The notes under the pieces: generated by a model
Databases searched by the model: none
What the model was told of the DNA's origin: nothing
Seen by the model: the letters and a program-made list of their open reading frames with translations, nothing else
Shown here: positions 1 to 64,000 of the stretch, in pieces
How the letters are laid out: each line of letters opens with the position of its first letter
How positions within the stretch are numbered: the stretch's first letter is position 1
DNA from: an uncultured Gemmatimonadota bacterium
GTDB taxonomy: Bacteria > Gemmatimonadota > Gemmatimonadetes > Palauibacterales > Palauibacteraceae
DNA: 64,000 bases
Reading direction: 5' to 3'
NCBI GenBank assembly: GCA_964510615.1
Contig: CAZEBA010000010.1
Span: 15,754-79,753 of the forward strand
Made by a program: the position numbers and the translations under genes

Positions 1-171
1 CAGCTCTGGGACACGACGATGAATCCCGAAAAGCGCACGCTGCTCAGGGTCACGATCGACGAGGCGACCGAGGCCTCCCTGCTGTTCGAGAGGCTCATGG
101 GCGAGGATGTGGAGCCGCGGCGCGAGTTCATCGAGAACAACGCGCGCTTCGTGCGAAACCTCGACGTCTGA
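1..171 (+). CDS. gyrB: DNA gyrase subunit B, C-terminal fragment (5' end outside window); parE not excluded
   Basis: Frame 1 translates to ...[55 protein letters not shown], matching the conserved GyrB/ParE C-terminus; TGA at 169-171. Confidence 0.7.
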
Positions 172-250
172 GTCGGAAGGGCCGGGTCCGGGCCTCGCCC
201 TCACCCAGGGAGCGGAGCCCCGGAGATCGGCCCGCCTTTCCGGGAAGGAA

Positions 251-2374
251 ATGGAGACCAAGCGACCGACGGTACCTGCCGCCGAGGAGATCCTCGGCCT
301 CTATCATCCGGTGCTCGATCACGGCTTCGTGGCGCTGATCGACTACATGGGCTGCGACGACAGCATCGAGCGGGCGGCGCGGGTCAGCTACGGATATGGC
401 ACTCGAAAGCGAAGCCAGACGCGGGGACTGATCCGGTACCTTCGCCGGCACCTGCACACGACGCCGAGCGAGATGGTGGAGTTCAAGTTCCACTGCGCGA
501 TGCCGATCTTCGTGGCCCGCCAGTGGATCCGACACCGTACGGCCTGTCTGGCTGAGGGTACCGACGTCTATTTCGACCTGCCGGGCGGCATTCGACGTCG
601 TGGCAACCAGCTCTACAAGCTGAAGATCGAAGAGATTTGGCACCGGTTTCAGCCTACCCGGAATCGAACCCGACCCGACAAGCAGAAGAATCCCCACGTG
701 CGGCGTGATCGCATACGGGCCATGCGGGTGCGGCAGGTGGACGAGCAGACCCTGATGATTCGACATACCCGGATACGCGACGTGTTTCGTAACGGCCCGA
801 AACCTGTCTTTCGAATGCTGCTGGAGGACGGGAAAGGGATCGAGGCCACCGCCGATCACAGGTTCATGTTCTCGGACGGTTGGCGGACGCTGAGGGAAGC
901 CGTCGGCCTCCATGAGAGGGCGGGGAGGGCCGTCTGGCTTGCCGGTGACTACTACGTGCACGTCAACGGAACGACGGTCGAGCCGGCGATTCAGCACCGG
1001 CACAAGGAGTGGCTCGCACGGCGCTACCACGACGATGGCGTGACGATCCGCGAAATGGCCGCGGAGGCCGGAGTATCCTACCACACGATCCGGAAGTGGC
1101 TTCGGTTCCACGGGCTACAGCGGCATCACAGGTGGGATCGTGGCCACAAACCATGGAATAAAGGGAGGAAATACAGGCTCGGACCACGGGAGCTGAGCGA
1201 GTCGTGGATTGATGCCAACAGGAAAGCGCGTTCGGGCCCCGCTTCGAACTTCTGGCGAGGTGGAGTGAGTTCGGAGCGCGAGGCTATCGGCCGCTGGACG
1301 ACCCAAGTCTCTGGCAAGGTACACCGCCGGAACGGCTGGACCTGCCAACTGTGCTTTGCGCACGGTGGTGAGCTTCACTGCCACCACGTCATTCCGGTTT
1401 GGGCCGACCCGACGTTAGCTCGCGATCCGCGTAATCTCCGCACGCTCTGTGCTCGATGTCATCGGGAGATCTCGGGACGGGAGCTGGAGTACGCGGAGCG
1501 TCTCGGTGCTACGCCCGTCAAGGCTCTCTCGAGGCCCCGGGTGAGGCGGGCCTGGAACCAGCTAAGGTTCGCGAAGCTCGTGAGGATCGTCGGCTTCGAA
1601 TACGTGGGCGTGAAGGAGACTTACGACCTCGAGGTCGAAGGCCCTGATCACAACTTCATCGCGAACGGGATCGTGACCCACAACTCCGTGAACGAGTACA
1701 GCGGTCGCTACAGCCTGATGCCGCTGCTCTTCTATCGACCCGGGCAGATGCAGGTGGCAGCGCAGAGCGAGGCCAACCGCCAGGGTCGCGCGGCCGAGGG
1801 AGTGGACGACGAGATCTACCGGCTCGCTCTCGAGCGGTGGGAGGAGGCGCGGGCGGCGGCGGCCGATGCCTACGAGTGGCTGTTGGCGGAGGATGTGGCC
1901 CGCGAGCTGGCGCGCATCGATCTTCCGCTCTCCACCTACACGCAGTGGTACTGGAAGATCGACCTGCACAACCTCGTTCATTTCCTCACCCTCCGCGTCG
2001 ATCCGCACGCACAGTGGGAGATCCGGGAGTACGGCAAGGTCATGGCCGGCATGCTGAAACGGGTCGCGCCACTGAGCTACGAGGCATGGATCGACTATCA
2101 GGTGTGCGGCGGCCGCCTGAGCCATGCGGAGCTTGAGGCGCTGAGGCGCCTGCTCGAGGTCCGAGACGGCGGCCTGGCCGCGCGAGCCGATGCACCGCCG
2201 TTGGGACCGGAGGCGCTGACGGCGCTCGGGCTCTCCAAGCGCGAGATCCGGGAGCTGCTCGAGAAGCTGGACCCGGTCGAGCGACCGGACTTCGAGCTCG
2301 AGCTGAACGACTTCCGGACGGCGGAGGAATTCGAGGAGCGGCTCGCTCGCGCGGTCCCCAGCCAGTACGAGTAG
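251..2374 (+). CDS. thyX: Flavin-dependent thymidylate synthase ThyX, interrupted by an in-frame intein (extein = 251-544 + 1685-2374)
   Basis: ATG at 251 follows a GGAAGGAA RBS (the ORF is open from 107, but the ThyX-like sequence starts at METKRP). The ThyX RHR motif (QWIRHRTA) is cut after Ala and resumes ...[10 protein letters not shown], completing the RHRxxxxxxxS signature; the C-terminal region is ThyX-like. Confidence 0.85.
545..1684 (+). mobile_element. Class-1 intein (380 aa) with embedded HNH homing-endonuclease domain, inserted in thyX
   Basis: Block [13 protein letters not shown] (Cys1), block [11 protein letters not shown] (TxxH), blocks [22 protein letters not shown], then Ser+1. 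HNH motif: [25 protein letters not shown]...[10 protein letters not shown]. Confidence 0.8.
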
Positions 2375-2414
2375 AAGTTGGAATCAGGCCTCCGGCGCTG
2401 CCGGAGTCCTGCGA

Positions 2415-3245
2415 TCAGCGATAGCAGCCCGGTGCAAGCTGGCGTGGCGTGAGGGAGCAGGTGTAGAGGTTCACCAGGAAAGCGACGGGCGCGGTTCTCG
2501 GCTCCGCGGCCATGCGCGGCACGTAATACCGGACGAGCCAATCGATCACGGCGCGGTCGCGTAGCTCGCGCTGCGCCGCCACTCCGCTGACTCCCATGCT
2601 AAAGCTGATCCGGGCATAGAAGCGGGTGGATTCCAGGACGCGGCGCGTGTCGGGTGAGACTACCACCCGGGAATCGACCTGCTGCGGGAGTCGCCCCGGG
2701 GGAACGAGGTCCGGCAGGAAGTACGTTACCCAGCGACCGTCGTTCTCGCGGAAGACGTGCGGGTAGAACGTGATGCGCGGTGGCTCGAACGCGTTCAGGG
2801 CGGTGATCAGGGCCATCGCCGCGCCGGAGACGAAATCATCCGCCGGCACGTCTTCCGGATGGCTGGTGACCACGAAGGTCTCGCTCTCCGGGGATTCCTG
2901 GGTCGCCTCGTACGCGACCATGAAGCGCTGGTTGGTGAAATCCAGCGAACCGAAGTATACGCGCCAGAGTCCGTCATCTCGGCGGTCGGTGATGTACAGC
3001 GTGACGCGGCTCGGCTCCGGGCTTACCCGCTCCAGCGCCTGAAGAGCCTGCCGGAGGGCGAAGTTCTGCTCCGCGATGCGCAGCCCCTCGGCCGCCGGTC
3101 GCTGCACGGTGGGAGGGGCAGCGACGTCATGGACTTCCTGGCCGACGCCGTGAGACGCCAGGAAGAAGATCCCGGCGATCGCCGGCGCCAACGCGGCGCG
3201 GCCCGGCGGACCGGCCCCGCACCTGCTCGACGACTCCGCGTTCAT
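2415..3245 (-). CDS. Hypothetical secreted protein (N-terminal signal peptide)
   Basis: 276-aa ORF; N-terminal hydrophobic stretch AALAPAIAGIFFLASHG; sits downstream of gyrA on the same strand; no recognisable motif. Confidence 0.45.
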   Translation of the reverse strand: MNAESSSRCGAGPPGRAALAPAIAGIFFLASHGVGQEVHDVAAPPTVQRPAAEGLRIAEQNFALRQALQALERVSPEPSRVTLYITDRRDDGLWRVYFGSLDFTNQRFMVAYEATQESPESETFVVTSHPEDVPADDFVSGAAMALITALNAFEPPRITFYPHVFRENDGRWVTYFLPDLVPPGRLPQQVDSRVVVSPDTRRVLESTRFYARISFSMGVSGVAAQRELRDRAVIDWLVRYYVPRMAAEPRTAPVAFLVNLYTCSLTPRQLAPGCYR

Positions 3246-3314
3246 GAAGCGCCCGACCGCTGCAAAGCTCGCGCCCAGCCCCCCTTACCTGCCAATCTCG
3301 CACAACCCGAACCC

Positions 3315-3370
3315 GGAGAAAGAATAGGCGACGACCCGTTGTCGGACAACGTTCGTCGGGCCGGTCGTCC
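3315..3370 (-). terminator. Putative intrinsic terminator downstream of gyrA
   Basis: Inverted repeat GGCGACGACCCGTTGTCGGACAACG..CGTCGGGCCGGTCGTCC immediately after the gyrA stop. Read on the minus strand it is followed by a T-rich run (TATTCTTTCTCC). Confidence 0.45.
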
Positions 3371-3374
3371 GGTG

Positions 3375-5912
3375 TCACTTCTCGGCCGTGAGCTCCAGCT
3401 GGGCTTGCCTCGGCCGGTCGGCATCGGCCGGCTCGCGCGCAGGCTCCCCGTCCCCTTCCGCCGCAGCCATCGGCGGCTGCTTCTCCTGCACCGGCGTCAC
3501 CGCGCCCGCCGCGGATGATACGGCACGAACTTTCACGCCATCCGTCCGTCCAAGGACCGGCACGCTCGCGGCACGCCTGGACCGGGCCTTGAGGCCGTCG
3601 CCATCGGTGAATACGAGCTCACCGGAGTCGAGCTCCCAGGCCAGCCGGTCCCTTCCGTGCATCTCCACCAACGACACCAGCTCACCGGCCGTGTCGATGT
3701 CCGGAAGCACGGAGACACCCTTGCCGGCGCGGGACTGGAGGCGAAGCTCGGTGACCGGCAGCCGCTTGGCGCGCCCGAGGCGGGTGGCGAGGCAGTAGCT
3801 GGCGTCTCGCCGCCCCACCGTGGCCCCTACCACCTCGTCGCCGGCCGCCAGATCGATGGCGCGCACTCCACGCGCGTTGCGTCCCATCGGCCGCACCTCC
3901 TGCTCCGCGAAACGGATCGCCTGGCCCCGGCGGCTGGCGAGGACCAGCTCTGCCGATCCGTCGGTGACCAGAACGGCGACCACCCTGTCACCCTTCGCGA
4001 GGCCGGCACCGAGGATCCCTCCGGCACGCGCGTTGGAGTAGTCCGCCAGTCGGGTGCGCTTGACCTGTCCCGCCCGCGTCACCGTCACCAGGTACCCTCT
4101 GTCCCAGTCGTCGACCAGCGTCACGGCCACCAACCGATCGCCCTCGCCCAGGTCCGCGAAGTCGGTGATCGTCCGCCCTCGCGAGCTCCGCGTATCGAGC
4201 GGGAGATCGGACACACGTAGGGCATGAGCGGACCCGCCGGCGGTCACGAGCAGGAGATGGTCGTTGCCGCGGCAGAGAAACGCCCGACGGGCGAAGTCGC
4301 CGACGCGGTCCTCCAGCGCTTCCGCACCGGACAGCCCCGCCCCCGCGCGGACCGGGAGCGCCTTCACGTAGCCCAGCCGGCTGACCAGGACGAGAACGGC
4401 ACCCGCACCGCCGCCGGAGGGGAGGGGGAACGTCCCGCCGTCGAGAATCTCCGTGCGGCGCGTATCGCCATAGAGCATGGAGAGCTCCGACAGCTCGCCG
4501 CGCAGGTGGAGCTTCCGCGCCTCTTCCACCTCGACGAGCTCGCGCAGCTCCACGATCAGCCGGGCCAGGTCCTCCAGCTCCGCGCCGAGCTTCTTGTGCT
4601 CCAGGGCCGTCAGCCTCGCGAGCCGCATGGCCAGGATGGCCTCCGCCTGCGGTTCCGTGAGCCTGAGTTCCCTCTGCAGCTTGTTGGACGCCGAGGCGGC
4701 GTTGCGAGACCCGCGGATGATCTCGACGACGCGCTCGATCTCATCCAGGGCGCTGAGCAGTCCCCGCACTACGTGGGCGCGCTCCTCGGACCTCTTCAGC
4801 TGGAAAGCAGCCCGCCGGCGAATCACGTCGAGCCGGAACTCCACGAACGCCTGTAGCGCCTCCTTCAGGTTCATCTCGCACGGACGACCGTCTCGAAGCG
4901 CCAGCATGATGACGCCGAACGTCGTCCGTAGCTGGGTCTTCTTGAACAGGGTCTCGATCACCCTGCGCGGGTCAGCATCCCGCTTGAGCTCGATCACCAA
5001 GCGGACGCCGTCCCTGTCCGACTCGTCGCGGAGGTCGCTGATCGCGTCGGAGCGTCCCTGTCGGACCATCTTCGTGATCTGCTCGATGACCCGGGTCTTG
5101 TTCACCTGGTACGGCAGCTCCGTGACGACGAGCAGGCGCTTTCCGTATCCGCCCTCCTCCACGTGCATGCGGGCCCGCATCTCCACCAACCCCCGGCCCG
5201 TCTCGTATGCCTGGCGGATTGCGGCCCGACCCCAGATGTAGCCCCCTGTCGGGAAATCGGGGCCATGCAGATGATCCACCAGGTCCTCCGTCGCACACTC
5301 CGGATGCGCCACCAGGTGGTCCGTGGCCGCCAGCAGCTCACGCAGGTTGTGGGGCGGGATCTTGGTCGCCATGCCGACGGCGATCCCGTCCGAGCCGTTG
5401 AGCAGCAGGTGCGGCAACCTGGCCGGAAGGGTGTCGGGCTCCTCCAGGCGGCCGTCGAAGTTGGGTCGCCAGTTGGCGGTGTCGAGCTGGATCTCGGCGA
5501 GAAGCTCCAGCGCGATGCGGGCGAGCCGGACCTCCGTGTACCGGTAGGCGGCCGGGCTGTCGCCGTCGATCGATCCGAAGTTCCCCTGGCCGTCCAGGAG
5601 CGGATAGCGAAGGGAGAACTCCTGAACCATGCGCACGATCGTGTCGTAGACGGCGGAGTCGCCGTGCGGGTGGTACTTGCCGAGCACGTCGCCGACGACC
5701 GTGGCGCTCTTCTTGTACGGCTTGTCGGGTCGAAGTCCCAGCTCGTGCATCGCGTAGAGGATGCGCCGATGGACCGGCTTCAACCCGTCGCGGGCGTCGG
5801 GAAGGGCGCGCTGGACGATCACGCTCATCGAGTAGTCGATGAAGGAGTCCCTCATCTCCTGCTCGATGAGACGGGGGAGGATTCGCTCCTGCTGCAGGGA
5901 CGGCTTGACCAC
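3375..5912 (-). CDS. gyrA: DNA gyrase subunit A
   Basis: 845 aa; N-terminus [28 protein letters not shown]; active-site region [11 protein letters not shown]; C-terminal beta-pinwheel repeats and acidic tail. Confidence 0.9.
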
Positions 5913-6027
5913 GGTGCTCAGCTCGGCGTGGGGGTCACGGGTTCCTTTCGGTTGCTATTCGGTATAGCGGAAGATCCCGACGGGCGCAAATCTTCTACGA
6001 CCTCGACCCGTGACAAGGAGAAGGTCC

Positions 6028-7113
6028 GTGGCCGACAGCTACGATCTGCCGCTGGTGTCGTCGGTTCTGCATCCGACCGATTGCTCCGAGGCCAGCGCCA
6101 AGGCGTTCGCGCACGCCTTGGCCATCGCGCTGATTCGCAAGACGAAGCTCACGATTCTGCATGCCGGCGGCGAGAAGTCCGCCCGCTGGGAGGAGTTTCC
6201 CTCCGTGCGGGGGACGCTGGAACGGTGGGGGCTGCTGGAGGCCGGGAGCTCCCGCTCCGCCGTCTTCGATCAGCTTTCGGTGCGCGTCAAGAAGGTCGTG
6301 TCGCGCCACAAGGATCCTGTCGAAGCCTGTCTTGTCTACCTGGCCGACCACCCCGCCGATCTCATCGTCCTGGCCTCGCGCAGCCGGCAGGGCCCGGTGA
6401 GGTGGATCAAGGGATCGGTGGCCGAGGACGTTGCCCGGCACTCCGATGCGATGTCGCTCTTCGTGCCGTCCGATGGTCGAGGCTTCGTCTCCCCGGCCAG
6501 CGGCACGCTCACGCTCCAGCGCCTGCTGGTTCCGATCGCCCATGTACCGAGCGCTCAGCCCGCCATCCTGTTCGCCGCTCGCGTGGCCCGAGTCGTCGGA
6601 GGGGAGGTGAGCGTAACCCTGCTGCACGTGGGCGATCCCGAGGACGTTCCGGACGTGGAAATCCCGGACGATTCGGCCATCCGGTGGACCGTGGAGGTTC
6701 GCAGCGGCGATCCGCCGAGTCGGATCGTGGAGGAGGCGGACCGCATCTCCGCCAACCTCATCGTGATGACGACGGATGGGCGTGACGTGCTGATCGATGC
6801 CCTGCGCGGCAGCCATACGGAGCGCGTGATCCGCCGCGGCGTCTGTCCCGTGCTCGCCCTGCCTGTCAGCTGGAGCGACGAGAAGCTGGCCGGTCGAGCG
6901 ATCGACGACGTCGTGCTCGAGCAGGAGCAAAGGGACGCCAGGGCGCTGAAGCAGGCCTTCCGGGACGCCGCCCTCGACCTCCACCCGGATCGCGTCGGCG
7001 AGGTCGAGAGGGAATACCACACGGACCTCATGGCGAGGGCGAACGAGGCTCACCGGGAAGGGGACATCGCGAAGCTCGAGAAGCTTCGGAAACGGTCCCG
7101 ACGGTCGGAGTAG
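6028..7113 (+). CDS. Tandem universal stress protein (UspA-family) domains with a short C-terminal J-domain-like tail (HPD)
   Basis: Two Usp-type C-terminal signatures (LIVLASRSRQGPVRWIKGSVAEDVARHS; LIVMTTDGRDVLIDALRGSHTERVIRRGVCPVLAL). Likely GTG start at 6028 after AAGGAGAAGG. The overlapping minus-strand ORF 5995-7134 is judged a shadow ORF. Confidence 0.75.
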   Translation: MADSYDLPLVSSVLHPTDCSEASAKAFAHALAIALIRKTKLTILHAGGEKSARWEEFPSVRGTLERWGLLEAGSSRSAVFDQLSVRVKKVVSRHKDPVEACLVYLADHPADLIVLASRSRQGPVRWIKGSVAEDVARHSDAMSLFVPSDGRGFVSPASGTLTLQRLLVPIAHVPSAQPAILFAARVARVVGGEVSVTLLHVGDPEDVPDVEIPDDSAIRWTVEVRSGDPPSRIVEEADRISANLIVMTTDGRDVLIDALRGSHTERVIRRGVCPVLALPVSWSDEKLAGRAIDDVVLEQEQRDARALKQAFRDAALDLHPDRVGEVEREYHTDLMARANEAHREGDIAKLEKLRKRSRRSE

Positions 7114-7146
7114 CGGGCCTCGAGCCTCGTCCACCGGCGGAGGGCC

Positions 7147-7212
7147 CGGATCAGCTCGCGCCGGGGCCCGGGTCAGCTCGCGCCGGGGCCCGGATCAGCT
7201 CGCGCCGTGGCC
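7147..7212. repeat. Three tandem copies of a ~22-bp direct repeat (CCCGGRTCAGCTCGCGCCGKGG)
   Basis: Seen directly at 7147-7212, in the convergent gap between the usp gene and the DinB-like gene (overlaps the last codons of the latter). Confidence 0.6.
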
Positions 7213-7800
7213 CGGGTCGTCGGTGGTCGGAAACGCCGGCTCCTCCCGAACGCGGGCGGCCTGCCAGAGGTGACGACGCTCGTGCGCGGCGTTGATGGCG
7301 AAGCAGTCACCGAGGCTGAAGCGAAGGACCGGTGCGACGGGTGAACGGAGCCGGATGCCTGCCAGGTCCAGACCATCGGCCTCCGCCGCGAGCTCGATCC
7401 ATCGATCCTGGAGCGTGAAGAAACCGGTGAGGGTCGCATCCGCATCCAGATCCGCCGGCGGGAGAAGCGCGCGCGACGTCTTGATGCGGAGTCGGGGCGG
7501 CGGCTCCATGGAACGGGCGAACCACCGTCCGATCAAGCCGTGGTGGAACGGACCGGTGCCCATCCTCCCGTTCGCTCGGGCGTCCCGAATCGCTTCGGCC
7601 ATCTTCGGATGGTAGAGTTCGCTCCCCGTCACCCGCAGGTGCTCGACGCACTCGAGGATCGACCACCGATCGGGTCGAGGGCGCCAGGCGAGCTGAGCCG
7701 GCGTCAGGCCATCGAGCAGGTCGTGCGCGGCATCGCGTATCGCCGCGAACTGTTCCTGCACTCCGCGAAGCTCCGGTTCGGCCGCCCACCGCATGGGCAC
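7195..7800 (-). CDS. DinB/YfiT-like (DinB_2 superfamily) putative metal-dependent hydrolase
   Basis: 201-aa ORF with a four-helix-bundle-like His pattern (CVEHLRV...HERRHLWQA); assigned by weak family resemblance only. Confidence 0.5.
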   Translation of the reverse strand: MPMRWAAEPELRGVQEQFAAIRDAAHDLLDGLTPAQLAWRPRPDRWSILECVEHLRVTGSELYHPKMAEAIRDARANGRMGTGPFHHGLIGRWFARSMEPPPRLRIKTSRALLPPADLDADATLTGFFTLQDRWIELAAEADGLDLAGIRLRSPVAPVLRFSLGDCFAINAAHERRHLWQAARVREEPAFPTTDDPGHGAS

Positions 7801-7842
7801 CGAAGTTATGCTCCTGGTCGCTCGCGCAACACGTGGTTACCG

Positions 7843-9705
7843 GTGGTGGCCTTCGTTCTTGCCTTCGTTCCTGCCTTCGTTCCGCAGGCTGGCGCCTCGC
7901 GAGAACCCCCGAATTCGGGAGCCGCCTTCCCGGTTCCCGCGTCGCAGAGCTGCGCGGACAGCGAGGGCTTTCGACAGGGGGTGCGGTACTCGATCGAGGC
8001 CATCCTGGACGAGGATGCCGACATTCTCCGGTCCGCGGCCATCCTGGAGTACGCCAACCGCTCGCCGGACACGCTTCGCGTGCTCTACCTGCACCTCCAT
8101 CTGAACGCCTTTCGGCCGAACAGTCTGTGGGCCCGAACCGAGCGACGTCCCGCCTATGACTTCCAGGCCCTGCTGGAGCCTGATACGGGCTTCGAGCGCC
8201 TGCTCTCCGCCAGGCTGGACGGCCGCCCACTGGCGGCGCAGTATCCGTACGCCCCCGACTCGACGGTCGTCCGCCTTACGCTGCCCGCGCCGCTCCTTCC
8301 CGGAGACAGCCTCACCCTGTCGCTCGAGTGGGAAGCGAGACCGTCCACCCTCTGCCGTCGGCAGTGTCGGTCGGGCCGCCACTACGACTTCGCTCAGTGG
8401 TATCCGCGCATCGCGGTCTACGATCGTGATGGCTGGCGACCCCACCCGCTTCTTCCTCAGGGCGAGTTCTACGGCGAGTTCGCCACCTACGATGTGACCC
8501 TCGAGCTGGCGGCCGACCAGGTCGTCGGCGCGACCGGCGTGCCGCTGTCGGGTGATCCGGGGTGGCGACTGCCGGCCGGGAGCTCCGGCATGCCCGTGTA
8601 CCGTCGGGACGCCTACGGCCACGTTCCACGCGGCCGCTCGCCGGGGCTGCTGCCGTCCCGGCTTCCCGCGGGCCGCAAGCGGGTGCGCTTCTACGCCGAG
8701 GAGGTCCACCACTTTGCATGGAGCGTCGATCCGGACTACCGCTACGAGGGCGCCGTGCTCGAACGAGCCGGCTCCGATCGGTCGGGTGACGTTGCGATCC
8801 GCGTCCTCTATCGGCCGGGGGAGGAAGCGAGCTGGGGGGGTGGAGTGGTGGTGGACCGAACGATCGCCGCCCTCGGTTGGGTGGAGGAGATCTTCGGTCG
8901 CTACCCCTATCCACAACTCACCAACCTGAGTCGCCTGGAGGCAGGCGGAACCGAATTCCCGATGCTGGTGATGAACGGCTCTGCCGGCGAGGGCTTGATC
9001 TTCCATGAGGTCGCGCACCAGTTCGCCCACGGCATCCTGGCCAACAACGAGTGGCTCGAGGCGTGGCTGGACGAGGGCATGGCCGATTTCCTGACCACCT
9101 GGCACCGCGAGCGGTCGGAGGGTCCGGAGGCGTGGCGGAGCACGGTACTCGGATTGGCGCAACTCGAGCGGCTCGGGTTAGCGCAGCCGGTGAGCACGCC
9201 CGCCGAGGAGTTCGCGAGCTTCGAGCTGTACGGCGCGATGACGTACGCCAAGGCGTCGGTGATCTACCGCATGCTGAGGGAGCTGATGGGCGAGGCTCGA
9301 TTCCGCCGATTCCTCGAGGAGTACTATGGACGCTGCCGGTTCCACCACGTGAGCGAATCGGATGTGCGTCGGATCGCGGAGGAGGTGCACGGTGGCCCGC
9401 TCGGCTGGTTCTTCGACGCCTGGCTCCACGGTACCGGCGTCCTCGACTACGCGGTCGAGGACGTCAGCTTGGAGAGGCGGCTCGACGGCAGCTGGAGCAC
9501 GACCGTGGAGATCGGACGCCGCGGCGAGATCTGGATGCCGATCGTTCTCCGGGTCGATGACGTCCTGGCCGTGGCCGAATCCCCCGATCGACGTCAGCTG
9601 CTGGAGATCGTGACGCCCCACCGCCCGAGGGTGGTCGAGCTCGACCCGGAGTTCGTGCTTCTGGACGCCGACCGCGCCAACAACCGCGTCGAGCTCCCGC
9701 CGTGA
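7843..9705 (+). CDS. M1-family zinc metallopeptidase (aminopeptidase N-like), secreted
   Basis: HEXXH-X18-E motif FHEVAHQF...WLDEGMADF. Signal-peptide-like VVAFVLAFVPAFVPQAGAS. Start is uncertain (in-frame GTG at 7843/7846; the ORF is open from 7540 but overlaps the divergent DinB-like gene). Confidence 0.7.
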   Translation: MVAFVLAFVPAFVPQAGASREPPNSGAAFPVPASQSCADSEGFRQGVRYSIEAILDEDADILRSAAILEYANRSPDTLRVLYLHLHLNAFRPNSLWARTERRPAYDFQALLEPDTGFERLLSARLDGRPLAAQYPYAPDSTVVRLTLPAPLLPGDSLTLSLEWEARPSTLCRRQCRSGRHYDFAQWYPRIAVYDRDGWRPHPLLPQGEFYGEFATYDVTLELAADQVVGATGVPLSGDPGWRLPAGSSGMPVYRRDAYGHVPRGRSPGLLPSRLPAGRKRVRFYAEEVHHFAWSVDPDYRYEGAVLERAGSDRSGDVAIRVLYRPGEEASWGGGVVVDRTIAALGWVEEIFGRYPYPQLTNLSRLEAGGTEFPMLVMNGSAGEGLIFHEVAHQFAHGILANNEWLEAWLDEGMADFLTTWHRERSEGPEAWRSTVLGLAQLERLGLAQPVSTPAEEFASFELYGAMTYAKASVIYRMLRELMGEARFRRFLEEYYGRCRFHHVSESDVRRIAEEVHGGPLGWFFDAWLHGTGVLDYAVEDVSLERRLDGSWSTTVEIGRRGEIWMPIVLRVDDVLAVAESPDRRQLLEIVTPHRPRVVELDPEFVLLDADRANNRVELPP

Positions 9706-9718
9706 CGCGAACCGATTC

Positions 9719-10147
9719 CTAGCCGCAGAGCAGCTGCCGCGTCGCCTGCTGGGCGGCGCTCGGCTCGACCGGCTCGGCGATCGGGATGCCCGCCGCCCCC
9801 TTTTCTTCGGGAAGGAACAGGAGCAGAGGCCCGAGCGGGGGTGGTCCCACGGCGGTGCGGGCCCTTCCCTCCCCGTCGATCGCCACCAGCCTTCCGGCTG
9901 CCAGTCGACCGGCCAGCCAGGTCCCGTACTCGATCCAGCGAAGCAGCGGGTCGGAACCCGGGTCGTCGGGGGCGCTCACATCCGTCCGGTAGCGCTCGAC
10001 GGCCTCGTCGTAGGCGTCGGGATCGTCGGCCTTGAGGCGACGAAGGAGCTGTCGGTAGGTCGGCTGCACGTCGCGAACGGCGTGACGGTCGAGCGCCGCC
10101 TGGTACGCCTCGGCGTCGGGATCGAGGTTCTCGTCGGGCGTCATCAC
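9719..10147 (-). CDS. Hypothetical protein
   Basis: 142-aa ORF immediately downstream of rho on the same strand; no motif recognised. Confidence 0.35.
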   Translation of the reverse strand: MMTPDENLDPDAEAYQAALDRHAVRDVQPTYRQLLRRLKADDPDAYDEAVERYRTDVSAPDDPGSDPLLRWIEYGTWLAGRLAAGRLVAIDGEGRARTAVGPPPLGPLLLFLPEEKGAAGIPIAEPVEPSAAQQATRQLLCG

Positions 10148-10177
10148 GATCCGCCTGTCGTCACCCTTCGCCTGCGA

Positions 10178-11431
10178 CTAGGCGCCCGCCGTCATCGAAT
10201 CGAGGAACTCCTGGTTGGTCTTGGTGCGGTTCAAACGCTCGATCAGGAACTGGACGGCCTCCGCCGGCGGCATGTCGGAGAGGAAATTCCGGAGCAGGTA
10301 CATCCGGTTCAGCTCCGTCTCGGTCAGCAACAGTTCCTCCTTACGCGTGCTCGAGCGGTTGAGGTCGAGGGCGGGGTAGATGCGCTTGTCGGCGATCTGG
10401 CGGTCCAGAATCACTTCGCTGTTCCCGGTGCCCTTGAACTCCTCGAAGATCACCTCGTCCATCCGGCTGCCGGTGTCGACGAGCGCGGTGGCGCAGATGG
10501 TGAGGCTGCCCCCCTCCTCGATGTTCCGCGCCGCCCCGAAGAATCGCTTCGGTTTGTGGAGCGCGTTGGCGTCCACGCCCCCGGAGAGGATCTTGCCCGA
10601 ATGCGGCACGGTGGTGTTGTATGCTCGCGCGAGCCGGGTGATCGAGTCGAGCAGGATCACCACATCCTGCTGATACTCCACCAACCGCTTCGCCTTTTCG
10701 AGCACCATCTCGGCCACCTGCGTATGCCGGTCCGCCGGCTCGTCGAACGTCGAGGCGATGATCTCGGCCGCCACGTTCTCCTCCATGTCCGTGACCTCCT
10801 CCGGTCGTTCATCGATCAGGAGAACGATGAGCTTGCATTCCGGGTGATTGGCCAGGATGGAGTTCGCGATCTTCTGGAGCAGGATCGTCTTGCCGGCCTT
10901 CGGCGGAGACACGATGAGGCTCCGTTGTCCCTTGCCGATGGGCGCGATCAGATCGAGGATCCGCATCGAGATGTCCCCCGTGTCCCGCTCCAGTCGCAGC
11001 CGCTCCTCGGGATAGCGGGGGCGGAGATTGTCGAAGCCGATCCGGTGCTTGGCCTTCTCCGGATCCGCGCCGTTGACCGCCTCGACCTTCAGCAGGGCGA
11101 GGTACTTCTCACCCTCCTTCGGCGGGCGTACCTGGCCGAGCACCGTGTCACCGGTGCGCATGTCGAATCGTTTGATCTGCGACGGGGAGACGTAGATGTC
11201 GTCGGGGCCGTACAGGTAGTTCCAATCCTGACTTCGCAGGAAGCCGTAGCCTTCGGGAAGGATCTCGAGCACGCCCTCCCCGCGGAGAACCACGTCCGAG
11301 TCGAGCAGGTTCTGCTCGATACGGAAGATGAGATCCTGTTTCCGCAGGCCCGAGTAGTTGTGGATGCTCAACTCTTCCGCCATCTCGTGAAGATCGGCGA
11401 TGGACTTGGACTTCAGCTCGGCAATGTCCAC
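10178..11431 (-). CDS. rho: Transcription termination factor Rho
   Basis: N-terminus [21 protein letters not shown]; RNA-binding OB domain; Walker A PPKAGKT; full Rho architecture (417 aa). Confidence 0.95.
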
Positions 11432-11580
11432 GGAATGAACTCCGACTCGCAGTGAAGGCCCGTCACGGGCTCAGGTTCGCGTCAGGATTTCCAGGATTGT
11501 ATCAAGAGGTCGCGGGAGCGGGGTGGATTCGAGAGAATGAATAACTGCGGTCGAGAAACGGGTCAAGCCGGGAGGAGCAG

Positions 11581-11937
11581 ATGGCGCGCCACAATCGCGA
11601 AGCTCGCGGGGTCGACCAGCGCGGCGAGCTGTGGATCATTGGTTACCAGCCGGACTGGTTGAGCCGGGTCAAGATCTCCCGCAAGCTACCGCGAGGACGC
11701 CGTCGCTCGCGCCTCACCATCTTCCGGAATCCGTCGCGGCAGGCGCAGGCGAAGCCCGGAAAGGTGGTGCGGACGCGAATCGCGGCCGCGGACGGCTCGG
11801 CCGAGTTCACCGTCGCGCTGGAGGACCGCAAGGGAGTCGTCGAGTCGATCATCGTCACGACGCGCCGTGGCAAGCAGCAGAAGGAGCGGGTGGATTTCGT
11901 GCTGCAGGGCCGCATGCCGCCGCCGACCCCACGGTAG
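11581..11937 (+). CDS. Hypothetical small basic protein
   Basis: 118-aa ORF with GGGAGGAG RBS, divergent from rho; Arg/Lys-rich; no recognisable family. Confidence 0.35.
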   Translation: MARHNREARGVDQRGELWIIGYQPDWLSRVKISRKLPRGRRRSRLTIFRNPSRQAQAKPGKVVRTRIAAADGSAEFTVALEDRKGVVESIIVTTRRGKQQKERVDFVLQGRMPPPTPR

Positions 11938-11964
11938 GGTGGCCCGTCCGCCTCGACGGGTTCG

Positions 11965-12900
11965 CTAGAACAGCCGCACGCGCAACCAGCGGAAGGGAGT
12001 CGAGGCCAGCTCCGCCCGTACGGTGTCGGCGCGGGCGCGAAACAGCCGAACCTGGTTCTCGATCTCACGGTCGTGCAGGGCCCGGCCGGCGCTTCCACGA
12101 GCGGCGGAAAGGTGGTCCTGCAGCGACTCCACGCTCGCCGCCAGCGCCTCGAACCGGGATCCGAGGCGCACCCGGAGCCGCTCCGAGGCGCGTGACTCCA
12201 GCACCGACAGTTGCTCACGCGTGCGTCGGAGCCGAGAGGCCAGCGCGGTGTCGGTCAGGAGCTTGCCCAGAGTGCCGGAGCGTGCGTTGAGCCGATTGAG
12301 CTCCGAGAAGCCGGCAAGCACCTCCCGGAGCTCAAGGCCGGAGCGCGAGAGCCCGGCGATCGGCCCCTCCGCCTCGTGCAGGCTTTCCGCCAGGCGCGAG
12401 GCGATCGGCCGCAGTTCGTCGGCCACGATCCGGAGGCTGTCGGCGAACTTCTCGACTTCTCGCATCGTCACCGACAGCCGAGCGGTCAGGGTGTCGCCAA
12501 AGTCGTACGGAGGCGCGCCGGCTCCGCCGGGCTCGATGTCGACCACGAACGGGGCCAGCAGACCCGATGGCTTGATGGTCGCCCGCGCATCGCGCCGCAG
12601 CGCTCGGGCCGGCACCCGATCGAGCACGGCCCGGATCTCGAGGCTGGGGGACCGCGACTCGGCGCCGACGAAACGGATGTCGGTGATTCTGCCGGCCTTC
12701 ACCCCGGCCACCCAGACATCGCCCCCTGGTCGGAGCTCGCCCGCCTCCGCCGCCACCAGCACGAGAACGGCCCCGCTCTCGACCGCCAGGCGGGCCTCGT
12801 CCATGAAGAAGATGGCCGCGGCGGCGCCTGCGAGAACGCCCAGTTGCAGGACGCCTCTCCGCAGATCGAGCCACCTACGCGGTCTCCGATCCGAGCGCAT
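11965..12900 (-). CDS. MCE/MlaD-family protein (membrane-anchored, C-terminal coiled coil)
   Basis: Start ATG (cat at 12898-12900). N-terminal TM LQLGVLAGAAAAIFF; Mce motif GGDVWVAGVKAGRITDIRFV. The longer ORF to 13569 would overlap ssb and is rejected. Confidence 0.65.
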   Translation of the reverse strand: MRSDRRPRRWLDLRRGVLQLGVLAGAAAAIFFMDEARLAVESGAVLVLVAAEAGELRPGGDVWVAGVKAGRITDIRFVGAESRSPSLEIRAVLDRVPARALRRDARATIKPSGLLAPFVVDIEPGGAGAPPYDFGDTLTARLSVTMREVEKFADSLRIVADELRPIASRLAESLHEAEGPIAGLSRSGLELREVLAGFSELNRLNARSGTLGKLLTDTALASRLRRTREQLSVLESRASERLRVRLGSRFEALAASVESLQDHLSAARGSAGRALHDREIENQVRLFRARADTVRAELASTPFRWLRVRLF

Positions 12901-13071
12901 GCCGGATCTTGAGGAGAGCGGAAGCTCGAGGCAAATGCGCACGACCGCTCGTGTGCCAAACCGAGATCTGGCACATGCCCCGTTGGAGATCGCCTTCGGA
13001 AGGACATACTGGGTTCGGCGCCGCTGCGCTCGCCGATGGTCCGTCCGCAGGATTCCAACGAGGAGACTCCC

Positions 13072-13449
13072 ATGGCCCGATCGATCAACCGCGTCATTCT
13101 GGTAGGCAACGCCGGCTCGGACCCCGACGTCCGCGAGACGAAGGATGGTACGCCGGTGGCTCACCTCTCGCTTGCCACCGACCGCCGCTTTCGGCAGAAC
13201 GGGGAGGAGCAGCGGCGGACGGAGTGGCACCGCCTGACCTTCTGGGGCAAGGCCTCCGATATCGTCGCGCGCTTCGTCCGCCGGGGCAGTCGCCTGTACG
13301 TCGAGGGGCGCCTGGAGTACGGGTCGTACGAACGTGACGGTGTGGCGATTCCGACCGTGGATGTCATCGTCCAGGACTTCGTCCTGCTGGACGGCTCGGC
13401 CGCCGGCGCGATCTCCGAAGCGGACGCGGAGGCATCGATGCTGGCCTGA
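13072..13449 (+). CDS. ssb: Single-stranded DNA-binding protein
   Basis: MARSINRVILVGNAGSDPDVRETKDGTPVAHLSLATDRRF...WHRLTFWGKASDIVARFVRRGSRLYVEGRLEY; ATG at 13072 after AGGAGA. Ends ...EADAEASMLA without the usual DDDIPF tip. Confidence 0.85.
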   Translation: MARSINRVILVGNAGSDPDVRETKDGTPVAHLSLATDRRFRQNGEEQRRTEWHRLTFWGKASDIVARFVRRGSRLYVEGRLEYGSYERDGVAIPTVDVIVQDFVLLDGSAAGAISEADAEASMLA

Positions 13450-13451
13450 CC

Positions 13452-13479
13452 GCGGGCGGCGGGATCCAGCCGCCGCCCC
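13452..13479 (+). terminator. GC-rich hairpin downstream of ssb (possible terminator)
   Basis: GCGGGCGGCGGgatccaGCCGCCGCCCC, a perfect 11-bp stem, followed by TTGGTT. Confidence 0.35.
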
Positions 13480-13520
13480 TTGGTTGCATCCCCCCCGGGA
13501 GCCCGAGATCTTCCCCCTTC

Positions 13521-14525
13521 GTGACTTGCGAGCCGAACGCGGGTCCTCTGACCGGCCCGCTCTTCGCATGGGGTCCCGTCTCGACGCAGGAGCCGCGGGT
13601 GAAGGCGGCCCCTGATCCGCTACTGGCGGGTCCTGACCGGGCCCTCCGCGTCCTGGTGACCGGAGCGACCGGCTTCGTCGGCCGCCATCTGATCCCCCGG
13701 CTGCTACGCCGCGGCCACTCCCTGCGAGCCGTGGCGCGGCGATCCTTGCCGGAGGACTGGAAGGGTGGGGTGGAGTGGTTCCCGTCGGATGTGACCGACG
13801 CCACCACCCTGCGACATGCGGCGGATGCGTGCGACGTGGTCGTCCACCTGGTAGGGATCGGAGGACCGGACCCGGAACGCAGGTACCGTGAGATCCATGT
13901 CGGCGGCACGAGCAACCTGCTGGCCGCGGCCGGACGGGCCGGCGTGGACCGGTTCGTCTACATCAGCACCGTCGGGGCTTCGACGGCCGGAGGGCCCTAT
14001 TTTCGGACGAAGCACGCGGCGGAGCGGCTCGTGCGCGACTCTGGACTGGATTTCGTGATCTTCCGACCATCGATCATCTACGGACCCGGAGATCACTTCA
14101 CGACGGCCCTCGTGCAGCTGCTCACCCGACTGCCGGTGTTTCCGGTCCTCGATCTCCGTCGCTCGAGGCTCCAGCCAGTAGCGATCGAGGACGTCGCCGA
14201 CGCTCTGGTTCAGGCGGTCGAGCGCCCCGACGTTACCGGACAGACGTTCGAGATCGCCGGCCCGGAGCGACTCGAGTTCGCCAAGATCGTGAGGATCGTG
14301 GCGCGGGCTGCCGGAGTGATGCGGCCGGTGGTGAAGCTGCCCCGCGCACTGAGCCGCCCGGCCCTCTCGATGGCCGCGCGTCTCGGCCTTCCGCAGCCGA
14401 TCACGCCGGATCAGCTCGAGATGTTTCGGGGAGCCAGCGTCCTGCGCCGGCGGTCGAACCCGCTGCGGACCGTCTTCCGGCTCGAGCCGCTGACCTTCGC
14501 GGCCACCGTGCGGGACTACCTTTGA
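13521..14525 (+). CDS. NAD(P)-binding atypical SDR / NAD-dependent epimerase-dehydratase family protein (NmrA/NDUFA9-like)
   Basis: Rossmann motif VLVTGATGFVGRHLIPRLL; exact start uncertain. Confidence 0.7.
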   Translation: MTCEPNAGPLTGPLFAWGPVSTQEPRVKAAPDPLLAGPDRALRVLVTGATGFVGRHLIPRLLRRGHSLRAVARRSLPEDWKGGVEWFPSDVTDATTLRHAADACDVVVHLVGIGGPDPERRYREIHVGGTSNLLAAAGRAGVDRFVYISTVGASTAGGPYFRTKHAAERLVRDSGLDFVIFRPSIIYGPGDHFTTALVQLLTRLPVFPVLDLRRSRLQPVAIEDVADALVQAVERPDVTGQTFEIAGPERLEFAKIVRIVARAAGVMRPVVKLPRALSRPALSMAARLGLPQPITPDQLEMFRGASVLRRRSNPLRTVFRLEPLTFAATVRDYL

Positions 14526-15079
14526 TCGATCCGGCCGCGGGGCACGGGCACCGCCACGACCCGGGGTTCCTCACCGTATCCAATCTGCTCTCGCTGGGGA
14601 GAATCCCCCTCGGCGTCATGTTCCTGGTCACGAACGATCCGAGAACGCTCGCGCTGATCGTCTTCGGCGGCGCCCTGACGGACCTGCTGGATGGCCTGAT
14701 CGCCAGGATCAGCGGCACCACCTCGGAGGTCGGGATCCTGCTGGATCCGTTCTGCGACAAGCTCTTCGTGCTGCTGGGATTGGTCTCGTTCCTACCATCG
14801 GGTCGTCTGGGCTGGGCCGGGTTCGTGATCCTGATCCTGCGGGATGTCTTCACGGGCGGCTCCTACCTGGTCAGTCGACTCGTCGGGCGCGACATGCATC
14901 CCCGCTCGCGCATGGGCGGCAAGGTGACCACGTTCTTTCAGCTGTTGACGCTCCTCGCGCTCATCTTCTGGCCGGTCGCCGTCCCGGTGCTCATCCTGGT
15001 GGTCGGCATCGCTTCCGTGTACGCCATCATCGACTACGGCGTGTTCCTCATCCGGCAGGAGCAGCTCGCCAGATCGTGA
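14522..15079 (+). CDS. CDP-alcohol phosphatidyltransferase family protein (PgsA-like)
   Basis: TTG start overlapping the upstream stop (TTGA); motif DLLDGLIARISGTTSEVGILLDPFCDK; polytopic membrane protein. Confidence 0.75.
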   Translation: MIDPAAGHGHRHDPGFLTVSNLLSLGRIPLGVMFLVTNDPRTLALIVFGGALTDLLDGLIARISGTTSEVGILLDPFCDKLFVLLGLVSFLPSGRLGWAGFVILILRDVFTGGSYLVSRLVGRDMHPRSRMGGKVTTFFQLLTLLALIFWPVAVPVLILVVGIASVYAIIDYGVFLIRQEQLARS

Positions 15080-16197
15080 TTCGCCTCCTCCACCTCGCCG
15101 ATGCACACCTCGGGGCTGCCTACTCGGGCTTCGAGCCGGTGGCCGAGGCACGCCGAGACGAAGTGGTCGGCGCCTTCCGGGGGCTGCCCGACGCGGCCGA
15201 GAAGGCGGGGGCGCACGCCGTGGTGCTCTGTGGCGACCTGTTCGATGGACCCCGACCTGGGGAACGCTTGCTGGCGGCCGTTCGGGAGGTGTCGCGTCGC
15301 CTGCAGGAGTCAGGTCGGCCGGTGCTCGCGATTCCGGGCAACCACGACGCGATCTCGCTCAACCCGTCACTGTACGCGGACGCTCTGCCGGAGGCCCACC
15401 TTTTCCTCGAGCCGAGCTTCGGACCGGCTCGCCGGGTCGAGACCGTCGCGGGCAGCCTCAACGCCTACGGCATAGCCTATGACCGCACGCGCGACGAGAA
15501 TCCGCTCTCCTCGTTCCGGAGGTCCCAGGAGCCGGGCGTACACGTCGTGCTGCTGCACGGCGCCGTTCCCGATGCGCCGCACTGGAGCGAGCCGGCATCG
15601 CTCAGCCTGCCGCCGGAACGGTTGGCCGAGCTGGAGGCCGATTACGTAGCGCTCGGGGACTATCACCGGTTCCGCCCGCCGGACGCGTTCGGATCCGCGA
15701 GCCGGGCCTGCTACGCGGGTTCTTTCGCCGCGGTCGACATCGCCGAAGACGGACCCCGCGGGTACGTGATCGCGGACGTCGGGGAGGGGGAGCCGCCGCG
15801 GGTGCGGCACGTGTCGTCCGGCGTGCGCGAGGTCGCACGACTGGGCGACGTCGATGTCGGCGCCGTCCCGAACGAGCTCGCGGTGGCGGAGCTGCTGAGG
15901 AGCCGGATTCCGCCGGATACGGTGCCTGTGGTTCGCCTGGTCGGAGAGCCCGCCTTTCCGCTCGATGCGGAGAAGGTCCGGCTCGACCTGCAGGAGCGGT
16001 ACGGCTGTGTTCGTCTCGAGGATGCGACCCGATTCTACGCCTCGGCCCGGCTAGCGGAGATCGCTCGGGAGAGGACCGTCGCCGGCCACGTAGCCCGGCT
16101 CGGCCTGTGTCGGGCGGAGGCGGCGGAGGACCCCGAGGGGCGTCTGGATGCGGAACGGGCGCTGCGGATCGTGCTTCGGAGCCTCGGGGTCCAATGA
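15076..16197 (+). CDS. SbcD/Mre11-like (YhaO-like) calcineurin-type phosphoesterase, DNA repair nuclease
   Basis: Motifs LHLADAHLG, GDLFD, GNHD, LLHG and GDYH in order; GTGA overlap with the upstream gene. Confidence 0.75.
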   Translation: MIRLLHLADAHLGAAYSGFEPVAEARRDEVVGAFRGLPDAAEKAGAHAVVLCGDLFDGPRPGERLLAAVREVSRRLQESGRPVLAIPGNHDAISLNPSLYADALPEAHLFLEPSFGPARRVETVAGSLNAYGIAYDRTRDENPLSSFRRSQEPGVHVVLLHGAVPDAPHWSEPASLSLPPERLAELEADYVALGDYHRFRPPDAFGSASRACYAGSFAAVDIAEDGPRGYVIADVGEGEPPRVRHVSSGVREVARLGDVDVGAVPNELAVAELLRSRIPPDTVPVVRLVGEPAFPLDAEKVRLDLQERYGCVRLEDATRFYASARLAEIARERTVAGHVARLGLCRAEAAEDPEGRLDAERALRIVLRSLGVQ

Positions 16198-18587
16198 GCA
16201 AGCTGCGCTTCGAGTCTCTGGAGCTCGATTACGGCTGTCTCCACGGCCGCTATCGGTTTCCGTCCAAGGGCGAACCGATCGTGGTGGTGGGATCCAACGG
16301 GTCGGGAAAGTCGACGCTCGTCGACGGGCTGGTGCGCACCCTGTTCGGGTTCAATCGCCGGGAGCCCGATGCCCGCCAGCAGCAGGAGCACCGGCGGCCC
16401 TGGAAGGGAGGAGCGTTTCGGGCCGTTCTGGAGCTGGCCGATGCCGCTGGCCGACTGTCGATCACGCGCGACTTCGAGACCCACGAGGTCATCGTCTCTC
16501 GACCCGCCACCGGAGAGGAGTTGCTGCGCGGCGAGGCGAACCCGGCGGCTCCGACGAGCTCGAACCAGCGAGAGTACCGGCAGCTGCTGGAGACCGTGGT
16601 CGGGCTCGTCGAGCTGTCGGACTACGAGCGAACGGCGTGCATTCACCAGGGCCGGCTTCTCGAGACCGCCCTCGCCCAGGACCTGCTGCGAATCGCGGCG
16701 GGGGGACACGCCGACGTCGAGGCGGCTCGGGTGGCGATTCGCGGTCGCTATCACGAGTTGACCCTGGCGCCGATCGAGCCCGGGGGCAGCCGCCGGCGCA
16801 AGGCCGGCGCGCTCGAGCGGCTCGAAGCCGAGCTCGAGAAGCTCGACTCGCGGCTCGAGGCGACCCGGCGGGCGGAGGACGAGCGGGCGCCGCTCCTCCA
16901 CGCGGGCGCGGCGCTCGCCGCCGACCTGGATCGCCTTCGCGAGGACGTGCGGCGGCTCGAAGAGAGGCATGCGGCCCTGGCCCGGCTGCGCGTGCTACAG
17001 GGGCGTGAGGAGACATCGCTACAGCGCATCCAGCACCTGGAGGAGGCGGAGAAGGAGCTCCGGGAGACGATCTGGAAGGTGGAGGCCGCCGACGACCGGT
17101 CGGACGTCCGCGCGTTCCCGCCCGACTACCTGGAGAGACTGGCCTCGCTCGAGGAGCTGTGGCCACGGCTCGATGAGGTACGAGCTGCGCAGGCGATCGC
17201 TGAACGGGAGCCGGTGCAGACGGAAGCTGCCACGGGTCGGGCGGCGAGCGGCCGTCTTGCCGCAGGAGCCGTGCTGGTGGCGGTGGGGGCGGTCCTTGTC
17301 GGACTGGGGGAGGGATGGGTGAGGGCGTGGGGAGCGGCGCTTGCTCTCGCGGGGGTTGGCCTCGTGGGGCTCGCGCTCCGGTCGCGCGCCGTCGACCAGC
17401 CGCCCGGCGACAGGGTGGTGGTCGAGCGGGGGAGAGGGGACCTGAACATCGAGGCCATCGAAAGCCGCATCGAGAGCAGGTTGGAGGGACTCCCCGGGAG
17501 AGAGGAGCTCACGCCGGAGACGCTGGCGGATCGGCGCCGCGAGTTCGCGGCCTGGCGATCGAACCGGGATCGGCTGGAAGAGACGGAGCGGCGGCTGCGG
17601 GAGGCGACTGGCCGGGCGATCCGAACCCTGGGCTCCGGGCGCCCGAACGGGCCGGCCGAGCTTCCGGATCCTTCGGCCTCCGGGCGCGCGGACGAGCCGG
17701 CCGAGCTTCCGGAGCCTTCGCCTTCCGCGCCGGACGGGAGCCGCGAGGGAGCCATCGCAGCCGGGAGAAGACTCCTGTCGCAGCTGGAGGCCACGCTTTC
17801 GTGCGAGCGAAACGACGTGCTGGCGCCCACCCGGATCGAGCTCGAGCGCGAGCGCTCGGCAGTCGGAGAGACGGAGACGGATGCCCGGGAGGCCTTTGGA
17901 CTGGCCGACAGAGAGCTGCAGGAGCGGCGCCTGCAGCTGACGGCCAAGGTGGAGGACGAGCGGGATATACAGCGTCGGCTGTTGGACCTCGGGCGGCCCG
18001 AGGAGAGTTCGGTGGCGCTGATGGGAGCGCGACGGGCCGTCGAGTCGTCGCTCATCGAGGCTCGGCGCGAAGCGGCGGCGTATGCGGGCGCCTGGGCGCT
18101 GCTGGAAGAGGCCTACGAGGAGTTCCGCGAGACCGATCAGGAGCGCCTGGTAGGCCATATCGACGCCCATCTCGCCGTTCTGGGCGGTGGCAGGCTGGGG
18201 CCGCTCGTCGTGCCGGGCGATCTCGACTCGGCGAGCCTCCTGTATGCCGGACGGCCGGTGGCGCTCAGCTCCCCGCCGCTGAGCTACGGAGAGCTGCACG
18301 TCGTCCTGTTCGCTGTGCGCATCGGAGCGGCCGATTTCCTCGCCGGCCTCGGGGTGGGGCTACCGCTCCTGGTGGACGATCCCTTCGTTCACCTGGACGT
18401 CCCGAGGGCAGGGCAGGTCTGGCAGCTGCTGCGGACGATCGCTCGCGATCGGCAGGTGCTGGTGACCACGCAGGATCGCCTGGTCGTCGAGCACCTCGGG
18501 ATCCGGCCGGACCACGATCTCGACGGGCCGCGGCGGCCTCTCTCGACCCAGATGGAGCTTCCGGTCGACGGCGGGGACTCTGATTGA
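16194..18587 (+). CDS. SbcC/YhaN-like SMC-type ATPase with a central double transmembrane segment
   Basis: ATGA overlap with the sbcD-like gene. N-terminal LRFESLELDYG...VVVGSNGSGKSTLVDGLVRTLFGF (YhaN/SbcC Walker A); C-terminal LLVDDPFVHLD (Walker B/D-loop). Mid-protein hydrophobic pair AGAVLVAVGAVLVGLG...WGAALALAGVGLVGLAL. Confidence 0.7.
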   Translation: MSKLRFESLELDYGCLHGRYRFPSKGEPIVVVGSNGSGKSTLVDGLVRTLFGFNRREPDARQQQEHRRPWKGGAFRAVLELADAAGRLSITRDFETHEVIVSRPATGEELLRGEANPAAPTSSNQREYRQLLETVVGLVELSDYERTACIHQGRLLETALAQDLLRIAAGGHADVEAARVAIRGRYHELTLAPIEPGGSRRRKAGALERLEAELEKLDSRLEATRRAEDERAPLLHAGAALAADLDRLREDVRRLEERHAALARLRVLQGREETSLQRIQHLEEAEKELRETIWKVEAADDRSDVRAFPPDYLERLASLEELWPRLDEVRAAQAIAEREPVQTEAATGRAASGRLAAGAVLVAVGAVLVGLGEGWVRAWGAALALAGVGLVGLALRSRAVDQPPGDRVVVERGRGDLNIEAIESRIESRLEGLPGREELTPETLADRRREFAAWRSNRDRLEETERRLREATGRAIRTLGSGRPNGPAELPDPSASGRADEPAELPEPSPSAPDGSREGAIAAGRRLLSQLEATLSCERNDVLAPTRIELERERSAVGETETDAREAFGLADRELQERRLQLTAKVEDERDIQRRLLDLGRPEESSVALMGARRAVESSLIEARREAAAYAGAWALLEEAYEEFRETDQERLVGHIDAHLAVLGGGRLGPLVVPGDLDSASLLYAGRPVALSSPPLSYGELHVVLFAVRIGAADFLAGLGVGLPLLVDDPFVHLDVPRAGQVWQLLRTIARDRQVLVTTQDRLVVEHLGIRPDHDLDGPRRPLSTQMELPVDGGDSD

Positions 18588-18610
18588 CTCCGCGGGTCGG
18601 CGGGGTCGAC

Positions 18611-19141
18611 CTATGCCGAGCCGCCGGGCAGCAGCTGCGCGTGCCAGCTCTCGCCGGCTGGCAGCTCCCAGCGGCCGGAGCGCAGCTCGGCCAGGCTCTG
18701 TACGCCGAGGTCGAAGACGATGCTCTCGCGCGACACTTCGCCCCGCTTCGCGCGCTCGTGGAACTCGGTTCGCCCGACGCAGCGGATCGCTCCGTCGCCA
18801 CGATACCAGACGCGGGATCCGTCCAGCAGCTCGATACGGAACGCTCGCTCCAGCTCGCGGACGTGGTGCGTGAGAGCGTCGATCGAGCAACCCGACGCGG
18901 CCGCGCGACGTTCGTCGACCGCGATGAGAAGGAACCGGTCGTAGCGCCACTCGAAGCTCGCGGTCAATCCTTCTCCATGCGCGGCCCAATCTCGGACGAA
19001 GGTCTCGGTCGCATCGGCCAGTCGCCTCGCTTCCGGACCCACGAGCGTACGGTTCGAGCCGAAGATCCAGAGACGGGCATCATCGGACAGGTCCTGCAGC
19101 GACGGTCGGTCCTCCGGCCGGGCCGGACGGGCTAGGGTCAT
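18611..19141 (-). CDS. Hypothetical protein
   Basis: 177 aa from ATG at 19141 (MTLARPARPEDRP...); directly downstream of the FtsX permease gene; no Walker motif or other signature. Confidence 0.4.
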   Translation of the reverse strand: MTLARPARPEDRPSLQDLSDDARLWIFGSNRTLVGPEARRLADATETFVRDWAAHGEGLTASFEWRYDRFLLIAVDERRAAASGCSIDALTHHVRELERAFRIELLDGSRVWYRGDGAIRCVGRTEFHERAKRGEVSRESIVFDLGVQSLAELRSGRWELPAGESWHAQLLPGGSA

Positions 19142-19148
19142 GGTGCGC

Positions 19149-20360
19149 CTACTCGTACCGAAGGGCGACGATCGGATCGAGCTTCGCCGCGCGGCGGGCC
19201 GGCCACATGCCGAAGAAGAGGCCAACGGAAGCGGAGAAGAGGACGGCGAGCAGGATCGCCTCGCCGGACACGGCCGTGTTCCAGTTGGCCAGCCGCGACA
19301 GGACGCTGGAGCCGGTCACGCCGACGGCGATGCCCAGCGCGCCCCCCACGAGGCAGAGCACCAGCGCCTCCAGCAGAAACTGCATGAGCACGACTCGTCG
19401 GGTGGCGCCCATGGCCTTTCGGACACCGATCTCTCGGGTTCGCTCGGTCACCGAAACGAGCATGATGTTCATGATGCCGATGCCGCCGACGAGCAGACTC
19501 ACCGCCGCGATGCCGGCAAGCAGAATGGAGAACGTCCGCGTCGTCTCCTCCTGGGTGCCCATGAGCTCGGCCCGATCCTGGATCCAGAAGTCGTTCTCAT
19601 CGCCCACGCGCAGCCGGTGCTGCCGGCGCAGGATCTCCTCGACCTGGCTCATGGCGACGGACTGTGCGGTGCCCGCCGCCATCTGGATGTTGAACGATGA
19701 GAGCTCATCCGTGCCCATGAGGCGGAAGCGGGCGGTCTGGAGAGGAACGTAGATCTGCTCGTCGTAGTTGAACCAGCTGAAGCTTCCCTTCTCCTCCAGC
19801 ACGCCCACCACTTCGAAGGTGATGTTTCGGATCCGGATCTGTCGGCCCACGAGCTGCTCGGCGGATACGCCGAGGGTCGCGGGCACCGCGCCGCCCAGCA
19901 CCGCCACCCGTCGCCTTCCCTCGTTCTCCTCCTGGCCGAAGAAGCGACCTAGCGCGACGGCGTACCCGTTGATCTCTGCGTACTCGGGGCTCGTGCCTAC
20001 GACCCGCATGTTCGCGTTCGTGGCTCCGGCCTCGACCTGGAGGCTCGAGCGCATCTCCGGGGCGACCGCGACGACGGACGGAGCGTCACGCAGCACGGTT
20101 TCGGCGTCCTCGGGCGTCAGTTCGGCTGAGGCCCCCGATCTCACGCCGTGGAACCAGAGCTGGCCCGGGCGGACGGTGAGTACGTTCGTTCCCAGCCGGG
20201 CGATCTGCGCCTGGACGGCGCGCTGCGCTCCCTCGCCGAGCGCGACCATCGCGATCACGGCCGCCACGCCGATCACGATCCCGAGCATGGTCAGGAGGGA
20301 TCGGAGCTTGTGGGCTCGGATCGCCGTGAGCGCGACCCGCATCGTCTCGAGAAGCAGCAT
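19149..20360 (-). CDS. ABC transporter permease, FtsX/MacB-type (no ATPase domain)
   Basis: N-terminal TM, then a large periplasmic domain, then the C-terminal FtsX 3-TM bundle (…ILLAGIAAVSLLVGGIGIMNIMLVSVTERTREIGVRKAMGA…). Confidence 0.8.
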   Translation of the reverse strand: MLLLETMRVALTAIRAHKLRSLLTMLGIVIGVAAVIAMVALGEGAQRAVQAQIARLGTNVLTVRPGQLWFHGVRSGASAELTPEDAETVLRDAPSVVAVAPEMRSSLQVEAGATNANMRVVGTSPEYAEINGYAVALGRFFGQEENEGRRRVAVLGGAVPATLGVSAEQLVGRQIRIRNITFEVVGVLEEKGSFSWFNYDEQIYVPLQTARFRLMGTDELSSFNIQMAAGTAQSVAMSQVEEILRRQHRLRVGDENDFWIQDRAELMGTQEETTRTFSILLAGIAAVSLLVGGIGIMNIMLVSVTERTREIGVRKAMGATRRVVLMQFLLEALVLCLVGGALGIAVGVTGSSVLSRLANWNTAVSGEAILLAVLFSASVGLFFGMWPARRAAKLDPIVALRYE

Positions 20361-20381
20361 GCGATCGTCCCCTTCTACCGT

Positions 20382-21794
20382 CTACTGCCGTTGCACGCCG
20401 GGCAGGGCGGATCGTGACCGGACCCTCTCCAGCAACTGGCGCTGCTGGATCAGGGAGAGGGGCACCTGGAGCACCTCGTCCCCTTCCTCCAGGCCGGCCA
20501 GGACCTCGGTGTACTCCCAGCTGCTCAGTCCGATCATCACCGGCCTGAGGGTGAGGGCGCCCGCCCGATCTTCCTGGAACACGAACGCGGGCTTCGGCCG
20601 CGCCGGGTTGGCGCGATCGGCCTGTTCCTGCTGCTCTCGCGCGGCGTGCATCGCCTGGAAGAGCCGCTGTCGCTCCGCCGGGTCGAGGCCCTGGAAGTAG
20701 GCCCGCCGCTCGTCCTCGGACATCGAACGGATCTGCTCCAGCGCCACGTCGTCGCTCCCGACCTCCGCTCCTTCCGGCCCGGCGGCTCCCTCCTCCCGGG
20801 CGACCTCCACCCGCGCCTCGAGCAGGGAAGGATCGAGGCCCAGAGCCTCGACGAGCTGCCGGGCCTCGTCCGGCGTCTTGACCGCTCCGTTGTCGAGCGT
20901 CAGCGCCGCGTCCCGTCTTCCGATCACGATCTGCACGTCGGCGTTCATTCCGGGCCGGAGCAGGTCGCCCTCGTTCACGATCCGCGTCAGGACCGCGAAC
21001 ATCGTCACGCTCTGCTCGACGACCGCTTGCGGCTCCACCTTGAGCACGCTTCCGCGAAACGTCCGGTCCGGGTAAGCCTCGACCGTGATCTCCGCCGGCA
21101 GGCCCGTCTCGATGCTTCCGATGTCGGTCTCATCGACCATGGTGCGCACCTGCACCTCGCTCAGGTCCGCCATCCGCATCAGCAGCGTGCCGCCGGTGAC
21201 CTCCCGGGTGGAGGTGACGATCTGCCCCTCCTCGATCTCGCGCTCCACCACCGTGCCCGAGATCGGGGACCGCACGACGACGTCGTTCAGCCGATCCGTG
21301 GCCAGCTCGAGGCTCGCTTCCGCCCGCACCAAGGCGGCGCGGGCGTTCGCATGCTCCAGCATCTCGTTCTCGAGCTCTTCCGAGGTCACGACCGATGAGT
21401 CGTACAGCGTCTGGGTCCTCGCCAGCCGACGCTCGGCCACCTGAAAGCGGGCCCTCGCCACCTCGAGATCCGCCTCGGCCTGCTCGAAGTCGTTTCGGAC
21501 ATCCCGGGGGTCGATACGCACGAGCACCACTCCGCGCTCGACGTAGTCCCCGAGCTCGGCGTTGATCTCGAGGATTTCACCGGACGCCTGCGATTTGACG
21601 TCGACGACCCGTATCGGCTCGATCGTTCCGGTCGCCACCACGCTGGAGACCAGACTCCGCACCTCGACCACCGCCGTCTCGAAGTTCGGCACCGACTCGC
21701 TCGCGGGGCTACGGCCGCACGACGCGGCCACCACGGAGAGGACGGCCGTGGCGGAGGGTGCAATCTGCCTCAGGACCCGCGTGCTGTTCGGCAT
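20382..21794 (-). CDS. Efflux periplasmic adaptor subunit (MacA/HlyD family lipoprotein)
   Basis: Lipobox LSVVAASC; biotinyl-lipoyl and beta-barrel MFP segments (VATGTIEPIRVVDVKSQASGEILEI...; VVRSPISGTVVEREIEEGQIV). Confidence 0.8.
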   Translation of the reverse strand: MPNSTRVLRQIAPSATAVLSVVAASCGRSPASESVPNFETAVVEVRSLVSSVVATGTIEPIRVVDVKSQASGEILEINAELGDYVERGVVLVRIDPRDVRNDFEQAEADLEVARARFQVAERRLARTQTLYDSSVVTSEELENEMLEHANARAALVRAEASLELATDRLNDVVVRSPISGTVVEREIEEGQIVTSTREVTGGTLLMRMADLSEVQVRTMVDETDIGSIETGLPAEITVEAYPDRTFRGSVLKVEPQAVVEQSVTMFAVLTRIVNEGDLLRPGMNADVQIVIGRRDAALTLDNGAVKTPDEARQLVEALGLDPSLLEARVEVAREEGAAGPEGAEVGSDDVALEQIRSMSEDERRAYFQGLDPAERQRLFQAMHAAREQQEQADRANPARPKPAFVFQEDRAGALTLRPVMIGLSSWEYTEVLAGLEEGDEVLQVPLSLIQQRQLLERVRSRSALPGVQRQ

Positions 21795-21922
21795 GGGTCT
21801 GATGGTACCATTCCCGTTAACGGAGGTTCAACCCCGACGCGTGGGTACGACGAGCCGTGTCTTGGACAAGCCGGCCCGGGAGTTCATTCCCTCCGGGGAC
21901 AGCGAGAGGTCGGCTACGGTCG

Positions 21923-21955
21923 CGCTGAACGGTTGCTGAACGGCTGCTGAACGGC
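21923..21955. repeat. Three tandem copies of an 11-bp direct repeat (GCTGAACGGYT)
   Basis: Seen at 21923-21955, at the 3' end of the tolC-like gene, just upstream of the macA-like start on the minus strand. Confidence 0.55.
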
Positions 21956-23293
21956 TTAGGGTGCCGAGGACTCCAGCTCCGCCAGCGTGCCTCCAAGCAG
22001 GGACTCCAGCGACGCCAGGCCGATCTGGTACTCGACCCGCCGGCGGATGAGGTCCACCTCGGCCTGCGAGACCGCGATCTGGGCCGACTGGAGGTCCAGG
22101 ATGGTGGCGAGCCCCAGCCGGTAGCGCTCCGAGCTCACCCGCAGATCCTCGCGGCTCAGCTCCACGCTCTGCTCCGCCAGCGCGGTGGAGGCCGTGGCGA
22201 CCTGGATGGTGTTGTAGGCCGCGTCGAGATCGACCACCAGCTGAAGCTCGGCGGCCCGCTGCTCCGAGGCCGCCGCGTCGGCTGCCGCCTGGGCACGGTA
22301 GACGGTGCTTTCGCGCTGGAAGCCGTTGAAGAGCGGGTAGGATCCGGTGATCGCCAGGCTCCAGCTCCGGCTCTGCGGAGGAAACTCGGCGTTCGCCCAC
22401 GCCCAGCCGCCCGCGAAGCTCAGGGTCGGGAGGTAGGCCGATTTGGCCGTCGACACCCGGGACGCGGCTGCCTCCGCGGCCGCCTCCGCGCTCACGACCG
22501 CCGGGGCGCTGCGGAGCCCGATCCGGTACACCTCGTCCCGACCGAGCTGCAGCGGCGCACCCTCCAGCGTCGCCTCGGGCGCCGGTTCTACTCGTCCTTG
22601 CAGGCCGAGCGTCCGGCCGAGATTGAAGGTGGCGGCGCGCAGGTCGTTCTCGGCGTTCAGAAGCGCGATCTTGGCGTTGTTCAGGTCGACCTGCGACCGG
22701 AGCACGTCGGAGCGGGTCGATCGCCCCAGCTCGAGCTGCTGGGTCACGAATTCGAGCTGGAGCTCCTGGCGCCTCACTCGATCCTGCTCCACCGAGACGA
22801 GGTCGCGAAAGGCCAGGGCGTCGTAGAACGCCTGCTTGACGGCGAGGACGAGCTGGAATTCATCCTGCCGGTACTGGGCCTGTCGGGAGGCGAGGTCGAG
22901 CTGGGCGCTGTTGAGCTCCGTGAACTTCCGAAATCCCTGAAACAGGTCGTACCGTCCGGTGAGTTGGAAGAAATAGCTCGTCGTGGTGATCGCCTGGCCG
23001 GTCTGGTCGAGCCGGCCCGTGCTCGAGTTCGAGTAGCCGAAGCCCGCGTCGAAGCGGGGGAGGAAGTTGCCCCAGGCGTCGAGCCGATTGTACTCGGCGA
23101 CGTCGACGCCAGTCTCCGAGATTCGCAGCTCGGGGTTGAGAGCTCGCGCGATCCGTATCGCGTCGTCGAGGGTCACCTGGCGAACGGAATCCGCACCGGC
23201 CGGAGTCAACCCGGCCTCCTGGCCGCGGGCGGTGGCCGTCCATACCAGGGACACGAGGCAGAGGACGACGGCTGGTAGCCACTCGCGTTTCAT
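21956..23293 (-). CDS. TolC-family outer membrane efflux protein
   Basis: Start ATG (cat at 23291-23293): MKREWLPAVVLCLVSLVWTATARGQ signal peptide; two TolC repeats (LTLDDAIRIARALNPELR...; coiled-coil QAQYRQDEF...). The longer ORF to 23467 is rejected. Confidence 0.8.
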   Translation of the reverse strand: MKREWLPAVVLCLVSLVWTATARGQEAGLTPAGADSVRQVTLDDAIRIARALNPELRISETGVDVAEYNRLDAWGNFLPRFDAGFGYSNSSTGRLDQTGQAITTTSYFFQLTGRYDLFQGFRKFTELNSAQLDLASRQAQYRQDEFQLVLAVKQAFYDALAFRDLVSVEQDRVRRQELQLEFVTQQLELGRSTRSDVLRSQVDLNNAKIALLNAENDLRAATFNLGRTLGLQGRVEPAPEATLEGAPLQLGRDEVYRIGLRSAPAVVSAEAAAEAAASRVSTAKSAYLPTLSFAGGWAWANAEFPPQSRSWSLAITGSYPLFNGFQRESTVYRAQAAADAAASEQRAAELQLVVDLDAAYNTIQVATASTALAEQSVELSREDLRVSSERYRLGLATILDLQSAQIAVSQAEVDLIRRRVEYQIGLASLESLLGGTLAELESSAP

Positions 23294-23304
23294 CGTTTCT
23301 CCCT

Positions 23305-23344
23305 TGCTCTTTCGCGATGTCCGGTGCTCTTTCGCGATGTCCGG
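23305..23344. repeat. Perfect tandem duplication of the 20-mer TGCTCTTTCGCGATGTCCGG
   Basis: Seen at 23305-23344 in the divergent intergenic region between the tolC-like start and the ECF sigma start. Confidence 0.6.
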
Positions 23345-23465
23345 CCCATCGGGCGCTGGACGACACCGTATTGCGACGGCAACCTTGGTTAACGTTTCCG
23401 CGCGCCGCGCCGTCCATACGATCGACGGAAAGGGCGGTTTCGGCCGCCCGGGCGCCGTCCAGGTC

Positions 23466-24071
23466 ATGAACTGGCTGCGACAGATGCTAGACGAGCGGCA
23501 AGCGGTCGAGCAAGCACGCCGCGGTCACGAAGTGGCCTGGCGGTATCTTTACGAGGGCCATGCGGATTTTGTTTTCCGGTTGGCGGTGCGGACTACTGGC
23601 GAGCGGGCGGCGGCGCTCGACATCGTGCAGGAGACGTTCGCCAAGGCCGCGGCCGGCATCGATCGGTTCCGCGGCGAGTCCACATTCCGCAGCTGGCTCG
23701 CGCGCATCGCCATCAACGAGACGACCAACTGGATACGCCGCCGGGCACGGCGCCGGGAGTCGACGCTCGAAGCCGCAGGTCAGCTCGCCGGCGATCATCG
23801 GCCGGACGAGGAAGCCGCGCGCCTCGACCTCGCACGGCGTGCGCTCGCGTTCGCGCGCACGCTTCCGCCGCAACAGCGGGACGTGCTGATCCTTCGAGCG
23901 ACCGAAGGGTTTACGTACGGAGAGATCGCCAGGGCGCTGCGCACGAGCGAGGGCTCTGTCCGGGTGAGTTACCATCACGCGATCAGGAAGCTGCGGGAGC
24001 ACTTCGGGGTGGGCGCAACGGCGTCGAGCGGCGTCTCGGAACGTGCCGGGGGGACGAATGAGCCTGGATGA
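23466..24071 (+). CDS. ECF (sigma-70 family group 4) RNA polymerase sigma factor
   Basis: ATG at 23466. Region 2 (FRLAVRTTGERAAALDIVQETFAKA) and region 4 (QQRDVLILRATEGFTYGEIARALRTSEGSVRVSYHHAIRKLRE). Confidence 0.85.
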   Translation: MNWLRQMLDERQAVEQARRGHEVAWRYLYEGHADFVFRLAVRTTGERAAALDIVQETFAKAAAGIDRFRGESTFRSWLARIAINETTNWIRRRARRRESTLEAAGQLAGDHRPDEEAARLDLARRALAFARTLPPQQRDVLILRATEGFTYGEIARALRTSEGSVRVSYHHAIRKLREHFGVGATASSGVSERAGGTNEPG

Positions 24072-24576
24072 TCGAAGCGGCGGCGGGCTGCATCCGACGG
24101 ACCGGCTGCCCGATTACATCGGCGGCGGGCTTTCCGAGCAGGAGCGGGTGGCTGTGGAGGGCCACGTCGCGACCTGTCCGTCTTGCCGCGCGGAGCTGGA
24201 GTTGCTCGACGCGCTTCGGGGCGGCCCTGCGCCACGCCTGGAGCCCGGAGAGGCGGAGCGCCTCTATACGCCGCTCCCGCGCCGTCGTGGCGCCTGGAAG
24301 GTCGGTGTGTGGCGCGCCGCGGCCGGGGTGGTGATCGTGCTCACGAGCTACGGCATCTGGCTGACGACACGGGCCGGTAGCGGGAGCGAAGAGACCTGGT
24401 CCGCGGACGATGCGCTGGCCGGCTGGGACTCGGATCTGATGGAGCTTCAGCCCGGTGTCCTGGATCTTCGAGTCGCGCTGGGGGGCAACGGCGATCCCGT
24501 CTGGCCCGAGCTCGCGAGCGACGATCTGGTCGAGGTCGACGCTCCGGCCGACCTATGGGAGGATCAGGAGCGATGA
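24058..24576 (+). CDS. Zinc-binding (ZAS-type) anti-sigma factor, single-pass membrane protein
   Basis: Overlaps the sigma stop; H-x3-C-x2-C motif VEGHVATCPSCRAE; TM GVWRAAAGVVIVLTSYGIWL. Confidence 0.7.
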   Translation: MSLDDRSGGGLHPTDRLPDYIGGGLSEQERVAVEGHVATCPSCRAELELLDALRGGPAPRLEPGEAERLYTPLPRRRGAWKVGVWRAAAGVVIVLTSYGIWLTTRAGSGSEETWSADDALAGWDSDLMELQPGVLDLRVALGGNGDPVWPELASDDLVEVDAPADLWEDQER

Positions 24577-25166
24577 CGATCGATGGCGCGAGACGGTGCC
24601 GGATGGTGTCGGCGGCCGTCATGGTGTCGGCAGCCGTCACGGTATCGGCATTCGTCGGGAGGGCGACACCTGCCTCCGCCCAGGACCTGGGAGCCGGCGA
24701 GCGAGCGGTCGAGCTTACCGACCGCTTCTCGCAGCGGGTGGCGCAGGCCCTCCGGCTCGACGCCGACCGGACGCGCAGACTGCGTGAGGAGCTCCAGACG
24801 AGCCGCGAGCTGCGGCAGGAGCTCGCCGCTCGTCGTCGCTCTCTCATGGTCGAGCTGAACGAATTGGCGCATCGGGAGCGCGTCGACCAAGCACGCGTGG
24901 CGCAGCTTCTGGACGAGCTCCTCGGCATGCAGGTGCGAGAGGCCGAGATCAACGTGGACGAGCAGCGGAGGCTCTCCGAGTTCATGGCCCCGCTTGAAAG
25001 AGCGCGATTCCTCTGGCTCAGGCAGCGCTTCCTGCAGCAGGCACGGCAGCGCGGCGGACAGCCGCCGGGGAGCGATTTCGATCGGGGCAACCAGATGCCG
25101 CAGGACCGACGCCCGCCGCCGGCCGAGCAGCGGAGCGTTCCCGACCGGCCGCCTAACCGACCGTAG
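24573..25166 (+). CDS. Periplasmic protein, possibly Spy/CpxP-like (LTxxQ-type helical repeats)
   Basis: ATGA overlap with the anti-sigma stop. Signal peptide with repeated MVSAAV hexapeptide; Arg/Glu/Leu-rich helical body (LTDRFSQRVAQALRLDADRTRRLREELQ...). Confidence 0.45.
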   Translation: MTIDGARRCRMVSAAVMVSAAVTVSAFVGRATPASAQDLGAGERAVELTDRFSQRVAQALRLDADRTRRLREELQTSRELRQELAARRRSLMVELNELAHRERVDQARVAQLLDELLGMQVREAEINVDEQRRLSEFMAPLERARFLWLRQRFLQQARQRGGQPPGSDFDRGNQMPQDRRPPPAEQRSVPDRPPNRP

Positions 25167-25192
25167 GGCGTCAGCCGCTCGCCGAGCGCGCC

Positions 25193-26047
25193 GTGCTTCC
25201 GCCGCTCGGGGCGCACGTTTCCACGGCTGGAGGGGTGCAGCTGGCGCCAGCCCGAGCCGCCGAGCTCGGAGCCGACGCCCTCCAGCTGTTCACGAAACCG
25301 CCGCGCCGCTGGGCGGAGGGCGAGATCACCGACGAGGCGGCAGTCGCGTTCCGCCGGGCCCGAGAGTCGGCCGGGATCCGAATCGCGGCCGCTCACGACA
25401 GCTACCTGATCAACCTCGCGACCCGCGACCGACGACTTCTGACCAGGTCGGCTCGGGCCTTCCGGTCCGAGCTCGAGCGCTGCGAGCGGCTGGGCCTGGA
25501 GTTCCTGGTCACGCACCCCGGACACGCGACTGGAGGCGACCGTGAGCGCGCCCTGCGGCGAAACGCGGAGCAGCTCGGGATGGCCCTGGAGGCGGTGCCG
25601 GGGCGCACCCGCGTCCTGATCGAGACGACGGCAGGCGGCGGCTCGGCTCTCGGAGGGTCGTTCGAGGAGATCGCGGCGCTGATCGAGGGGCAGTCGGCGG
25701 CGAGCCGCGCCCGTCTCGCCGTCTGTCTGGACACGGCGCACGTGTTCGCGGCCGGCCATGATCTACGGGACGAGTACGACGCGGTGATGCGTGCGTTCGA
25801 CGAGGTGATTGGCCTCGACCTCCTGGCAATGATCCACTGCAACGATTCGGCCGCACCCCTGGGGAGCCATCGTGACCGGCACGCCGGGATCGGCATGGGG
25901 GAATTGGGCGAGGGGGCGTTCGCAACGTTGATGCGGGACCGCCGGCTTCGAGCGGTCCCCCGCGTGCTGGAGACGCCGAAGGGCGACGATGCGGCGGCGG
26001 CCGATCGAAGGAACCTCGCCACGTTACGCCGTCTGGCCCTCCACTGA
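25193..26047 (+). CDS. nfo: Endonuclease IV (deoxyribonuclease IV)
   Basis: LGAHVSTAGG...; TIM-barrel AP-endonuclease family-2 signatures (…VTHPG…, …LDTAHVFAAGHD…, …IHCNDS…). Confidence 0.85.
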   Translation: MLPPLGAHVSTAGGVQLAPARAAELGADALQLFTKPPRRWAEGEITDEAAVAFRRARESAGIRIAAAHDSYLINLATRDRRLLTRSARAFRSELERCERLGLEFLVTHPGHATGGDRERALRRNAEQLGMALEAVPGRTRVLIETTAGGGSALGGSFEEIAALIEGQSAASRARLAVCLDTAHVFAAGHDLRDEYDAVMRAFDEVIGLDLLAMIHCNDSAAPLGSHRDRHAGIGMGELGEGAFATLMRDRRLRAVPRVLETPKGDDAAAADRRNLATLRRLALH

Positions 26048-26118
26048 GAGCTTGTTCTCTCGCGATGTCAACCTCATTATCCTCCCAACGGTTCATCGAG
26101 GCGAACAGGAGAGGTCAG

Positions 26119-26670
26119 ATGTCGGACGACGCGCAGCTTTCCGCGCCCCGCGAGGCTGTCTTGCCGGAGGGCGGGATGCGGATCGCGGCCGAGACCCTGG
26201 TGCTCGAGCGGCTCAGGGCCCTCCGGCGGGCGTTGGGTCGGAACGTCGGCCCGCGGGACGTCGTCGTCCGTCGGACGAATCCGGCGGCCCGCAAGCACCT
26301 GTTCGAGGAGGCGTGCGAGCTGTACTGGAACGAGTTGAGCTGGGAGGAGACGACCGACGAGGAGATGATCGGCGATCGTGAGCTCACCGAGATGGTCTTC
26401 CCCGGCCTGCTCGCCTTCATGAACGCGCTTCTGCCCAGCGGAGAGGGCGGCGAGCCGGACCGCAAACGGGAGCATCGCGACGTGGCGCACGACTTCCTGC
26501 TCTGGCTGGCCGCCCGCCTCGTCGAGCTGCGCAACGCGAGGGCGTCGGAGAACGGTCACCACTCGCGCATTCGCCGAGAGGTCCAGGTCACCGATGAGTT
26601 GATCGACCTGGTCGCCTACCGCCTCTACTCGCTGACCTCCGAAGAGATCGAGGATCTGCAGATCCGCTGA
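26119..26670 (+). CDS. Hypothetical protein
   Basis: ATG at 26119 after GGAGAGG; 183 aa; no recognisable motif. Confidence 0.4.
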   Translation: MSDDAQLSAPREAVLPEGGMRIAAETLVLERLRALRRALGRNVGPRDVVVRRTNPAARKHLFEEACELYWNELSWEETTDEEMIGDRELTEMVFPGLLAFMNALLPSGEGGEPDRKREHRDVAHDFLLWLAARLVELRNARASENGHHSRIRREVQVTDELIDLVAYRLYSLTSEEIEDLQIR

Positions 26671-26716
26671 TCCGTCGGGCACCGGTCCGGACACCACCAG
26701 AAAGAGCGCTCGAAAC

Positions 26717-27463
26717 GTGAAGTCGATCGTCTGCATCAAACGCGTCCCGGACTCGGAGACCCGGATTCGTATCGCCAGTGACCGAGGCAGCATCGATCCG
26801 GCCGGGGTCAAGTACGTCATGAACCCCTACGACGAGTTCGCCCTGGAGGAGGCACTGCGGCTCAAGGAGTCGGCGGGTGATGGGCGCGTGACCGTCCTCT
26901 CCGTGGGGCCCGAGGAGACGAAGGAGATCCTGAGGACGGCGCTCGCCATGGGAGCGGACGAGGCCGTGCTGCTCAAGTCGGCGGACACCGGCGACGGACT
27001 CTCGGTAGCCAGGGCCCTGGCAGCAGAGATCGCGGGCCGCGAGTACGACATCGTCATCTGTGGCAAGCAGGCGATCGACGTCGACGACATGCAGGTTCCC
27101 GCCATGCTGGCCGAGCTGCTCGGCGTGCCATGCGCCACCGTCGTCGTTCGGCTGGAGATCGATGAACGGCGGGCCGCGGCGCACCGCGAGGTAGAGGGCG
27201 GGCACGAGATCGTGGAGTTCGACCTGCCGGCCGTGGTGGCGGCGCAAAAGGGGCTGAACGAGCCGCGGTACCCCAGCCTGAAGGGCATCATGGCGGCGAA
27301 GAAGAAGCCGCTGGAGGAAAAGGAGATTCGGCTCGGCGAGGCGAAGGTTCGGATCGTGGCGCTGAGCGAGCCGCAGCAGAGGGCCGGCGGCGAAATCGTC
27401 GGGGAGGGGCCGGAGGCCGTGCCGGACCTCGTCCGTCGGCTGCGAGAGCGAGCCCTGCTCTGA
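26717..27463 (+). CDS. etfB: Electron transfer flavoprotein subunit beta
   Basis: MKSIVCIKRVPDSETRIRI...; typical EtfB sequence, GTG start. Confidence 0.85.
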   Translation: MKSIVCIKRVPDSETRIRIASDRGSIDPAGVKYVMNPYDEFALEEALRLKESAGDGRVTVLSVGPEETKEILRTALAMGADEAVLLKSADTGDGLSVARALAAEIAGREYDIVICGKQAIDVDDMQVPAMLAELLGVPCATVVVRLEIDERRAAAHREVEGGHEIVEFDLPAVVAAQKGLNEPRYPSLKGIMAAKKKPLEEKEIRLGEAKVRIVALSEPQQRAGGEIVGEGPEAVPDLVRRLRERALL

Positions 27464-27508
27464 ACGGACCGGCTCGACCCGACTCGGGCCGTGCCGAGGT
27501 GAGATAAG

Positions 27509-28492
27509 ATGCGAAACGTACTCGTCTTTGCAGAGACCCGGGACGGTGAGCTTCGTCCCGTGGCCCGCGAGGCCGTGACGGCGGGCCGGGAGCTCGCCGA
27601 TGCCCTTGGCGGCACGGTGGACGCCTTCCTGCTCGGTCCCCCCGGAACCGGCGAGAAGGCCGCGGACCTGGGCACGGTCGGTGCGGACCGCGTATTCGTG
27701 GCGGAGGACCCGGGTTTCGCGCTCTATGCCCCCGAGGCGACCGTTCGCATGTGCGAGGACCTGGCCGGCCGCGAGGAGTACGCGGCCATCGTCTTCCCCG
27801 CCTCCGCCCAGGGCAAGGACCTGGCGCCCCGGGTAGCCGCCCGGCTGGACCGCGGCCTGGCGACCGAGGTGATCTCGGTCGCCGTCGAGGGAGATCGTCC
27901 GGTCGCGACCCGGCCGATGTACGCCGGCAAGGCGATCGCCACCGTGACGTTCTCGGAGCTGCCGGCGCTGATCAGCGTACGCCCCAACGTCTTCCGGCCC
28001 GCGGAGCGGCACGCGGCGGGCACGGTCGAGCCTGTCGAGATCGCCGCCGAGCACGCGAGGCAGCGGGTGGTTCGAATGGAGACCGGCGACCGGACGGCCC
28101 TCGACGTTTCGGAGGCGAGCATCGTCGTGTCGGGTGGGCGCGGGATGAAGGATCCGGCGAACTGGGCGATCCTCCAGGAGCTGGTGGACGCGCTCGGGGA
28201 ACAGGCGACGCTCGGTGCGAGCCGGGCGGTCGTCGACGCTGGCTGGCGGCCTCATGCGGAGCAGGTGGGGCAGACCGGGAAGGTGGTCTCGCCGGACCTC
28301 TACTTCGCGGTCGGGATCAGCGGTGCCATCCAGCATCTCGCCGGCATGCGCACCGCCAAGACGATCGTGGCGATCAACCGCGATGCCGAGGCGCCGATCT
28401 TCAACGTCGCGGACTTCGGGCTCGTCGGCGATCTGTTCGACGTCGTGCCGGCCCTGAGCGCGGAGATTCGCCGGGTTCGCGACGAAGCGTGA
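27509..28492 (+). CDS. etfA: Electron transfer flavoprotein subunit alpha
   Basis: [15 protein letters not shown]...; C-terminal FAD-binding region …[37 protein letters not shown]. Confidence 0.85.
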
Positions 28493-28510
28493 CCGGCTGC
28501 CGGACATCTT

Positions 28511-29566
28511 ATGAGCCGGATGAGCCTGCGCGAGGTACTCGAGCCCCTGGCCCGCTGGAGTCGGGAGGGAAAGGCCGCAGGCCTGGCTACGCTGATCCGG
28601 GCCGAGCGCTCGGCTCCCCGGCGGCCGGGGGCCCGCTTCGCCGTGAGCGACGCCGGCGACCTGGCCGGTTCCGTCTCCTCCGGCTGCATCGAGGCTGATC
28701 TCCACGAGCATCTCCTGCAGATTCTGGCCGGAGGCGACGCCCGGCAGCTGAGCTACGGGATCACCGACGAGATGGCGGCCGAGGTCGGCCTGGCGTGCGG
28801 CGGCGAGATCGAGGTGTTCGCGGAGCGGTACGACCCGGACGACCCCGCTTGGACCGCGACGCGTCAGGCCGTGGAGGAAGGCCGGCCGGCGCTCCTGCTC
28901 ACGGGAGTTTCCGGCACCGTTCGCGGCCGGCGAATGCTGGCCCCCGAGGACGGGAAACCCATCGGTTCGCTCGGCTCTCCACGGATGGACGCGCGGCTGC
29001 TCGAGCGTCTGCGGCCGATCCTGGACACGGGCTCGAACGAGCTGGTGGAAGCGGGCCCGGAGCCGGAGGCCGGAGCGGTGTTTGCCGAGACCCTCCTTCC
29101 TCCGCCGCAGGTCGCGATCGTCGGGGCGACGCCGGTCGGCGCCGCGCTGTGCGAGCTGGCGGCTCTGCTCGGCTTCGAGGTCCACGTCGTCGACCCGCGC
29201 CCGGCTTTCCTGTCGCGGGAGCGGTTTCCGGCAGCCACCCGCCTGGTGGGCGAGTGGCCCGACGAAGGCCTCGCCGCGGTGGGCATCGATCGCCACTCTA
29301 GCGTCGTCGTGCTCGCCCACGACCGCAAGCTGGACGTTCCGGCTCTCTCCTCGGCGCTGCGCGCCGGCTGCCGCTACGTGGGCCAAATCGGGGGAGGGCG
29401 GACGCAGAGGCTGCGCCGCGAGGCGCTGGCCGAGCTGGGGCACGAGACCTCCGAGATCTCGGCCATCCGGGGCCCGGTCGGCCTCGACATCGGCTCCGAG
29501 ACGCCGGAAGAGATCGCCCTGTCGATTCTGGCCGAGATCGTCGCCGTCCGGCATGGGCGCGCATGA
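28511..29566 (+). CDS. xdhC: XdhC/CoxI-family molybdoenzyme maturation factor
   Basis: N-terminal XdhC_CoxI region (…[12 protein letters not shown]…) plus C-terminal Rossmann-like XdhC_C (…[28 protein letters not shown]…). Confidence 0.75.
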
Positions 29567-30188
29567 GCGGAAGGCCGGCCCGTTCGCCGGCCTCGTGCTC
29601 GCGGCCGGAGGCTCCCTCAGGTACGGACGCGAATCCAAGCTCCTCTTGCCGTTCGGAGACCTGACCGTGGTCGGCGCCTCGGTCAGGGCCGCCGTTACGG
29701 CAGGTCTGGAGCCCGTCGTGGTCGTGGTCGGCGATGACGCCGAGGAGGTACGGGCGGCCGTGAGTCGGGCCGTGGGCGAGCGGGCGGCTCGAGTGGTGGA
29801 GAACCGGCGCTGGCCCGAGGGGATCGGCACATCTCTGGCCGTCGGGGCCACGGAGCTGGCCGCCGATCCCGTTCCCGCAGCGATCGCGATCCTGCTCGCG
29901 GACGAGCCGGACGTGTCGCCCTCGATCATCCGCGCCGTAACGCGGGCGTGGGCGGCCGCCCGGCTCCCGGTGGCCGCGGCCGTCTATCGCGACCGTCCCG
30001 GACACCCCGTCGTAGCGGACCGCTCGCTCCTGCCCCTGCTCGAGCGCGCCGCCGGGGATTTCGGTTTGCGCACCGTCCTGGCGACGGAGAAGATCGCCAT
30101 CCACGCGGTCGCGATCGACCGTCCGGCGCCCACGGACATCGATGAGCCGGACGACTACGAGCGCGCCCTTCGCCGGTTCGGCGAGTGA
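29553..30188 (+). CDS. MobA-like NTP transferase domain protein (molybdenum cofactor cytidylyltransferase MocA-like)
   Basis: ATG at 29553 overlapping the xdhC end; GLVLAAGGSLRYG... nucleotidyltransferase N-terminus. Confidence 0.65.
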   Translation: MGAHERKAGPFAGLVLAAGGSLRYGRESKLLLPFGDLTVVGASVRAAVTAGLEPVVVVVGDDAEEVRAAVSRAVGERAARVVENRRWPEGIGTSLAVGATELAADPVPAAIAILLADEPDVSPSIIRAVTRAWAAARLPVAAAVYRDRPGHPVVADRSLLPLLERAAGDFGLRTVLATEKIAIHAVAIDRPAPTDIDEPDDYERALRRFGE

Positions 30189-31180
30189 CCCCCGGCGATG
30201 AGGGAGGAGCGCGACGGCGGCCGGTCGCCGGAGTCGCGATCGCCCCGTCGGTGCTTTGCGCCGCCCTGTGGACGGCGGGCCTTGCGGGTTGCCGACAGGT
30301 GGCCTCCGAGAACGATCCGGTGGACACCATCTTCGCCGCGTCGCTCACGGCCACCATGGGACGGCTCGAGGCGCGGTTCAGCCAGCTGGGTGGCAGGGCG
30401 GTTCGAGGAGACCCACGGGGCTCGGTGGCGGGCGCCCACCTCATCCGTGAGGGCGTCTGGCGACCGGACGCCTACATCACCGCGGACATCGCCACCGTTC
30501 CCCTGCTCGGACCGAACGATCCGGGCTGGGCCGTGGCCTTCGCCCGCAGCGAGGTCGTTCTCGCCTACGCGGACGGGAGCGCGTTCAAGGCGGCCCTGGA
30601 CAGCGCGAGTCGCGGCGAGCTGGCCTGGGAGGATGTCGTCCTGCGCTCCGGCTTCCGCCTCGGACGGACCGATCCGGGACTCGATCCGAAAGGATACCGG
30701 GCGATCTTTGCGTTTCGGCTCGTCGAGGAGCAGGGTGGCCGGCCGGGGTTGGCGGAGAGTCTCCTCTCCGGGCCGGCCGATGCGGAGAGCGTGTTCCCGG
30801 AGGAGCAGCTGGGTACCCGGCTGCACACGGGAAATCTGGACGCGGGCGTATTCTATCTGGCCGAGGCCAAAGCTCAGGGATTCCACACCATCCGGCTGCC
30901 GCGCCTGGCCGGCCAGGGCGATCCGCGTGACGCCGGCCGCCTTGCCCGCATGCAGTACCGGGCGGCGGACGGCCGCACCTTCCGAGGAGCACCTATCCTG
31001 TACGCCGCCACCATTCCCGTCAACAGCCGCGACACCGCCGCCGGGGCGGAGTTCATCGCGTTTCTCTTGAGCGAGGAGGGAAGGGTGATACTGGAGGCCG
31101 ATGGGTTCTGGTCGGAGAGGATTCCGATGGGCGACGCGAAACGGATTCCGGGTTCGCTCCGGGCCCTGCTGGAGCGCTAG
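30185..31180 (+). CDS. Molybdate/tungstate ABC transporter substrate-binding lipoprotein (ModA/WtpA-like)
   Basis: GTGA overlap with the upstream gene; signal plus lipobox LWTAGLAGC; type-II SBP fold resembling molybdate/tungstate binders. Confidence 0.6.
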   Translation: MTPGDEGGARRRPVAGVAIAPSVLCAALWTAGLAGCRQVASENDPVDTIFAASLTATMGRLEARFSQLGGRAVRGDPRGSVAGAHLIREGVWRPDAYITADIATVPLLGPNDPGWAVAFARSEVVLAYADGSAFKAALDSASRGELAWEDVVLRSGFRLGRTDPGLDPKGYRAIFAFRLVEEQGGRPGLAESLLSGPADAESVFPEEQLGTRLHTGNLDAGVFYLAEAKAQGFHTIRLPRLAGQGDPRDAGRLARMQYRAADGRTFRGAPILYAATIPVNSRDTAAGAEFIAFLLSEEGRVILEADGFWSERIPMGDAKRIPGSLRALLER

Positions 31181-31812
31181 AGGGCGGCCCGCGCAGCAGC
31201 CTGGCGGCGGAACGTCTCCAGGCGTGTCCGCGCGCTCTGGATCTCCTCCTCGGTGAACAGCCCGGCCTGCTGGACGGCAAGCAGCTCGTCCAGCTGCTCC
31301 TCCGTGATGTAGCTGAGCTCGATCGCGATCTCGCCGAAGCGCTTCTTGGGGAACTTTCGCTGCTCCTCCAGCACTCGCGCCACCTGGGCCGGGTCGAGCG
31401 CGCGGCGAATGATCGCGACCGTCCCCAGTGCGAACTTGCGAGGAATCGGCAATTCGGGTACCCCTTTCTGGCCCGCCTCGTCGAGCTGGGCTCTGTCGCT
31501 TTCGACCGGCAGAAACTCCGGCTCGTCCTCCGGATCGGAGAGTCGCACCATCCAGCTGGAGTCGTCCGTCGCCGGCCTCGGTCTCTCGGCAGGGGCCGGG
31601 CTCTCCGGGGCCCGTGGCGACACGGCGTTCGCGGACGGACCGAAACGCGTAAGCGCCCGCAGACTCAGCAGATGGAGGATGTACAGACCCAGTACGGCCG
31701 TGGCCATCGTGACCATGCTGTCCCGCCGTACGATCGCCGTAATGCCCACGATGCCCGTTACGGCCGCGAACACCAGAGTATAGGGTCCGCTGTACATCGC
31801 GCTTTTTTGCAT
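31177..31812 (-). CDS. Membrane protein with C-terminal GspE-N/MshEN-like domain(s) (possible c-di-GMP-binding)
   Basis: Two N-terminal TM helices; C-terminal KKRFGEIAIELSYITEEQLDELLAVQQ and an upstream half-repeat RKFALGTVAIIRRALDPAQVARVLEEQRK. Start is ambiguous (ATGs at 31812, 31878, 31935). Confidence 0.45.
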   Translation of the reverse strand: MQKSAMYSGPYTLVFAAVTGIVGITAIVRRDSMVTMATAVLGLYILHLLSLRALTRFGPSANAVSPRAPESPAPAERPRPATDDSSWMVRLSDPEDEPEFLPVESDRAQLDEAGQKGVPELPIPRKFALGTVAIIRRALDPAQVARVLEEQRKFPKKRFGEIAIELSYITEEQLDELLAVQQAGLFTEEEIQSARTRLETFRRQAAARAAL

Positions 31813-31992
31813 ACTGCCGTCCGCACCGTCGGCCTGCCACGCCCACGGCGCACCCCGTGCCATCGGCGAAGCCCGCATGGTACCTCGGTCGATGTCACCG
31901 GACGCGGCGTCGAGGGCTTCGATCAGGCTGTGCAAGCAGCAAGCGGTGTGCCTGTCCGCGGTGCAGCGGGCGATCCGGGGGCAGGCGGCGCG

Positions 31993-33135
31993 CTACGCGT
32001 CCTCCGGGCACGAGGAGACCGACTTCCCCTGCTCATCGGTCGCGATGTCGCGACCCGACCAGATCGGCCAGCGATCCACCACACGATCCCCGTCGGTGAC
32101 CCAGTAACTGCCAAAATTCGCGACAGTTAAGCAGGAGTGGTTCGGCAAGACCCGCAGGCGCGTGCCCAAAGGGTATCGCCGGTCGACCATACCGTGCTCC
32201 TGCGAGAGGGCGGTGAGACGGGCCTCGGAAGCCAGACGGCCTTCCCGGTAGTTCTCGTAGATCCCGCCCATGGCTGGCGGGGCCGACCCGGGCCCCCGGT
32301 CGGCGGAAAGCGCCAGGGCTCCCGCATCGACCACACAGTGCGACGCCCCCGGCTGGCTGGAAACGACGCTGGTGAGAACCGTCGCGGCGCAGTCACGGTA
32401 GTCACAGGATCCGAGCCAGGCCTGCGTACGGTCATAGAGAGCGTAGTTTCCGGGGCGTGCCTCTGTAACGCCCGTCAGATTCCGTACTTGCGACATCGTC
32501 GGTGTCGAGCCGACGCTCACCCCCGGCACATCGACCCCGGCCGCCCGCAGCCGCTCGGCCAGGGCGACCATGAGCCGGCGTTCCTCCTCGCTGACGGCCC
32601 GAATCTCCTGCGGGGATGCGGCAGAGTAGGCGTGCCCGGAGTGGGACAGGATACCGGCAAACGTCAATCCTGGAACGGCTTGTATCGCTCGGATCACCTC
32701 TCCTGCCACCGGCCCGTTCGGATCCACACCGGCTCGATGATAGCCGCAGTCCACCTTCAGCCAGACGGGTGCTCGGATCCCGTGCCCTTCGAGCGTCCCG
32801 ACCGCCTCCGCCGAATCCACCACCACGCCGAGCCGGATCCGGTCGCAGATCGCCGCCAGCTGGCGCATCCGGCTCGGGATGATCGGAAACGCCCAGGTTT
32901 GGTCCGAGAAGCCCGCGTCCGCGAATCGCTCGGCCTCATGAAGGGTGGAGACCGTGATTCCGCGAGCTCCGAGCGCCCGCTGGCGCTCGGCGATCGGCGC
33001 GCACTTGTGGGTCTTGACGTGGGGACGGAGTGCGACCCCCAGCGAGCGCGCACGCGCCGCCATCCGGGAGAGGTTCGACTCCAGTACGGAGAGCTCCAGC
33101 AACAGGGCCGGGGTCGGAAGGTCCTCCAAGCGCAC
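31993..33135 (-). CDS. Fold-type III PLP enzyme, D-serine dehydratase-like / alanine-racemase-N-domain family
   Basis: PLP-lysine context LRPHVKTHKC; alanine racemase N-terminal TIM barrel plus C-terminal domain; 380 aa. Confidence 0.7.
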   Translation of the reverse strand: MRLEDLPTPALLLELSVLESNLSRMAARARSLGVALRPHVKTHKCAPIAERQRALGARGITVSTLHEAERFADAGFSDQTWAFPIIPSRMRQLAAICDRIRLGVVVDSAEAVGTLEGHGIRAPVWLKVDCGYHRAGVDPNGPVAGEVIRAIQAVPGLTFAGILSHSGHAYSAASPQEIRAVSEEERRLMVALAERLRAAGVDVPGVSVGSTPTMSQVRNLTGVTEARPGNYALYDRTQAWLGSCDYRDCAATVLTSVVSSQPGASHCVVDAGALALSADRGPGSAPPAMGGIYENYREGRLASEARLTALSQEHGMVDRRYPLGTRLRVLPNHSCLTVANFGSYWVTDGDRVVDRWPIWSGRDIATDEQGKSVSSCPEDA

Positions 33136-33289
33136 GTCATCCTCCGGATCGCCGTCTGCCGAGGTCCGACTGCTGAGAGCCGGATCCGCCGAGCAGCTTG
33201 CTCGAGGCCGGTGCGCACCGCAATCCGCCGGCCGGCATCCGCTGCGCCTCAGGGTAGCTGCGGGCGACGCTCCGCCGCATCGTCAGAGC

Positions 33290-35401
33290 ATGTCACGAGC
33301 ACCATCGGGCCGCAGGCCACCGGATCCCAGCAGGCCGTCCGATCGCACGAGCCCGTCCGATCGCAGGACCTGGCCGTCTCTGCCGGCGGTCTTCGGCCTG
33401 CTCGCCGGCGTGCTCCTGCTGACGTTCCTGCTTCCCCTGCTCGCCTTTCTTCCGGACGTGGACGCGAACGAACTGGTGCGGCAAGTGGAGAGCGCGGGGC
33501 TGGTTCGAGCCGTGTCGATTTCGGCCGTGAGCGCCTCCGTCGCCACCCTGTTCGCTGCGCTCGGCGGTGTGCCGCTGGGGTACCTTCTGGCCAGGGACAG
33601 GGTCCCGTACCCGGGGCTCGCCCGAACGCTCGTCCTGCTGCCGCTCGTGCTGCCTCCCGTGGCCGCCGGCGTGCTTCTTCTCAACGTGTATGGCCCGGGT
33701 GGATGGGTGGGCGGGTGGCTGGAAGCGGCGGGTTGGACGGTCGCGAACGCCCTGGGCGGCATCGTCATCGCCCAGGTGTTCATCATATCGCCGTTCGTCA
33801 TCCTGACGGCCGAGGCGGCGTTTCGAGGCGTGGATCCCCGGCTGGAGGCGGTGGCCGCCACTCTGGGCCGCCCTCCGGTCATCGTGTTCCGACGGGTCTC
33901 GCTGCCGCTGGCGCGCTACGGCCTGCTCGCCGGTCTGGCGCTGGCGTGGATGCGGGCGGTCGGCGAGTTCGGCGCCACCGTCGTCCTGGCGTACCATCCC
34001 AGGTCGCTCCCGGTCCACCTCTGGGTGGAGCTCACCGGACGGGGCCTACGAGCCGCGCTGCCGGTGGCGTTGGTAGCGCTGGCCCTCGCCGCCGGGATTC
34101 TGCTGCTGGCGCAGCGCTTCGCCTCACGGACCCGCCAGCCGGTGTCGGAAACCGGACTCCGCGGTCCGGCGCGCGAGGCGACCGATGAGCCGGATCTCGC
34201 CCTCGATGGCTCGGTATCGTCTCCGGCCGGGCCCGGCCCGGTGATCGAGGCGGATTTTCGCCTCGGCCTGGGCGGATTCCGGCTCGAGGTCCGCTTGGAG
34301 GCCCGCCGCGAGATCCTCTCCCTCTTCGGTCCCTCGGGCGCGGGCAAGAGCACTCTTCTGCGGGCGATCGCCGGGCTGGTGGATCCCGATGCAGGCCTGC
34401 TGCGCCTGGCCGGCGCTACCGTGTTCGGCGACGGAGTCCGCGTTCCGCCCGAGTCGCGGTCGGTGGGTCTCGTGCTCCAGGGGCCCAGTCTGTTTCCGCA
34501 CCTGACCGTCCGGGACAACGTGCGGTTCGCGGCCGATGGAGCCGAGGCGGAGGACCGCTTCCGTCGGCTGCTGGCGGTGACGCGGCTGCAGGGACTGGAG
34601 GGCCGATACCCGGCCGAGCTGTCCGGCGGACAGCAGCAACGCGTCGCTTTGGCCCGGGCCCTCATGCAGCAACCTCGCATCCTGCTGCTGGACGAGCCGT
34701 TCTCCTCCCTTGACACCAACATGCGGGAGCGGCTTCATCGGGACGTCAAGCGAATCCGGGCGACGTTCGGGCTCTGCGTGATCTACGTGACCCACGAGCT
34801 GCGGGACGCATGCGCGATGGGCGATCGCCTGGCGGTGATCGTGGACGGTCGCATCGAACAGGTCGGCGAGCCGCTGGCCGTGATCCGTCATCCGGCCACG
34901 TTCGACGTGGCTCGTTTCGTAGGGGTGAGAAACCTGTACCGGGGCATCGTGCGGCGCTCGGCAGGGAAGGAGTTGGAGATCGGCATCGGCGGCTTCACGC
35001 TGCAGGCGGCGCCGGTTCCCGGTGTCGCCGACGGGAGCTCGGTGTACGCCTGTGTTCGACCCGAGGACTTCGAGCTGACCCATGTCGGCTCGGAGCGAGG
35101 AGCGATCGGAGCCAACTCCGTTCCGGTGACGATTCTCGACCGACAGCTGCGCGGACCGACGGTGACCCTGGAGGCGGCCGTGCGGGGAGCAAATCCGGAA
35201 CTCCGGCTCGAGATCGAGATTCCGGTCCGGACGTACGAGACCCTCGGATTGGGGATCGGCGACGAGGCCGAGGTGACGGTGGCGCCGGATGCGATCCACT
35301 TGATCGCGGTCCAGCGCCCGCAACCTCCGCTGGCGAGCACCGAAGGGTGTGACGACGATGCGTCACGCGTCGTCTTACGAGCGGAACGGAGAGCCACATA
35401 G
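33290..35401 (+). CDS. Fused ABC transporter permease-ATPase (ModB/WtpB-like permease + ModC/WtpC-like ATPase)
   Basis: ATG at 33290. N-terminal 5-6 TM permease with EAA-like loop (…EAAFRGVDPRLEAVAATLG…); then Walker A GPSGAGKST, signature LSGGQQQRVALARAL, Walker B ILLLDEPFSSLD; C-terminal TOBE-like region. Confidence 0.75.
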   Translation: MSRAPSGRRPPDPSRPSDRTSPSDRRTWPSLPAVFGLLAGVLLLTFLLPLLAFLPDVDANELVRQVESAGLVRAVSISAVSASVATLFAALGGVPLGYLLARDRVPYPGLARTLVLLPLVLPPVAAGVLLLNVYGPGGWVGGWLEAAGWTVANALGGIVIAQVFIISPFVILTAEAAFRGVDPRLEAVAATLGRPPVIVFRRVSLPLARYGLLAGLALAWMRAVGEFGATVVLAYHPRSLPVHLWVELTGRGLRAALPVALVALALAAGILLLAQRFASRTRQPVSETGLRGPAREATDEPDLALDGSVSSPAGPGPVIEADFRLGLGGFRLEVRLEARREILSLFGPSGAGKSTLLRAIAGLVDPDAGLLRLAGATVFGDGVRVPPESRSVGLVLQGPSLFPHLTVRDNVRFAADGAEAEDRFRRLLAVTRLQGLEGRYPAELSGGQQQRVALARALMQQPRILLLDEPFSSLDTNMRERLHRDVKRIRATFGLCVIYVTHELRDACAMGDRLAVIVDGRIEQVGEPLAVIRHPATFDVARFVGVRNLYRGIVRRSAGKELEIGIGGFTLQAAPVPGVADGSSVYACVRPEDFELTHVGSERGAIGANSVPVTILDRQLRGPTVTLEAAVRGANPELRLEIEIPVRTYETLGLGIGDEAEVTVAPDAIHLIAVQRPQPPLASTEGCDDDASRVVLRAERRAT

Positions 35402-35538
35402 ACCGACACGGCGAGGAGCGCTCGGTTGGCGGTTCGCAGCGTTCCCAAGGTGGTTTTCCCCATCGACCGGAGGGCGGGAGCCCGGGCGACGAAGAGGTTG
35501 TCCGGGCCGTCCTGGACGGCCGGGCGGAGCAGTATGCC

Positions 35539-36021
35539 GTGCTGGTGCGGCGATACCAGGATGTCCTGTATCGCTACGCCGAGCGGATGACCGGACGGCC
35601 CGACGAAGCCGAGGACATCGTGCAGCAGACCTTCGTCCGTGGCTACCGGCGCCTCGCGAGCTGCCGTGATCCGCACCGGGTGGGCGGCTGGCTGTTCCGG
35701 ATCGCCGCGAACCTGTGCAAGGATCAGGTGAAGGGCCGCCGGCGCCGCGAGCGTCCGCTGGAGGAAGCTCGCGAGGTCAGCACGGCGGGACCGGTGACGC
35801 ACGACGCAGCGGAGCGAGGGGAGATCCGGGACCGTATCGAGGGGGCGCTGCACCAGCTTCCGGTCGAGCAGCGGGAGGCGTTCCTTCTGAAGCACGTGGA
35901 GGGGTGGTCCTACCAGGAGATGGCCGAACGACTCGACGTCTCGGTGCCCGCGCTCAAGATGCGGGTCTACCGGGCGCGTGAGGCGTTGCAGCATCTGCTG
36001 GCCGGCTACTACGCGGAGTGA
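35539..36021 (+). CDS. ECF RNA polymerase sigma factor
   Basis: Region 2 YQDVLYRYAERMTGRPDEAEDIVQQTFVRGYRRL; region 4 QREAFLLKHVEGWSYQEMAERLDVSVPALKMRVYRAREAL. The conserved N-terminal residues (DEEVVRAVLDGRAEQYAVL) lie in-frame upstream of the GTG at 35539 with no ATG/GTG/TTG before them, so the start is uncertain. Confidence 0.75.
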   Translation: MLVRRYQDVLYRYAERMTGRPDEAEDIVQQTFVRGYRRLASCRDPHRVGGWLFRIAANLCKDQVKGRRRRERPLEEAREVSTAGPVTHDAAERGEIRDRIEGALHQLPVEQREAFLLKHVEGWSYQEMAERLDVSVPALKMRVYRAREALQHLLAGYYAE

Positions 36022-36059
36022 GCGAGGGACGAGTGGAGTCCCCGGTTGCGAGGTAAGTC

Positions 36060-36686
36060 GTGGACGAGACGGGATCGCGCGAGATGCGAGAAGAGTTACA
36101 GCGGTACCTGGATGGCGAGCTGCCCCCGGCGGAGTTGACGCCGGAGCTTCGGCGAGAGGCCGCCGCCTGGGAGGCGCTGCTCGAGGATGTGCGGAGCACG
36201 GCGGTTGTCGGCGCTCCATCGTGGCTGGAAGGCCGCGTCATGTCCACGGTCCAGGCCGCACGCCCGGCCTGGCGCAGGTGGCTGGAGTGGCTCCTGCGGC
36301 CGCGCACGGTCCGGATCGCGCCGGCGCCCGCGTTTGCCGGTCTGGTGCTGTTGGTGGCGCTCGCCGTCCTCCCCCGGATGGGGGAGTTCGCGGGCTCCGC
36401 CGAGGATGGTCGCGTCTACGTCCAGCTTTTCCTGGAGGCTCCGGCCGCTTCTTCGGTGGCGATCGCGGGCGACTTCAACCGCTGGGACCCGATCGAGCTG
36501 GAGGATCCGGACGGAGACGGAGTCTGGTCGGCTCGACTGGCGGTCCAACCGGGCGTTTACGAGTATATGTTCCTGCTGGACGGCTCCCGCTGGGTGACCG
36601 ATCCCCATGCCGAGCGGTATTCGGATGACGGGTTCGGGAATCGGAACGCGGTACTCGCCATCCTTCCGGAGGGAACGGGCACCTGA
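36060..36686 (+). CDS. Anti-sigma factor (single TM) fused to a periplasmic CBM48/AMPK-beta glycogen-binding-like domain
   Basis: N-terminal anti-sigma helix REELQRYLDGELPPAE; TM FAGLVLLVALAVL; C-terminal VAIAGDFNRWDP...DGDGVWSARLAVQPGVYEYMFLLDGSRWVTDP. Confidence 0.6.
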   Translation: MDETGSREMREELQRYLDGELPPAELTPELRREAAAWEALLEDVRSTAVVGAPSWLEGRVMSTVQAARPAWRRWLEWLLRPRTVRIAPAPAFAGLVLLVALAVLPRMGEFAGSAEDGRVYVQLFLEAPAASSVAIAGDFNRWDPIELEDPDGDGVWSARLAVQPGVYEYMFLLDGSRWVTDPHAERYSDDGFGNRNAVLAILPEGTGT

Positions 36687-36703
36687 GGTCAGGAGCACGG
36701 GCG

Positions 36704-37435
36704 ATGCTTGCCACCAGGGAGAGGATTCTGGTCGACGCCCGCGAGGCCTACGGGCGTGGTCCTTCTCCGTGGCGAAGCCGGTCTCCGCTTGCGGCCCTGG
36801 TCCTTCTCCTGCTTGCGTCGGCAGCGCCCCTCCGCGCTCAGACCGATCTCCGGCGGGTACTGTCCGCGTACCCTCCAGCCGAGGCCGCCCGCCTGGAGGC
36901 CGTGATCCTGCAGCCCCGCTGGGATGGGTTCCCGACGGACCTCCTCGTGGAACACACGGCCGAGGGGATGGCCAAGGGCGTGAGCCTGGAGCGTTTGCTT
37001 TCTTCGCTCGAGGGATACGCTCGGCGCCTCGGACGGGCGCACGAGATCCTGGGCAAGCGCGCGACGGCGACGTCTCTGAAGGCCACGGCCGATGTCCTCT
37101 CCCGCGATGCCCCGGACGACGTGGTCCGTACGATCGCCGGCGTGAACCCGAGGGACGACCAGCTGACGGCCGCGATGGTCGCATTGGGCGACCTGTTGGA
37201 GGCGGGCGTGCCCGCGAACGAGGCCGAGAACCTGCTGCTCGACGCAGCCTACCAGCGCCAGAACAACGATGACGTGCTCCAGATCCCGGCCCGCGTGCGC
37301 CGCTGGATTCGGCAGGGGTACCAGCCGATCGATGCGGCGGCGGAGGTCAAGCGCACGATGGAGCCGCCCCTCCAACCCGGTGGCGGCCTGATCGACCGCT
37401 ACACGAAGCCGCCGCCCGACCGCCCCTACGACTGA
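36704..37435 (+). CDS. Hypothetical secreted protein
   Basis: Signal peptide PLAALVLLLLASAAPLRAQ; co-directional with the sigma/anti-sigma pair; antisense ORFs in this region rejected. Confidence 0.45.
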   Translation: MLATRERILVDAREAYGRGPSPWRSRSPLAALVLLLLASAAPLRAQTDLRRVLSAYPPAEAARLEAVILQPRWDGFPTDLLVEHTAEGMAKGVSLERLLSSLEGYARRLGRAHEILGKRATATSLKATADVLSRDAPDDVVRTIAGVNPRDDQLTAAMVALGDLLEAGVPANEAENLLLDAAYQRQNNDDVLQIPARVRRWIRQGYQPIDAAAEVKRTMEPPLQPGGGLIDRYTKPPPDRPYD

Positions 37436-37613
37436 AGAGCGGCCATCCGGCCCGCGCTCCGGCACCGGCGGGCGGGTGATCGCGGCGAGCGCCGTTCATT
37501 GAGCCGCTCCGGCTCCCTCCCTATGTTCGCACGGATTCCGTGGCGCCGGATCGGGTGGCGGCGCCATCTCATCCCGGGCAAAGGCAGGCAGCACCCCTGG
37601 ACAAGGAGCGCGA

Positions 37614-38708
37614 GTGACCAGCTCACCGTCGGCGGTAAGGGTCGTCGGCACGGGCAGCTACCTGCCCGATAACGTCCTCGACAACTTCGCGCTCTACGAG
37701 CAGGAGGGCATCCGCACGGCCTTCGACGTCGAGCGGGCACGCGGGGCGCTTCGCGACGTGGACGATCCGTCCTCGCTGTCGCCCGCCGAGGTGTTTCACG
37801 CCTGGTCTCTCCAGGTGACCGGCATCAGCGAGCGCAGAATCATTCCCTGGGATCAGGACGCGACCACCGAGGTCCTGAGCACGGAGGCCTGCCGGAGGGC
37901 GCTCGCGGACGCCGGCATGCAGGTCGAGGAGGTCGATCTCCTGATCGCGTCCTCCGTATCGCCGTCCGACACGGTGCCGAACATGGCCTGCACGATCGCG
38001 GCGCAGCTCGGGATCCCCAAGGTAGCCGGCTACACGGTGAACGCGGCCTGCGCCGGGTTCGTGTATCTGATCGCCAACGCGTACGCGATGATCCTGAGCA
38101 GGCTGGCTCGCAACGTGCTCGTCGTCTCCGGCGATGCGCTCTCGCGGGTGACGGACTACGATGATCCGAAGACCGCCGTGCTGTTCGCCGACGGAGCCGG
38201 TGCGGCCGTGCTCACCCCGGGATCCGAGAAGGACAACGGCCTCATCGTCGCCGCTCCGTACCTGGACGCCGACTACTCCTACGAGCACCTGAACATGCGG
38301 AGCGGCGGCTGGGAGTGGGATTGGGAGGGCAGCCCGAAGCTCCGCATGGGCGGCGGTCCTCACGTTCTCCGGGCCGCGATCAACGCGATGTCCAACGCGG
38401 CGAAGCAGGCAGTGGCGCGAAGCGGCTTGGGCTGGGATCAGATTCACTACGTGATCCCCCACCAGGCGAACGAGCGCATCACACGCGGCCTGGAGAGACA
38501 GCTGGACCTGCCGAACGGGCGGGTGGTGCACACGATCGACCGGTACGGCAACAACTCGGCGGGGTCGGTCGGGATCGGCTTCGACGAGGTGCTGCGGGGA
38601 ATGCACGGTCCGCTCCCGGACCCCACCTACGTGCTGCTTACCGCGGTGGGAGGGGGCTACACGAGCGGAGCCACCATCGTCCGCTGGCACCCGGCGGATC
38701 GCGGCTAG
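37614..38708 (+). CDS. fabH: 3-oxoacyl-ACP synthase III (KAS III, FabH-like)
   Basis: Catalytic triad contexts NAACAGF (Cys), HQAN (His), GNNSAGS (Asn). Confidence 0.8.
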   Translation: MTSSPSAVRVVGTGSYLPDNVLDNFALYEQEGIRTAFDVERARGALRDVDDPSSLSPAEVFHAWSLQVTGISERRIIPWDQDATTEVLSTEACRRALADAGMQVEEVDLLIASSVSPSDTVPNMACTIAAQLGIPKVAGYTVNAACAGFVYLIANAYAMILSRLARNVLVVSGDALSRVTDYDDPKTAVLFADGAGAAVLTPGSEKDNGLIVAAPYLDADYSYEHLNMRSGGWEWDWEGSPKLRMGGGPHVLRAAINAMSNAAKQAVARSGLGWDQIHYVIPHQANERITRGLERQLDLPNGRVVHTIDRYGNNSAGSVGIGFDEVLRGMHGPLPDPTYVLLTAVGGGYTSGATIVRWHPADRG

Positions 38709-38741
38709 GGCGGACACCCCACCGTAGGGCGGACACCCACC
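38705..38741. repeat. Two tandem copies (plus a degenerate third) of an ~18-bp direct repeat TAGGGCGGACACCC(C)ACCG
   Basis: Seen directly after the fabH stop, in the convergent gap before the BNR-protein gene. Confidence 0.55.
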
Positions 38742-38805
38742 GTCCGGGCGGGGCGACCGACGATGCTGGCGGGCGACGATGCCCGGCTCGAGGGCCGTGG
38801 GCGCC

Positions 38806-39891
38806 TCAGGCGATCCGCGCCGCCGTCACCGACAGGATCTTGGGAAGGTGGGTCGCGATCGGCGTCCAGCTCCGCCCCTCGCGGCTGGCATAGAGGTGGC
38901 CCGTGGAAGTCCCGAAGTAGACGCCGCACGGATCACAGCCGTCCGTGTCCAGGGCCTCCCGGAGGATCGAGACGTACGCGTGTTCCTGCGGCAGGCCCGA
39001 TGATCGGGCCGTCCACGACCGCCCCGCATCCGACGTCTCGTAGACCCGCAGCCTGGCATCGCAGACCGATCTCATGTGGCTGCTGGCCTCCGGGATGACC
39101 CAGGCGCGGTCCGGGTCCGCCGGATCGATCCCGATCACATACCCGAAGTCGCTCGGAAGCCCGCCGCTGATCTCCTCCCAGGCGTCCCCCCGGTCATCGC
39201 TCCGGTACGTGCCGCAGTGGTTCTGCTGGTAGAGTCGGTCCGGCCGGGCAGGGTGGAGCCGGACGCTGTGCACGCACTGGCCCGCCTCCGGGACTGACTC
39301 CGGGAGGAAGTCCGCGCGGACGCCGCGGTTGGCCGTGGTCCACGAGGCGCCCGCGTCGTCCGTGCGGTAGCAGCCGCCGGCCGAGAGCGCGACGTAGATC
39401 CGGCGGCGCTCCCGAGGATCGACGAGGATGGAGTGGAGCGCGAGCCCGCCCTTGGCGGGCTGCCAGCTCGACCTCGCGGGATGAGCCTCCAGCGCCGTGT
39501 TCCACTCCCAGGTCTCGCCGCGGTCGGGGCTGACGAACAGCGCTCCAGGCTGTACGCCGGCATAGAGCACATCCGGGGTCGAGGCGTGTGCCGGGGCCAG
39601 GTGCCAGATCGCCTTCAGCTCCTGCCCGCTCTCCGGCGGAAAGGCAGGTCGGCCGCCCGCAGGTCCCCAGCTCGAGCCGCCATCCTCGCTGCGATAGAGG
39701 TGGCTTCCCCAGACGACGTGCGTGGCGGCCGCGAACCCGAGAGACGGCTCCCGCGGATCCAGAAGGGCGTGATAGACCTCGTGGCCTTCGATGAACGGAC
39801 CCTCCAGGCGCCACCGGTCGCGCCCCGGGCTCGAGAGAGCCCGGAAGAGGCCTTTCCTCGTCCCGACCAGCAGGCAGACACGCTCCGTCAA
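38806..39891 (-). CDS. BNR/Asp-box repeat beta-propeller protein (sialidase/Sortilin-Vps10-like fold)
   Basis: Six Asp-box-like SxDxGxxW motifs (SEDGGSSWG, SPDRGETWE, TDDAGASWT, SDDRGDAWE, TSDAGRSWT, SREGRSWT). Confidence 0.65.
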   Translation of the reverse strand: MTERVCLLVGTRKGLFRALSSPGRDRWRLEGPFIEGHEVYHALLDPREPSLGFAAATHVVWGSHLYRSEDGGSSWGPAGGRPAFPPESGQELKAIWHLAPAHASTPDVLYAGVQPGALFVSPDRGETWEWNTALEAHPARSSWQPAKGGLALHSILVDPRERRRIYVALSAGGCYRTDDAGASWTTANRGVRADFLPESVPEAGQCVHSVRLHPARPDRLYQQNHCGTYRSDDRGDAWEEISGGLPSDFGYVIGIDPADPDRAWVIPEASSHMRSVCDARLRVYETSDAGRSWTARSSGLPQEHAYVSILREALDTDGCDPCGVYFGTSTGHLYASREGRSWTPIATHLPKILSVTAARIA

Positions 39892-41180
39892 CCGGTCGTC
39901 TCCCCGGCACGAGCGGCAGGAGCCACGCTCGCCGCCGGGCCGAGCTCGATCGTCTCCGCCACCGCGCCTGGATCCAGGCGGTCGACGCCCTCGGGTACGA
40001 TGAGGAGCGCATCCGCCGTCGCCATCGAGGTCAGGATGCCCGAGCCCTGGGGGCCGGTGAGGTGGGCGGCCGGCAGGTCATCGACCGAGCCTTCCAGCCG
40101 AACGCGCAGGAAGTGGGTGAACTCGGCCGTCGAGTGGATCGGCTCGGCGACTCGAGCCGCCGATCTGGCTTCCAGTCGGGCGTGGCCGGCGAGCTTTCGA
40201 ACTCCCGGCCGGACGAACGCCTCGAACGTCACCATCGCCGAAACGGGGTTGCCGGGAAGGGCCCAGAACGGCTTGCCGGCCAGGAGGCCGAACGCGATCG
40301 GACTCCCGGGGCGGATCCTGGCACGCCAGAAAACGCGCTCGAGCCCGAGCTCCGCCAGCGCCTGCCTCACCCTGTCATGTTCGCCGACGCTCACGCCGGC
40401 TGTCGACACGATCCCGTCGCACGCCAGCCCGCGCCGGAGTCGCCTGACGATCTCGGCCTGATCGTCCCGCGCGATGCCGAGCGCAACGGGCTCCGCCCCG
40501 GCGGTACGCAACTGGGCGGCCAGGGCGTGGCTGTTCGAGTTCATGATCTTCCGGCCGGCAACGACCTCGTCGATCCCATCGAGGTCGGCGAGCTCGTCTC
40601 CGGTCGCCAGCACCGCGATCCGGGGCTGCCGTCCCACCAGGACACTCGCATGTCCGGCGAGTGCCAGCAGCCCGATCGCCGCGGGCGTGATCTCCTCTCC
40701 CTGGCGCAGGACGACGGCGCCGCCCCGAACGTCTTCGCCCCGTCGTCGAATGTTCCTCCGCGCGTCGGACGCGTCTCGGATCTCGACGAATCCGCCGCTT
40801 CCCCCGATCCCTCCGTCCGTGTGCTCGATCCGGATCACGCCCGTCGCTCCGGCAGGGACGGGTGCGCCGGTCATCACCCTGACGGCGGTGCCGGCTCGGA
40901 GCGGTCCCGCCGGGAACGAGCCGGCCGGCACGTCATCCGAGATGGGCAGGGTCACGGGATGGCCGGCCGACAGGTCCTGCAGGTCGTCGAAAAGGACGGC
41001 AAACCCGTCCATGGCGCTGTTGTCCCACGGAGGATGGTCGACCCGGCTGTGCACGTCCGCGGCGAGGGCGAGCCCGAGCGCGTCGTCGACCGGAAGCGAC
41101 CGGGAGCCCAGGAACTCGCAGCGCTCGAGCATCCGTCCGAGGGCGTCGCGGTAGGAGAGCCAGTCGGCTGCGTCGGCCAT
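39888..41180 (-). CDS. moeA: Molybdopterin molybdotransferase
   Basis: MoeA N-terminal, MoCF-binding (…VAVLATGDELADLDG…) and C-terminal domains; ATGA overlap with the downstream gene. Confidence 0.85.
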   Translation of the reverse strand: MADAADWLSYRDALGRMLERCEFLGSRSLPVDDALGLALAADVHSRVDHPPWDNSAMDGFAVLFDDLQDLSAGHPVTLPISDDVPAGSFPAGPLRAGTAVRVMTGAPVPAGATGVIRIEHTDGGIGGSGGFVEIRDASDARRNIRRRGEDVRGGAVVLRQGEEITPAAIGLLALAGHASVLVGRQPRIAVLATGDELADLDGIDEVVAGRKIMNSNSHALAAQLRTAGAEPVALGIARDDQAEIVRRLRRGLACDGIVSTAGVSVGEHDRVRQALAELGLERVFWRARIRPGSPIAFGLLAGKPFWALPGNPVSAMVTFEAFVRPGVRKLAGHARLEARSAARVAEPIHSTAEFTHFLRVRLEGSVDDLPAAHLTGPQGSGILTSMATADALLIVPEGVDRLDPGAVAETIELGPAASVAPAARAGETTG

Positions 41181-41181
41181 T

Positions 41182-42696
41182 TCAGTCGTCGTCCCGGCGA
41201 AAGAGCGCCAGCTGCTCGACCACGAGATCCTCTATCGCCCGGGCAGCCGAATCCGCGGCGTCGTAGTGATTCGCCAGGAAGGTGAAGATCAGGGTCTCAC
41301 CGTCACGGCTGTCGACGTAACCCGACAGGGCGCGCACGGCCTCCAGGGATCCGGTCTTCGCTCTCGCGTTGTTCTCGGCGGCCGTGCCGCGCATCCGCCA
41401 CTGGAGGGTCCCATCCACGCCGGCGATCGGTAGGGCGTCGAGGAAGATCTCGCGCGACGGGTGGGTCCACATCGCGGACAGGATGCGGTTGAGCGCGGCC
41501 GGCGTGAGCTGGTTGTAGCGGGAGAGGCCGGATCCATCGGCCAGGATCGCCGCCTCTGGCCGGACTCCCCAGCGGGAGAGCAGCCGGGCCTCCACCTCCA
41601 GCCCCGCCTCGGCAGACCCTTCGCCCGCGCCCTCTCGGCCCACCGTGCGGAGGATCGACTCGGCGATCTGGTTGTCGCTCGGCTTGAGGAATTCGCGCAG
41701 GATAAGTCCCAGAGAGTCGGAGCGGATCTCTCCGAGGAGCGAGCCCCGTGCCGGTGTCCTCTCATCCGGCTCGGCGCGCCTGAGCTGACCGCCGACGGTC
41801 ACGCCCGAGTCGGCCAACACGGCGCCGAAGTAGGAGAGGACGTAGAGCGTCGGATGGGCCGGCGCCAGCGAGAGCTGGAACGAGCGCCCGCGCGGCAGCC
41901 GCCCGACGATCCGCCGCTCGCTGCCCCCGGGAAGCGGCAGCACCTGGAGCTCGACCTTCGATCCGGTCGGGCCGGTTCGCACATCGACCAGGATGGGCAG
42001 AGCCGGTCCAGGCTCCATGTACCGCAGACGGACCGGCGCTCCCACCGCCGCTCCGGCCACCAGGGTCGCCGGCACGCGCCCCGGGCTGAGCTGCAGCCCG
42101 CTGACCCCGCCGGCGAAGCCGATGTGCAGCTCATCCCACATCCAGCCGCGCCCCCACGGAGCCTCCTCGAAGGCCCGATCGTCCCCGACGACGTCCCCGT
42201 CGATCTCCCGGATCCCGTGGAGCCTCAGCATGGGGATGATGCCCCGCAGCTCGTCGCGTGTCAGGCTCGGATCGCCACTGCCGATCAGCCACAGGTTGCC
42301 CTCGAGGCGTCCATCCGCCACGGGTCCGACCGCCACCACTCGGGTCGTCCAGCGGTAGGATGGTCCCAGCACCTGGAGTCCGACCACCGCCGTCGCCAGC
42401 TTCACGGTGCTGCCCGGCGTAAAGCGCTTTTCGGCCGTGCGTTCGTACAGGATCTCTCCGCTCCCGGCGGCCTGCACGATCAGGCCGACGTGCGCGCGCC
42501 GGAAGGTCGGCCGCGCCAGCAGGTCATCCAGCCGGCTGCCGAGTCGGAGAACGCTGGCCGATGCCACCGACTGCGCCGGATTGCGCTCTTCCACCGAGGT
42601 GGGCTGGGCCGCCAGGACGGAGGTGCCTCCGACGGCGATCGTCGCGGCGAAGCACGACGCACGGGCCAAACCGGAGCTCGGACCGAGCCGGGCCAT
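41182..42696 (-). CDS. dacB: D-alanyl-D-alanine carboxypeptidase/endopeptidase (PBP4, peptidase S13)
   Basis: ATG at 42696 (cat at 42694-42696). Signal peptide; SxxK GSTVKL, SDN (KPSDNQIAE), KTG (AKTGSL). The long upstream ORF extension is rejected. Confidence 0.8.
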   Translation of the reverse strand: MARLGPSSGLARASCFAATIAVGGTSVLAAQPTSVEERNPAQSVASASVLRLGSRLDDLLARPTFRRAHVGLIVQAAGSGEILYERTAEKRFTPGSTVKLATAVVGLQVLGPSYRWTTRVVAVGPVADGRLEGNLWLIGSGDPSLTRDELRGIIPMLRLHGIREIDGDVVGDDRAFEEAPWGRGWMWDELHIGFAGGVSGLQLSPGRVPATLVAGAAVGAPVRLRYMEPGPALPILVDVRTGPTGSKVELQVLPLPGGSERRIVGRLPRGRSFQLSLAPAHPTLYVLSYFGAVLADSGVTVGGQLRRAEPDERTPARGSLLGEIRSDSLGLILREFLKPSDNQIAESILRTVGREGAGEGSAEAGLEVEARLLSRWGVRPEAAILADGSGLSRYNQLTPAALNRILSAMWTHPSREIFLDALPIAGVDGTLQWRMRGTAAENNARAKTGSLEAVRALSGYVDSRDGETLIFTFLANHYDAADSAARAIEDLVVEQLALFRRDDD

Positions 42697-43382
42697 CAGT
42701 GCCCTTCCCGCACGGCGGCCCCGGCGGCCGCCAACACCGCCTCGGCGCGCTCCCGGTCCGCCCGCCGATTGACGTTGAGGAAAAGGATGGCCGGGTCTCC
42801 GTAGGTCGCGACCGACTCCAGCGGCAGGATGGAACGGGCCACGCCGGCGAGGGCCGATACCACCGTCCGCTCTCCACGCACCAGCGCCCGCTCGAACTCG
42901 CCCAGGCATTCGACGCCGTAGGCCGCGCACAGGGGCTCGAATCCCCGTGGCCCCTCGCTCGCCGGCAGGCACACGGCAGCTGGCGTGGCACCCGCCGCCA
43001 GCTCGCGCAGGAGCGCCGGGCTCAGGAACGGCATGTCGCAGGCGACGACGAGGGCAGCGCGACATCCCCGCTCGGCCGCCCAGGCCATCGCGGTGAAGAT
43101 CCCCCCCAGCACCCCGCAACCCGGTACCAGGTCGGAGCGCAGCTCGAGGCCGAGCGCCCCGTAACGCTCCCGGTCGTTCGCGACGATCACCACCTCCTCG
43201 ACAGCCTCCTTCAGCGCGCCGATGACATGGTCGACGATCCGCCGGTTCCCGAGGCGGGCCAGCGCCTTGTGGTCTCCGTAGCGGCGGTTCTCCCCTCCCG
43301 CCAGGACCACCCCGAGGACGCCGCTCTCGCCGAGCACGCCCTTCCCAAGCACGCGGCTCTCGCCGGTCGGCTCAGCGGGCAT
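42696..43382 (-). CDS. mobA: Molybdenum cofactor guanylyltransferase
   Basis: GVVLAGGENRRYG... NTP-transferase N-terminus; stop overlaps the dacB start (TGATG). Confidence 0.7.
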   Translation of the reverse strand: MPAEPTGESRVLGKGVLGESGVLGVVLAGGENRRYGDHKALARLGNRRIVDHVIGALKEAVEEVVIVANDRERYGALGLELRSDLVPGCGVLGGIFTAMAWAAERGCRAALVVACDMPFLSPALLRELAAGATPAAVCLPASEGPRGFEPLCAAYGVECLGEFERALVRGERTVVSALAGVARSILPLESVATYGDPAILFLNVNRRADRERAEAVLAAAGAAVREGH

Positions 43383-44112
43383 CGTCTCCCCCCGGCTCGT
43401 AGACGAACGGTGAGCCCCGCAGCGAGCGACCGATGAGCCAGAGGCCCGCCCGGGAGGCGACCTGGCGAGCGAGCGACGTGGGGACGGAGAGGGTGGCGAT
43501 GCCTCCGAGCCCGGCCCGCCACGCCTTGACGGCGATCTCGGCCGACACCCTTCCCGTGATCAGCGCCACGACGTCGTCCAGCGGTATCTCCGCCAGCGCC
43601 GCCGCGCCGATGAGCTTGTCCAGCAGGTTGTGCCGCCCGACATCCTCCGTCACGTGCACGACCCCGGTGTCGCAGAGCAGGGCCCCGGAGTGCACGCCTC
43701 CGCCCGCGGCACGCAGCGGGCAACCCTGAAACATCTCCTGAAAGGCGGCTCGCAGGTTGCCGGAGTCGATGAGCCGGCGTGGGTCGGGGATCGCCTTCGC
43801 CGGTACCGCCGGAATCCGGTCGGCCGCGAACCCGGCCTCGCCCGGTCCGGCGGAGAGCGAACCCGGCCCCGTGGCCGCGCCCGCCGCCTCGCCCGTGGCC
43901 GTCCGGACCCGAACGAACCCTTCACGCCGGCGGACCTCCAACAGCAGCACGTCGTGGCGATCGCGGATGCGGCCGGTCCCGATCAACCAACCGCAGGCGA
44001 GGGCATCCAGGTCGGCCGGCGTGCAGAGCCAGGTGCAGGCCCGGCGCCCGTTCAGCTCGAGCCAGACCGGTGCCTCGGCCGGCGAGGGGAGATCTGCAGT
44101 CGTCACGAGCAC
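43372..44112 (-). CDS. fdhD: Formate dehydrogenase accessory sulfurtransferase FdhD
   Basis: Signature VHVTEDVGRHNLLDKLIGAAAL (GRHN..DK). Confidence 0.8.
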   Translation of the reverse strand: MLVTTADLPSPAEAPVWLELNGRRACTWLCTPADLDALACGWLIGTGRIRDRHDVLLLEVRRREGFVRVRTATGEAAGAATGPGSLSAGPGEAGFAADRIPAVPAKAIPDPRRLIDSGNLRAAFQEMFQGCPLRAAGGGVHSGALLCDTGVVHVTEDVGRHNLLDKLIGAAALAEIPLDDVVALITGRVSAEIAVKAWRAGLGGIATLSVPTSLARQVASRAGLWLIGRSLRGSPFVYEPGGDDAR

Positions 44113-44170
44113 GGCGCGGCGGCCGCGCGCCGCCGGATGGCGGTTTCCGCCGGAGATGCCGCCGGCGGGC

Positions 44171-44883
44171 TCAGGGGTAGTACCAGAAAGTGACGCTCAG
44201 CTCGAGGTTGTTCGTCCATTCGCTCTCGCTCGGGGCGGCGCCACCGCTATCGATGATGATCTCCAGGACCTCGGGGAGGAAGAACCCCTCGGGTGCCGTG
44301 AGACGCCAGATGTGGTCCCGGGCCTCGAAGCTCAACCCCACGGAACGGGAGATCAGCCATTCGAAGCCGGCGGCGGCGAGGAAGTCCGGAGCGCTTCCCA
44401 TCTCGTAGATGAAGTCCTGCAGCTCCAACTCGTCCACCACCGAGCTGACCTCCTCGCTCAGAGCGAAGACCCCGCCGCCGCCGAACACCAGGTAGGGCTG
44501 GATTCCATGCCAGGTACGGGAACCGGTGAAGGTGAACTGGACGGCGGCCTCCGCCAGTAGCCAGCTGGAGCTGACCGTGTCCACGATCGCAGGGCCGCCG
44601 GCGGCGTACGGATTCACGATGTGTCGTTTGGAGCGCCCGTAGGTCGTGCTGATCTCGAAGCTGAGCGGGTTGCTCACGCGAATTCGGAAGCGACCAGCCC
44701 CCGTAAAGGTGGAGCCGGGGCCGAGGTCCAGGCTGCCGGTGTGAGTGAGGACGTAGCCCGGCGAGACGCCGAAGCGAAGTCCCTTCTCGATCCACCGGTA
44801 CGGCGTGTCGATCGTCGGCTGCTGCGCTGTCAGAGCCGCGGTCGTGCCGACGAGCAGCCATGGCAGGATGAAGGCGACTCGCA
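44171..44883 (-). CDS. Putative outer-membrane beta-barrel protein
   Basis: Start at internal ATG (MRVAFILPWLLVGTTAALTAQ signal peptide); alternating amphipathic strands; C-terminal ...SVTFWYYP. Coordinates +/-1. Confidence 0.5.
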
Positions 44884-45047
44884 TCCCGACGTGCGCCGGA
44901 GCGCCGCGTTGGCCTGTTTTCAACCAGGTGCCTTTCAGAATCGGCCGCCGGCCGTGGCGGCGCGAGGGTCGCACGGTCGATAGTATACGTGAAGATACGC
45001 GCGGTTCTTGCGCTTCTTATTGTCGAGACCACAGCAGGTTCCGGGAG

Positions 45048-46142
45048 ATGAATACTCCAGCGGTGCGAGCCGGGCCAGCGCGTCGGCGCACGGGATCGCT
45101 CCGTTGTCGGCCGCGTTTCCCCGGCCGGGCGGCTCCGGTCCTGATGGTTCTGGCGGGGGTGGCATCCCCCTGGGCCGGGCCGTCGCTGCACGCGCAGCCG
45201 GCGAGCGTGACGTCGACCGCCAACTTTCTCCAGACTGCGAGTGGCCGGCGTCTGGGCGTGCTCCGTCCAGGTGCCACCGTGCAGCGAACGGGGAACGTCT
45301 CCGGCAGCTGGAGCGAAGTCGTCCTGGAGGGGTGGATCTGGACGGGCTCGGTCGTGCGTACGAATCGTGACGGCTTCGACCTGTCGGTCTCGGTCGCAGG
45401 GGGAGAGAACTTCCGCGATGCCCCGAGCACCGACGGCATGGTCCAGGCCCGCCTGCTCCGCGGGTTCCTTCTCGAGCGGCTCGGGGAATCGGGTCGGTGG
45501 ACCCGTGCGCGGCGTACCGGGTGGGTGTCGACGGCGGCGCTGTCGGAGATCGTGGCCGGCGACCAGGGAGAGCGGCCGAGTCCCACAGCGGAATCCGCCG
45601 CCAAGGCCCCCGCGACCGTGGCTCCTGGAACGACCGGCGACGAGCGGCTGGTGGTCGCCGGCCGCTCGGCGCGACTCTACCTGTCGCCCGATGGGGACAC
45701 CATCGGGGTGGTGCGGCCGGGCGTCGATCTGTCGGTCGTCGCACGCGATGGGGCGTGGGCCCGGGTGCGCCTGAACGGCTGGGTTCGGGTCGCGGACCTC
45801 CTGCCCGCGGATTCGGCGGGCGGCGGGACCGCTGTCTCGGCCGAGGACCTGCGAGCCAATCCGGATGAGTTTCGCGGTCGTCAGGTTCGCTGGAGCGTCC
45901 AGTTCGTCTCGCTGGAACGAGCGGAGGCCGTGCGCACGGACTTCTACGAGGGCGAGCCGTTCATCCTTGCCCGGGCGCCGGATCCCGCGCACGGCTTCGT
46001 CTATCTCGCTGTCCCTCCCGAGCTTCTGTCGGCGGCCGAGGAGCTGAAGCCGCTCGAGATGATCGAGGTCCTGGCGCGGGTTCGAACGGGTCGTTCGGCC
46101 ATCATGGGCGCGCCGGTCCTCGATCTGCTGGCTTTCTATTAG
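45048..46142 (+). CDS. Hypothetical secreted protein with SH3b-like repeats
   Basis: ATG at 45048; signal peptide APVLMVLAGVASPWAGPSLHAQ; repeated ...W(S/A)xV...GWI/VR.. segments typical of bacterial SH3-like domains. Confidence 0.45.
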   Translation: MNTPAVRAGPARRRTGSLRCRPRFPGRAAPVLMVLAGVASPWAGPSLHAQPASVTSTANFLQTASGRRLGVLRPGATVQRTGNVSGSWSEVVLEGWIWTGSVVRTNRDGFDLSVSVAGGENFRDAPSTDGMVQARLLRGFLLERLGESGRWTRARRTGWVSTAALSEIVAGDQGERPSPTAESAAKAPATVAPGTTGDERLVVAGRSARLYLSPDGDTIGVVRPGVDLSVVARDGAWARVRLNGWVRVADLLPADSAGGGTAVSAEDLRANPDEFRGRQVRWSVQFVSLERAEAVRTDFYEGEPFILARAPDPAHGFVYLAVPPELLSAAEELKPLEMIEVLARVRTGRSAIMGAPVLDLLAFY

Positions 46143-46267
46143 GTTGCGGCTCCCCGCCGGGCCGATCGGCGAGGCCCGGTCCCCGTCTTGCGTCGGACCT
46201 TTTCTTTGCCCACTCCGGTACCACGCACGCGTCGGCCCGAACAGAGACGGAACGAACCAGGCGAACG

Positions 46268-48187
46268 ATGGCGAAGTGGCGACTGCCTGAGTTGCTCAGC
46301 AGCCTCTCCGCCCGGGTCCCCTCATCCGAGGCGGCGGCGGGCAAGGACGAGCCGGAAGTTGCGGCGGCGGAGGAGTCGAGCCGTTTCGCCGAGCGACCGG
46401 TGGACCGGTCGGTGCTCTGGCTGCCCGGTGGTTGGGGGGAGCACGACAGCTCCCGACCGTACCCCTACGAGCTCTTCGTCGAGCAGGATCTGCTCCGGGC
46501 CGTCGCGGCTCATGCGCAGGAGGAGGTCGACGGGAGCTATGGCCTTCTGACCGGCCGCCTGCTCACCTGCCGGCGTACCCGAATCCCGTTCGTCCACGTC
46601 GAGGCTGCCCATCGCTCGGAAAACCCGCTTCCGACCGACGAAGACGTCGCGAGCTTTCGGGAGTTCTTTTGGTCGGTGCGCGAGAAGGCCGGTCGGCGCG
46701 GGCGAGTGCTGGTCGGCTGGTATCATACCCACTCCCTGCTTGGCCTCCAGCTCTCCGAGCGCGACCGGCAGCTCCACGTGACCCACTTCCACGACGACTG
46801 GTGCTGCGCGCTCGTCGTGGTGACCCGCCACGGAAGAGCCGAAGGCGGCTTCTTTCAACGTGACCGCGGCGACATCCTGTTTCGCCGATCCACTCGTCCG
46901 TTCCACGAGGTCGTCAACCAGAAGGTCCGGGCAGGCGGCGGCCCGTACGTGACGACCGTCTCGTGGGAGAATTACTGGACTCACGAGCCCGTACTGTTCG
47001 CGAGAAAGCCGGGTGAGCCGGAATCCCGCGGCGGCCGGTGGTACTGGCGCCGACGCGATCCGTCCAGCCGGACGACCACGCACCTGCCGGGGCTGGGTTC
47101 CGGGACCATCGCAAGCGAGAAACTGGACGGCCTTCGCGATCAACCTGCCCCACCCGACGAGGCCACGAGCCGGAAGCCGGAGAAGCCGAGCTACCAGCCG
47201 GCGCTGGGTCGTCCGCGGCGGGCCGAGGACGACGCCGCCTTACCGGAACAGGCCAGGCACCAGGGTCCGCCGTCGGCCGACGCGTGGGCCCAGTGGGAGC
47301 AGGGACGGGAAGTCCGCCGAGCTCGCACAGAGAAGCGACTGAAGCCGGACAGGCAGCAGGCGGCCGCCGACGCGACTCAGACTGAGGCCGATGCGGATCG
47401 GCGTGCGCGGGCGAGGCTGGCCGCGCGGGCGGCGGCGGAAGCGGCAGCTCGGGCGGCGGCGGAGGCGCTGGGCATCGAGAGCGAGACCGATGCGGTCACT
47501 GCGGAGGCCGTGTCGCGGGCAGAGAGGGAGGCGGCCGCCCTGGCATCGAGGCGGCGCCCTCCGCCCGAAGTCGAGCCCGCGCACGAGGTGTCGGAAGCCG
47601 TCGAGGCGGATGTTGCGGGCACGGCTGTCTCGGCGACCGAGGTGGACACGACCCGGGCGGCCGAGGTGGCGGCGGAAGTCGAGGTGGCGGAAGTCGAGGT
47701 GGCGGAAGTCGAGGTGGCGGATGGGTCCGAGGTGGCGGACGAGTCCGAGGCACCGACCGAGGTAGAGGCAGTCCCCGAAGCCGAAGGCGTGCCAGAGAGC
47801 CAGATCGCAGCTGCCGAGTCTCCGCCGGGCGAGACGGTTCGGAGGCCGTCCGGTGACCAGGAGACTCGCGCGGCGCAGCTCGAGCTGAAGGAGCCGACGG
47901 AGCCTACGGAGGTCGCCCGCGTGCCTGCCGAGCCGGACGGCGTTGCGGAGGCCGAGGTAGCCGAAGTCGAGTCTCGCGCCGAGCCGGCTCCGGCCGGGAA
48001 GCTCGCGATTCCGGGGCGCAAAGCAGACGTTGAAGCCGCCGACAAGCGGTCACCGAGCGAAGCCGACTTCGTGATGCCGCCGATGATCATTCCTGATCCT
48101 CCTTCGCGCGTGTCGTCACGGAAGTACGCGCTTTTGATCGGAATTGCGGTGCCGATTGCCGCCCTGCTGTGGTGGCTCTTGGTTTGA
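46268..48187 (+). CDS. JAMM/MPN+ metalloprotease-domain protein with long Ala/Glu-rich repetitive region and C-terminal TM anchor
   Basis: JAMM motif EVDGSYGLLTG...VGWYHTHSLLGLQLSERD (E...HxHx7SxxD). Tandem VAEVE repeats from a 15-bp DNA repeat near 47690-47740. C-terminal YALLIGIAVPIAALLWWLLV. Confidence 0.6.
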   Translation: MAKWRLPELLSSLSARVPSSEAAAGKDEPEVAAAEESSRFAERPVDRSVLWLPGGWGEHDSSRPYPYELFVEQDLLRAVAAHAQEEVDGSYGLLTGRLLTCRRTRIPFVHVEAAHRSENPLPTDEDVASFREFFWSVREKAGRRGRVLVGWYHTHSLLGLQLSERDRQLHVTHFHDDWCCALVVVTRHGRAEGGFFQRDRGDILFRRSTRPFHEVVNQKVRAGGGPYVTTVSWENYWTHEPVLFARKPGEPESRGGRWYWRRRDPSSRTTTHLPGLGSGTIASEKLDGLRDQPAPPDEATSRKPEKPSYQPALGRPRRAEDDAALPEQARHQGPPSADAWAQWEQGREVRRARTEKRLKPDRQQAAADATQTEADADRRARARLAARAAAEAAARAAAEALGIESETDAVTAEAVSRAEREAAALASRRRPPPEVEPAHEVSEAVEADVAGTAVSATEVDTTRAAEVAAEVEVAEVEVAEVEVADGSEVADESEAPTEVEAVPEAEGVPESQIAAAESPPGETVRRPSGDQETRAAQLELKEPTEPTEVARVPAEPDGVAEAEVAEVESRAEPAPAGKLAIPGRKADVEAADKRSPSEADFVMPPMIIPDPPSRVSSRKYALLIGIAVPIAALLWWLLV

Positions 48188-48355
48188 TCCACTGAGCGGA
48201 TTCGTCGACGCCCGTCGGGGCTTTGTCCGTGTACCAACCGGCCGCGATGCGATGACCTGCTCCCCCACCTGTTGCTGGAATTCCGTTCCCGAAGGGACCC
48301 GCGAACACGGCGGTGCTTCTGTTGCCGATACTCTTCCCCCCAAAGCCAGGGCGCC

Positions 48356-49384
48356 ATGACGAATCAGATCCGGAGCGTGGATAGGAGAGGGGACGCTGCG
48401 CGACCACAGGTTTCCGTTGTGGTTCCCATGCACAACGAGGCGGCCAACATACCGATCTTCTACGAGCGGTGCTCCGGCTCGCTCGAGCAGCTGGCGGTCG
48501 ATTGGGAGATGATCTGCATCAACGATGGGAGCACGGACGGCACGGTCGAGTGCGTCCTCCGACTACGAGAATCCGATTCTCGCGTGAAGCTCGTCGATCT
48601 GACGAAAAACTTCGGCAAGGAAGTGGCGCTGGCGGCCGGCCTCGATCACGCCCTCGGCGATGCCGTGATCGAGATCGACGCAGACCTCGAGCATCCGCCC
48701 GAAGTGATCGAGGACATGTTGCGAGTCTGGGGCGACGGTGCGGAGATAGTCTTCGCCGTCCGTCGGAACCGGCGTTCCGAAACGAGGACGAAGCGTTTCC
48801 TGGCAAACAGCTTTTATCGGGTGTTTGGAAAGCTGACGAGAATGGAAAAGGCCGAGGAGCTGAGCGATTTCTGCCTCCTGGATCGGAAGGCAGTCGATGC
48901 CCTCCGCCAGGTTCGCGAGCGCAGCCGGTTTACGAAGGGTCTGGTGGCTTGGATGGGCTATCGCCGCGGACTCGTCTATTACGACCTCGGAGCGAGGCAG
49001 GCGGGAGGTTCCAATTGGAGCTACTGGCGGCTTTGGAATCACGCGATCGATGGCATCACCGCGTTTAGCAGTGCCCCCCTCAAGTCCTGGACGTACGTGG
49101 GTACCTCGATCGCCGTGCTCTGCCTGTTTTACGCGGCTTTTATTGTCATGCGTACACTCATTCTGGGGATCGCGGTACCGGGATACGCCTCGTTGATGGT
49201 GGGTGTTCTCTTCATGGGCGGGGTGCAGTTGATCAGCCTCGGCGTGCTTGGAGAGTACATGAGCCGAGTCTACAGCGAGGTCAAGCAACGGCCTCTCTAC
49301 CTGGTCCGAGAGCGTTACGGGATCGCTGTGAGCGGCGAAGAGTCCCAGGAGCGGCAGCCGGTTGCGAGCCCCCGCATCCATTGA
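48356..49384 (+). CDS. Family-2 glycosyltransferase (polyprenol-phosphate sugar transferase, GtrB/DPM1/ArnC-like) with C-terminal TM helices
   Basis: ATG at 48356. VSVVVPMHNEAANI...CINDGSTDGT...; DxD-type motif EIDADLEHPP; two C-terminal TM helices. Confidence 0.8.
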   Translation: MTNQIRSVDRRGDAARPQVSVVVPMHNEAANIPIFYERCSGSLEQLAVDWEMICINDGSTDGTVECVLRLRESDSRVKLVDLTKNFGKEVALAAGLDHALGDAVIEIDADLEHPPEVIEDMLRVWGDGAEIVFAVRRNRRSETRTKRFLANSFYRVFGKLTRMEKAEELSDFCLLDRKAVDALRQVRERSRFTKGLVAWMGYRRGLVYYDLGARQAGGSNWSYWRLWNHAIDGITAFSSAPLKSWTYVGTSIAVLCLFYAAFIVMRTLILGIAVPGYASLMVGVLFMGGVQLISLGVLGEYMSRVYSEVKQRPLYLVRERYGIAVSGEESQERQPVASPRIH

Positions 49385-49411
49385 TCCAGTAGGCAGCCCG
49401 GCAACCGCGCC

Positions 49412-50302
49412 ATGCGTCTGGACTTTCAAGCGGATGATTTCGGCGCCACGTCAACCGTAACGTCCAACATCGCAGCAGCTTGGCGGGAGGGCGTACTGAC
49501 TGGCTGTAGCGTCCTGGCGAACGGTGAGGCACTGGAAGAGGCGGCTCGGGTGGCCAAGTCTTCACCGGCCGGATATCCTCGCATTGCAGTACATCTCAAT
49601 CTGTCGGAGGGAGCTCCGTTGCTCGATCCGGCGGAGGTGTCCGCCCTGGTGGACTCTGCGGGCCGGTTTCACCTTGGGTTCCTCGGTCTTTGGGGGCTTT
49701 GGTTCCGATCGCGTCGTCGCGAGAGACAGGCCCTTCTCCGCCAGGTAGAAGACGAATGGCGAGCACAGATTCAGCGGGTGTGCGACGTCTTCTCGCCATG
49801 TCCGGTGATCGGCATCGACGGACACATCCACGTCCACATGCTGCCATTCCTCTTTCCTATCGCCGCCGAGCTGGCACGGGTTTTCAACATCTCGGAGATC
49901 CGCGTCTCGCACGAGGTGCTGGACCTCAGATACGCGCGCACGCTCCACCCTGGACTGGCCGGGAACCTCGTCAAGCATCTCCTCCTGGCTTTCCTCTCGC
50001 GCCAGGCGCGGCGAACGGCGCAAGATGCCGGACTGGGCGGCTCAGAGAGAATCGCCGGCATCCTGCATGTGGGGCGCTTGGAGGTAGACACGCTCCAGGC
50101 GGCTATCGGCGCAGCGCGTCGCCGGCACGTGAGCTGGCTGGAGATCGTTTGCCACCCGGGGCGCGCCGCGCCAAGCGAGGCGGGGCGATGGAAGCGACAA
50201 CCATGGCTTCTACGCTTTTACCTGGATCAGCGACGAGATGTGGAGCGGGATGCGCTGATCCGCTTGCGCTCCCTTCTCGACGAGGAAGCACGCGACCGAT
50301 GA
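49412..50302 (+). CDS. YdjC/ChbG/HpnK-family carbohydrate deacetylase
   Basis: N-terminal MRLDFQADDFGATSTVTSNI (ADDFG signature) and conserved His cluster IDGHIHVHMLP. Confidence 0.75.
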   Translation: MRLDFQADDFGATSTVTSNIAAAWREGVLTGCSVLANGEALEEAARVAKSSPAGYPRIAVHLNLSEGAPLLDPAEVSALVDSAGRFHLGFLGLWGLWFRSRRRERQALLRQVEDEWRAQIQRVCDVFSPCPVIGIDGHIHVHMLPFLFPIAAELARVFNISEIRVSHEVLDLRYARTLHPGLAGNLVKHLLLAFLSRQARRTAQDAGLGGSERIAGILHVGRLEVDTLQAAIGAARRRHVSWLEIVCHPGRAAPSEAGRWKRQPWLLRFYLDQRRDVERDALIRLRSLLDEEARDR

Positions 50303-50559
50303 GCCGCACCCGCCATCTTGGGTGCTGCCAGCCGCCGGCACGCGGTCAACCAATGCTTGCTTGCACCGGACAGTGTGCTCAAACTCACAACTCCGCAACG
50401 CCGTTCGGCTGGCGAAAAAGCTGGAACGGCGGCTGCGGGAGCTCCGGCAAACTTGACTGGTTGCTCAGGACCCAGTGCTATGTGGTCGACAGGTAGATCA
50501 GCTCGGAGGTGGACCAAGCATCATGACGGTCCCTCTGCCGCCGCGACCGGGCTCCCAGC

Positions 50560-51828
50560 TTGACTCTCGCCAGGCTTCCCCACATACGATGGCCGCAAGT
50601 GCTATCTGTCCTGTTGGTGCTGATCCTCCTGTTTTTCTACGCTGTTCCGTTCTCGCGCCCCCCGGGAGGCTGGCCGCTAGGTGAGCTGCTGGTCAACTAT
50701 CAGGGAGGCTTTGTTCGCCGAGGTTTGTTGGGCGAAGTCGTTTTTCGTATCTCGCTGGCTCTAGACCTTTCTCCGCTCTTCCTGCTCCGCTGGCTGTTTG
50801 TTGCCCTGTCGGTCGTCAACATCCTCGTGTTTGTTTCTCTAAGCGCCGTCGAAGAGCGGCTGCTGAAGCGGGCCACCCTCCTTCTCGCCCCCGTATTGCT
50901 GCTATTCCCAGTGTATGACTTGGCCGCCTACGGTCGGAAGGACCTCATCACCACTGCGCTCCTCGGCGTCCATGCATTGATTGCGCAGCAAACGTTCCGT
51001 CGCCGATTGAGCTTCGGCACGTACGGTACATTACTCGCAGCTCTCATCGCTCCCCTCTTGATGGTGCAAATCCTGACTCACGACGTACAGATCTTTTTCA
51101 TTCCCTTCCACCTCGCCATCACTGTTGCCGTGCTGCAAGATTGTGATGACGCCACCCCACGTCGGGTGCTCTGGCCGTATGTGCCGGTAGCCGCTGTTTC
51201 GGTTCTACCCGTCCTGTTCAACGGTACGAAGGAGACGGCGATTGCAGTCTGCAATTCATGGCATGCCCTGATCGATCAGTTCGGGTATTGTCGTGTCAAC
51301 AGCGATAGCTTCAGCGACCTGGTGCACAGCGGAATGAAGGCGCTGGGGTGGGATTTGCGGAAGCCGATCGGGTACACTCTTCGAACCGTTCGGAATCGCG
51401 AGGCGGCAAGCCTGTTCTTCGTCGCAGCAGCGCTCAGTCTGGTTCCGTATTTCATTTTCTACAGGATGTCCGATGTTTGCCGTGCCGGCGCACCGGTTCC
51501 AGATCGGCTACAGCGGCTGTTGCGGTTCTCCCTGCTGGCGCCGCTGGCGCTGTTCATCATCGGCGGATGGGACTTCGGGAGGTGGCTGCACCTGATTACC
51601 AGTGGCCTGTTCGCGTTGACGTACTGCAGACCGCGACTCGTGCAGAGCCGCGTGCGGTTCGACTCGGTGCTGGAGGGAGCCGGATTCCGGGGGCTGCTTC
51701 CGTACCTACTATTGATCGGTTTGTACGTCGGTTTCTGGTACGTCCCGCATTGCTGCGAGCCGAGCAGCCTGCAGGGTGGGATGTTCGAGGCCGCCAGTGC
51801 CTCATTCCGACTTCTGTTCGGTGGTTAG
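50560..51828 (+). CDS. Hypothetical polytopic membrane protein
   Basis: 422 aa with ~10 predicted TM segments; lower local GC than the flanks (by eye). Confidence 0.5.
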   Translation: MTLARLPHIRWPQVLSVLLVLILLFFYAVPFSRPPGGWPLGELLVNYQGGFVRRGLLGEVVFRISLALDLSPLFLLRWLFVALSVVNILVFVSLSAVEERLLKRATLLLAPVLLLFPVYDLAAYGRKDLITTALLGVHALIAQQTFRRRLSFGTYGTLLAALIAPLLMVQILTHDVQIFFIPFHLAITVAVLQDCDDATPRRVLWPYVPVAAVSVLPVLFNGTKETAIAVCNSWHALIDQFGYCRVNSDSFSDLVHSGMKALGWDLRKPIGYTLRTVRNREAASLFFVAAALSLVPYFIFYRMSDVCRAGAPVPDRLQRLLRFSLLAPLALFIIGGWDFGRWLHLITSGLFALTYCRPRLVQSRVRFDSVLEGAGFRGLLPYLLLIGLYVGFWYVPHCCEPSSLQGGMFEAASASFRLLFGG

Positions 51829-53321
51829 TTGGGTACACAGGCGTCGAGTCGATAGATCAAGTAATAGGCGCTCGCCGCGATCCGATCGCACTCGGCCTCG
51901 ACGAATGCCAGAAGGTCGTCGTGGCGGCGCTTGAACTCTTCGAGGTCCGTGACGACCAGGTAGTCGGCCTCCGAGTCGAGGGCGGCGAACCGAAGGAACA
52001 GGTCCGGCGGACCCGCGTCAGGTTGCGGATCACGACCTCGGGACGACGCGCGCCGCCAGAAGTCCCCGGCCAGCTCGCCGTAGTATGAGAGCGGCACGCC
52101 GTAATAGGGGGAGATGAACACGACGTCCGTGCTGTGATCTACGATCTCTCCGATTTCTCGAGCCAGTTCTGGTGATTCGATCGTGCCGCCCCTCTCGCGA
52201 TGCTCCCGGACTTCGCCGAGGACGGCACGCAGCCCTATGCCCGAGGTAGCTACGAGAAGGGCCACGACGATTCGGCGATCTACTCGGTCCGCAAGGTAGG
52301 TGGCGATGACTTCCAGCACGGGGGTCGTGGCAATGCCAATCGCCGGGAGTAGCACCAGGTGGTAGTAACCAGCGAACCGAACGTGATAGGCGAACACCGC
52401 CAGGAACATGGCGTAGCCGGCGATGAGGCCGTATACGAGTTCCCTCGGCTGCTCCTTCCGAAGCCCGGGCAAACCGATAAGGGCGAGCAGGCAGGGCACG
52501 ACACCGAGAGCGTGTATGGCGGTCGAGGGCCACGACCGCCAGAAGCCGCTCGTAAGCAGGAGGTGGGGGAAGAAGGTCTTACTCGCCTTTTGGGCGAGCA
52601 TGTCGGAAAGGAAGATGCCGTACACGTAGTACGTCGTCCCGACGGCGAGGGCGGTCGATAGGAAAAGCGCGGCGTCGGCATAGCGGGGCGTGCGGGTCCG
52701 TAGTGCCCGCGCCAGCCAGAGGGCGAGGAAAGCGGCCAAGAGGCCGAAAAGGCACAGGGGCTTCACCAGTATGGCGACGCCTGACACGAAGGCGGCGAGC
52801 AACAGGCGCGCCGTCGTGGGCTGCTCGTGATGGCGAAGGATCAGGAGCAAACCGGCCATGAACACCAACATCATGAGGGGCTCGGGAACGAAGACGGCAC
52901 TGATCTCGATGCCCAGCGGCAAGAACAGGTAATAGGCGGTCACCGCCAAGGCGACGCCTGCCCGCGCGAAGCGGCGCAGGATCTGAAAGAATAGGATGCC
53001 CCCGACGAGCCAGAAGCCGGTCGACAGCGTGCTCGGAATCCTGAGTTGCTCCCGTCCGACAAGCCCGTAGACTCGGGCGACCAGCGCCTCGAAGATCGGA
53101 GGTTCCAAGACATCCTGGCGGGCCACGGCCGCCGCCGCTGCTCGAGTCCGCCACTGCGGCACGGGACGGTCGGCGAAGAAATAGCTCCTGGCGATCAATG
53201 CCGAGCGATACTGCCGCTCGGCGATGATGGTGGGCCGTTCGATGTCCAACCTCGCGCCGAGCGCCGCCGCGAGGAGCGCAACGAGAAAGATGGTCGAGAT
53301 CTTCTCCGACGAGACTGGCAT
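51825..53321 (-). CDS. GT-C fold glycosyltransferase, family 39/ArnT-like (PMT_2)
   Basis: Multi-TM N-terminal region with ArnT/PMT-like loops, plus a soluble C-terminal domain. Start taken at MPVSSEKISTIFLV. Confidence 0.6.
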   Translation of the reverse strand: MPVSSEKISTIFLVALLAAALGARLDIERPTIIAERQYRSALIARSYFFADRPVPQWRTRAAAAAVARQDVLEPPIFEALVARVYGLVGREQLRIPSTLSTGFWLVGGILFFQILRRFARAGVALAVTAYYLFLPLGIEISAVFVPEPLMMLVFMAGLLLILRHHEQPTTARLLLAAFVSGVAILVKPLCLFGLLAAFLALWLARALRTRTPRYADAALFLSTALAVGTTYYVYGIFLSDMLAQKASKTFFPHLLLTSGFWRSWPSTAIHALGVVPCLLALIGLPGLRKEQPRELVYGLIAGYAMFLAVFAYHVRFAGYYHLVLLPAIGIATTPVLEVIATYLADRVDRRIVVALLVATSGIGLRAVLGEVREHRERGGTIESPELAREIGEIVDHSTDVVFISPYYGVPLSYYGELAGDFWRRASSRGRDPQPDAGPPDLFLRFAALDSEADYLVVTDLEEFKRRHDDLLAFVEAECDRIAASAYYLIYRLDACVPN

Positions 53322-53401
53322 GGCAGAATGGTACAACATGAGGGTCGGCCGCGCGTGCGCCGCCGGCGCGTTGCGGCACCATGGGTACGTCCAGCGACCG
53401 G

Positions 53402-54667
53402 ATGAAGAGTCTGCGGCCGTCTAACGCGGCGGTTCTGATCGTCGCAACGGTCCTCTCTCTCGCCCTGGTCGAGCTCACCGCCCGGCTGCTCGTGGAGCCA
53501 TCCGATGTGTCGGCAGGGCGACTGCTCGGAGTGGAGCTTCCTCCGCTCGAGGCATTTGCGAAATCGCCGACGGCCTGGGACACGTCGGGAGAGAGAGCCG
53601 AGCGACTCGTCGATGACGGTCCGCTCACGTACGGCGATCTATACGGTATCCAGCGGGAGGATTCGCTGCTCGGATATACGGCTCTCGAGGGTACGCGCTC
53701 CCGAAATGGCTGGTGGGAGTCCAACGAGATCGGCGCGCGAGCCAGGGTCTCTTCAGCCCACGCCGAGCGAGGCCGTCTCCTCGTGTTTGGCGAGTCGTTC
53801 GCCCAGGGAAGCCGCGTCAAGCAGGAGGATGCCTGGGCCTCGGTACTGGACTCCCTGTGCGCCGAGTACGAGGTCATGAACTTCGGCGTTGACGGCTACA
53901 GCATGGGGCAGGCATACCTTCGCTACCGTGTCGTGGCATCGCGCATCGAACACGAGGCTGTACTTCTGATGTTCACCCCGAGCGTGGATCTGTGGCGCGA
54001 TCTGAATTCTCTCAGAGCCCTTCGTGGATGGATAGGCGTCCCGCTGGTGCCGCGCTTCGTGCTCGACGGCGAGGGCCTCAGGGTAGCAGAAAGGCCCTAC
54101 CCGAACCTGGCGACCGCCCTCGAAGCGAACCAGGGGGCGATCTCGCCGCCCCTGCACGCTTATCTACTTCGATACGACCGGTTCTATTGTGTACCGTTGT
54201 ACAAGGTGCCGCCCGTGGTGGGTGACTTCATGCTCTACAAGATCGCGGCGGCTGGATGGTGTCGCATTCGACTGATCCGCTTGAAGTCGGAGCTTCTCGA
54301 GCCGAAGGGGGAAGCCGTGCGGCTCGTGCAGGAGATCTTCGCGGCTGCGCGTCGCGAGGCAGAAGAGAACGGGGCGCGCTTCGTCCTGGCGATCCTGCCG
54401 GCACCGAACGACTTGAGTACTCGTGTGGCCAGCAAAGCGTACGCCAAGCAGCTCGACGAACTGGGGCAGCTCTTCTGCTCGGAGACTCCATGTATCGACC
54501 TGACCGAGGATCTGTCCTCGCTCCCGCCCGGGCAGCTTGATTTCGGTGCCGACGGGACGCACTACGGCCCCCTGGCGAATCGGCGGATCGCGGAGAGCAT
54601 AGCCGCGAGGTTCGGCTGTCACCAAGCGATTGGCGGGCGGCCAGCGCATGAGCCGGTCGAGGAGTGA
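53402..54667 (+). CDS. Membrane-anchored SGNH/GDSL-like hydrolase (putative)
   Basis: N-terminal signal anchor VLIVATVLSLALVEL; GDS-like block LLVFGESFAQG; distal DGTHY (DxxH-like). Tentative family assignment. Confidence 0.45.
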   Translation: MKSLRPSNAAVLIVATVLSLALVELTARLLVEPSDVSAGRLLGVELPPLEAFAKSPTAWDTSGERAERLVDDGPLTYGDLYGIQREDSLLGYTALEGTRSRNGWWESNEIGARARVSSAHAERGRLLVFGESFAQGSRVKQEDAWASVLDSLCAEYEVMNFGVDGYSMGQAYLRYRVVASRIEHEAVLLMFTPSVDLWRDLNSLRALRGWIGVPLVPRFVLDGEGLRVAERPYPNLATALEANQGAISPPLHAYLLRYDRFYCVPLYKVPPVVGDFMLYKIAAAGWCRIRLIRLKSELLEPKGEAVRLVQEIFAAARREAEENGARFVLAILPAPNDLSTRVASKAYAKQLDELGQLFCSETPCIDLTEDLSSLPPGQLDFGADGTHYGPLANRRIAESIAARFGCHQAIGGRPAHEPVEE

Positions 54668-56010
54668 TGCCACGTCACGCTGGTCGAACCGCCCAATGGC
54701 TGCACGCGGTGGTCATCGTCGTGGTCATGAACGCGATCTTCGCCGTCGTCGGCATGTTGGTGGCCACGGTGCAACGCGGGCCCCTAAGAGATCGAGTCAG
54801 GGACGCTTTTGAATCCGGCGATCTGATTCAAGCGGACTGGTCATCGTTCGACATCCGGAGAGGCTCGAATCAGTACGTTGAGTGCATCGTCCTCCAGATG
54901 GTCACCAATCCCGTCGACTCTCCGCTTCGATATGTCGCGGGGCCGATCGTGCGTTCGGTCGATCTGAGCGGGGCCGATCAGTGCCGGACGCTCTACCGAT
55001 TGACCGTGCGGGCGGAACCACCAGACGAGTTCCGGAGCTTTCGTTACACGCGCTACTGGCACGGATACAACGTATTCGCCGCTCTCTACCTGAGAGTCGC
55101 CAGCCTTCGAAGCGCCAGGCTCATGCTTGGAATCGGGCTGTTTGGCAGCCTGGTTCTGCTTGTTCTGGTGTCCATCAGGCAGCAAAACTCTCGATTACGT
55201 TCACTTGGCCTGGCAATAGGTATCTTCGGCCTCTTCTGCTGGGCCATCCCGTACTTCGGCCAGGCCTTCAGTCACGGTCCCGGCGACACGATCGTCGTCA
55301 TGGGGCTGGCCGGTCTCATTGCGTTCCCCGGTATTTGCTCGAACCCGCGGCGGCTGACCCTCTTCTGCGCACTCTACGGAACGCTGGTCGTCTACCTCGA
55401 GTTCATGACGGGACCGTTGCCAACGGCTGCCGGGTTCCTCTTTCCAGCGGTCTACGCTGCAAGGGGAACTGCGGTAGGCATCGATTCGAAGGAACAGTGG
55501 CTCACGTCGATCCGAGCCTTGACGGCGTTCGGGCTCGGAGCGGGCCTTACGGTGGTCCTCAAGCTCTTGCTCTCGGTCGCGGTCTTCGGTCCCGGCGCTC
55601 TCGATTCGTTTGTCAGCAACTTCGTTTACTATGCAAGACCGGCAAGCTCAGACGCGCCGCTGCCGACGTTCTTGTTGCCTTTCGGCCGACTGTATCGGAA
55701 GGGCACCACACTGACCTACGGCAGCGAGGTGGGTGCCCAGCTCTTGTTTGCCTCGGCTGTTGGATCGTGGGTGGCGTCGGCCCTGCTCGTCGCCCTAAGG
55801 AGAAGGCCGAGGAGTACCGACGATCTGCTCGCGCCCCTGACCGGTGTCCTGATCGTGATCATCTGGATCATGCTCTTCCAGACACACACCTTCGGCCACG
55901 CCGTGTTCATGGTTCGCATGATGATCGTGCCGATATCTCTCGGTTGGACAGCCGTGGCCTGGCAGCTCGGTCGAGAGCATCCCCCCTTGCCTCCTTCCCG
56001 TCCCGCGTAG
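54664..56010 (+). CDS. Hypothetical polytopic membrane protein
   Basis: 448 aa with ~10 TM helices; ATGA overlap with the upstream gene; no recognisable motif. Confidence 0.5.
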   Translation: MMPRHAGRTAQWLHAVVIVVVMNAIFAVVGMLVATVQRGPLRDRVRDAFESGDLIQADWSSFDIRRGSNQYVECIVLQMVTNPVDSPLRYVAGPIVRSVDLSGADQCRTLYRLTVRAEPPDEFRSFRYTRYWHGYNVFAALYLRVASLRSARLMLGIGLFGSLVLLVLVSIRQQNSRLRSLGLAIGIFGLFCWAIPYFGQAFSHGPGDTIVVMGLAGLIAFPGICSNPRRLTLFCALYGTLVVYLEFMTGPLPTAAGFLFPAVYAARGTAVGIDSKEQWLTSIRALTAFGLGAGLTVVLKLLLSVAVFGPGALDSFVSNFVYYARPASSDAPLPTFLLPFGRLYRKGTTLTYGSEVGAQLLFASAVGSWVASALLVALRRRPRSTDDLLAPLTGVLIVIIWIMLFQTHTFGHAVFMVRMMIVPISLGWTAVAWQLGREHPPLPPSRPA

Positions 56011-56045
56011 TACGTTTCGGTTACTTTCGGGTTTTATTCGGTTTC
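56009..56045 (+). promoter_or_regulatory. Candidate operator/promoter upstream of imuA: near-palindrome AGTACGTTTCGGTTACT plus TTTCGG(G)TT direct repeats
   Basis: Unusually AT-rich stretch (…AGTACGTTTCGGTTACTTTCGGGTTTTATTCGGTTTCAGT…) about 50-85 nt upstream of the imuA start; SOS cassettes are normally LexA-controlled. Confidence 0.25.
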
Positions 56046-56092
56046 AGTCCGGGACCGGGGTTTTCTGACCGTCGGGTGCTCAGGAGGGGAAG

Positions 56093-56803
56093 GTGTCTCG
56101 CGCGGTCGCGCTCCAGGAGCTCGAGCGGAGGATCGAGGGGGTAGAGGGCCGCCCGGCGGCCGGGGTGGATACGGTGCCGACGGGCCTGGTCCCGCTGGAC
56201 GCGTTGCTGCCGGAGGGAGGGCTGCCGCGCGGGCGGGCGACGGAGTGGTCCGGTCCGCGCTCCTGCGGGAAGCTGGCCCTTCTCCGCCGTGCCTTGAGCG
56301 GGTTTCACGCGCTCGGGGAGCCGGTGGTGCTGATCGATGCCCTCCATCTGGCCCACGCGCCGGATTGGCTGGAGCTGTCGGAGCGCGGCCCGGCGTTCTG
56401 GGTCATCCGCCCGCCTCCCGGAGAGGCAGCCTGGTGTGCCGATCTGGTGCTTCGCAGCGGGGCGTTCGGGGCGGTCGTTCTCGACGTGGTCGATGGTCCG
56501 CCGTCGGGAGTCGAGGTGCGTCGGAGCGTGGGCGTGCGGCTCCAGCGACTGGCCGAGGAGGCGGGCTCCGTCCTGATCCTGCTCGCGGAGCTTCCCGTGG
56601 CCGGCCTCCGGCTCCGTTTCCGGCCGGGCCAGGTCCGACCCGATGACGGCTCTCCCTTCGGCCCGTTCCTCCCGTCGAGCCGTCCCGTGCGGGTGCAGGT
56701 GGGCAGGGGAAGGTGGGTGGAGCTTCCCGTGGCGTGCCCGCCACCGGCCCTGCGGAGCTCGGAAACCGTGGACCTCGGCCGGGATCGGAAAGGGCCGTTG
56801 TGA
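56093..56803 (+). CDS. imuA: ImuA (SOS-mutagenesis cassette protein, RecA/SulA-like)
   Basis: GTG start after AGGAGGGGAAGG; conserved LERRIEGVEG...VPTGLVPLDALLPEGGLPRGRATEW...VLIDA... pattern of ImuA. Confidence 0.7.
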   Translation: MSRAVALQELERRIEGVEGRPAAGVDTVPTGLVPLDALLPEGGLPRGRATEWSGPRSCGKLALLRRALSGFHALGEPVVLIDALHLAHAPDWLELSERGPAFWVIRPPPGEAAWCADLVLRSGAFGAVVLDVVDGPPSGVEVRRSVGVRLQRLAEEAGSVLILLAELPVAGLRLRFRPGQVRPDDGSPFGPFLPSSRPVRVQVGRGRWVELPVACPPPALRSSETVDLGRDRKGPL

Positions 56804-58215
56804 GCCGGATCGCCTCGGTACGGGTGGAGCGTTCCGGGGCCGGGGCACGGGATCTCATGGGGCCGCTGCTGCGGGGGAGCCCCCGTGTCATGCTCGTGGG
56901 ACCGGAGTCCGGTCGGGTCGATGCGCGCGGGTGGGAGCGTCTGGGCGGCGAGCCGGCGCTCGGCCGGGTTCTCATCGAGGCGCTCGAGGAAGCCGGGATG
57001 CGCGGCATCGGCGTCGGGATCGGGGATGTGGCGGTGGTGGCCGATGCCGCGGCCCGGCTGGCTGCTCCGGGTCCGATCATCGTTCCATCCGGCGGGGGGC
57101 GGGAGTTCCTCGCCCCGCTGCCCCTTGGGATCCTGCCGATCTCCGAGGAGCTGTGCGAGGAATTTCGAGCCCTCGGGTGGGTGCGGATCGGCCAGCTGGC
57201 CGAGCGGGAGCGGAGTGAGCTGGAAGCGCGCTTCGGTCCGGCCGGACTCGAGGCGCACCGGTGGGCGTGTGGGGAGGACGAGCGCGCCTTCCGTCCCCTC
57301 CCGCCGCCGGAGCGACCGGAGGTGTCGCTGGAGCTGGAAGGCGCGGTGACGGCCCTGGAGCCGTTGCTGTTCGCACTTCGCCATCTGCTGGCCAGGCTCT
57401 GCGCCGGCCTGACCGGAGGGTCGTGCGTCTCCGAGCTCCGACTTCGCCTGGAGCTGGATGGAGGTGGCCGTCGCGAGGCGACGGTCGTGCCGGCGCGGCC
57501 GACCCGTCGGGAGCCGTTGCTGTTCGATCTCTGCCGAGCGGCGCTGGAGCGCTCGGAGGAGGGGGGAAGGCTGGCAGCCCCGGTGGTCGGCCTCGCGCTG
57601 GAGCTCCGCGAGACCGCGCCCGCGGAGGCCCGGCAGGGAGACCTGTTCCGGCGTGACTGGCGGGTGGGGGGAGGATGGGACGACCCGCTCGGGGCGGCGA
57701 TCGCGCTCGCGCGACTTCAGGCACGGTTGGGGGAGAACGTGGTCGTCACGCCCGGCGTCCGCGCGGATCACCGACCCGAGAGCCGTAGCGCCTGGATCTC
57801 CGTGACGCCAGAGGTTCTCGGAGCCCGGAACGGCGCGTCCGGAGCCCGGGTCGGTCCGTCCGGAGCCCGGGTCGGTCCGTCCGGGGCGCATGCCGGCATG
57901 CCCGAAGCCGCCACGGCTGCCCTGCCCGAAGCCGCCACAGCCGGCCTGCCCGCCGTCCTCCGGCTGCTGCCCGAGCCCGAGCCCGTTCGCGTGCGGTCGG
58001 AGGCGGACCGGCCCATCGAGCTGTGGGACGACCGGGGCCGGCACGAGGTGGTCGCGGCCGAGGGACCGGAGCGGCTGTCGGGGGACTGGTGGAAGGATCC
58101 GTACCGGCGCGAGTACTTCCGCGTCTGCACCTCGGGGGGAGAGCTGCTCTGGCTCTTCCGCGAGTACCGCCGCAGCGGGGAGCTGCGATGGTGGCTGCAC
58201 GGATGGTGGGACTGA
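56800..58215 (+). CDS. imuB: ImuB (inactive Y-family polymerase-like protein); appears N-terminally short
   Basis: GTGA overlap with imuA. Y-family thumb/HhH region LPLGILPISEELCEEFRALGWVRIGQLAERERSELEARFGPAGLEAHRWACGED. The proline/alanine-rich C-terminal part contains 24-nt tandem repeats (ARVGPSG x2). Confidence 0.7.
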   Translation: MSRIASVRVERSGAGARDLMGPLLRGSPRVMLVGPESGRVDARGWERLGGEPALGRVLIEALEEAGMRGIGVGIGDVAVVADAAARLAAPGPIIVPSGGGREFLAPLPLGILPISEELCEEFRALGWVRIGQLAERERSELEARFGPAGLEAHRWACGEDERAFRPLPPPERPEVSLELEGAVTALEPLLFALRHLLARLCAGLTGGSCVSELRLRLELDGGGRREATVVPARPTRREPLLFDLCRAALERSEEGGRLAAPVVGLALELRETAPAEARQGDLFRRDWRVGGGWDDPLGAAIALARLQARLGENVVVTPGVRADHRPESRSAWISVTPEVLGARNGASGARVGPSGARVGPSGAHAGMPEAATAALPEAATAGLPAVLRLLPEPEPVRVRSEADRPIELWDDRGRHEVVAAEGPERLSGDWWKDPYRREYFRVCTSGGELLWLFREYRRSGELRWWLHGWWD

Positions 58216-61200
58216 GGGCGCAGTTCACCCGCGTGGAGGCACCCACCTACGTGGAGTTGGCCGCACGCTCGGCGTTCTCGCTCCTCATCGGGGCGTCCAC
58301 GCCCGAGGCCCTGGCCGAGCGAGCGGCCGAGCTGGGAATGCCGGCGCTGGCGCTGGCCGACCTGTTCGATCTCGGGGGGATCGTCCGCTTCACCCGCTGC
58401 TGCGACCGGGTCGGCGTCCGCCCGATCATCGGCGCCACGGTCCGGGTCGTCCCGCCCCCTGCGGTCATCCCGCCTTCGGCGGGCGGGCCGCACACCGCCA
58501 CACTGGCCCGGCTTCACCTCGTTCTGCTGTGCAGGAATCGAGGGGGATACCACAACCTCTGCGGGCTGATCACGCGGGCGCGGCTCTCGAACCCGCGCGG
58601 CCACCCGCGGCTCGGCCTCGGGGATCTAGAGGGACGGACGGACGGGCTGATCTGTCTGTTCGGGACGACGGATCTTCCGGATCCGCACCCGCAGGCTGCG
58701 ATTCTTGCCCGCATCGGGAGCGCCTTTCCGGGCCGGTTCCACCCGGTTCTCGAGCACCACGGTCTGCCGGAGGACGCGCGCCGCTGCGCGGCGTGGATCG
58801 CCTACTCGCGAGCGACGGGCCTTCCCTGGCTCCCCGCGAACGCTCCGCGGTACGCGCGGCCATCCGACCGGATCGTGCACGACGTGCTCACCTGCATCCG
58901 CTACGACACCACCCTGGACGAGGCCGGCGACCGCCTCCTGCCGAACGGCGAGTGGTATCTGAAGTCGGCCGTGCAGATGAAGCGTCGCTGGTGTCAGGCA
59001 CAGGGCGTCTCCCTCCGTGAAGGGCGACGAGGTCCTCTTCCGCAAGCTGGCGGACGGCTGGTCTTCGGAGCCTCCGACGGGAGTCTCCTCAGGCCGTCCA
59101 AGGCTTGCTCCGGAGGATCTCGCTCGCCACTTGCGGAGACACCCTCGGGTCCTCGGTCCGGCGATGGTCCGCCGCCAGCTCGCGAAGCGGGTTTCCCGCT
59201 ACCGGCCGAGTGCGACTGTCTCGGCTGCGAGGGGTTGCGGCGAACGGCCGAGGTCGCGGCGCGCTGCCGCTTCCGGGTCGAGGGACTCAAGCCGCCACTC
59301 CCGGTCTTCCGGGGCTTCGGCGAGCGGCAGCCGATGCCCGGGGACGGCCGGTCCGGTTCCCGCGACTCCCACGCCCTGCTGCGGGGGCTGGTGGAGGAGG
59401 GGGCGCGAAGACGGTACGGTGACCGCTTCGGGCCCGAGCACCGGCGCCAGATCGACCACGAGCTCGGCATCATCGGCCGCCTCGGCCTCAGCGACTACTT
59501 CCTGATCATCCACGACATCGTCCGCTTCGCCAACCAGCGGGACATCCTTGTCCAGGGGCGTGGCTCGGCCGCCAACTCGGCGGTCTGCTACTGCCTGGGC
59601 ATCACGGCCGTGGACCCGGTGGGGCTGGACCTCCTGTTCGAGCGCTTCCTCTCGGAGGAGCGGGACGAGGCGCCGGACATCGACCTGGATATCGCCCACA
59701 ACGACCGGGAGGAGGTGCTCCAGTACGTCTACCGGAAGTACGGCCGCGAGCACGCGGCGATGGTATGCGAGGCGATCACCTACCGGGGACGGATGGCCGT
59801 ACGGGACGCGGCCCGGGTGCTGGGCTTCTCGACGACCCAGGCGGACCGTCTGGCAGCGGAAGCCGACCGGAGCGAAGCGGCCGACGCGGCCGACCGCCTG
59901 GCCGACGGAGGCGTGGTCCGGGCCGGGCTCGATCCTCGGCACCCCCGCGTGCCGGCGCTGATCCGGGCCGTACGAGGCCTGAACGAGCTCCCCCGCCACC
60001 GCTCGATCCACGTCGGAGGCTTCGTCCTCTCGGGGCGGCCGATCGGCGAGGTGGTGCCGGTGGAGGCCGCCTCGATGCCCGGCCGCACCGTGATCCAGTG
60101 GGACAAGGACGACCTGGACCTTCCGGGCCTCATCAAGGTCGACCTCCTGGGCCTCGGCATGCTCACCGTCCTCCAGGCGGCGATCCGTCACATTCGGGAG
60201 ACGCGCGGGGTGGAGCTCGACCTGGCCCGGCTTCCTCCCGATGATCCGGTCGTCTACGACATGATCTGCGAGGCCGACACCATCGGCGTGTTCCAGATCG
60301 AGTCGCGCGCCCAGATGAACACCCTGCCGCGTGTCCGCCCGCGCTGCTTCTACGACCTGGTCATCGAGGTGGCGCTCATCCGGCCCGGTCCGATCCAGGG
60401 TGACATGGTGCACCCTTACCTGCGGCGCCGGAACGGCGAGGAGCCGGTCGCCTACCTGGATCCGCGGCTGGAACCGGTGCTGAAGCGAACGCTCGGCGTC
60501 CCGCTCTTTCAGGAGCAGGGGATGAAGGTGGCCGTGGTGCTGGCCGGCTTCACCCCCGCGCAGGCGGACAAGCTCCGGCGGGCGATGGGGTTCAAGCGCT
60601 CGCACCAGGCGATGACCGAGGTGGGCGAGGAGCTGGCCGCGGGGCTGGCGAGGAACGGCGTCCGGCCGGACGTTGCCGCCCAGATCTTCAAGCAGCTCAC
60701 GGCGTTCGCCAACTACGGCTTCCCCGAGAGCCACTCCGCCAGCTTCGCCCTGCTCGTGTACGCCTCCGCCTGGCTGAAGCGCTACTACGCGCCGGAGTTC
60801 TTCGCCGCGATGCTGAACGCCCAGCCGATGGGCTTTTACGCGCCCGCCACCCTGATCCGGGACGCCCAGCGGCACGGGGTTCGGGTGCTCCCCGTCGATC
60901 TGGCCTGTTCGGCCTGGGACTGCACGTTGGAGCCTGCGTCCGGCAGCGAGGGGCAAGCGCCCGCCCTGCGGCTCGGGCTCCGGCTCGTTCGGGGTCTGGG
61001 CGCGCGGGCGCGCGACCGGCTGCAGCGAGCGACCGAAGAGGAGCCCTTCTCCTCGGTAGAGGATGTGGTGCGCCGGAGCGGCCTCGAGCGGGCGGCCCTC
61101 CGTCTGCTGGCCGAGGCGGGTGCGTTCCGGACTCTGTGGCCAGGACGTCGCGAAGCTCTCTGGGAGCTGCTGCGCCAGTTTCGGGGCGATGCGGGTCCGC

Positions 61201-61667
61201 TGGCCCCCCATCGCGCTCCCCGCCGCAGAGGCCGCCGACTTCCACGCATGAGCCGATTCGAGCGGGTGCTCGCTGACTACCGCACCCTCGGGCTCTCGAC
61301 CGAGGGGCATCCGATGGAGTTCGTGCGGCCGATGCTGCGCACACGGGGCGTGCTGAGCGCCGCGGAGGTGCGAAAGTGCTCGGCCGGCACCGAGGTGACC
61401 GTGGCGGGACTTGCCATCACCCGGCAGAGGCCGAGCACCGCGAAGGGCATCATGTTCCTCACGCTGGAGGATGAGACAGGGCTGGCGAACTTCGTCGTGA
61501 TGCCGGATGTGCAGGCTCGCTACCGAGACGCCCTGCTGGCGCACGTTCCGATCCTGCGGGGGGTGGTGGAGAGCGAGAGCGGCGTCGTGAACGTGCTCGT
61601 CACCCGCGCAGGGGTCCTGCCGTTGGGCGACCGCACACCGGTCGTGCGAAGCCGAGACTTCCGGTAG
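58203..61667 (+). CDS. dnaE2: Error-prone DNA polymerase III alpha-type (DnaE2/ImuC)
   Basis: PHP N-terminus; Pol III alpha palm/fingers (…RGSAANSAVCYCLGIT…PDIDLDI…; …GVFQIESR…; …VALIRPGPIQGD…); OB fold at the C-terminus. The overlap with the imuB end matches the usual cassette order. Confidence 0.9.
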   Translation: MVGLRAQFTRVEAPTYVELAARSAFSLLIGASTPEALAERAAELGMPALALADLFDLGGIVRFTRCCDRVGVRPIIGATVRVVPPPAVIPPSAGGPHTATLARLHLVLLCRNRGGYHNLCGLITRARLSNPRGHPRLGLGDLEGRTDGLICLFGTTDLPDPHPQAAILARIGSAFPGRFHPVLEHHGLPEDARRCAAWIAYSRATGLPWLPANAPRYARPSDRIVHDVLTCIRYDTTLDEAGDRLLPNGEWYLKSAVQMKRRWCQAQGVSLREGRRGPLPQAGGRLVFGASDGSLLRPSKACSGGSRSPLAETPSGPRSGDGPPPAREAGFPLPAECDCLGCEGLRRTAEVAARCRFRVEGLKPPLPVFRGFGERQPMPGDGRSGSRDSHALLRGLVEEGARRRYGDRFGPEHRRQIDHELGIIGRLGLSDYFLIIHDIVRFANQRDILVQGRGSAANSAVCYCLGITAVDPVGLDLLFERFLSEERDEAPDIDLDIAHNDREEVLQYVYRKYGREHAAMVCEAITYRGRMAVRDAARVLGFSTTQADRLAAEADRSEAADAADRLADGGVVRAGLDPRHPRVPALIRAVRGLNELPRHRSIHVGGFVLSGRPIGEVVPVEAASMPGRTVIQWDKDDLDLPGLIKVDLLGLGMLTVLQAAIRHIRETRGVELDLARLPPDDPVVYDMICEADTIGVFQIESRAQMNTLPRVRPRCFYDLVIEVALIRPGPIQGDMVHPYLRRRNGEEPVAYLDPRLEPVLKRTLGVPLFQEQGMKVAVVLAGFTPAQADKLRRAMGFKRSHQAMTEVGEELAAGLARNGVRPDVAAQIFKQLTAFANYGFPESHSASFALLVYASAWLKRYYAPEFFAAMLNAQPMGFYAPATLIRDAQRHGVRVLPVDLACSAWDCTLEPASGSEGQAPALRLGLRLVRGLGARARDRLQRATEEEPFSSVEDVVRRSGLERAALRLLAEAGAFRTLWPGRREALWELLRQFRGDAGPLAPHRAPRRRGRRLPRMSRFERVLADYRTLGLSTEGHPMEFVRPMLRTRGVLSAAEVRKCSAGTEVTVAGLAITRQRPSTAKGIMFLTLEDETGLANFVVMPDVQARYRDALLAHVPILRGVVESESGVVNVLVTRAGVLPLGDRTPVVRSRDFR

Positions 61668-61705
61668 CCGCGATGCCCGAGTGAGTCGCCTCGCGGCGAG
61701 GGATT

Positions 61706-61921
61706 CTATGGGCTCGAGTCGAGACTACCCTGCTCAGCGCTTCGCGTGTGGCGAGATCGCAGGACGAACGCCGCAACCACCAGGAGAATGCCCACCACGG
61801 CACCCGCTATTTGCCGAATGCCGATTCCGGGCCACCTCCCGAGGCCAAGATAGTCAGCCAGGATCGAGATACCGAACAGCACGACTCCGAGGACTATGAG
61901 TACCCTGCTCGTGACTGGCAT
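61706..61921 (-). CDS. Hypothetical small membrane protein (2 TM)
   Basis: 71 aa, two hydrophobic helices; convergent with dnaE2; could be spurious. Confidence 0.3.
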   Translation of the reverse strand: MPVTSRVLIVLGVVLFGISILADYLGLGRWPGIGIRQIAGAVVGILLVVAAFVLRSRHTRSAEQGSLDSSP

Positions 61922-62077
61922 CTCCCATCTCCTTGTCTGACTGTGGAGGCTATGGAATCCTCAACCAAGCTATCGATCAGGAATCGTGGACTACAAGCGG
62001 CGCGCTTGCCATGGTTGACCCAGAGGACCTTGCCGCTCTGCCGTTCCGCCTCTATTCAACAGCGGGACGGAAGGCGA

Positions 62078-62419
62078 ATGGACACCAGCGAACCCAAGAT
62101 CGTCGACAAGCCGTGGGGGCGCGAGATCTGGTACGCCCACACGGACCGTTACGCCGGTAAGGTGCTCGAGGTCGACCGCGGGCACGTGCTCTCGCTCCAG
62201 AAGCACCAGGTGAAGCACGAGACGCTGTACCTGCAGAGCGGCCGCATGCGGTTTACCCTCGGGGAGAGGGTATTCGAATGGCTCCCGGGCCAGTGCGTCG
62301 AGATCCCGCCCGGCACGATCCACCGCATGGAGGCGCTCGAGGACAGCGTGATCCTGGAAACGAGCACGCCAGAGCTGGATGACGTGGTCCGGCTGGAGGA
62401 CAGGTACGGTCGTGTCTGA
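62078..62419 (+). CDS. Cupin-domain protein
   Basis: ATG at 62078 after GGAAGG; KPWGREIWYAHTD...LSLQKHQVKHETLYLQSG...PGTIHR (cupin_2 motifs). Confidence 0.65.
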   Translation: MDTSEPKIVDKPWGREIWYAHTDRYAGKVLEVDRGHVLSLQKHQVKHETLYLQSGRMRFTLGERVFEWLPGQCVEIPPGTIHRMEALEDSVILETSTPELDDVVRLEDRYGRV

Positions 62420-62452
62420 CCGCGTCGCCTCGCCCTCATTGGGCTCGCCCTC

Positions 62453-62971
62453 ATGATGCCGGGGCCGGAGGCCGCCCTGATCGGGACGCGCGCCTACCCG
62501 CAGACCTGGTTCCTGCTCGACGTCGTCGGGCGCCAGCCGCGGCTACTGGGCCACGAGGTGGTCGACCTCTCGCCCGGTGCCATCGAACTCCGCTCGGTCA
62601 CCCGGACGTTGAGGGAGCATGCGGAAGCCAGGGAGCGCTGGATCCCGTTTCGTGACGGAAGGACGCTCGAACGTCTGAGGAGAGAGTACCAGGCCCGGCT
62701 CTCCTTCGGGCCGGAGATCGGCTACTGCATCGAGCACGATGAGTCCCGGGGGGTCCACGAAGGCCGTCCCGTGCGTCACCTGGCGGTTCGGTTTTCGTCG
62801 CGAGTGCTCACTCCCGCGACCGCGGCCGAGATCGGTCTCTATTTCTACGGCCGACGCGCGGCCACGTTCGCCTTCACGGCCCCGGACGAGGCGCACGGTT
62901 TCATCGGCGTGGAATGGGAGCCGATCGGGATGAGCGATCTGCACGTGCTGCTCTCGCGAGAGCTCGGCTGA
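62453..62971 (+). CDS. Hypothetical protein
   Basis: 172-aa ORF downstream of the cupin gene; no motif recognised. Confidence 0.4.
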   Translation: MMPGPEAALIGTRAYPQTWFLLDVVGRQPRLLGHEVVDLSPGAIELRSVTRTLREHAEARERWIPFRDGRTLERLRREYQARLSFGPEIGYCIEHDESRGVHEGRPVRHLAVRFSSRVLTPATAAEIGLYFYGRRAATFAFTAPDEAHGFIGVEWEPIGMSDLHVLLSRELG

Positions 62972-63271
62972 CCTCGGGTCGCGCCGCCGGAGGGAGCCGT
63001 CGGCAATCCGCCGCGCCCCGGAGCCGAGCAGGCGGTGAAACCGGTGAATCGGCGCGATGAGAGAACCCCCTTAGCCACGGGCTGACTGCGGGGATAGGAT
63101 CCGAAGGTAGGATTACCGTGGCTTCGGGGGTCGTCTCACCCTCTAAAACGCGCCGGCAGCCCATCGGGTTTCCGGCTGCGCACGAAGGTCGGGACCGGCG
63201 GCCGAAGGCTCGACCGAACGGTGGAGCCCGATCGGGCAGGGCAGAGCGCAATCGGAAGGAGCAGAGAGCCC

Positions 63272-63718
63272 ATGAGCCGCCATGGCAACGGAGAGGTCGA
63301 GCAGGCCGGACCGTCGAGCCCACGGGAGGCCGGCACAGCCGATTCGCGCAGGATCCTCACCACGATCTACGTGGCGCTCGCGCTCGGCGTGGCGATGCTG
63401 GCGATCGTGTTCTATGCCGTCGGCCCCGCCGCAGGCGTGACCGGTAGCTCCCTGTTGCGCTGGATCTGGCTCGCGGCCGCGGTCGTCTGCTCGGTCGGAG
63501 CGGGGTTCCTGAGGGGTCGATCGAGAGTCGCCTCGTCCGACCTCCGCTCCGTGCTGCCGGCGGCGGTGGTCGCCTGGTCGCTCGCCGAGGCGCAAGCCCT
63601 GCTGGCGGCGATCGGCTTCTTCCTCACCGGCGACCTGCTTCTGCTCGCCGCCGGCCTGGTGCTCTTCGTGTTCCTGATGGCGCGCCACCGGCCCGGCGTC
63701 TTCCTGGATCGGAGCTGA
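63272..63718 (+). CDS. Hypothetical membrane protein (4 TM)
   Basis: ATG at 63272 after GGAAGGAGCAGAG; four hydrophobic helices. Confidence 0.45.
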   Translation: MSRHGNGEVEQAGPSSPREAGTADSRRILTTIYVALALGVAMLAIVFYAVGPAAGVTGSSLLRWIWLAAAVVCSVGAGFLRGRSRVASSDLRSVLPAAVVAWSLAEAQALLAAIGFFLTGDLLLLAAGLVLFVFLMARHRPGVFLDRS

Positions 63719-64000
63719 GTGGGGCAGTCCGGCACGCCCTCGGGCAACGATCGAGCAGTTCCCACCGACGCGCTCGTGCGGGTGCTCTGCGCATCGGCAC
63801 GGCGTGACCCGGACCATCGATCGGAGATGGTGACCCAGTGGATGTGCGGCGAGCCGGTCCGGCTCCTCGACCGACGCGAGGGTTGGGCGCGTGCGGTGGG
63901 GGAGGATGGCTACGCCGCCTGGGCGCCATCGGCGGCCGTCATGCCGACCCGAGCGGAGGGTCCGGTCGATTCTGTCTGGGTGCCCGTCCGGTCGCTCGGT
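63719..64000 (+). CDS. Partial CDS (3' end outside window), SH3b-like N-terminus (possibly NlpC/P60-type)
   Basis: GTG right after the upstream stop; ...GEPVRLLDRREGWARAVGEDGYAAWAPSAAV... resembles a bacterial SH3-like domain. Confidence 0.3.
   Translation, partial: MGQSGTPSGNDRAVPTDALVRVLCASARRDPDHRSEMVTQWMCGEPVRLLDRREGWARAVGEDGYAAWAPSAAVMPTRAEGPVDSVWVPVRSLG

Follow-up and report, generated by a model that had tools for sequence, protein, structure and literature searches.

Positions 56093 to 61667 of the window (the whole 64,000-nucleotide stretch of DNA analysed here, from a Gemmatimonadota MAG) hold an ordinary imuA-imuB-dnaE2 translesion "mutasome" operon. The preferred reading, at a probability of roughly 0.8, is that this cassette is a damage-inducible (SOS) operon under LexA-type repression at TTCGG repeats, in which DnaE2 would act as the polymerase, a fingerless ImuB as the scaffold, and ImuA as their partner.

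Gene content and boundaries of the cassette

The three genes are adjacent and co-oriented on the + strand in the order imuA, imuB, dnaE2, an order that relatives share. Together with the Pfam and NCBIfam matches, this gene order confirms the cassette identity proposed in the sequence-only reading of this DNA. The genes and the elements within imuB are the following:

56093-56803, + strand: imuA, RecA-like protein of 236 aa, GTG start
56800-58215, + strand: imuB, catalytically dead Y-family homologue of 471 aa, devoid of the finger subdomain
57634-57648, + strand: QGDLF codons (ImuB residues 279-283), probable β-clamp-binding motif
57819-57952, + strand: a pair of tandem repeats, both in frame (Tandem Repeats Finder; 21 nt x3.1 and 24 nt x2.5), in the disordered ImuB linker
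58233 (alternative start ATG 58203)-61667, + strand: dnaE2, error-prone C-family polymerase, 1144 aa from GTG 58233

The imuA start is preceded, 8 nt upstream, by a GGAGG ribosome-binding site. Its product carries a Walker A motif reading GPRSCGKL and matches Pfam RecA with 38.8 bits (gathering score 27); against NCBIfam ImuA_translesion it reaches 55 bits, well under the cut-off of 150. Position and orthology, with orthologues in 69 loci, favour its assignment as ImuA. The start of imuB overlaps the stop of imuA in the sequence GTGA. The overlapping arrangement first described for the whole cassette thus stands for imuA/imuB, while at the imuB/dnaE2 junction it depends on the start retained: ATG 58203 produces an overlap, and GTG 58233 leaves a 17-nt gap. 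The latter start was selected by comparison with other DnaE2 N-termini and with locus L203, the closest relative among the compared loci, the cassette DNA of which is 91% identical.

ImuB lacks the finger subdomain

ImuB displays a Y-family fold without the catalytic carboxylates. Strand β1 (RIASVRV), the second palm half, thumb, and little finger are retained, as are a clamp motif, a RecA-NT-like helix-strand element, and the ImuB-C β-barrel. About 75-90 internal residues, corresponding to the finger subdomain, are missing, leaving the Y-family core (palm and fingers) incomplete. The sequence-only reading was therefore right in calling ImuB short, but the loss is internal and not the N-terminal truncation, with a start near the thumb-HhH region, that it had put forward, as β1 and the second palm half are both in place. 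Finger loss is common to all relatives having at least 45% ImuB identity; more distant Gemmatimonadota retain the fingers. Searches of the relatives' genomes by tblastn with finger segments found no finger-domain coding sequence. The short ImuB is an internal finger deletion fixed throughout one Gemmatimonadota clade.

In the predicted structure, a helix (residues 296-310) is followed by a strand (316-318), residues 344-383 form a disordered linker with pLDDT below 50, and a β-rich domain with high pLDDT spans residues 387-470. Residues 388-470 match plasmid ImuB/DUF6504 proteins with 42-45% identity, and the tblastn match of ImuB to plasmids is restricted to this C-terminal ImuB-C/DUF6504 part, through which the canonical ImuBs used for comparison were obtained. 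Searching the PDB with the ImuB sequence returned a marginal Pol IV match only and reached no solved ImuB. The QGDLF segment is taken to be the β-clamp motif from established knowledge of ImuBs; in 58 homologues, R278, Q279, and F283 never vary, and D281 and L282 hardly do.

A short ImuB might also arise from a wrong start codon, a frameshift, or the decay of a pseudogene. NCBI and other gene callers indeed begin the protein even later, at M31 (441 aa), and Pfam finds no domain in it, the IMS profile giving no match with the E threshold relaxed to 1, against 46.2 and 31.8 bits for full-length ImuBs. Against such an artefact, the frame upstream of imuB is closed and taken up by imuA, and a start-stop overlap such as GTGA is characteristic of translationally coupled genes. 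Moreover, 270 homologues were found, and the architecture recurs in some 50 genomes, where the proteins are 45-76% identical and 72 residues do not vary. With a confident fold prediction in addition, an artefactual origin is very improbable, and the clade-wide finger deletion is retained.

Reduced ImuBs have already been described in a survey of complete genomes which, as far as its main text goes, does not mention Gemmatimonadota. They resemble the present one in having structural elements deleted while the thumb, little finger, and ImuB-C are kept; the present analysis assigns the loss to the finger subdomain and to a single clade.

DnaE2 and its PHP metal site

DnaE2 matches the NCBIfam family NF004225 "error-prone DNA polymerase" with 1195.7 bits (cut-off 939). 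The polymerase aspartates are present in the PDIDLD and VDLLGLG motifs, and an insertion of ~75 aa follows the PHP domain. The nine metal ligands of the PHP exonuclease site in Thermus aquaticus Pol III alpha are presumably H11, H13, D20, H47, E72, H95, C145, D212, and H214, as judged from the PHP motif pattern. Aligned to that protein, DnaE2 shows A, R, I, L, T, H, T, A, and R at these positions: eight of the nine ligands are replaced and one is kept. The strings AARSAFSL and ADLFD, in which the sequence-only reading had seen replaced ligands and an inactive PHP site, do occur in DnaE2, and its interpretation holds in the alignment. According to published work, the PHP ligands of DnaE2 are degenerate as a rule, most members being devoid of the site (PMC3919608), so that this loss is no peculiarity of the present enzyme. 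Because the metal site is gone, DnaE2 is proposed to be without intrinsic proofreading.

Putative promoter and candidate operator upstream of imuA

The elements found between the upstream gene and imuA, and a second box elsewhere in the window, are listed below:

55987-55992, + strand: putative -35 hexamer TTGCCT of the imuA promoter, aligned with the conserved cTTGcc of relatives
56011-56016, + strand: putative -10 hexamer TACGTT, 18 nt after the -35, at the position of TATCAT / TATCTT in relatives
56016-56020, + strand: additional TTCGG that adjoins the -10 and lies 10 bp ahead of the core, common to loci L005, L007, L010, and L050
56026-56041, + strand: core operator TTCGGGTTTTATTCGG, two TTCGG 11 bp apart (xTTC-N7-xTTC), candidate LexA (SOS) box, from conservation
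56048-56052, + strand: degenerate fourth repeat TCCGG
5947-5962, + strand: second exact box TTCGGTTGCTATTCGG, followed by TAT, between divergent gyrA and tandem-Usp genes (identities from Pfam)

Both promoter hexamers of the window are too weak for a consensus scan, and the promoter was placed by alignment to relatives only. Some 50 related loci have a conserved cTTGcc element ~35-40 nt ahead of the box; the -35 assignment of TTGCCT is nonetheless putative, since a strict sigma-70 window scan did not call it. TACGTT, too, fits the consensus poorly. Among relatives, the box is situated 9-12 nt downstream of a clear TTGCC-N17-TATCAT promoter in some cases and between the -35 and -10 in others.

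The core consists of direct half-sites with an 11-bp period, the TTCGG repeats starting at 56026 and 56037. Of 52 Gemmatimonadota imuA loci, 50 carry an exact box no more than 260 nt ahead of the gene and immediately behind a cTTGcc-N17-TAtcaT promoter, and the consensus ACTTTCGGnTTTTnTTCGGTat was derived from 50 sites. Over 824 kb of Gemmatimonadota loci, 88 box matches occur (85 on the + strand and 3 on the - strand) vs ~2.8 expected. The core box is conserved in L203 while the flanking bases differ, and the extra repeat at 56016 is degenerate there (TTGCGG). Further boxes in Gemmatimonadota precede splB, full-length imuB, and dnaE2 genes split from imuB. The box at 5947-5962, the sole other exact match in the 64 kb, drew no comparative support among the compared loci and may be a further site of the regulon.

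The sequence-only reading had located its candidate operator in the same AT-rich patch, as the imperfect palindrome AGTAC-N7-TTACT. This string, AGTACGTTTCGGTTACT at 56009-56025, 68 nt before imuA, does occur once, exactly, in the intergenic region. Allowing up to two mismatches, however, the window holds six matches where 4.45 are expected, which is the level of chance, and neither arm is preserved among relatives: the right arm is lost in L203, where it reads CGATT, and GCTATC, which resembles a -10, stands in place of the left arm in relatives with ~70% ImuA identity. The palindrome is thus very unlikely to be the operator; the putative -10 TACGTT sits within it, and the string appears to be made of this -10 region and one TTCGG repeat. 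What endures of the original proposal is a LexA-type operator in the AT-rich patch, very probably present as the TTTCGG repeats (TTCGG-N6-TTCGG) also noticed at the time, with a consensus that, far from being unknown, is of the direct-repeat GTTC-N7-GTTC type.

A terminator-like hairpin in the 5' leader (56037-56059) was also considered as an attenuator and rejected, its folding being no better than that of shuffled sequence (z +0.96 in the window and +1.5 in L203).

Distribution of the box and its probable ligand

The box recurs upstream of other SOS genes. An unbiased metagenome scan yielded at least 121 box matches, and 61 of those listed are directly followed by SOS-type genes. Among the matches listed, these comprise 16 imuA, 10 splB, 9 dnaE2, 6 lexA, 5 imuB-like, 3 ImuB-C, 2 dinB, and 2 alkA-like genes, one ruvB, and one gene for a radical-SAM/HhH protein; the other six of the 61 belong to a recurring family of unknown function. 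In a control on viral contigs, none of the 27 box matches adjoins an SOS gene. The lexA genes carrying the box encode bona fide LexA according to Pfam and come from Patescibacteria.

Direct-repeat boxes of the GTTC-N7-GTTC type are known from Alphaproteobacteria (PMC4951493), and TTCGG-N6-TTCGG reads as an SOS box of this type, to which LexA would bind in Gemmatimonadota. The conserved repeat could instead be the operator of a regulator other than LexA, such as a damage-response repressor specific to the phylum. Consistent with that view, no Gemmatimonadota lexA was seen adjoining a box in the loci searched: neither lexA nor recA was found in the window or in 80 Gemmatimonadota loci, where the sole RecA-like match is imuA. 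No lexA was found in the high-GC metagenome loci either, and the lexA-associated sites among the metagenome matches listed occur only in contigs below 58% GC. In a profile search with six box-associated LexAs, all named matches with a phylum label among the best 120 are Patescibacteria, with no Gemmatimonadota LexA, and a literature search for a Gemmatimonadota LexA motif found nothing. On the other side, at least eight genuine lexA genes have an identical box upstream, and the architecture of the box fits that of known direct-repeat LexA boxes. Furthermore, the Gemmatimonadota boxes precede imuA-imuB-dnaE2 and splB, which are core LexA-regulon operons elsewhere (PMC4951493). A non-LexA regulator is accordingly considered unlikely, although less so than the palindromic operator, and LexA is favoured as the probable ligand.

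Proposed mechanism

Transcription of the cassette would start from the weak sigma-70-type promoter formed by TTGCCT (55987-55992) and TACGTT (56011-56016). A repressor seated on the TTCGG repeats, one helical turn apart (core 56026-56041), at and just past the -10, would block this promoter; it would most probably be LexA, the box being a variant of the GTTC-N7-GTTC SOS box. Once DNA is damaged, LexA would cleave itself under stimulation by RecA and so release the promoter. The three proteins may then form the usual mutasome complex, with DnaE2 as its active polymerase and ImuA as the RecA-like partner. ImuB would serve as an inactive Y-family scaffold, having dispensed with its fingers and kept the thumb, little finger, clamp motif, RecA-NT-like motif, and ImuB-C.

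Comparison with known systems

The imuABC cassettes of Caulobacter crescentus and other Alphaproteobacteria have the same three genes in the same order (PMC9578287, PMC4951493). They also share the box of 11-bp-period direct repeats (xTTC-N7-xTTC), here a candidate SOS box at the putative promoter, the inactive ImuB, and the degenerate DnaE2 PHP site. Three differences stand out. The half-site is extended here to TTCGG(T/G), and its first base is usually T, C, or A, not G. The present ImuB is devoid of the fingers found in those of Neorhizobium and Acidiphilium. Finally, Gemmatimonadota ImuA is closer to RecA than the alphaproteobacterial protein, its Walker A motif being nearly intact across most of the phylum.

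The Mycobacterium tuberculosis ImuA'-ImuB-DnaE2 system has the same components and presumably the same logic: there, ImuB is a clamp-binding hub with a RecA-NT motif and ImuB-C, and DnaE2 is catalytic (PMC10421592, PMC11791113, PMC12926913). In contrast, M. tuberculosis DnaE2 is among the minority of these enzymes whose PHP site is largely preserved (PMC3919608), vs one ligand in nine here, the mycobacterial LexA box is a palindrome (GAAC-N4-GTTC) instead of a direct repeat, and mycobacterial ImuB falls in the ImuB2 group.

The same box, as TTCGG-N6-TTCGGTAT, is found in Patescibacteria-type contigs before lexA, dinB, imuB-like, and ImuB-C genes, and is reportedly identical to the published motif of that group. 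The Patescibacteria LexA regulon was reportedly described by Sanchez-Osuna, Barbe and Erill in 2017 (as cited in PMC7739468). The present case differs by its phylum and by the content of the regulon, which would comprise imuA, dnaE2, and splB.

Implications

The chances are about even that Gemmatimonadota have a TTCGG-N6-TTCGG LexA box in common with Patescibacteria and with unassigned high-GC metagenome lineages, and that one large clade among them possesses a streamlined mutasome. If so, the shared box would point to an old and widespread LexA specificity or to a lateral spread of lexA. The streamlined clade would combine an ImuB without fingers and a DnaE2 without PHP ligands, to which the subclade of the window would add an ImuA without the P-loop threonine. 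It would represent a natural "minimal ImuB", with a finger subdomain dispensable for mutasome function. As a natural deletion experiment, the fingerless ImuB supports a scaffold role exerted via the thumb, little finger, clamp motif, and ImuB-C, and it offers a smaller construct for structural work on mutasomes. The TTCGG-N6-TTCGG sequence, often followed by TAT, provides a concrete and testable candidate for the Gemmatimonadota SOS box. It allows the LexA regulon to be reconstructed in this phylum and LexA specificity to be compared between Patescibacteria, Alphaproteobacteria, and Gemmatimonadota. None of these results overturns current understanding.

The lower-GC island upstream

The cassette abuts a lower-GC island, as had been noticed from the sequence:

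47566-55982, no strand assigned: lower-GC variable island of 8.4 kb, from the GC profile, with membrane/envelope-type genes including 53381-54667 and 54664-56010

The GC content amounts to 62.8% in the island, 72.2% in the cassette, and 69.1% in the rest of the window. The island is variable with respect to L203, in which the corresponding region shows either no homology or an identity of just 69% and lacks the gene at 54664-56010; from position 55983 onwards the two sequences are homologous again.

The cassette and its genes

Three genes of the same orientation occupy 56093-61667, in a window of 68.5% GC. Their order and profile scores bear out the imuA-imuB-dnaE2 cassette proposed by the sequence-only reading, which was largely right in its observations; its accounts of the operator and of what ImuB lacks are corrected here. 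The cassette is an SOS-type mutasome operon, ordinary in kind. Two of its features are specific to the lineage and deserve mention: an ImuB without fingers throughout a clade, and the probable SOS box of Gemmatimonadota, of direct-repeat type.

Features of the cassette and its leader
56016, + strand: extra repeat, 10 bp upstream of the core box
56026-56041, + strand: core box, direct repeat
56048, + strand: degenerate repeat, 11 bp downstream of the core box
56093-56803, + strand: imuA, GTG start, GGAGG ribosome-binding site 8 nt upstream, RecA-like product of 236 aa
56800-58215, + strand: imuB, GTG start overlapping the imuA stop as GTGA
58203 (ATG, overlapping imuB) or 58233 (GTG) to 61667, + strand: dnaE2

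The imuA product exceeds the gathering score of Pfam RecA (38.8 bits) and reaches 55 bits against the NCBIfam ImuA model (cut-off 150). Its Walker A motif reads GPRSCGKL (residues 53-60; 56249-56272). Most Gemmatimonadota ImuAs carry the canonical GxxxxGK[T/S], and those of the window subclade (window, L004, L005, L007, L010, L050) have GK followed by M or L; judging from this motif, ATPase activity may have been lost in the subclade. The GTG start of imuB at 56800 is supported by the N-terminus M-x-RIASVRV common to many homologues, while some gene callers set it later, at M31. The dnaE2 product scores 1195.7 bits against NF004225, "error-prone DNA polymerase" (cut-off 939), and retains the polymerase aspartates in PDIDLD and VDLLGLG. 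The start at GTG 58233 is preferred over ATG 58203 because the N-terminal length then fits that of relatives.

A fingerless ImuB

ImuB had been thought to lack ~100 N-terminal residues. It is indeed short, and DinB profiles, in agreement with this impression, align with it only from residue ~40 to profile position ~107. It was aligned with distant full-length Gemmatimonadota ImuBs (L053, L055, L056 from 'Ca. Kutchimonas', and L071), with those of alphaproteobacterial plasmids (L001, Neorhizobium; L002, Acidiphilium), and with Dpo4. This alignment shows that strand β1 is kept (RIASVRV for RIACLRIP or RVVSVFLP in the references) and that the loss is internal, a linker of ~8 residues replacing ~75-90. 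The missing segment corresponds to the Dpo4 finger subdomain, at about residues 11-77. The protein resumes at the helix preceding LLxGSPRV...DARGW, in the second half of the palm. Full-length ImuBs score 46.2 and 31.8 bits on Pfam IMS, which finds no match in the window protein even at E-values up to 1. Further on, an R-Q-x-D-L-F stretch (residues 278-283), invariant or nearly so among homologues, is likely the β-clamp motif. It is followed by a helix-strand segment resembling the RecA-NT motif (296-318) and by a confidently predicted β-rich C-terminal domain (387-470), which matches plasmid ImuB/DUF6504 proteins.

The close homologues of this ImuB all come from Gemmatimonadota metagenome-assembled genomes. 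By tblastn, the finger segment has no match in any locus with an ImuB of 45% or more identity to that of the window (L003-L052, L054, L061), and it matches in 26 loci that lie further off (Gemmatimonadaceae, other Gemmatimonadales, and Kutchimonas). By this distribution, the deletion marks one clade. A pseudogene or a mis-annotation is excluded, since the loss holds in every locus at or above the 45% threshold; the family counts 270 members in the protein database, with 72 invariant residues. The fingerless ImuB is not a new kind, as reduced ImuBs have already been described: a 2026 survey reports deletions of structural elements in many ImuBs, all of which retain the parts in contact with DnaE2, namely thumb, little finger, and ImuB-C (PMC12926913).

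Two in-frame tandem repeats, 57819-57884 (GARVGPS, 7 aa, three copies) and 57892-57952 (PEAATAAL, 8 aa, 2.5 copies), fall in a disordered linker of ImuB (residues 344-383, pLDDT <50), and their length probably varies between strains.

The PHP domain of DnaE2

The replacement of the PHP metal ligands, with the strings AARSAFSL and ADLFD, was correctly noticed. In an HMMER alignment to T. aquaticus Pol III alpha, checked by multiple alignment, the nine ligand positions read A R I L T H T A R, a single His (1/9) being left. Relatives of the same clade are degenerate too (e.g., S R D T E R D A R), and the ligands are intact at 8/9 positions in a Gemmatimonadales DnaE2 (L068) and at 9/9 in a metagenome one (L144). 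A degenerate PHP is already textbook for DnaE2: most DnaE2s are without an intact site, an actinobacterial subgroup excepted, and are expected to be without proofreading (Timinskas et al., PMC3919608). In the models of the 2026 survey, ImuB-C docks mainly on the PHP domain (PMC12926913), which explains the persistence of the domain.

A low-complexity insertion of ~75 aa follows the PHP domain (DnaE2 ~252-332 counted from GTG 58233, ~58985-59225), flanked by RRWC and CDCLGC. L203, the closest relative in the comparison set, and L035 have the CDCxGC cluster too, and L011 and L014 lack the insertion. The four cysteines might bind metal as a small clasp.

A direct-repeat box upstream of imuA

A LexA-type operator had been placed in the AT-rich patch upstream of imuA, as the palindrome AGTAC-N7-TTACT. 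The patch does hold a conserved element, which is a direct repeat. Sequences upstream of imuA from 51 related loci share, with striking conservation, the consensus ACTTTCGGnTTTTnTTCGGTat, a TTCGG-N6-TTCGG repeat (xTTC-N7-xTTC) of 11-bp period. Of 52 loci, 50 have an exact box no further than 260 nt upstream of imuA; in the remaining two, splB stands before imuA and the box before splB. Over 824 kb of loci, it matches 85 times on the cassette strand and three times on the other, against ~2.8 expected under a first-order Markov model. It usually lies 9-12 nt after a clear cTTGcc-N17-TAtcaT promoter and ~20 nt before the start codon, and between -35 and -10 in Gemmatimonadaceae and many metagenome sites.

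The palindrome occurs once exactly in the window and, with mismatches allowed, six times against 4.45 expected, hence without enrichment. Its 17-mer is composed of the inferred -10 (TACGTT, 56011-56016), the extra repeat, and the TTACT leading into the core. The cassette of L203 has 91% DNA identity to that of the window: a palindrome arm and the extra repeat are both mutated in it, and the core box is kept with changed spacer bases.

A terminator-like hairpin with a T-run (56037-56070) overlaps the last operator repeat in the imuA leader. Its sequence is kept in L203, and its folding does not surpass that of shuffled controls.

Genes behind the box and its regulator

Among the related loci, the box also precedes dnaE2 where split from imuB (L011, L014, L023, L035, L040, L044, L045, L068), a radical-SAM gene of splB type (Pfam Radical_SAM; L063-L067, L072, L074, L075), and full-length imuB (L053, L055, L056, L071). 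A scan of metagenome contigs with the exact pattern TTCGGNNTTTNTTCGGTAT yielded at least 121 sites in at least 120 loci. Among the sites listed, 61 directly precede SOS-type genes: 16 imuA, 10 splB, 9 dnaE2, 6 lexA, 5 imuB-like, 3 stand-alone ImuB-C, 2 dinB, 2 alkA-like, 1 ruvB, 1 radical-SAM/HhH, and 6 members of a recurring family of unknown function. The same pattern in control viral contigs gave 27 sites, none adjoining an SOS-type gene.

Alphaproteobacteria are known to have LexA boxes of direct-repeat type, GTTC-N7-GTTC, and such recognition is also cited for Acidobacterium, Patescibacteria, and Balneolaeota (PMC4951493, PMC7739468, PMC9578287). Because of these known boxes and of the SOS-gene associations, TTCGG-N6-TTCGG is read as the Gemmatimonadota SOS box, a putative LexA site. 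A literature search found no published LexA motif for Gemmatimonadota, and no lexA locus of this phylum was found in the window, the related loci, the high-GC metagenome loci, or a LexA profile search. The box-preceded LexAs possess LexA_DNA_bind and Peptidase_S24 domains, and among their best 120 matches the homologues with a phylum label are all from Patescibacteria.

In contig L189, the box precedes a gene (- strand, 466 aa) in which a LexA of Patescibacteria type continues, within one ORF, into ~260 further C-terminal residues that look from their sequence like a DNA methyltransferase. The recurring protein (200-230 aa) stands directly behind the box in six high-GC contigs (L088, L110, L115, L124, L179, L187); it displays the motif MPK..F[N/D]PAEY..V.ERI.LFY..P.G... 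with no Pfam match, and is a candidate uncharacterised SOS gene. The only other exact box of the window, TTCGGTTGCTATTCGG followed by TAT (5947-5962, + strand), lies between the divergent gyrA (3375-5912, - strand) and a tandem-Usp gene (6010-7113, + strand); through it, gyrA or the stress protein could answer to the same regulator.

Genomic neighbourhood

The cassette (72.2% GC) does abut a lower-GC island, 47566-55982, of 62.8% against 69.1% elsewhere. Against L203, this island shows no homology or no more than 69% identity, and L203 lacks the gene at 54664-56010. From 55983 onwards, 4 nt ahead of the inferred -35, identity is high again, which places the promoter and operator within the conserved cassette block. 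The neighbourhood is a turnover hotspot for envelope-type genes. In L203, which has no separate box before dnaE2, a Glycos_transf_2 glycosyltransferase gene (11458-12231 of ENA ERZ28654224 scaffold_8) sits exactly between imuB and dnaE2.
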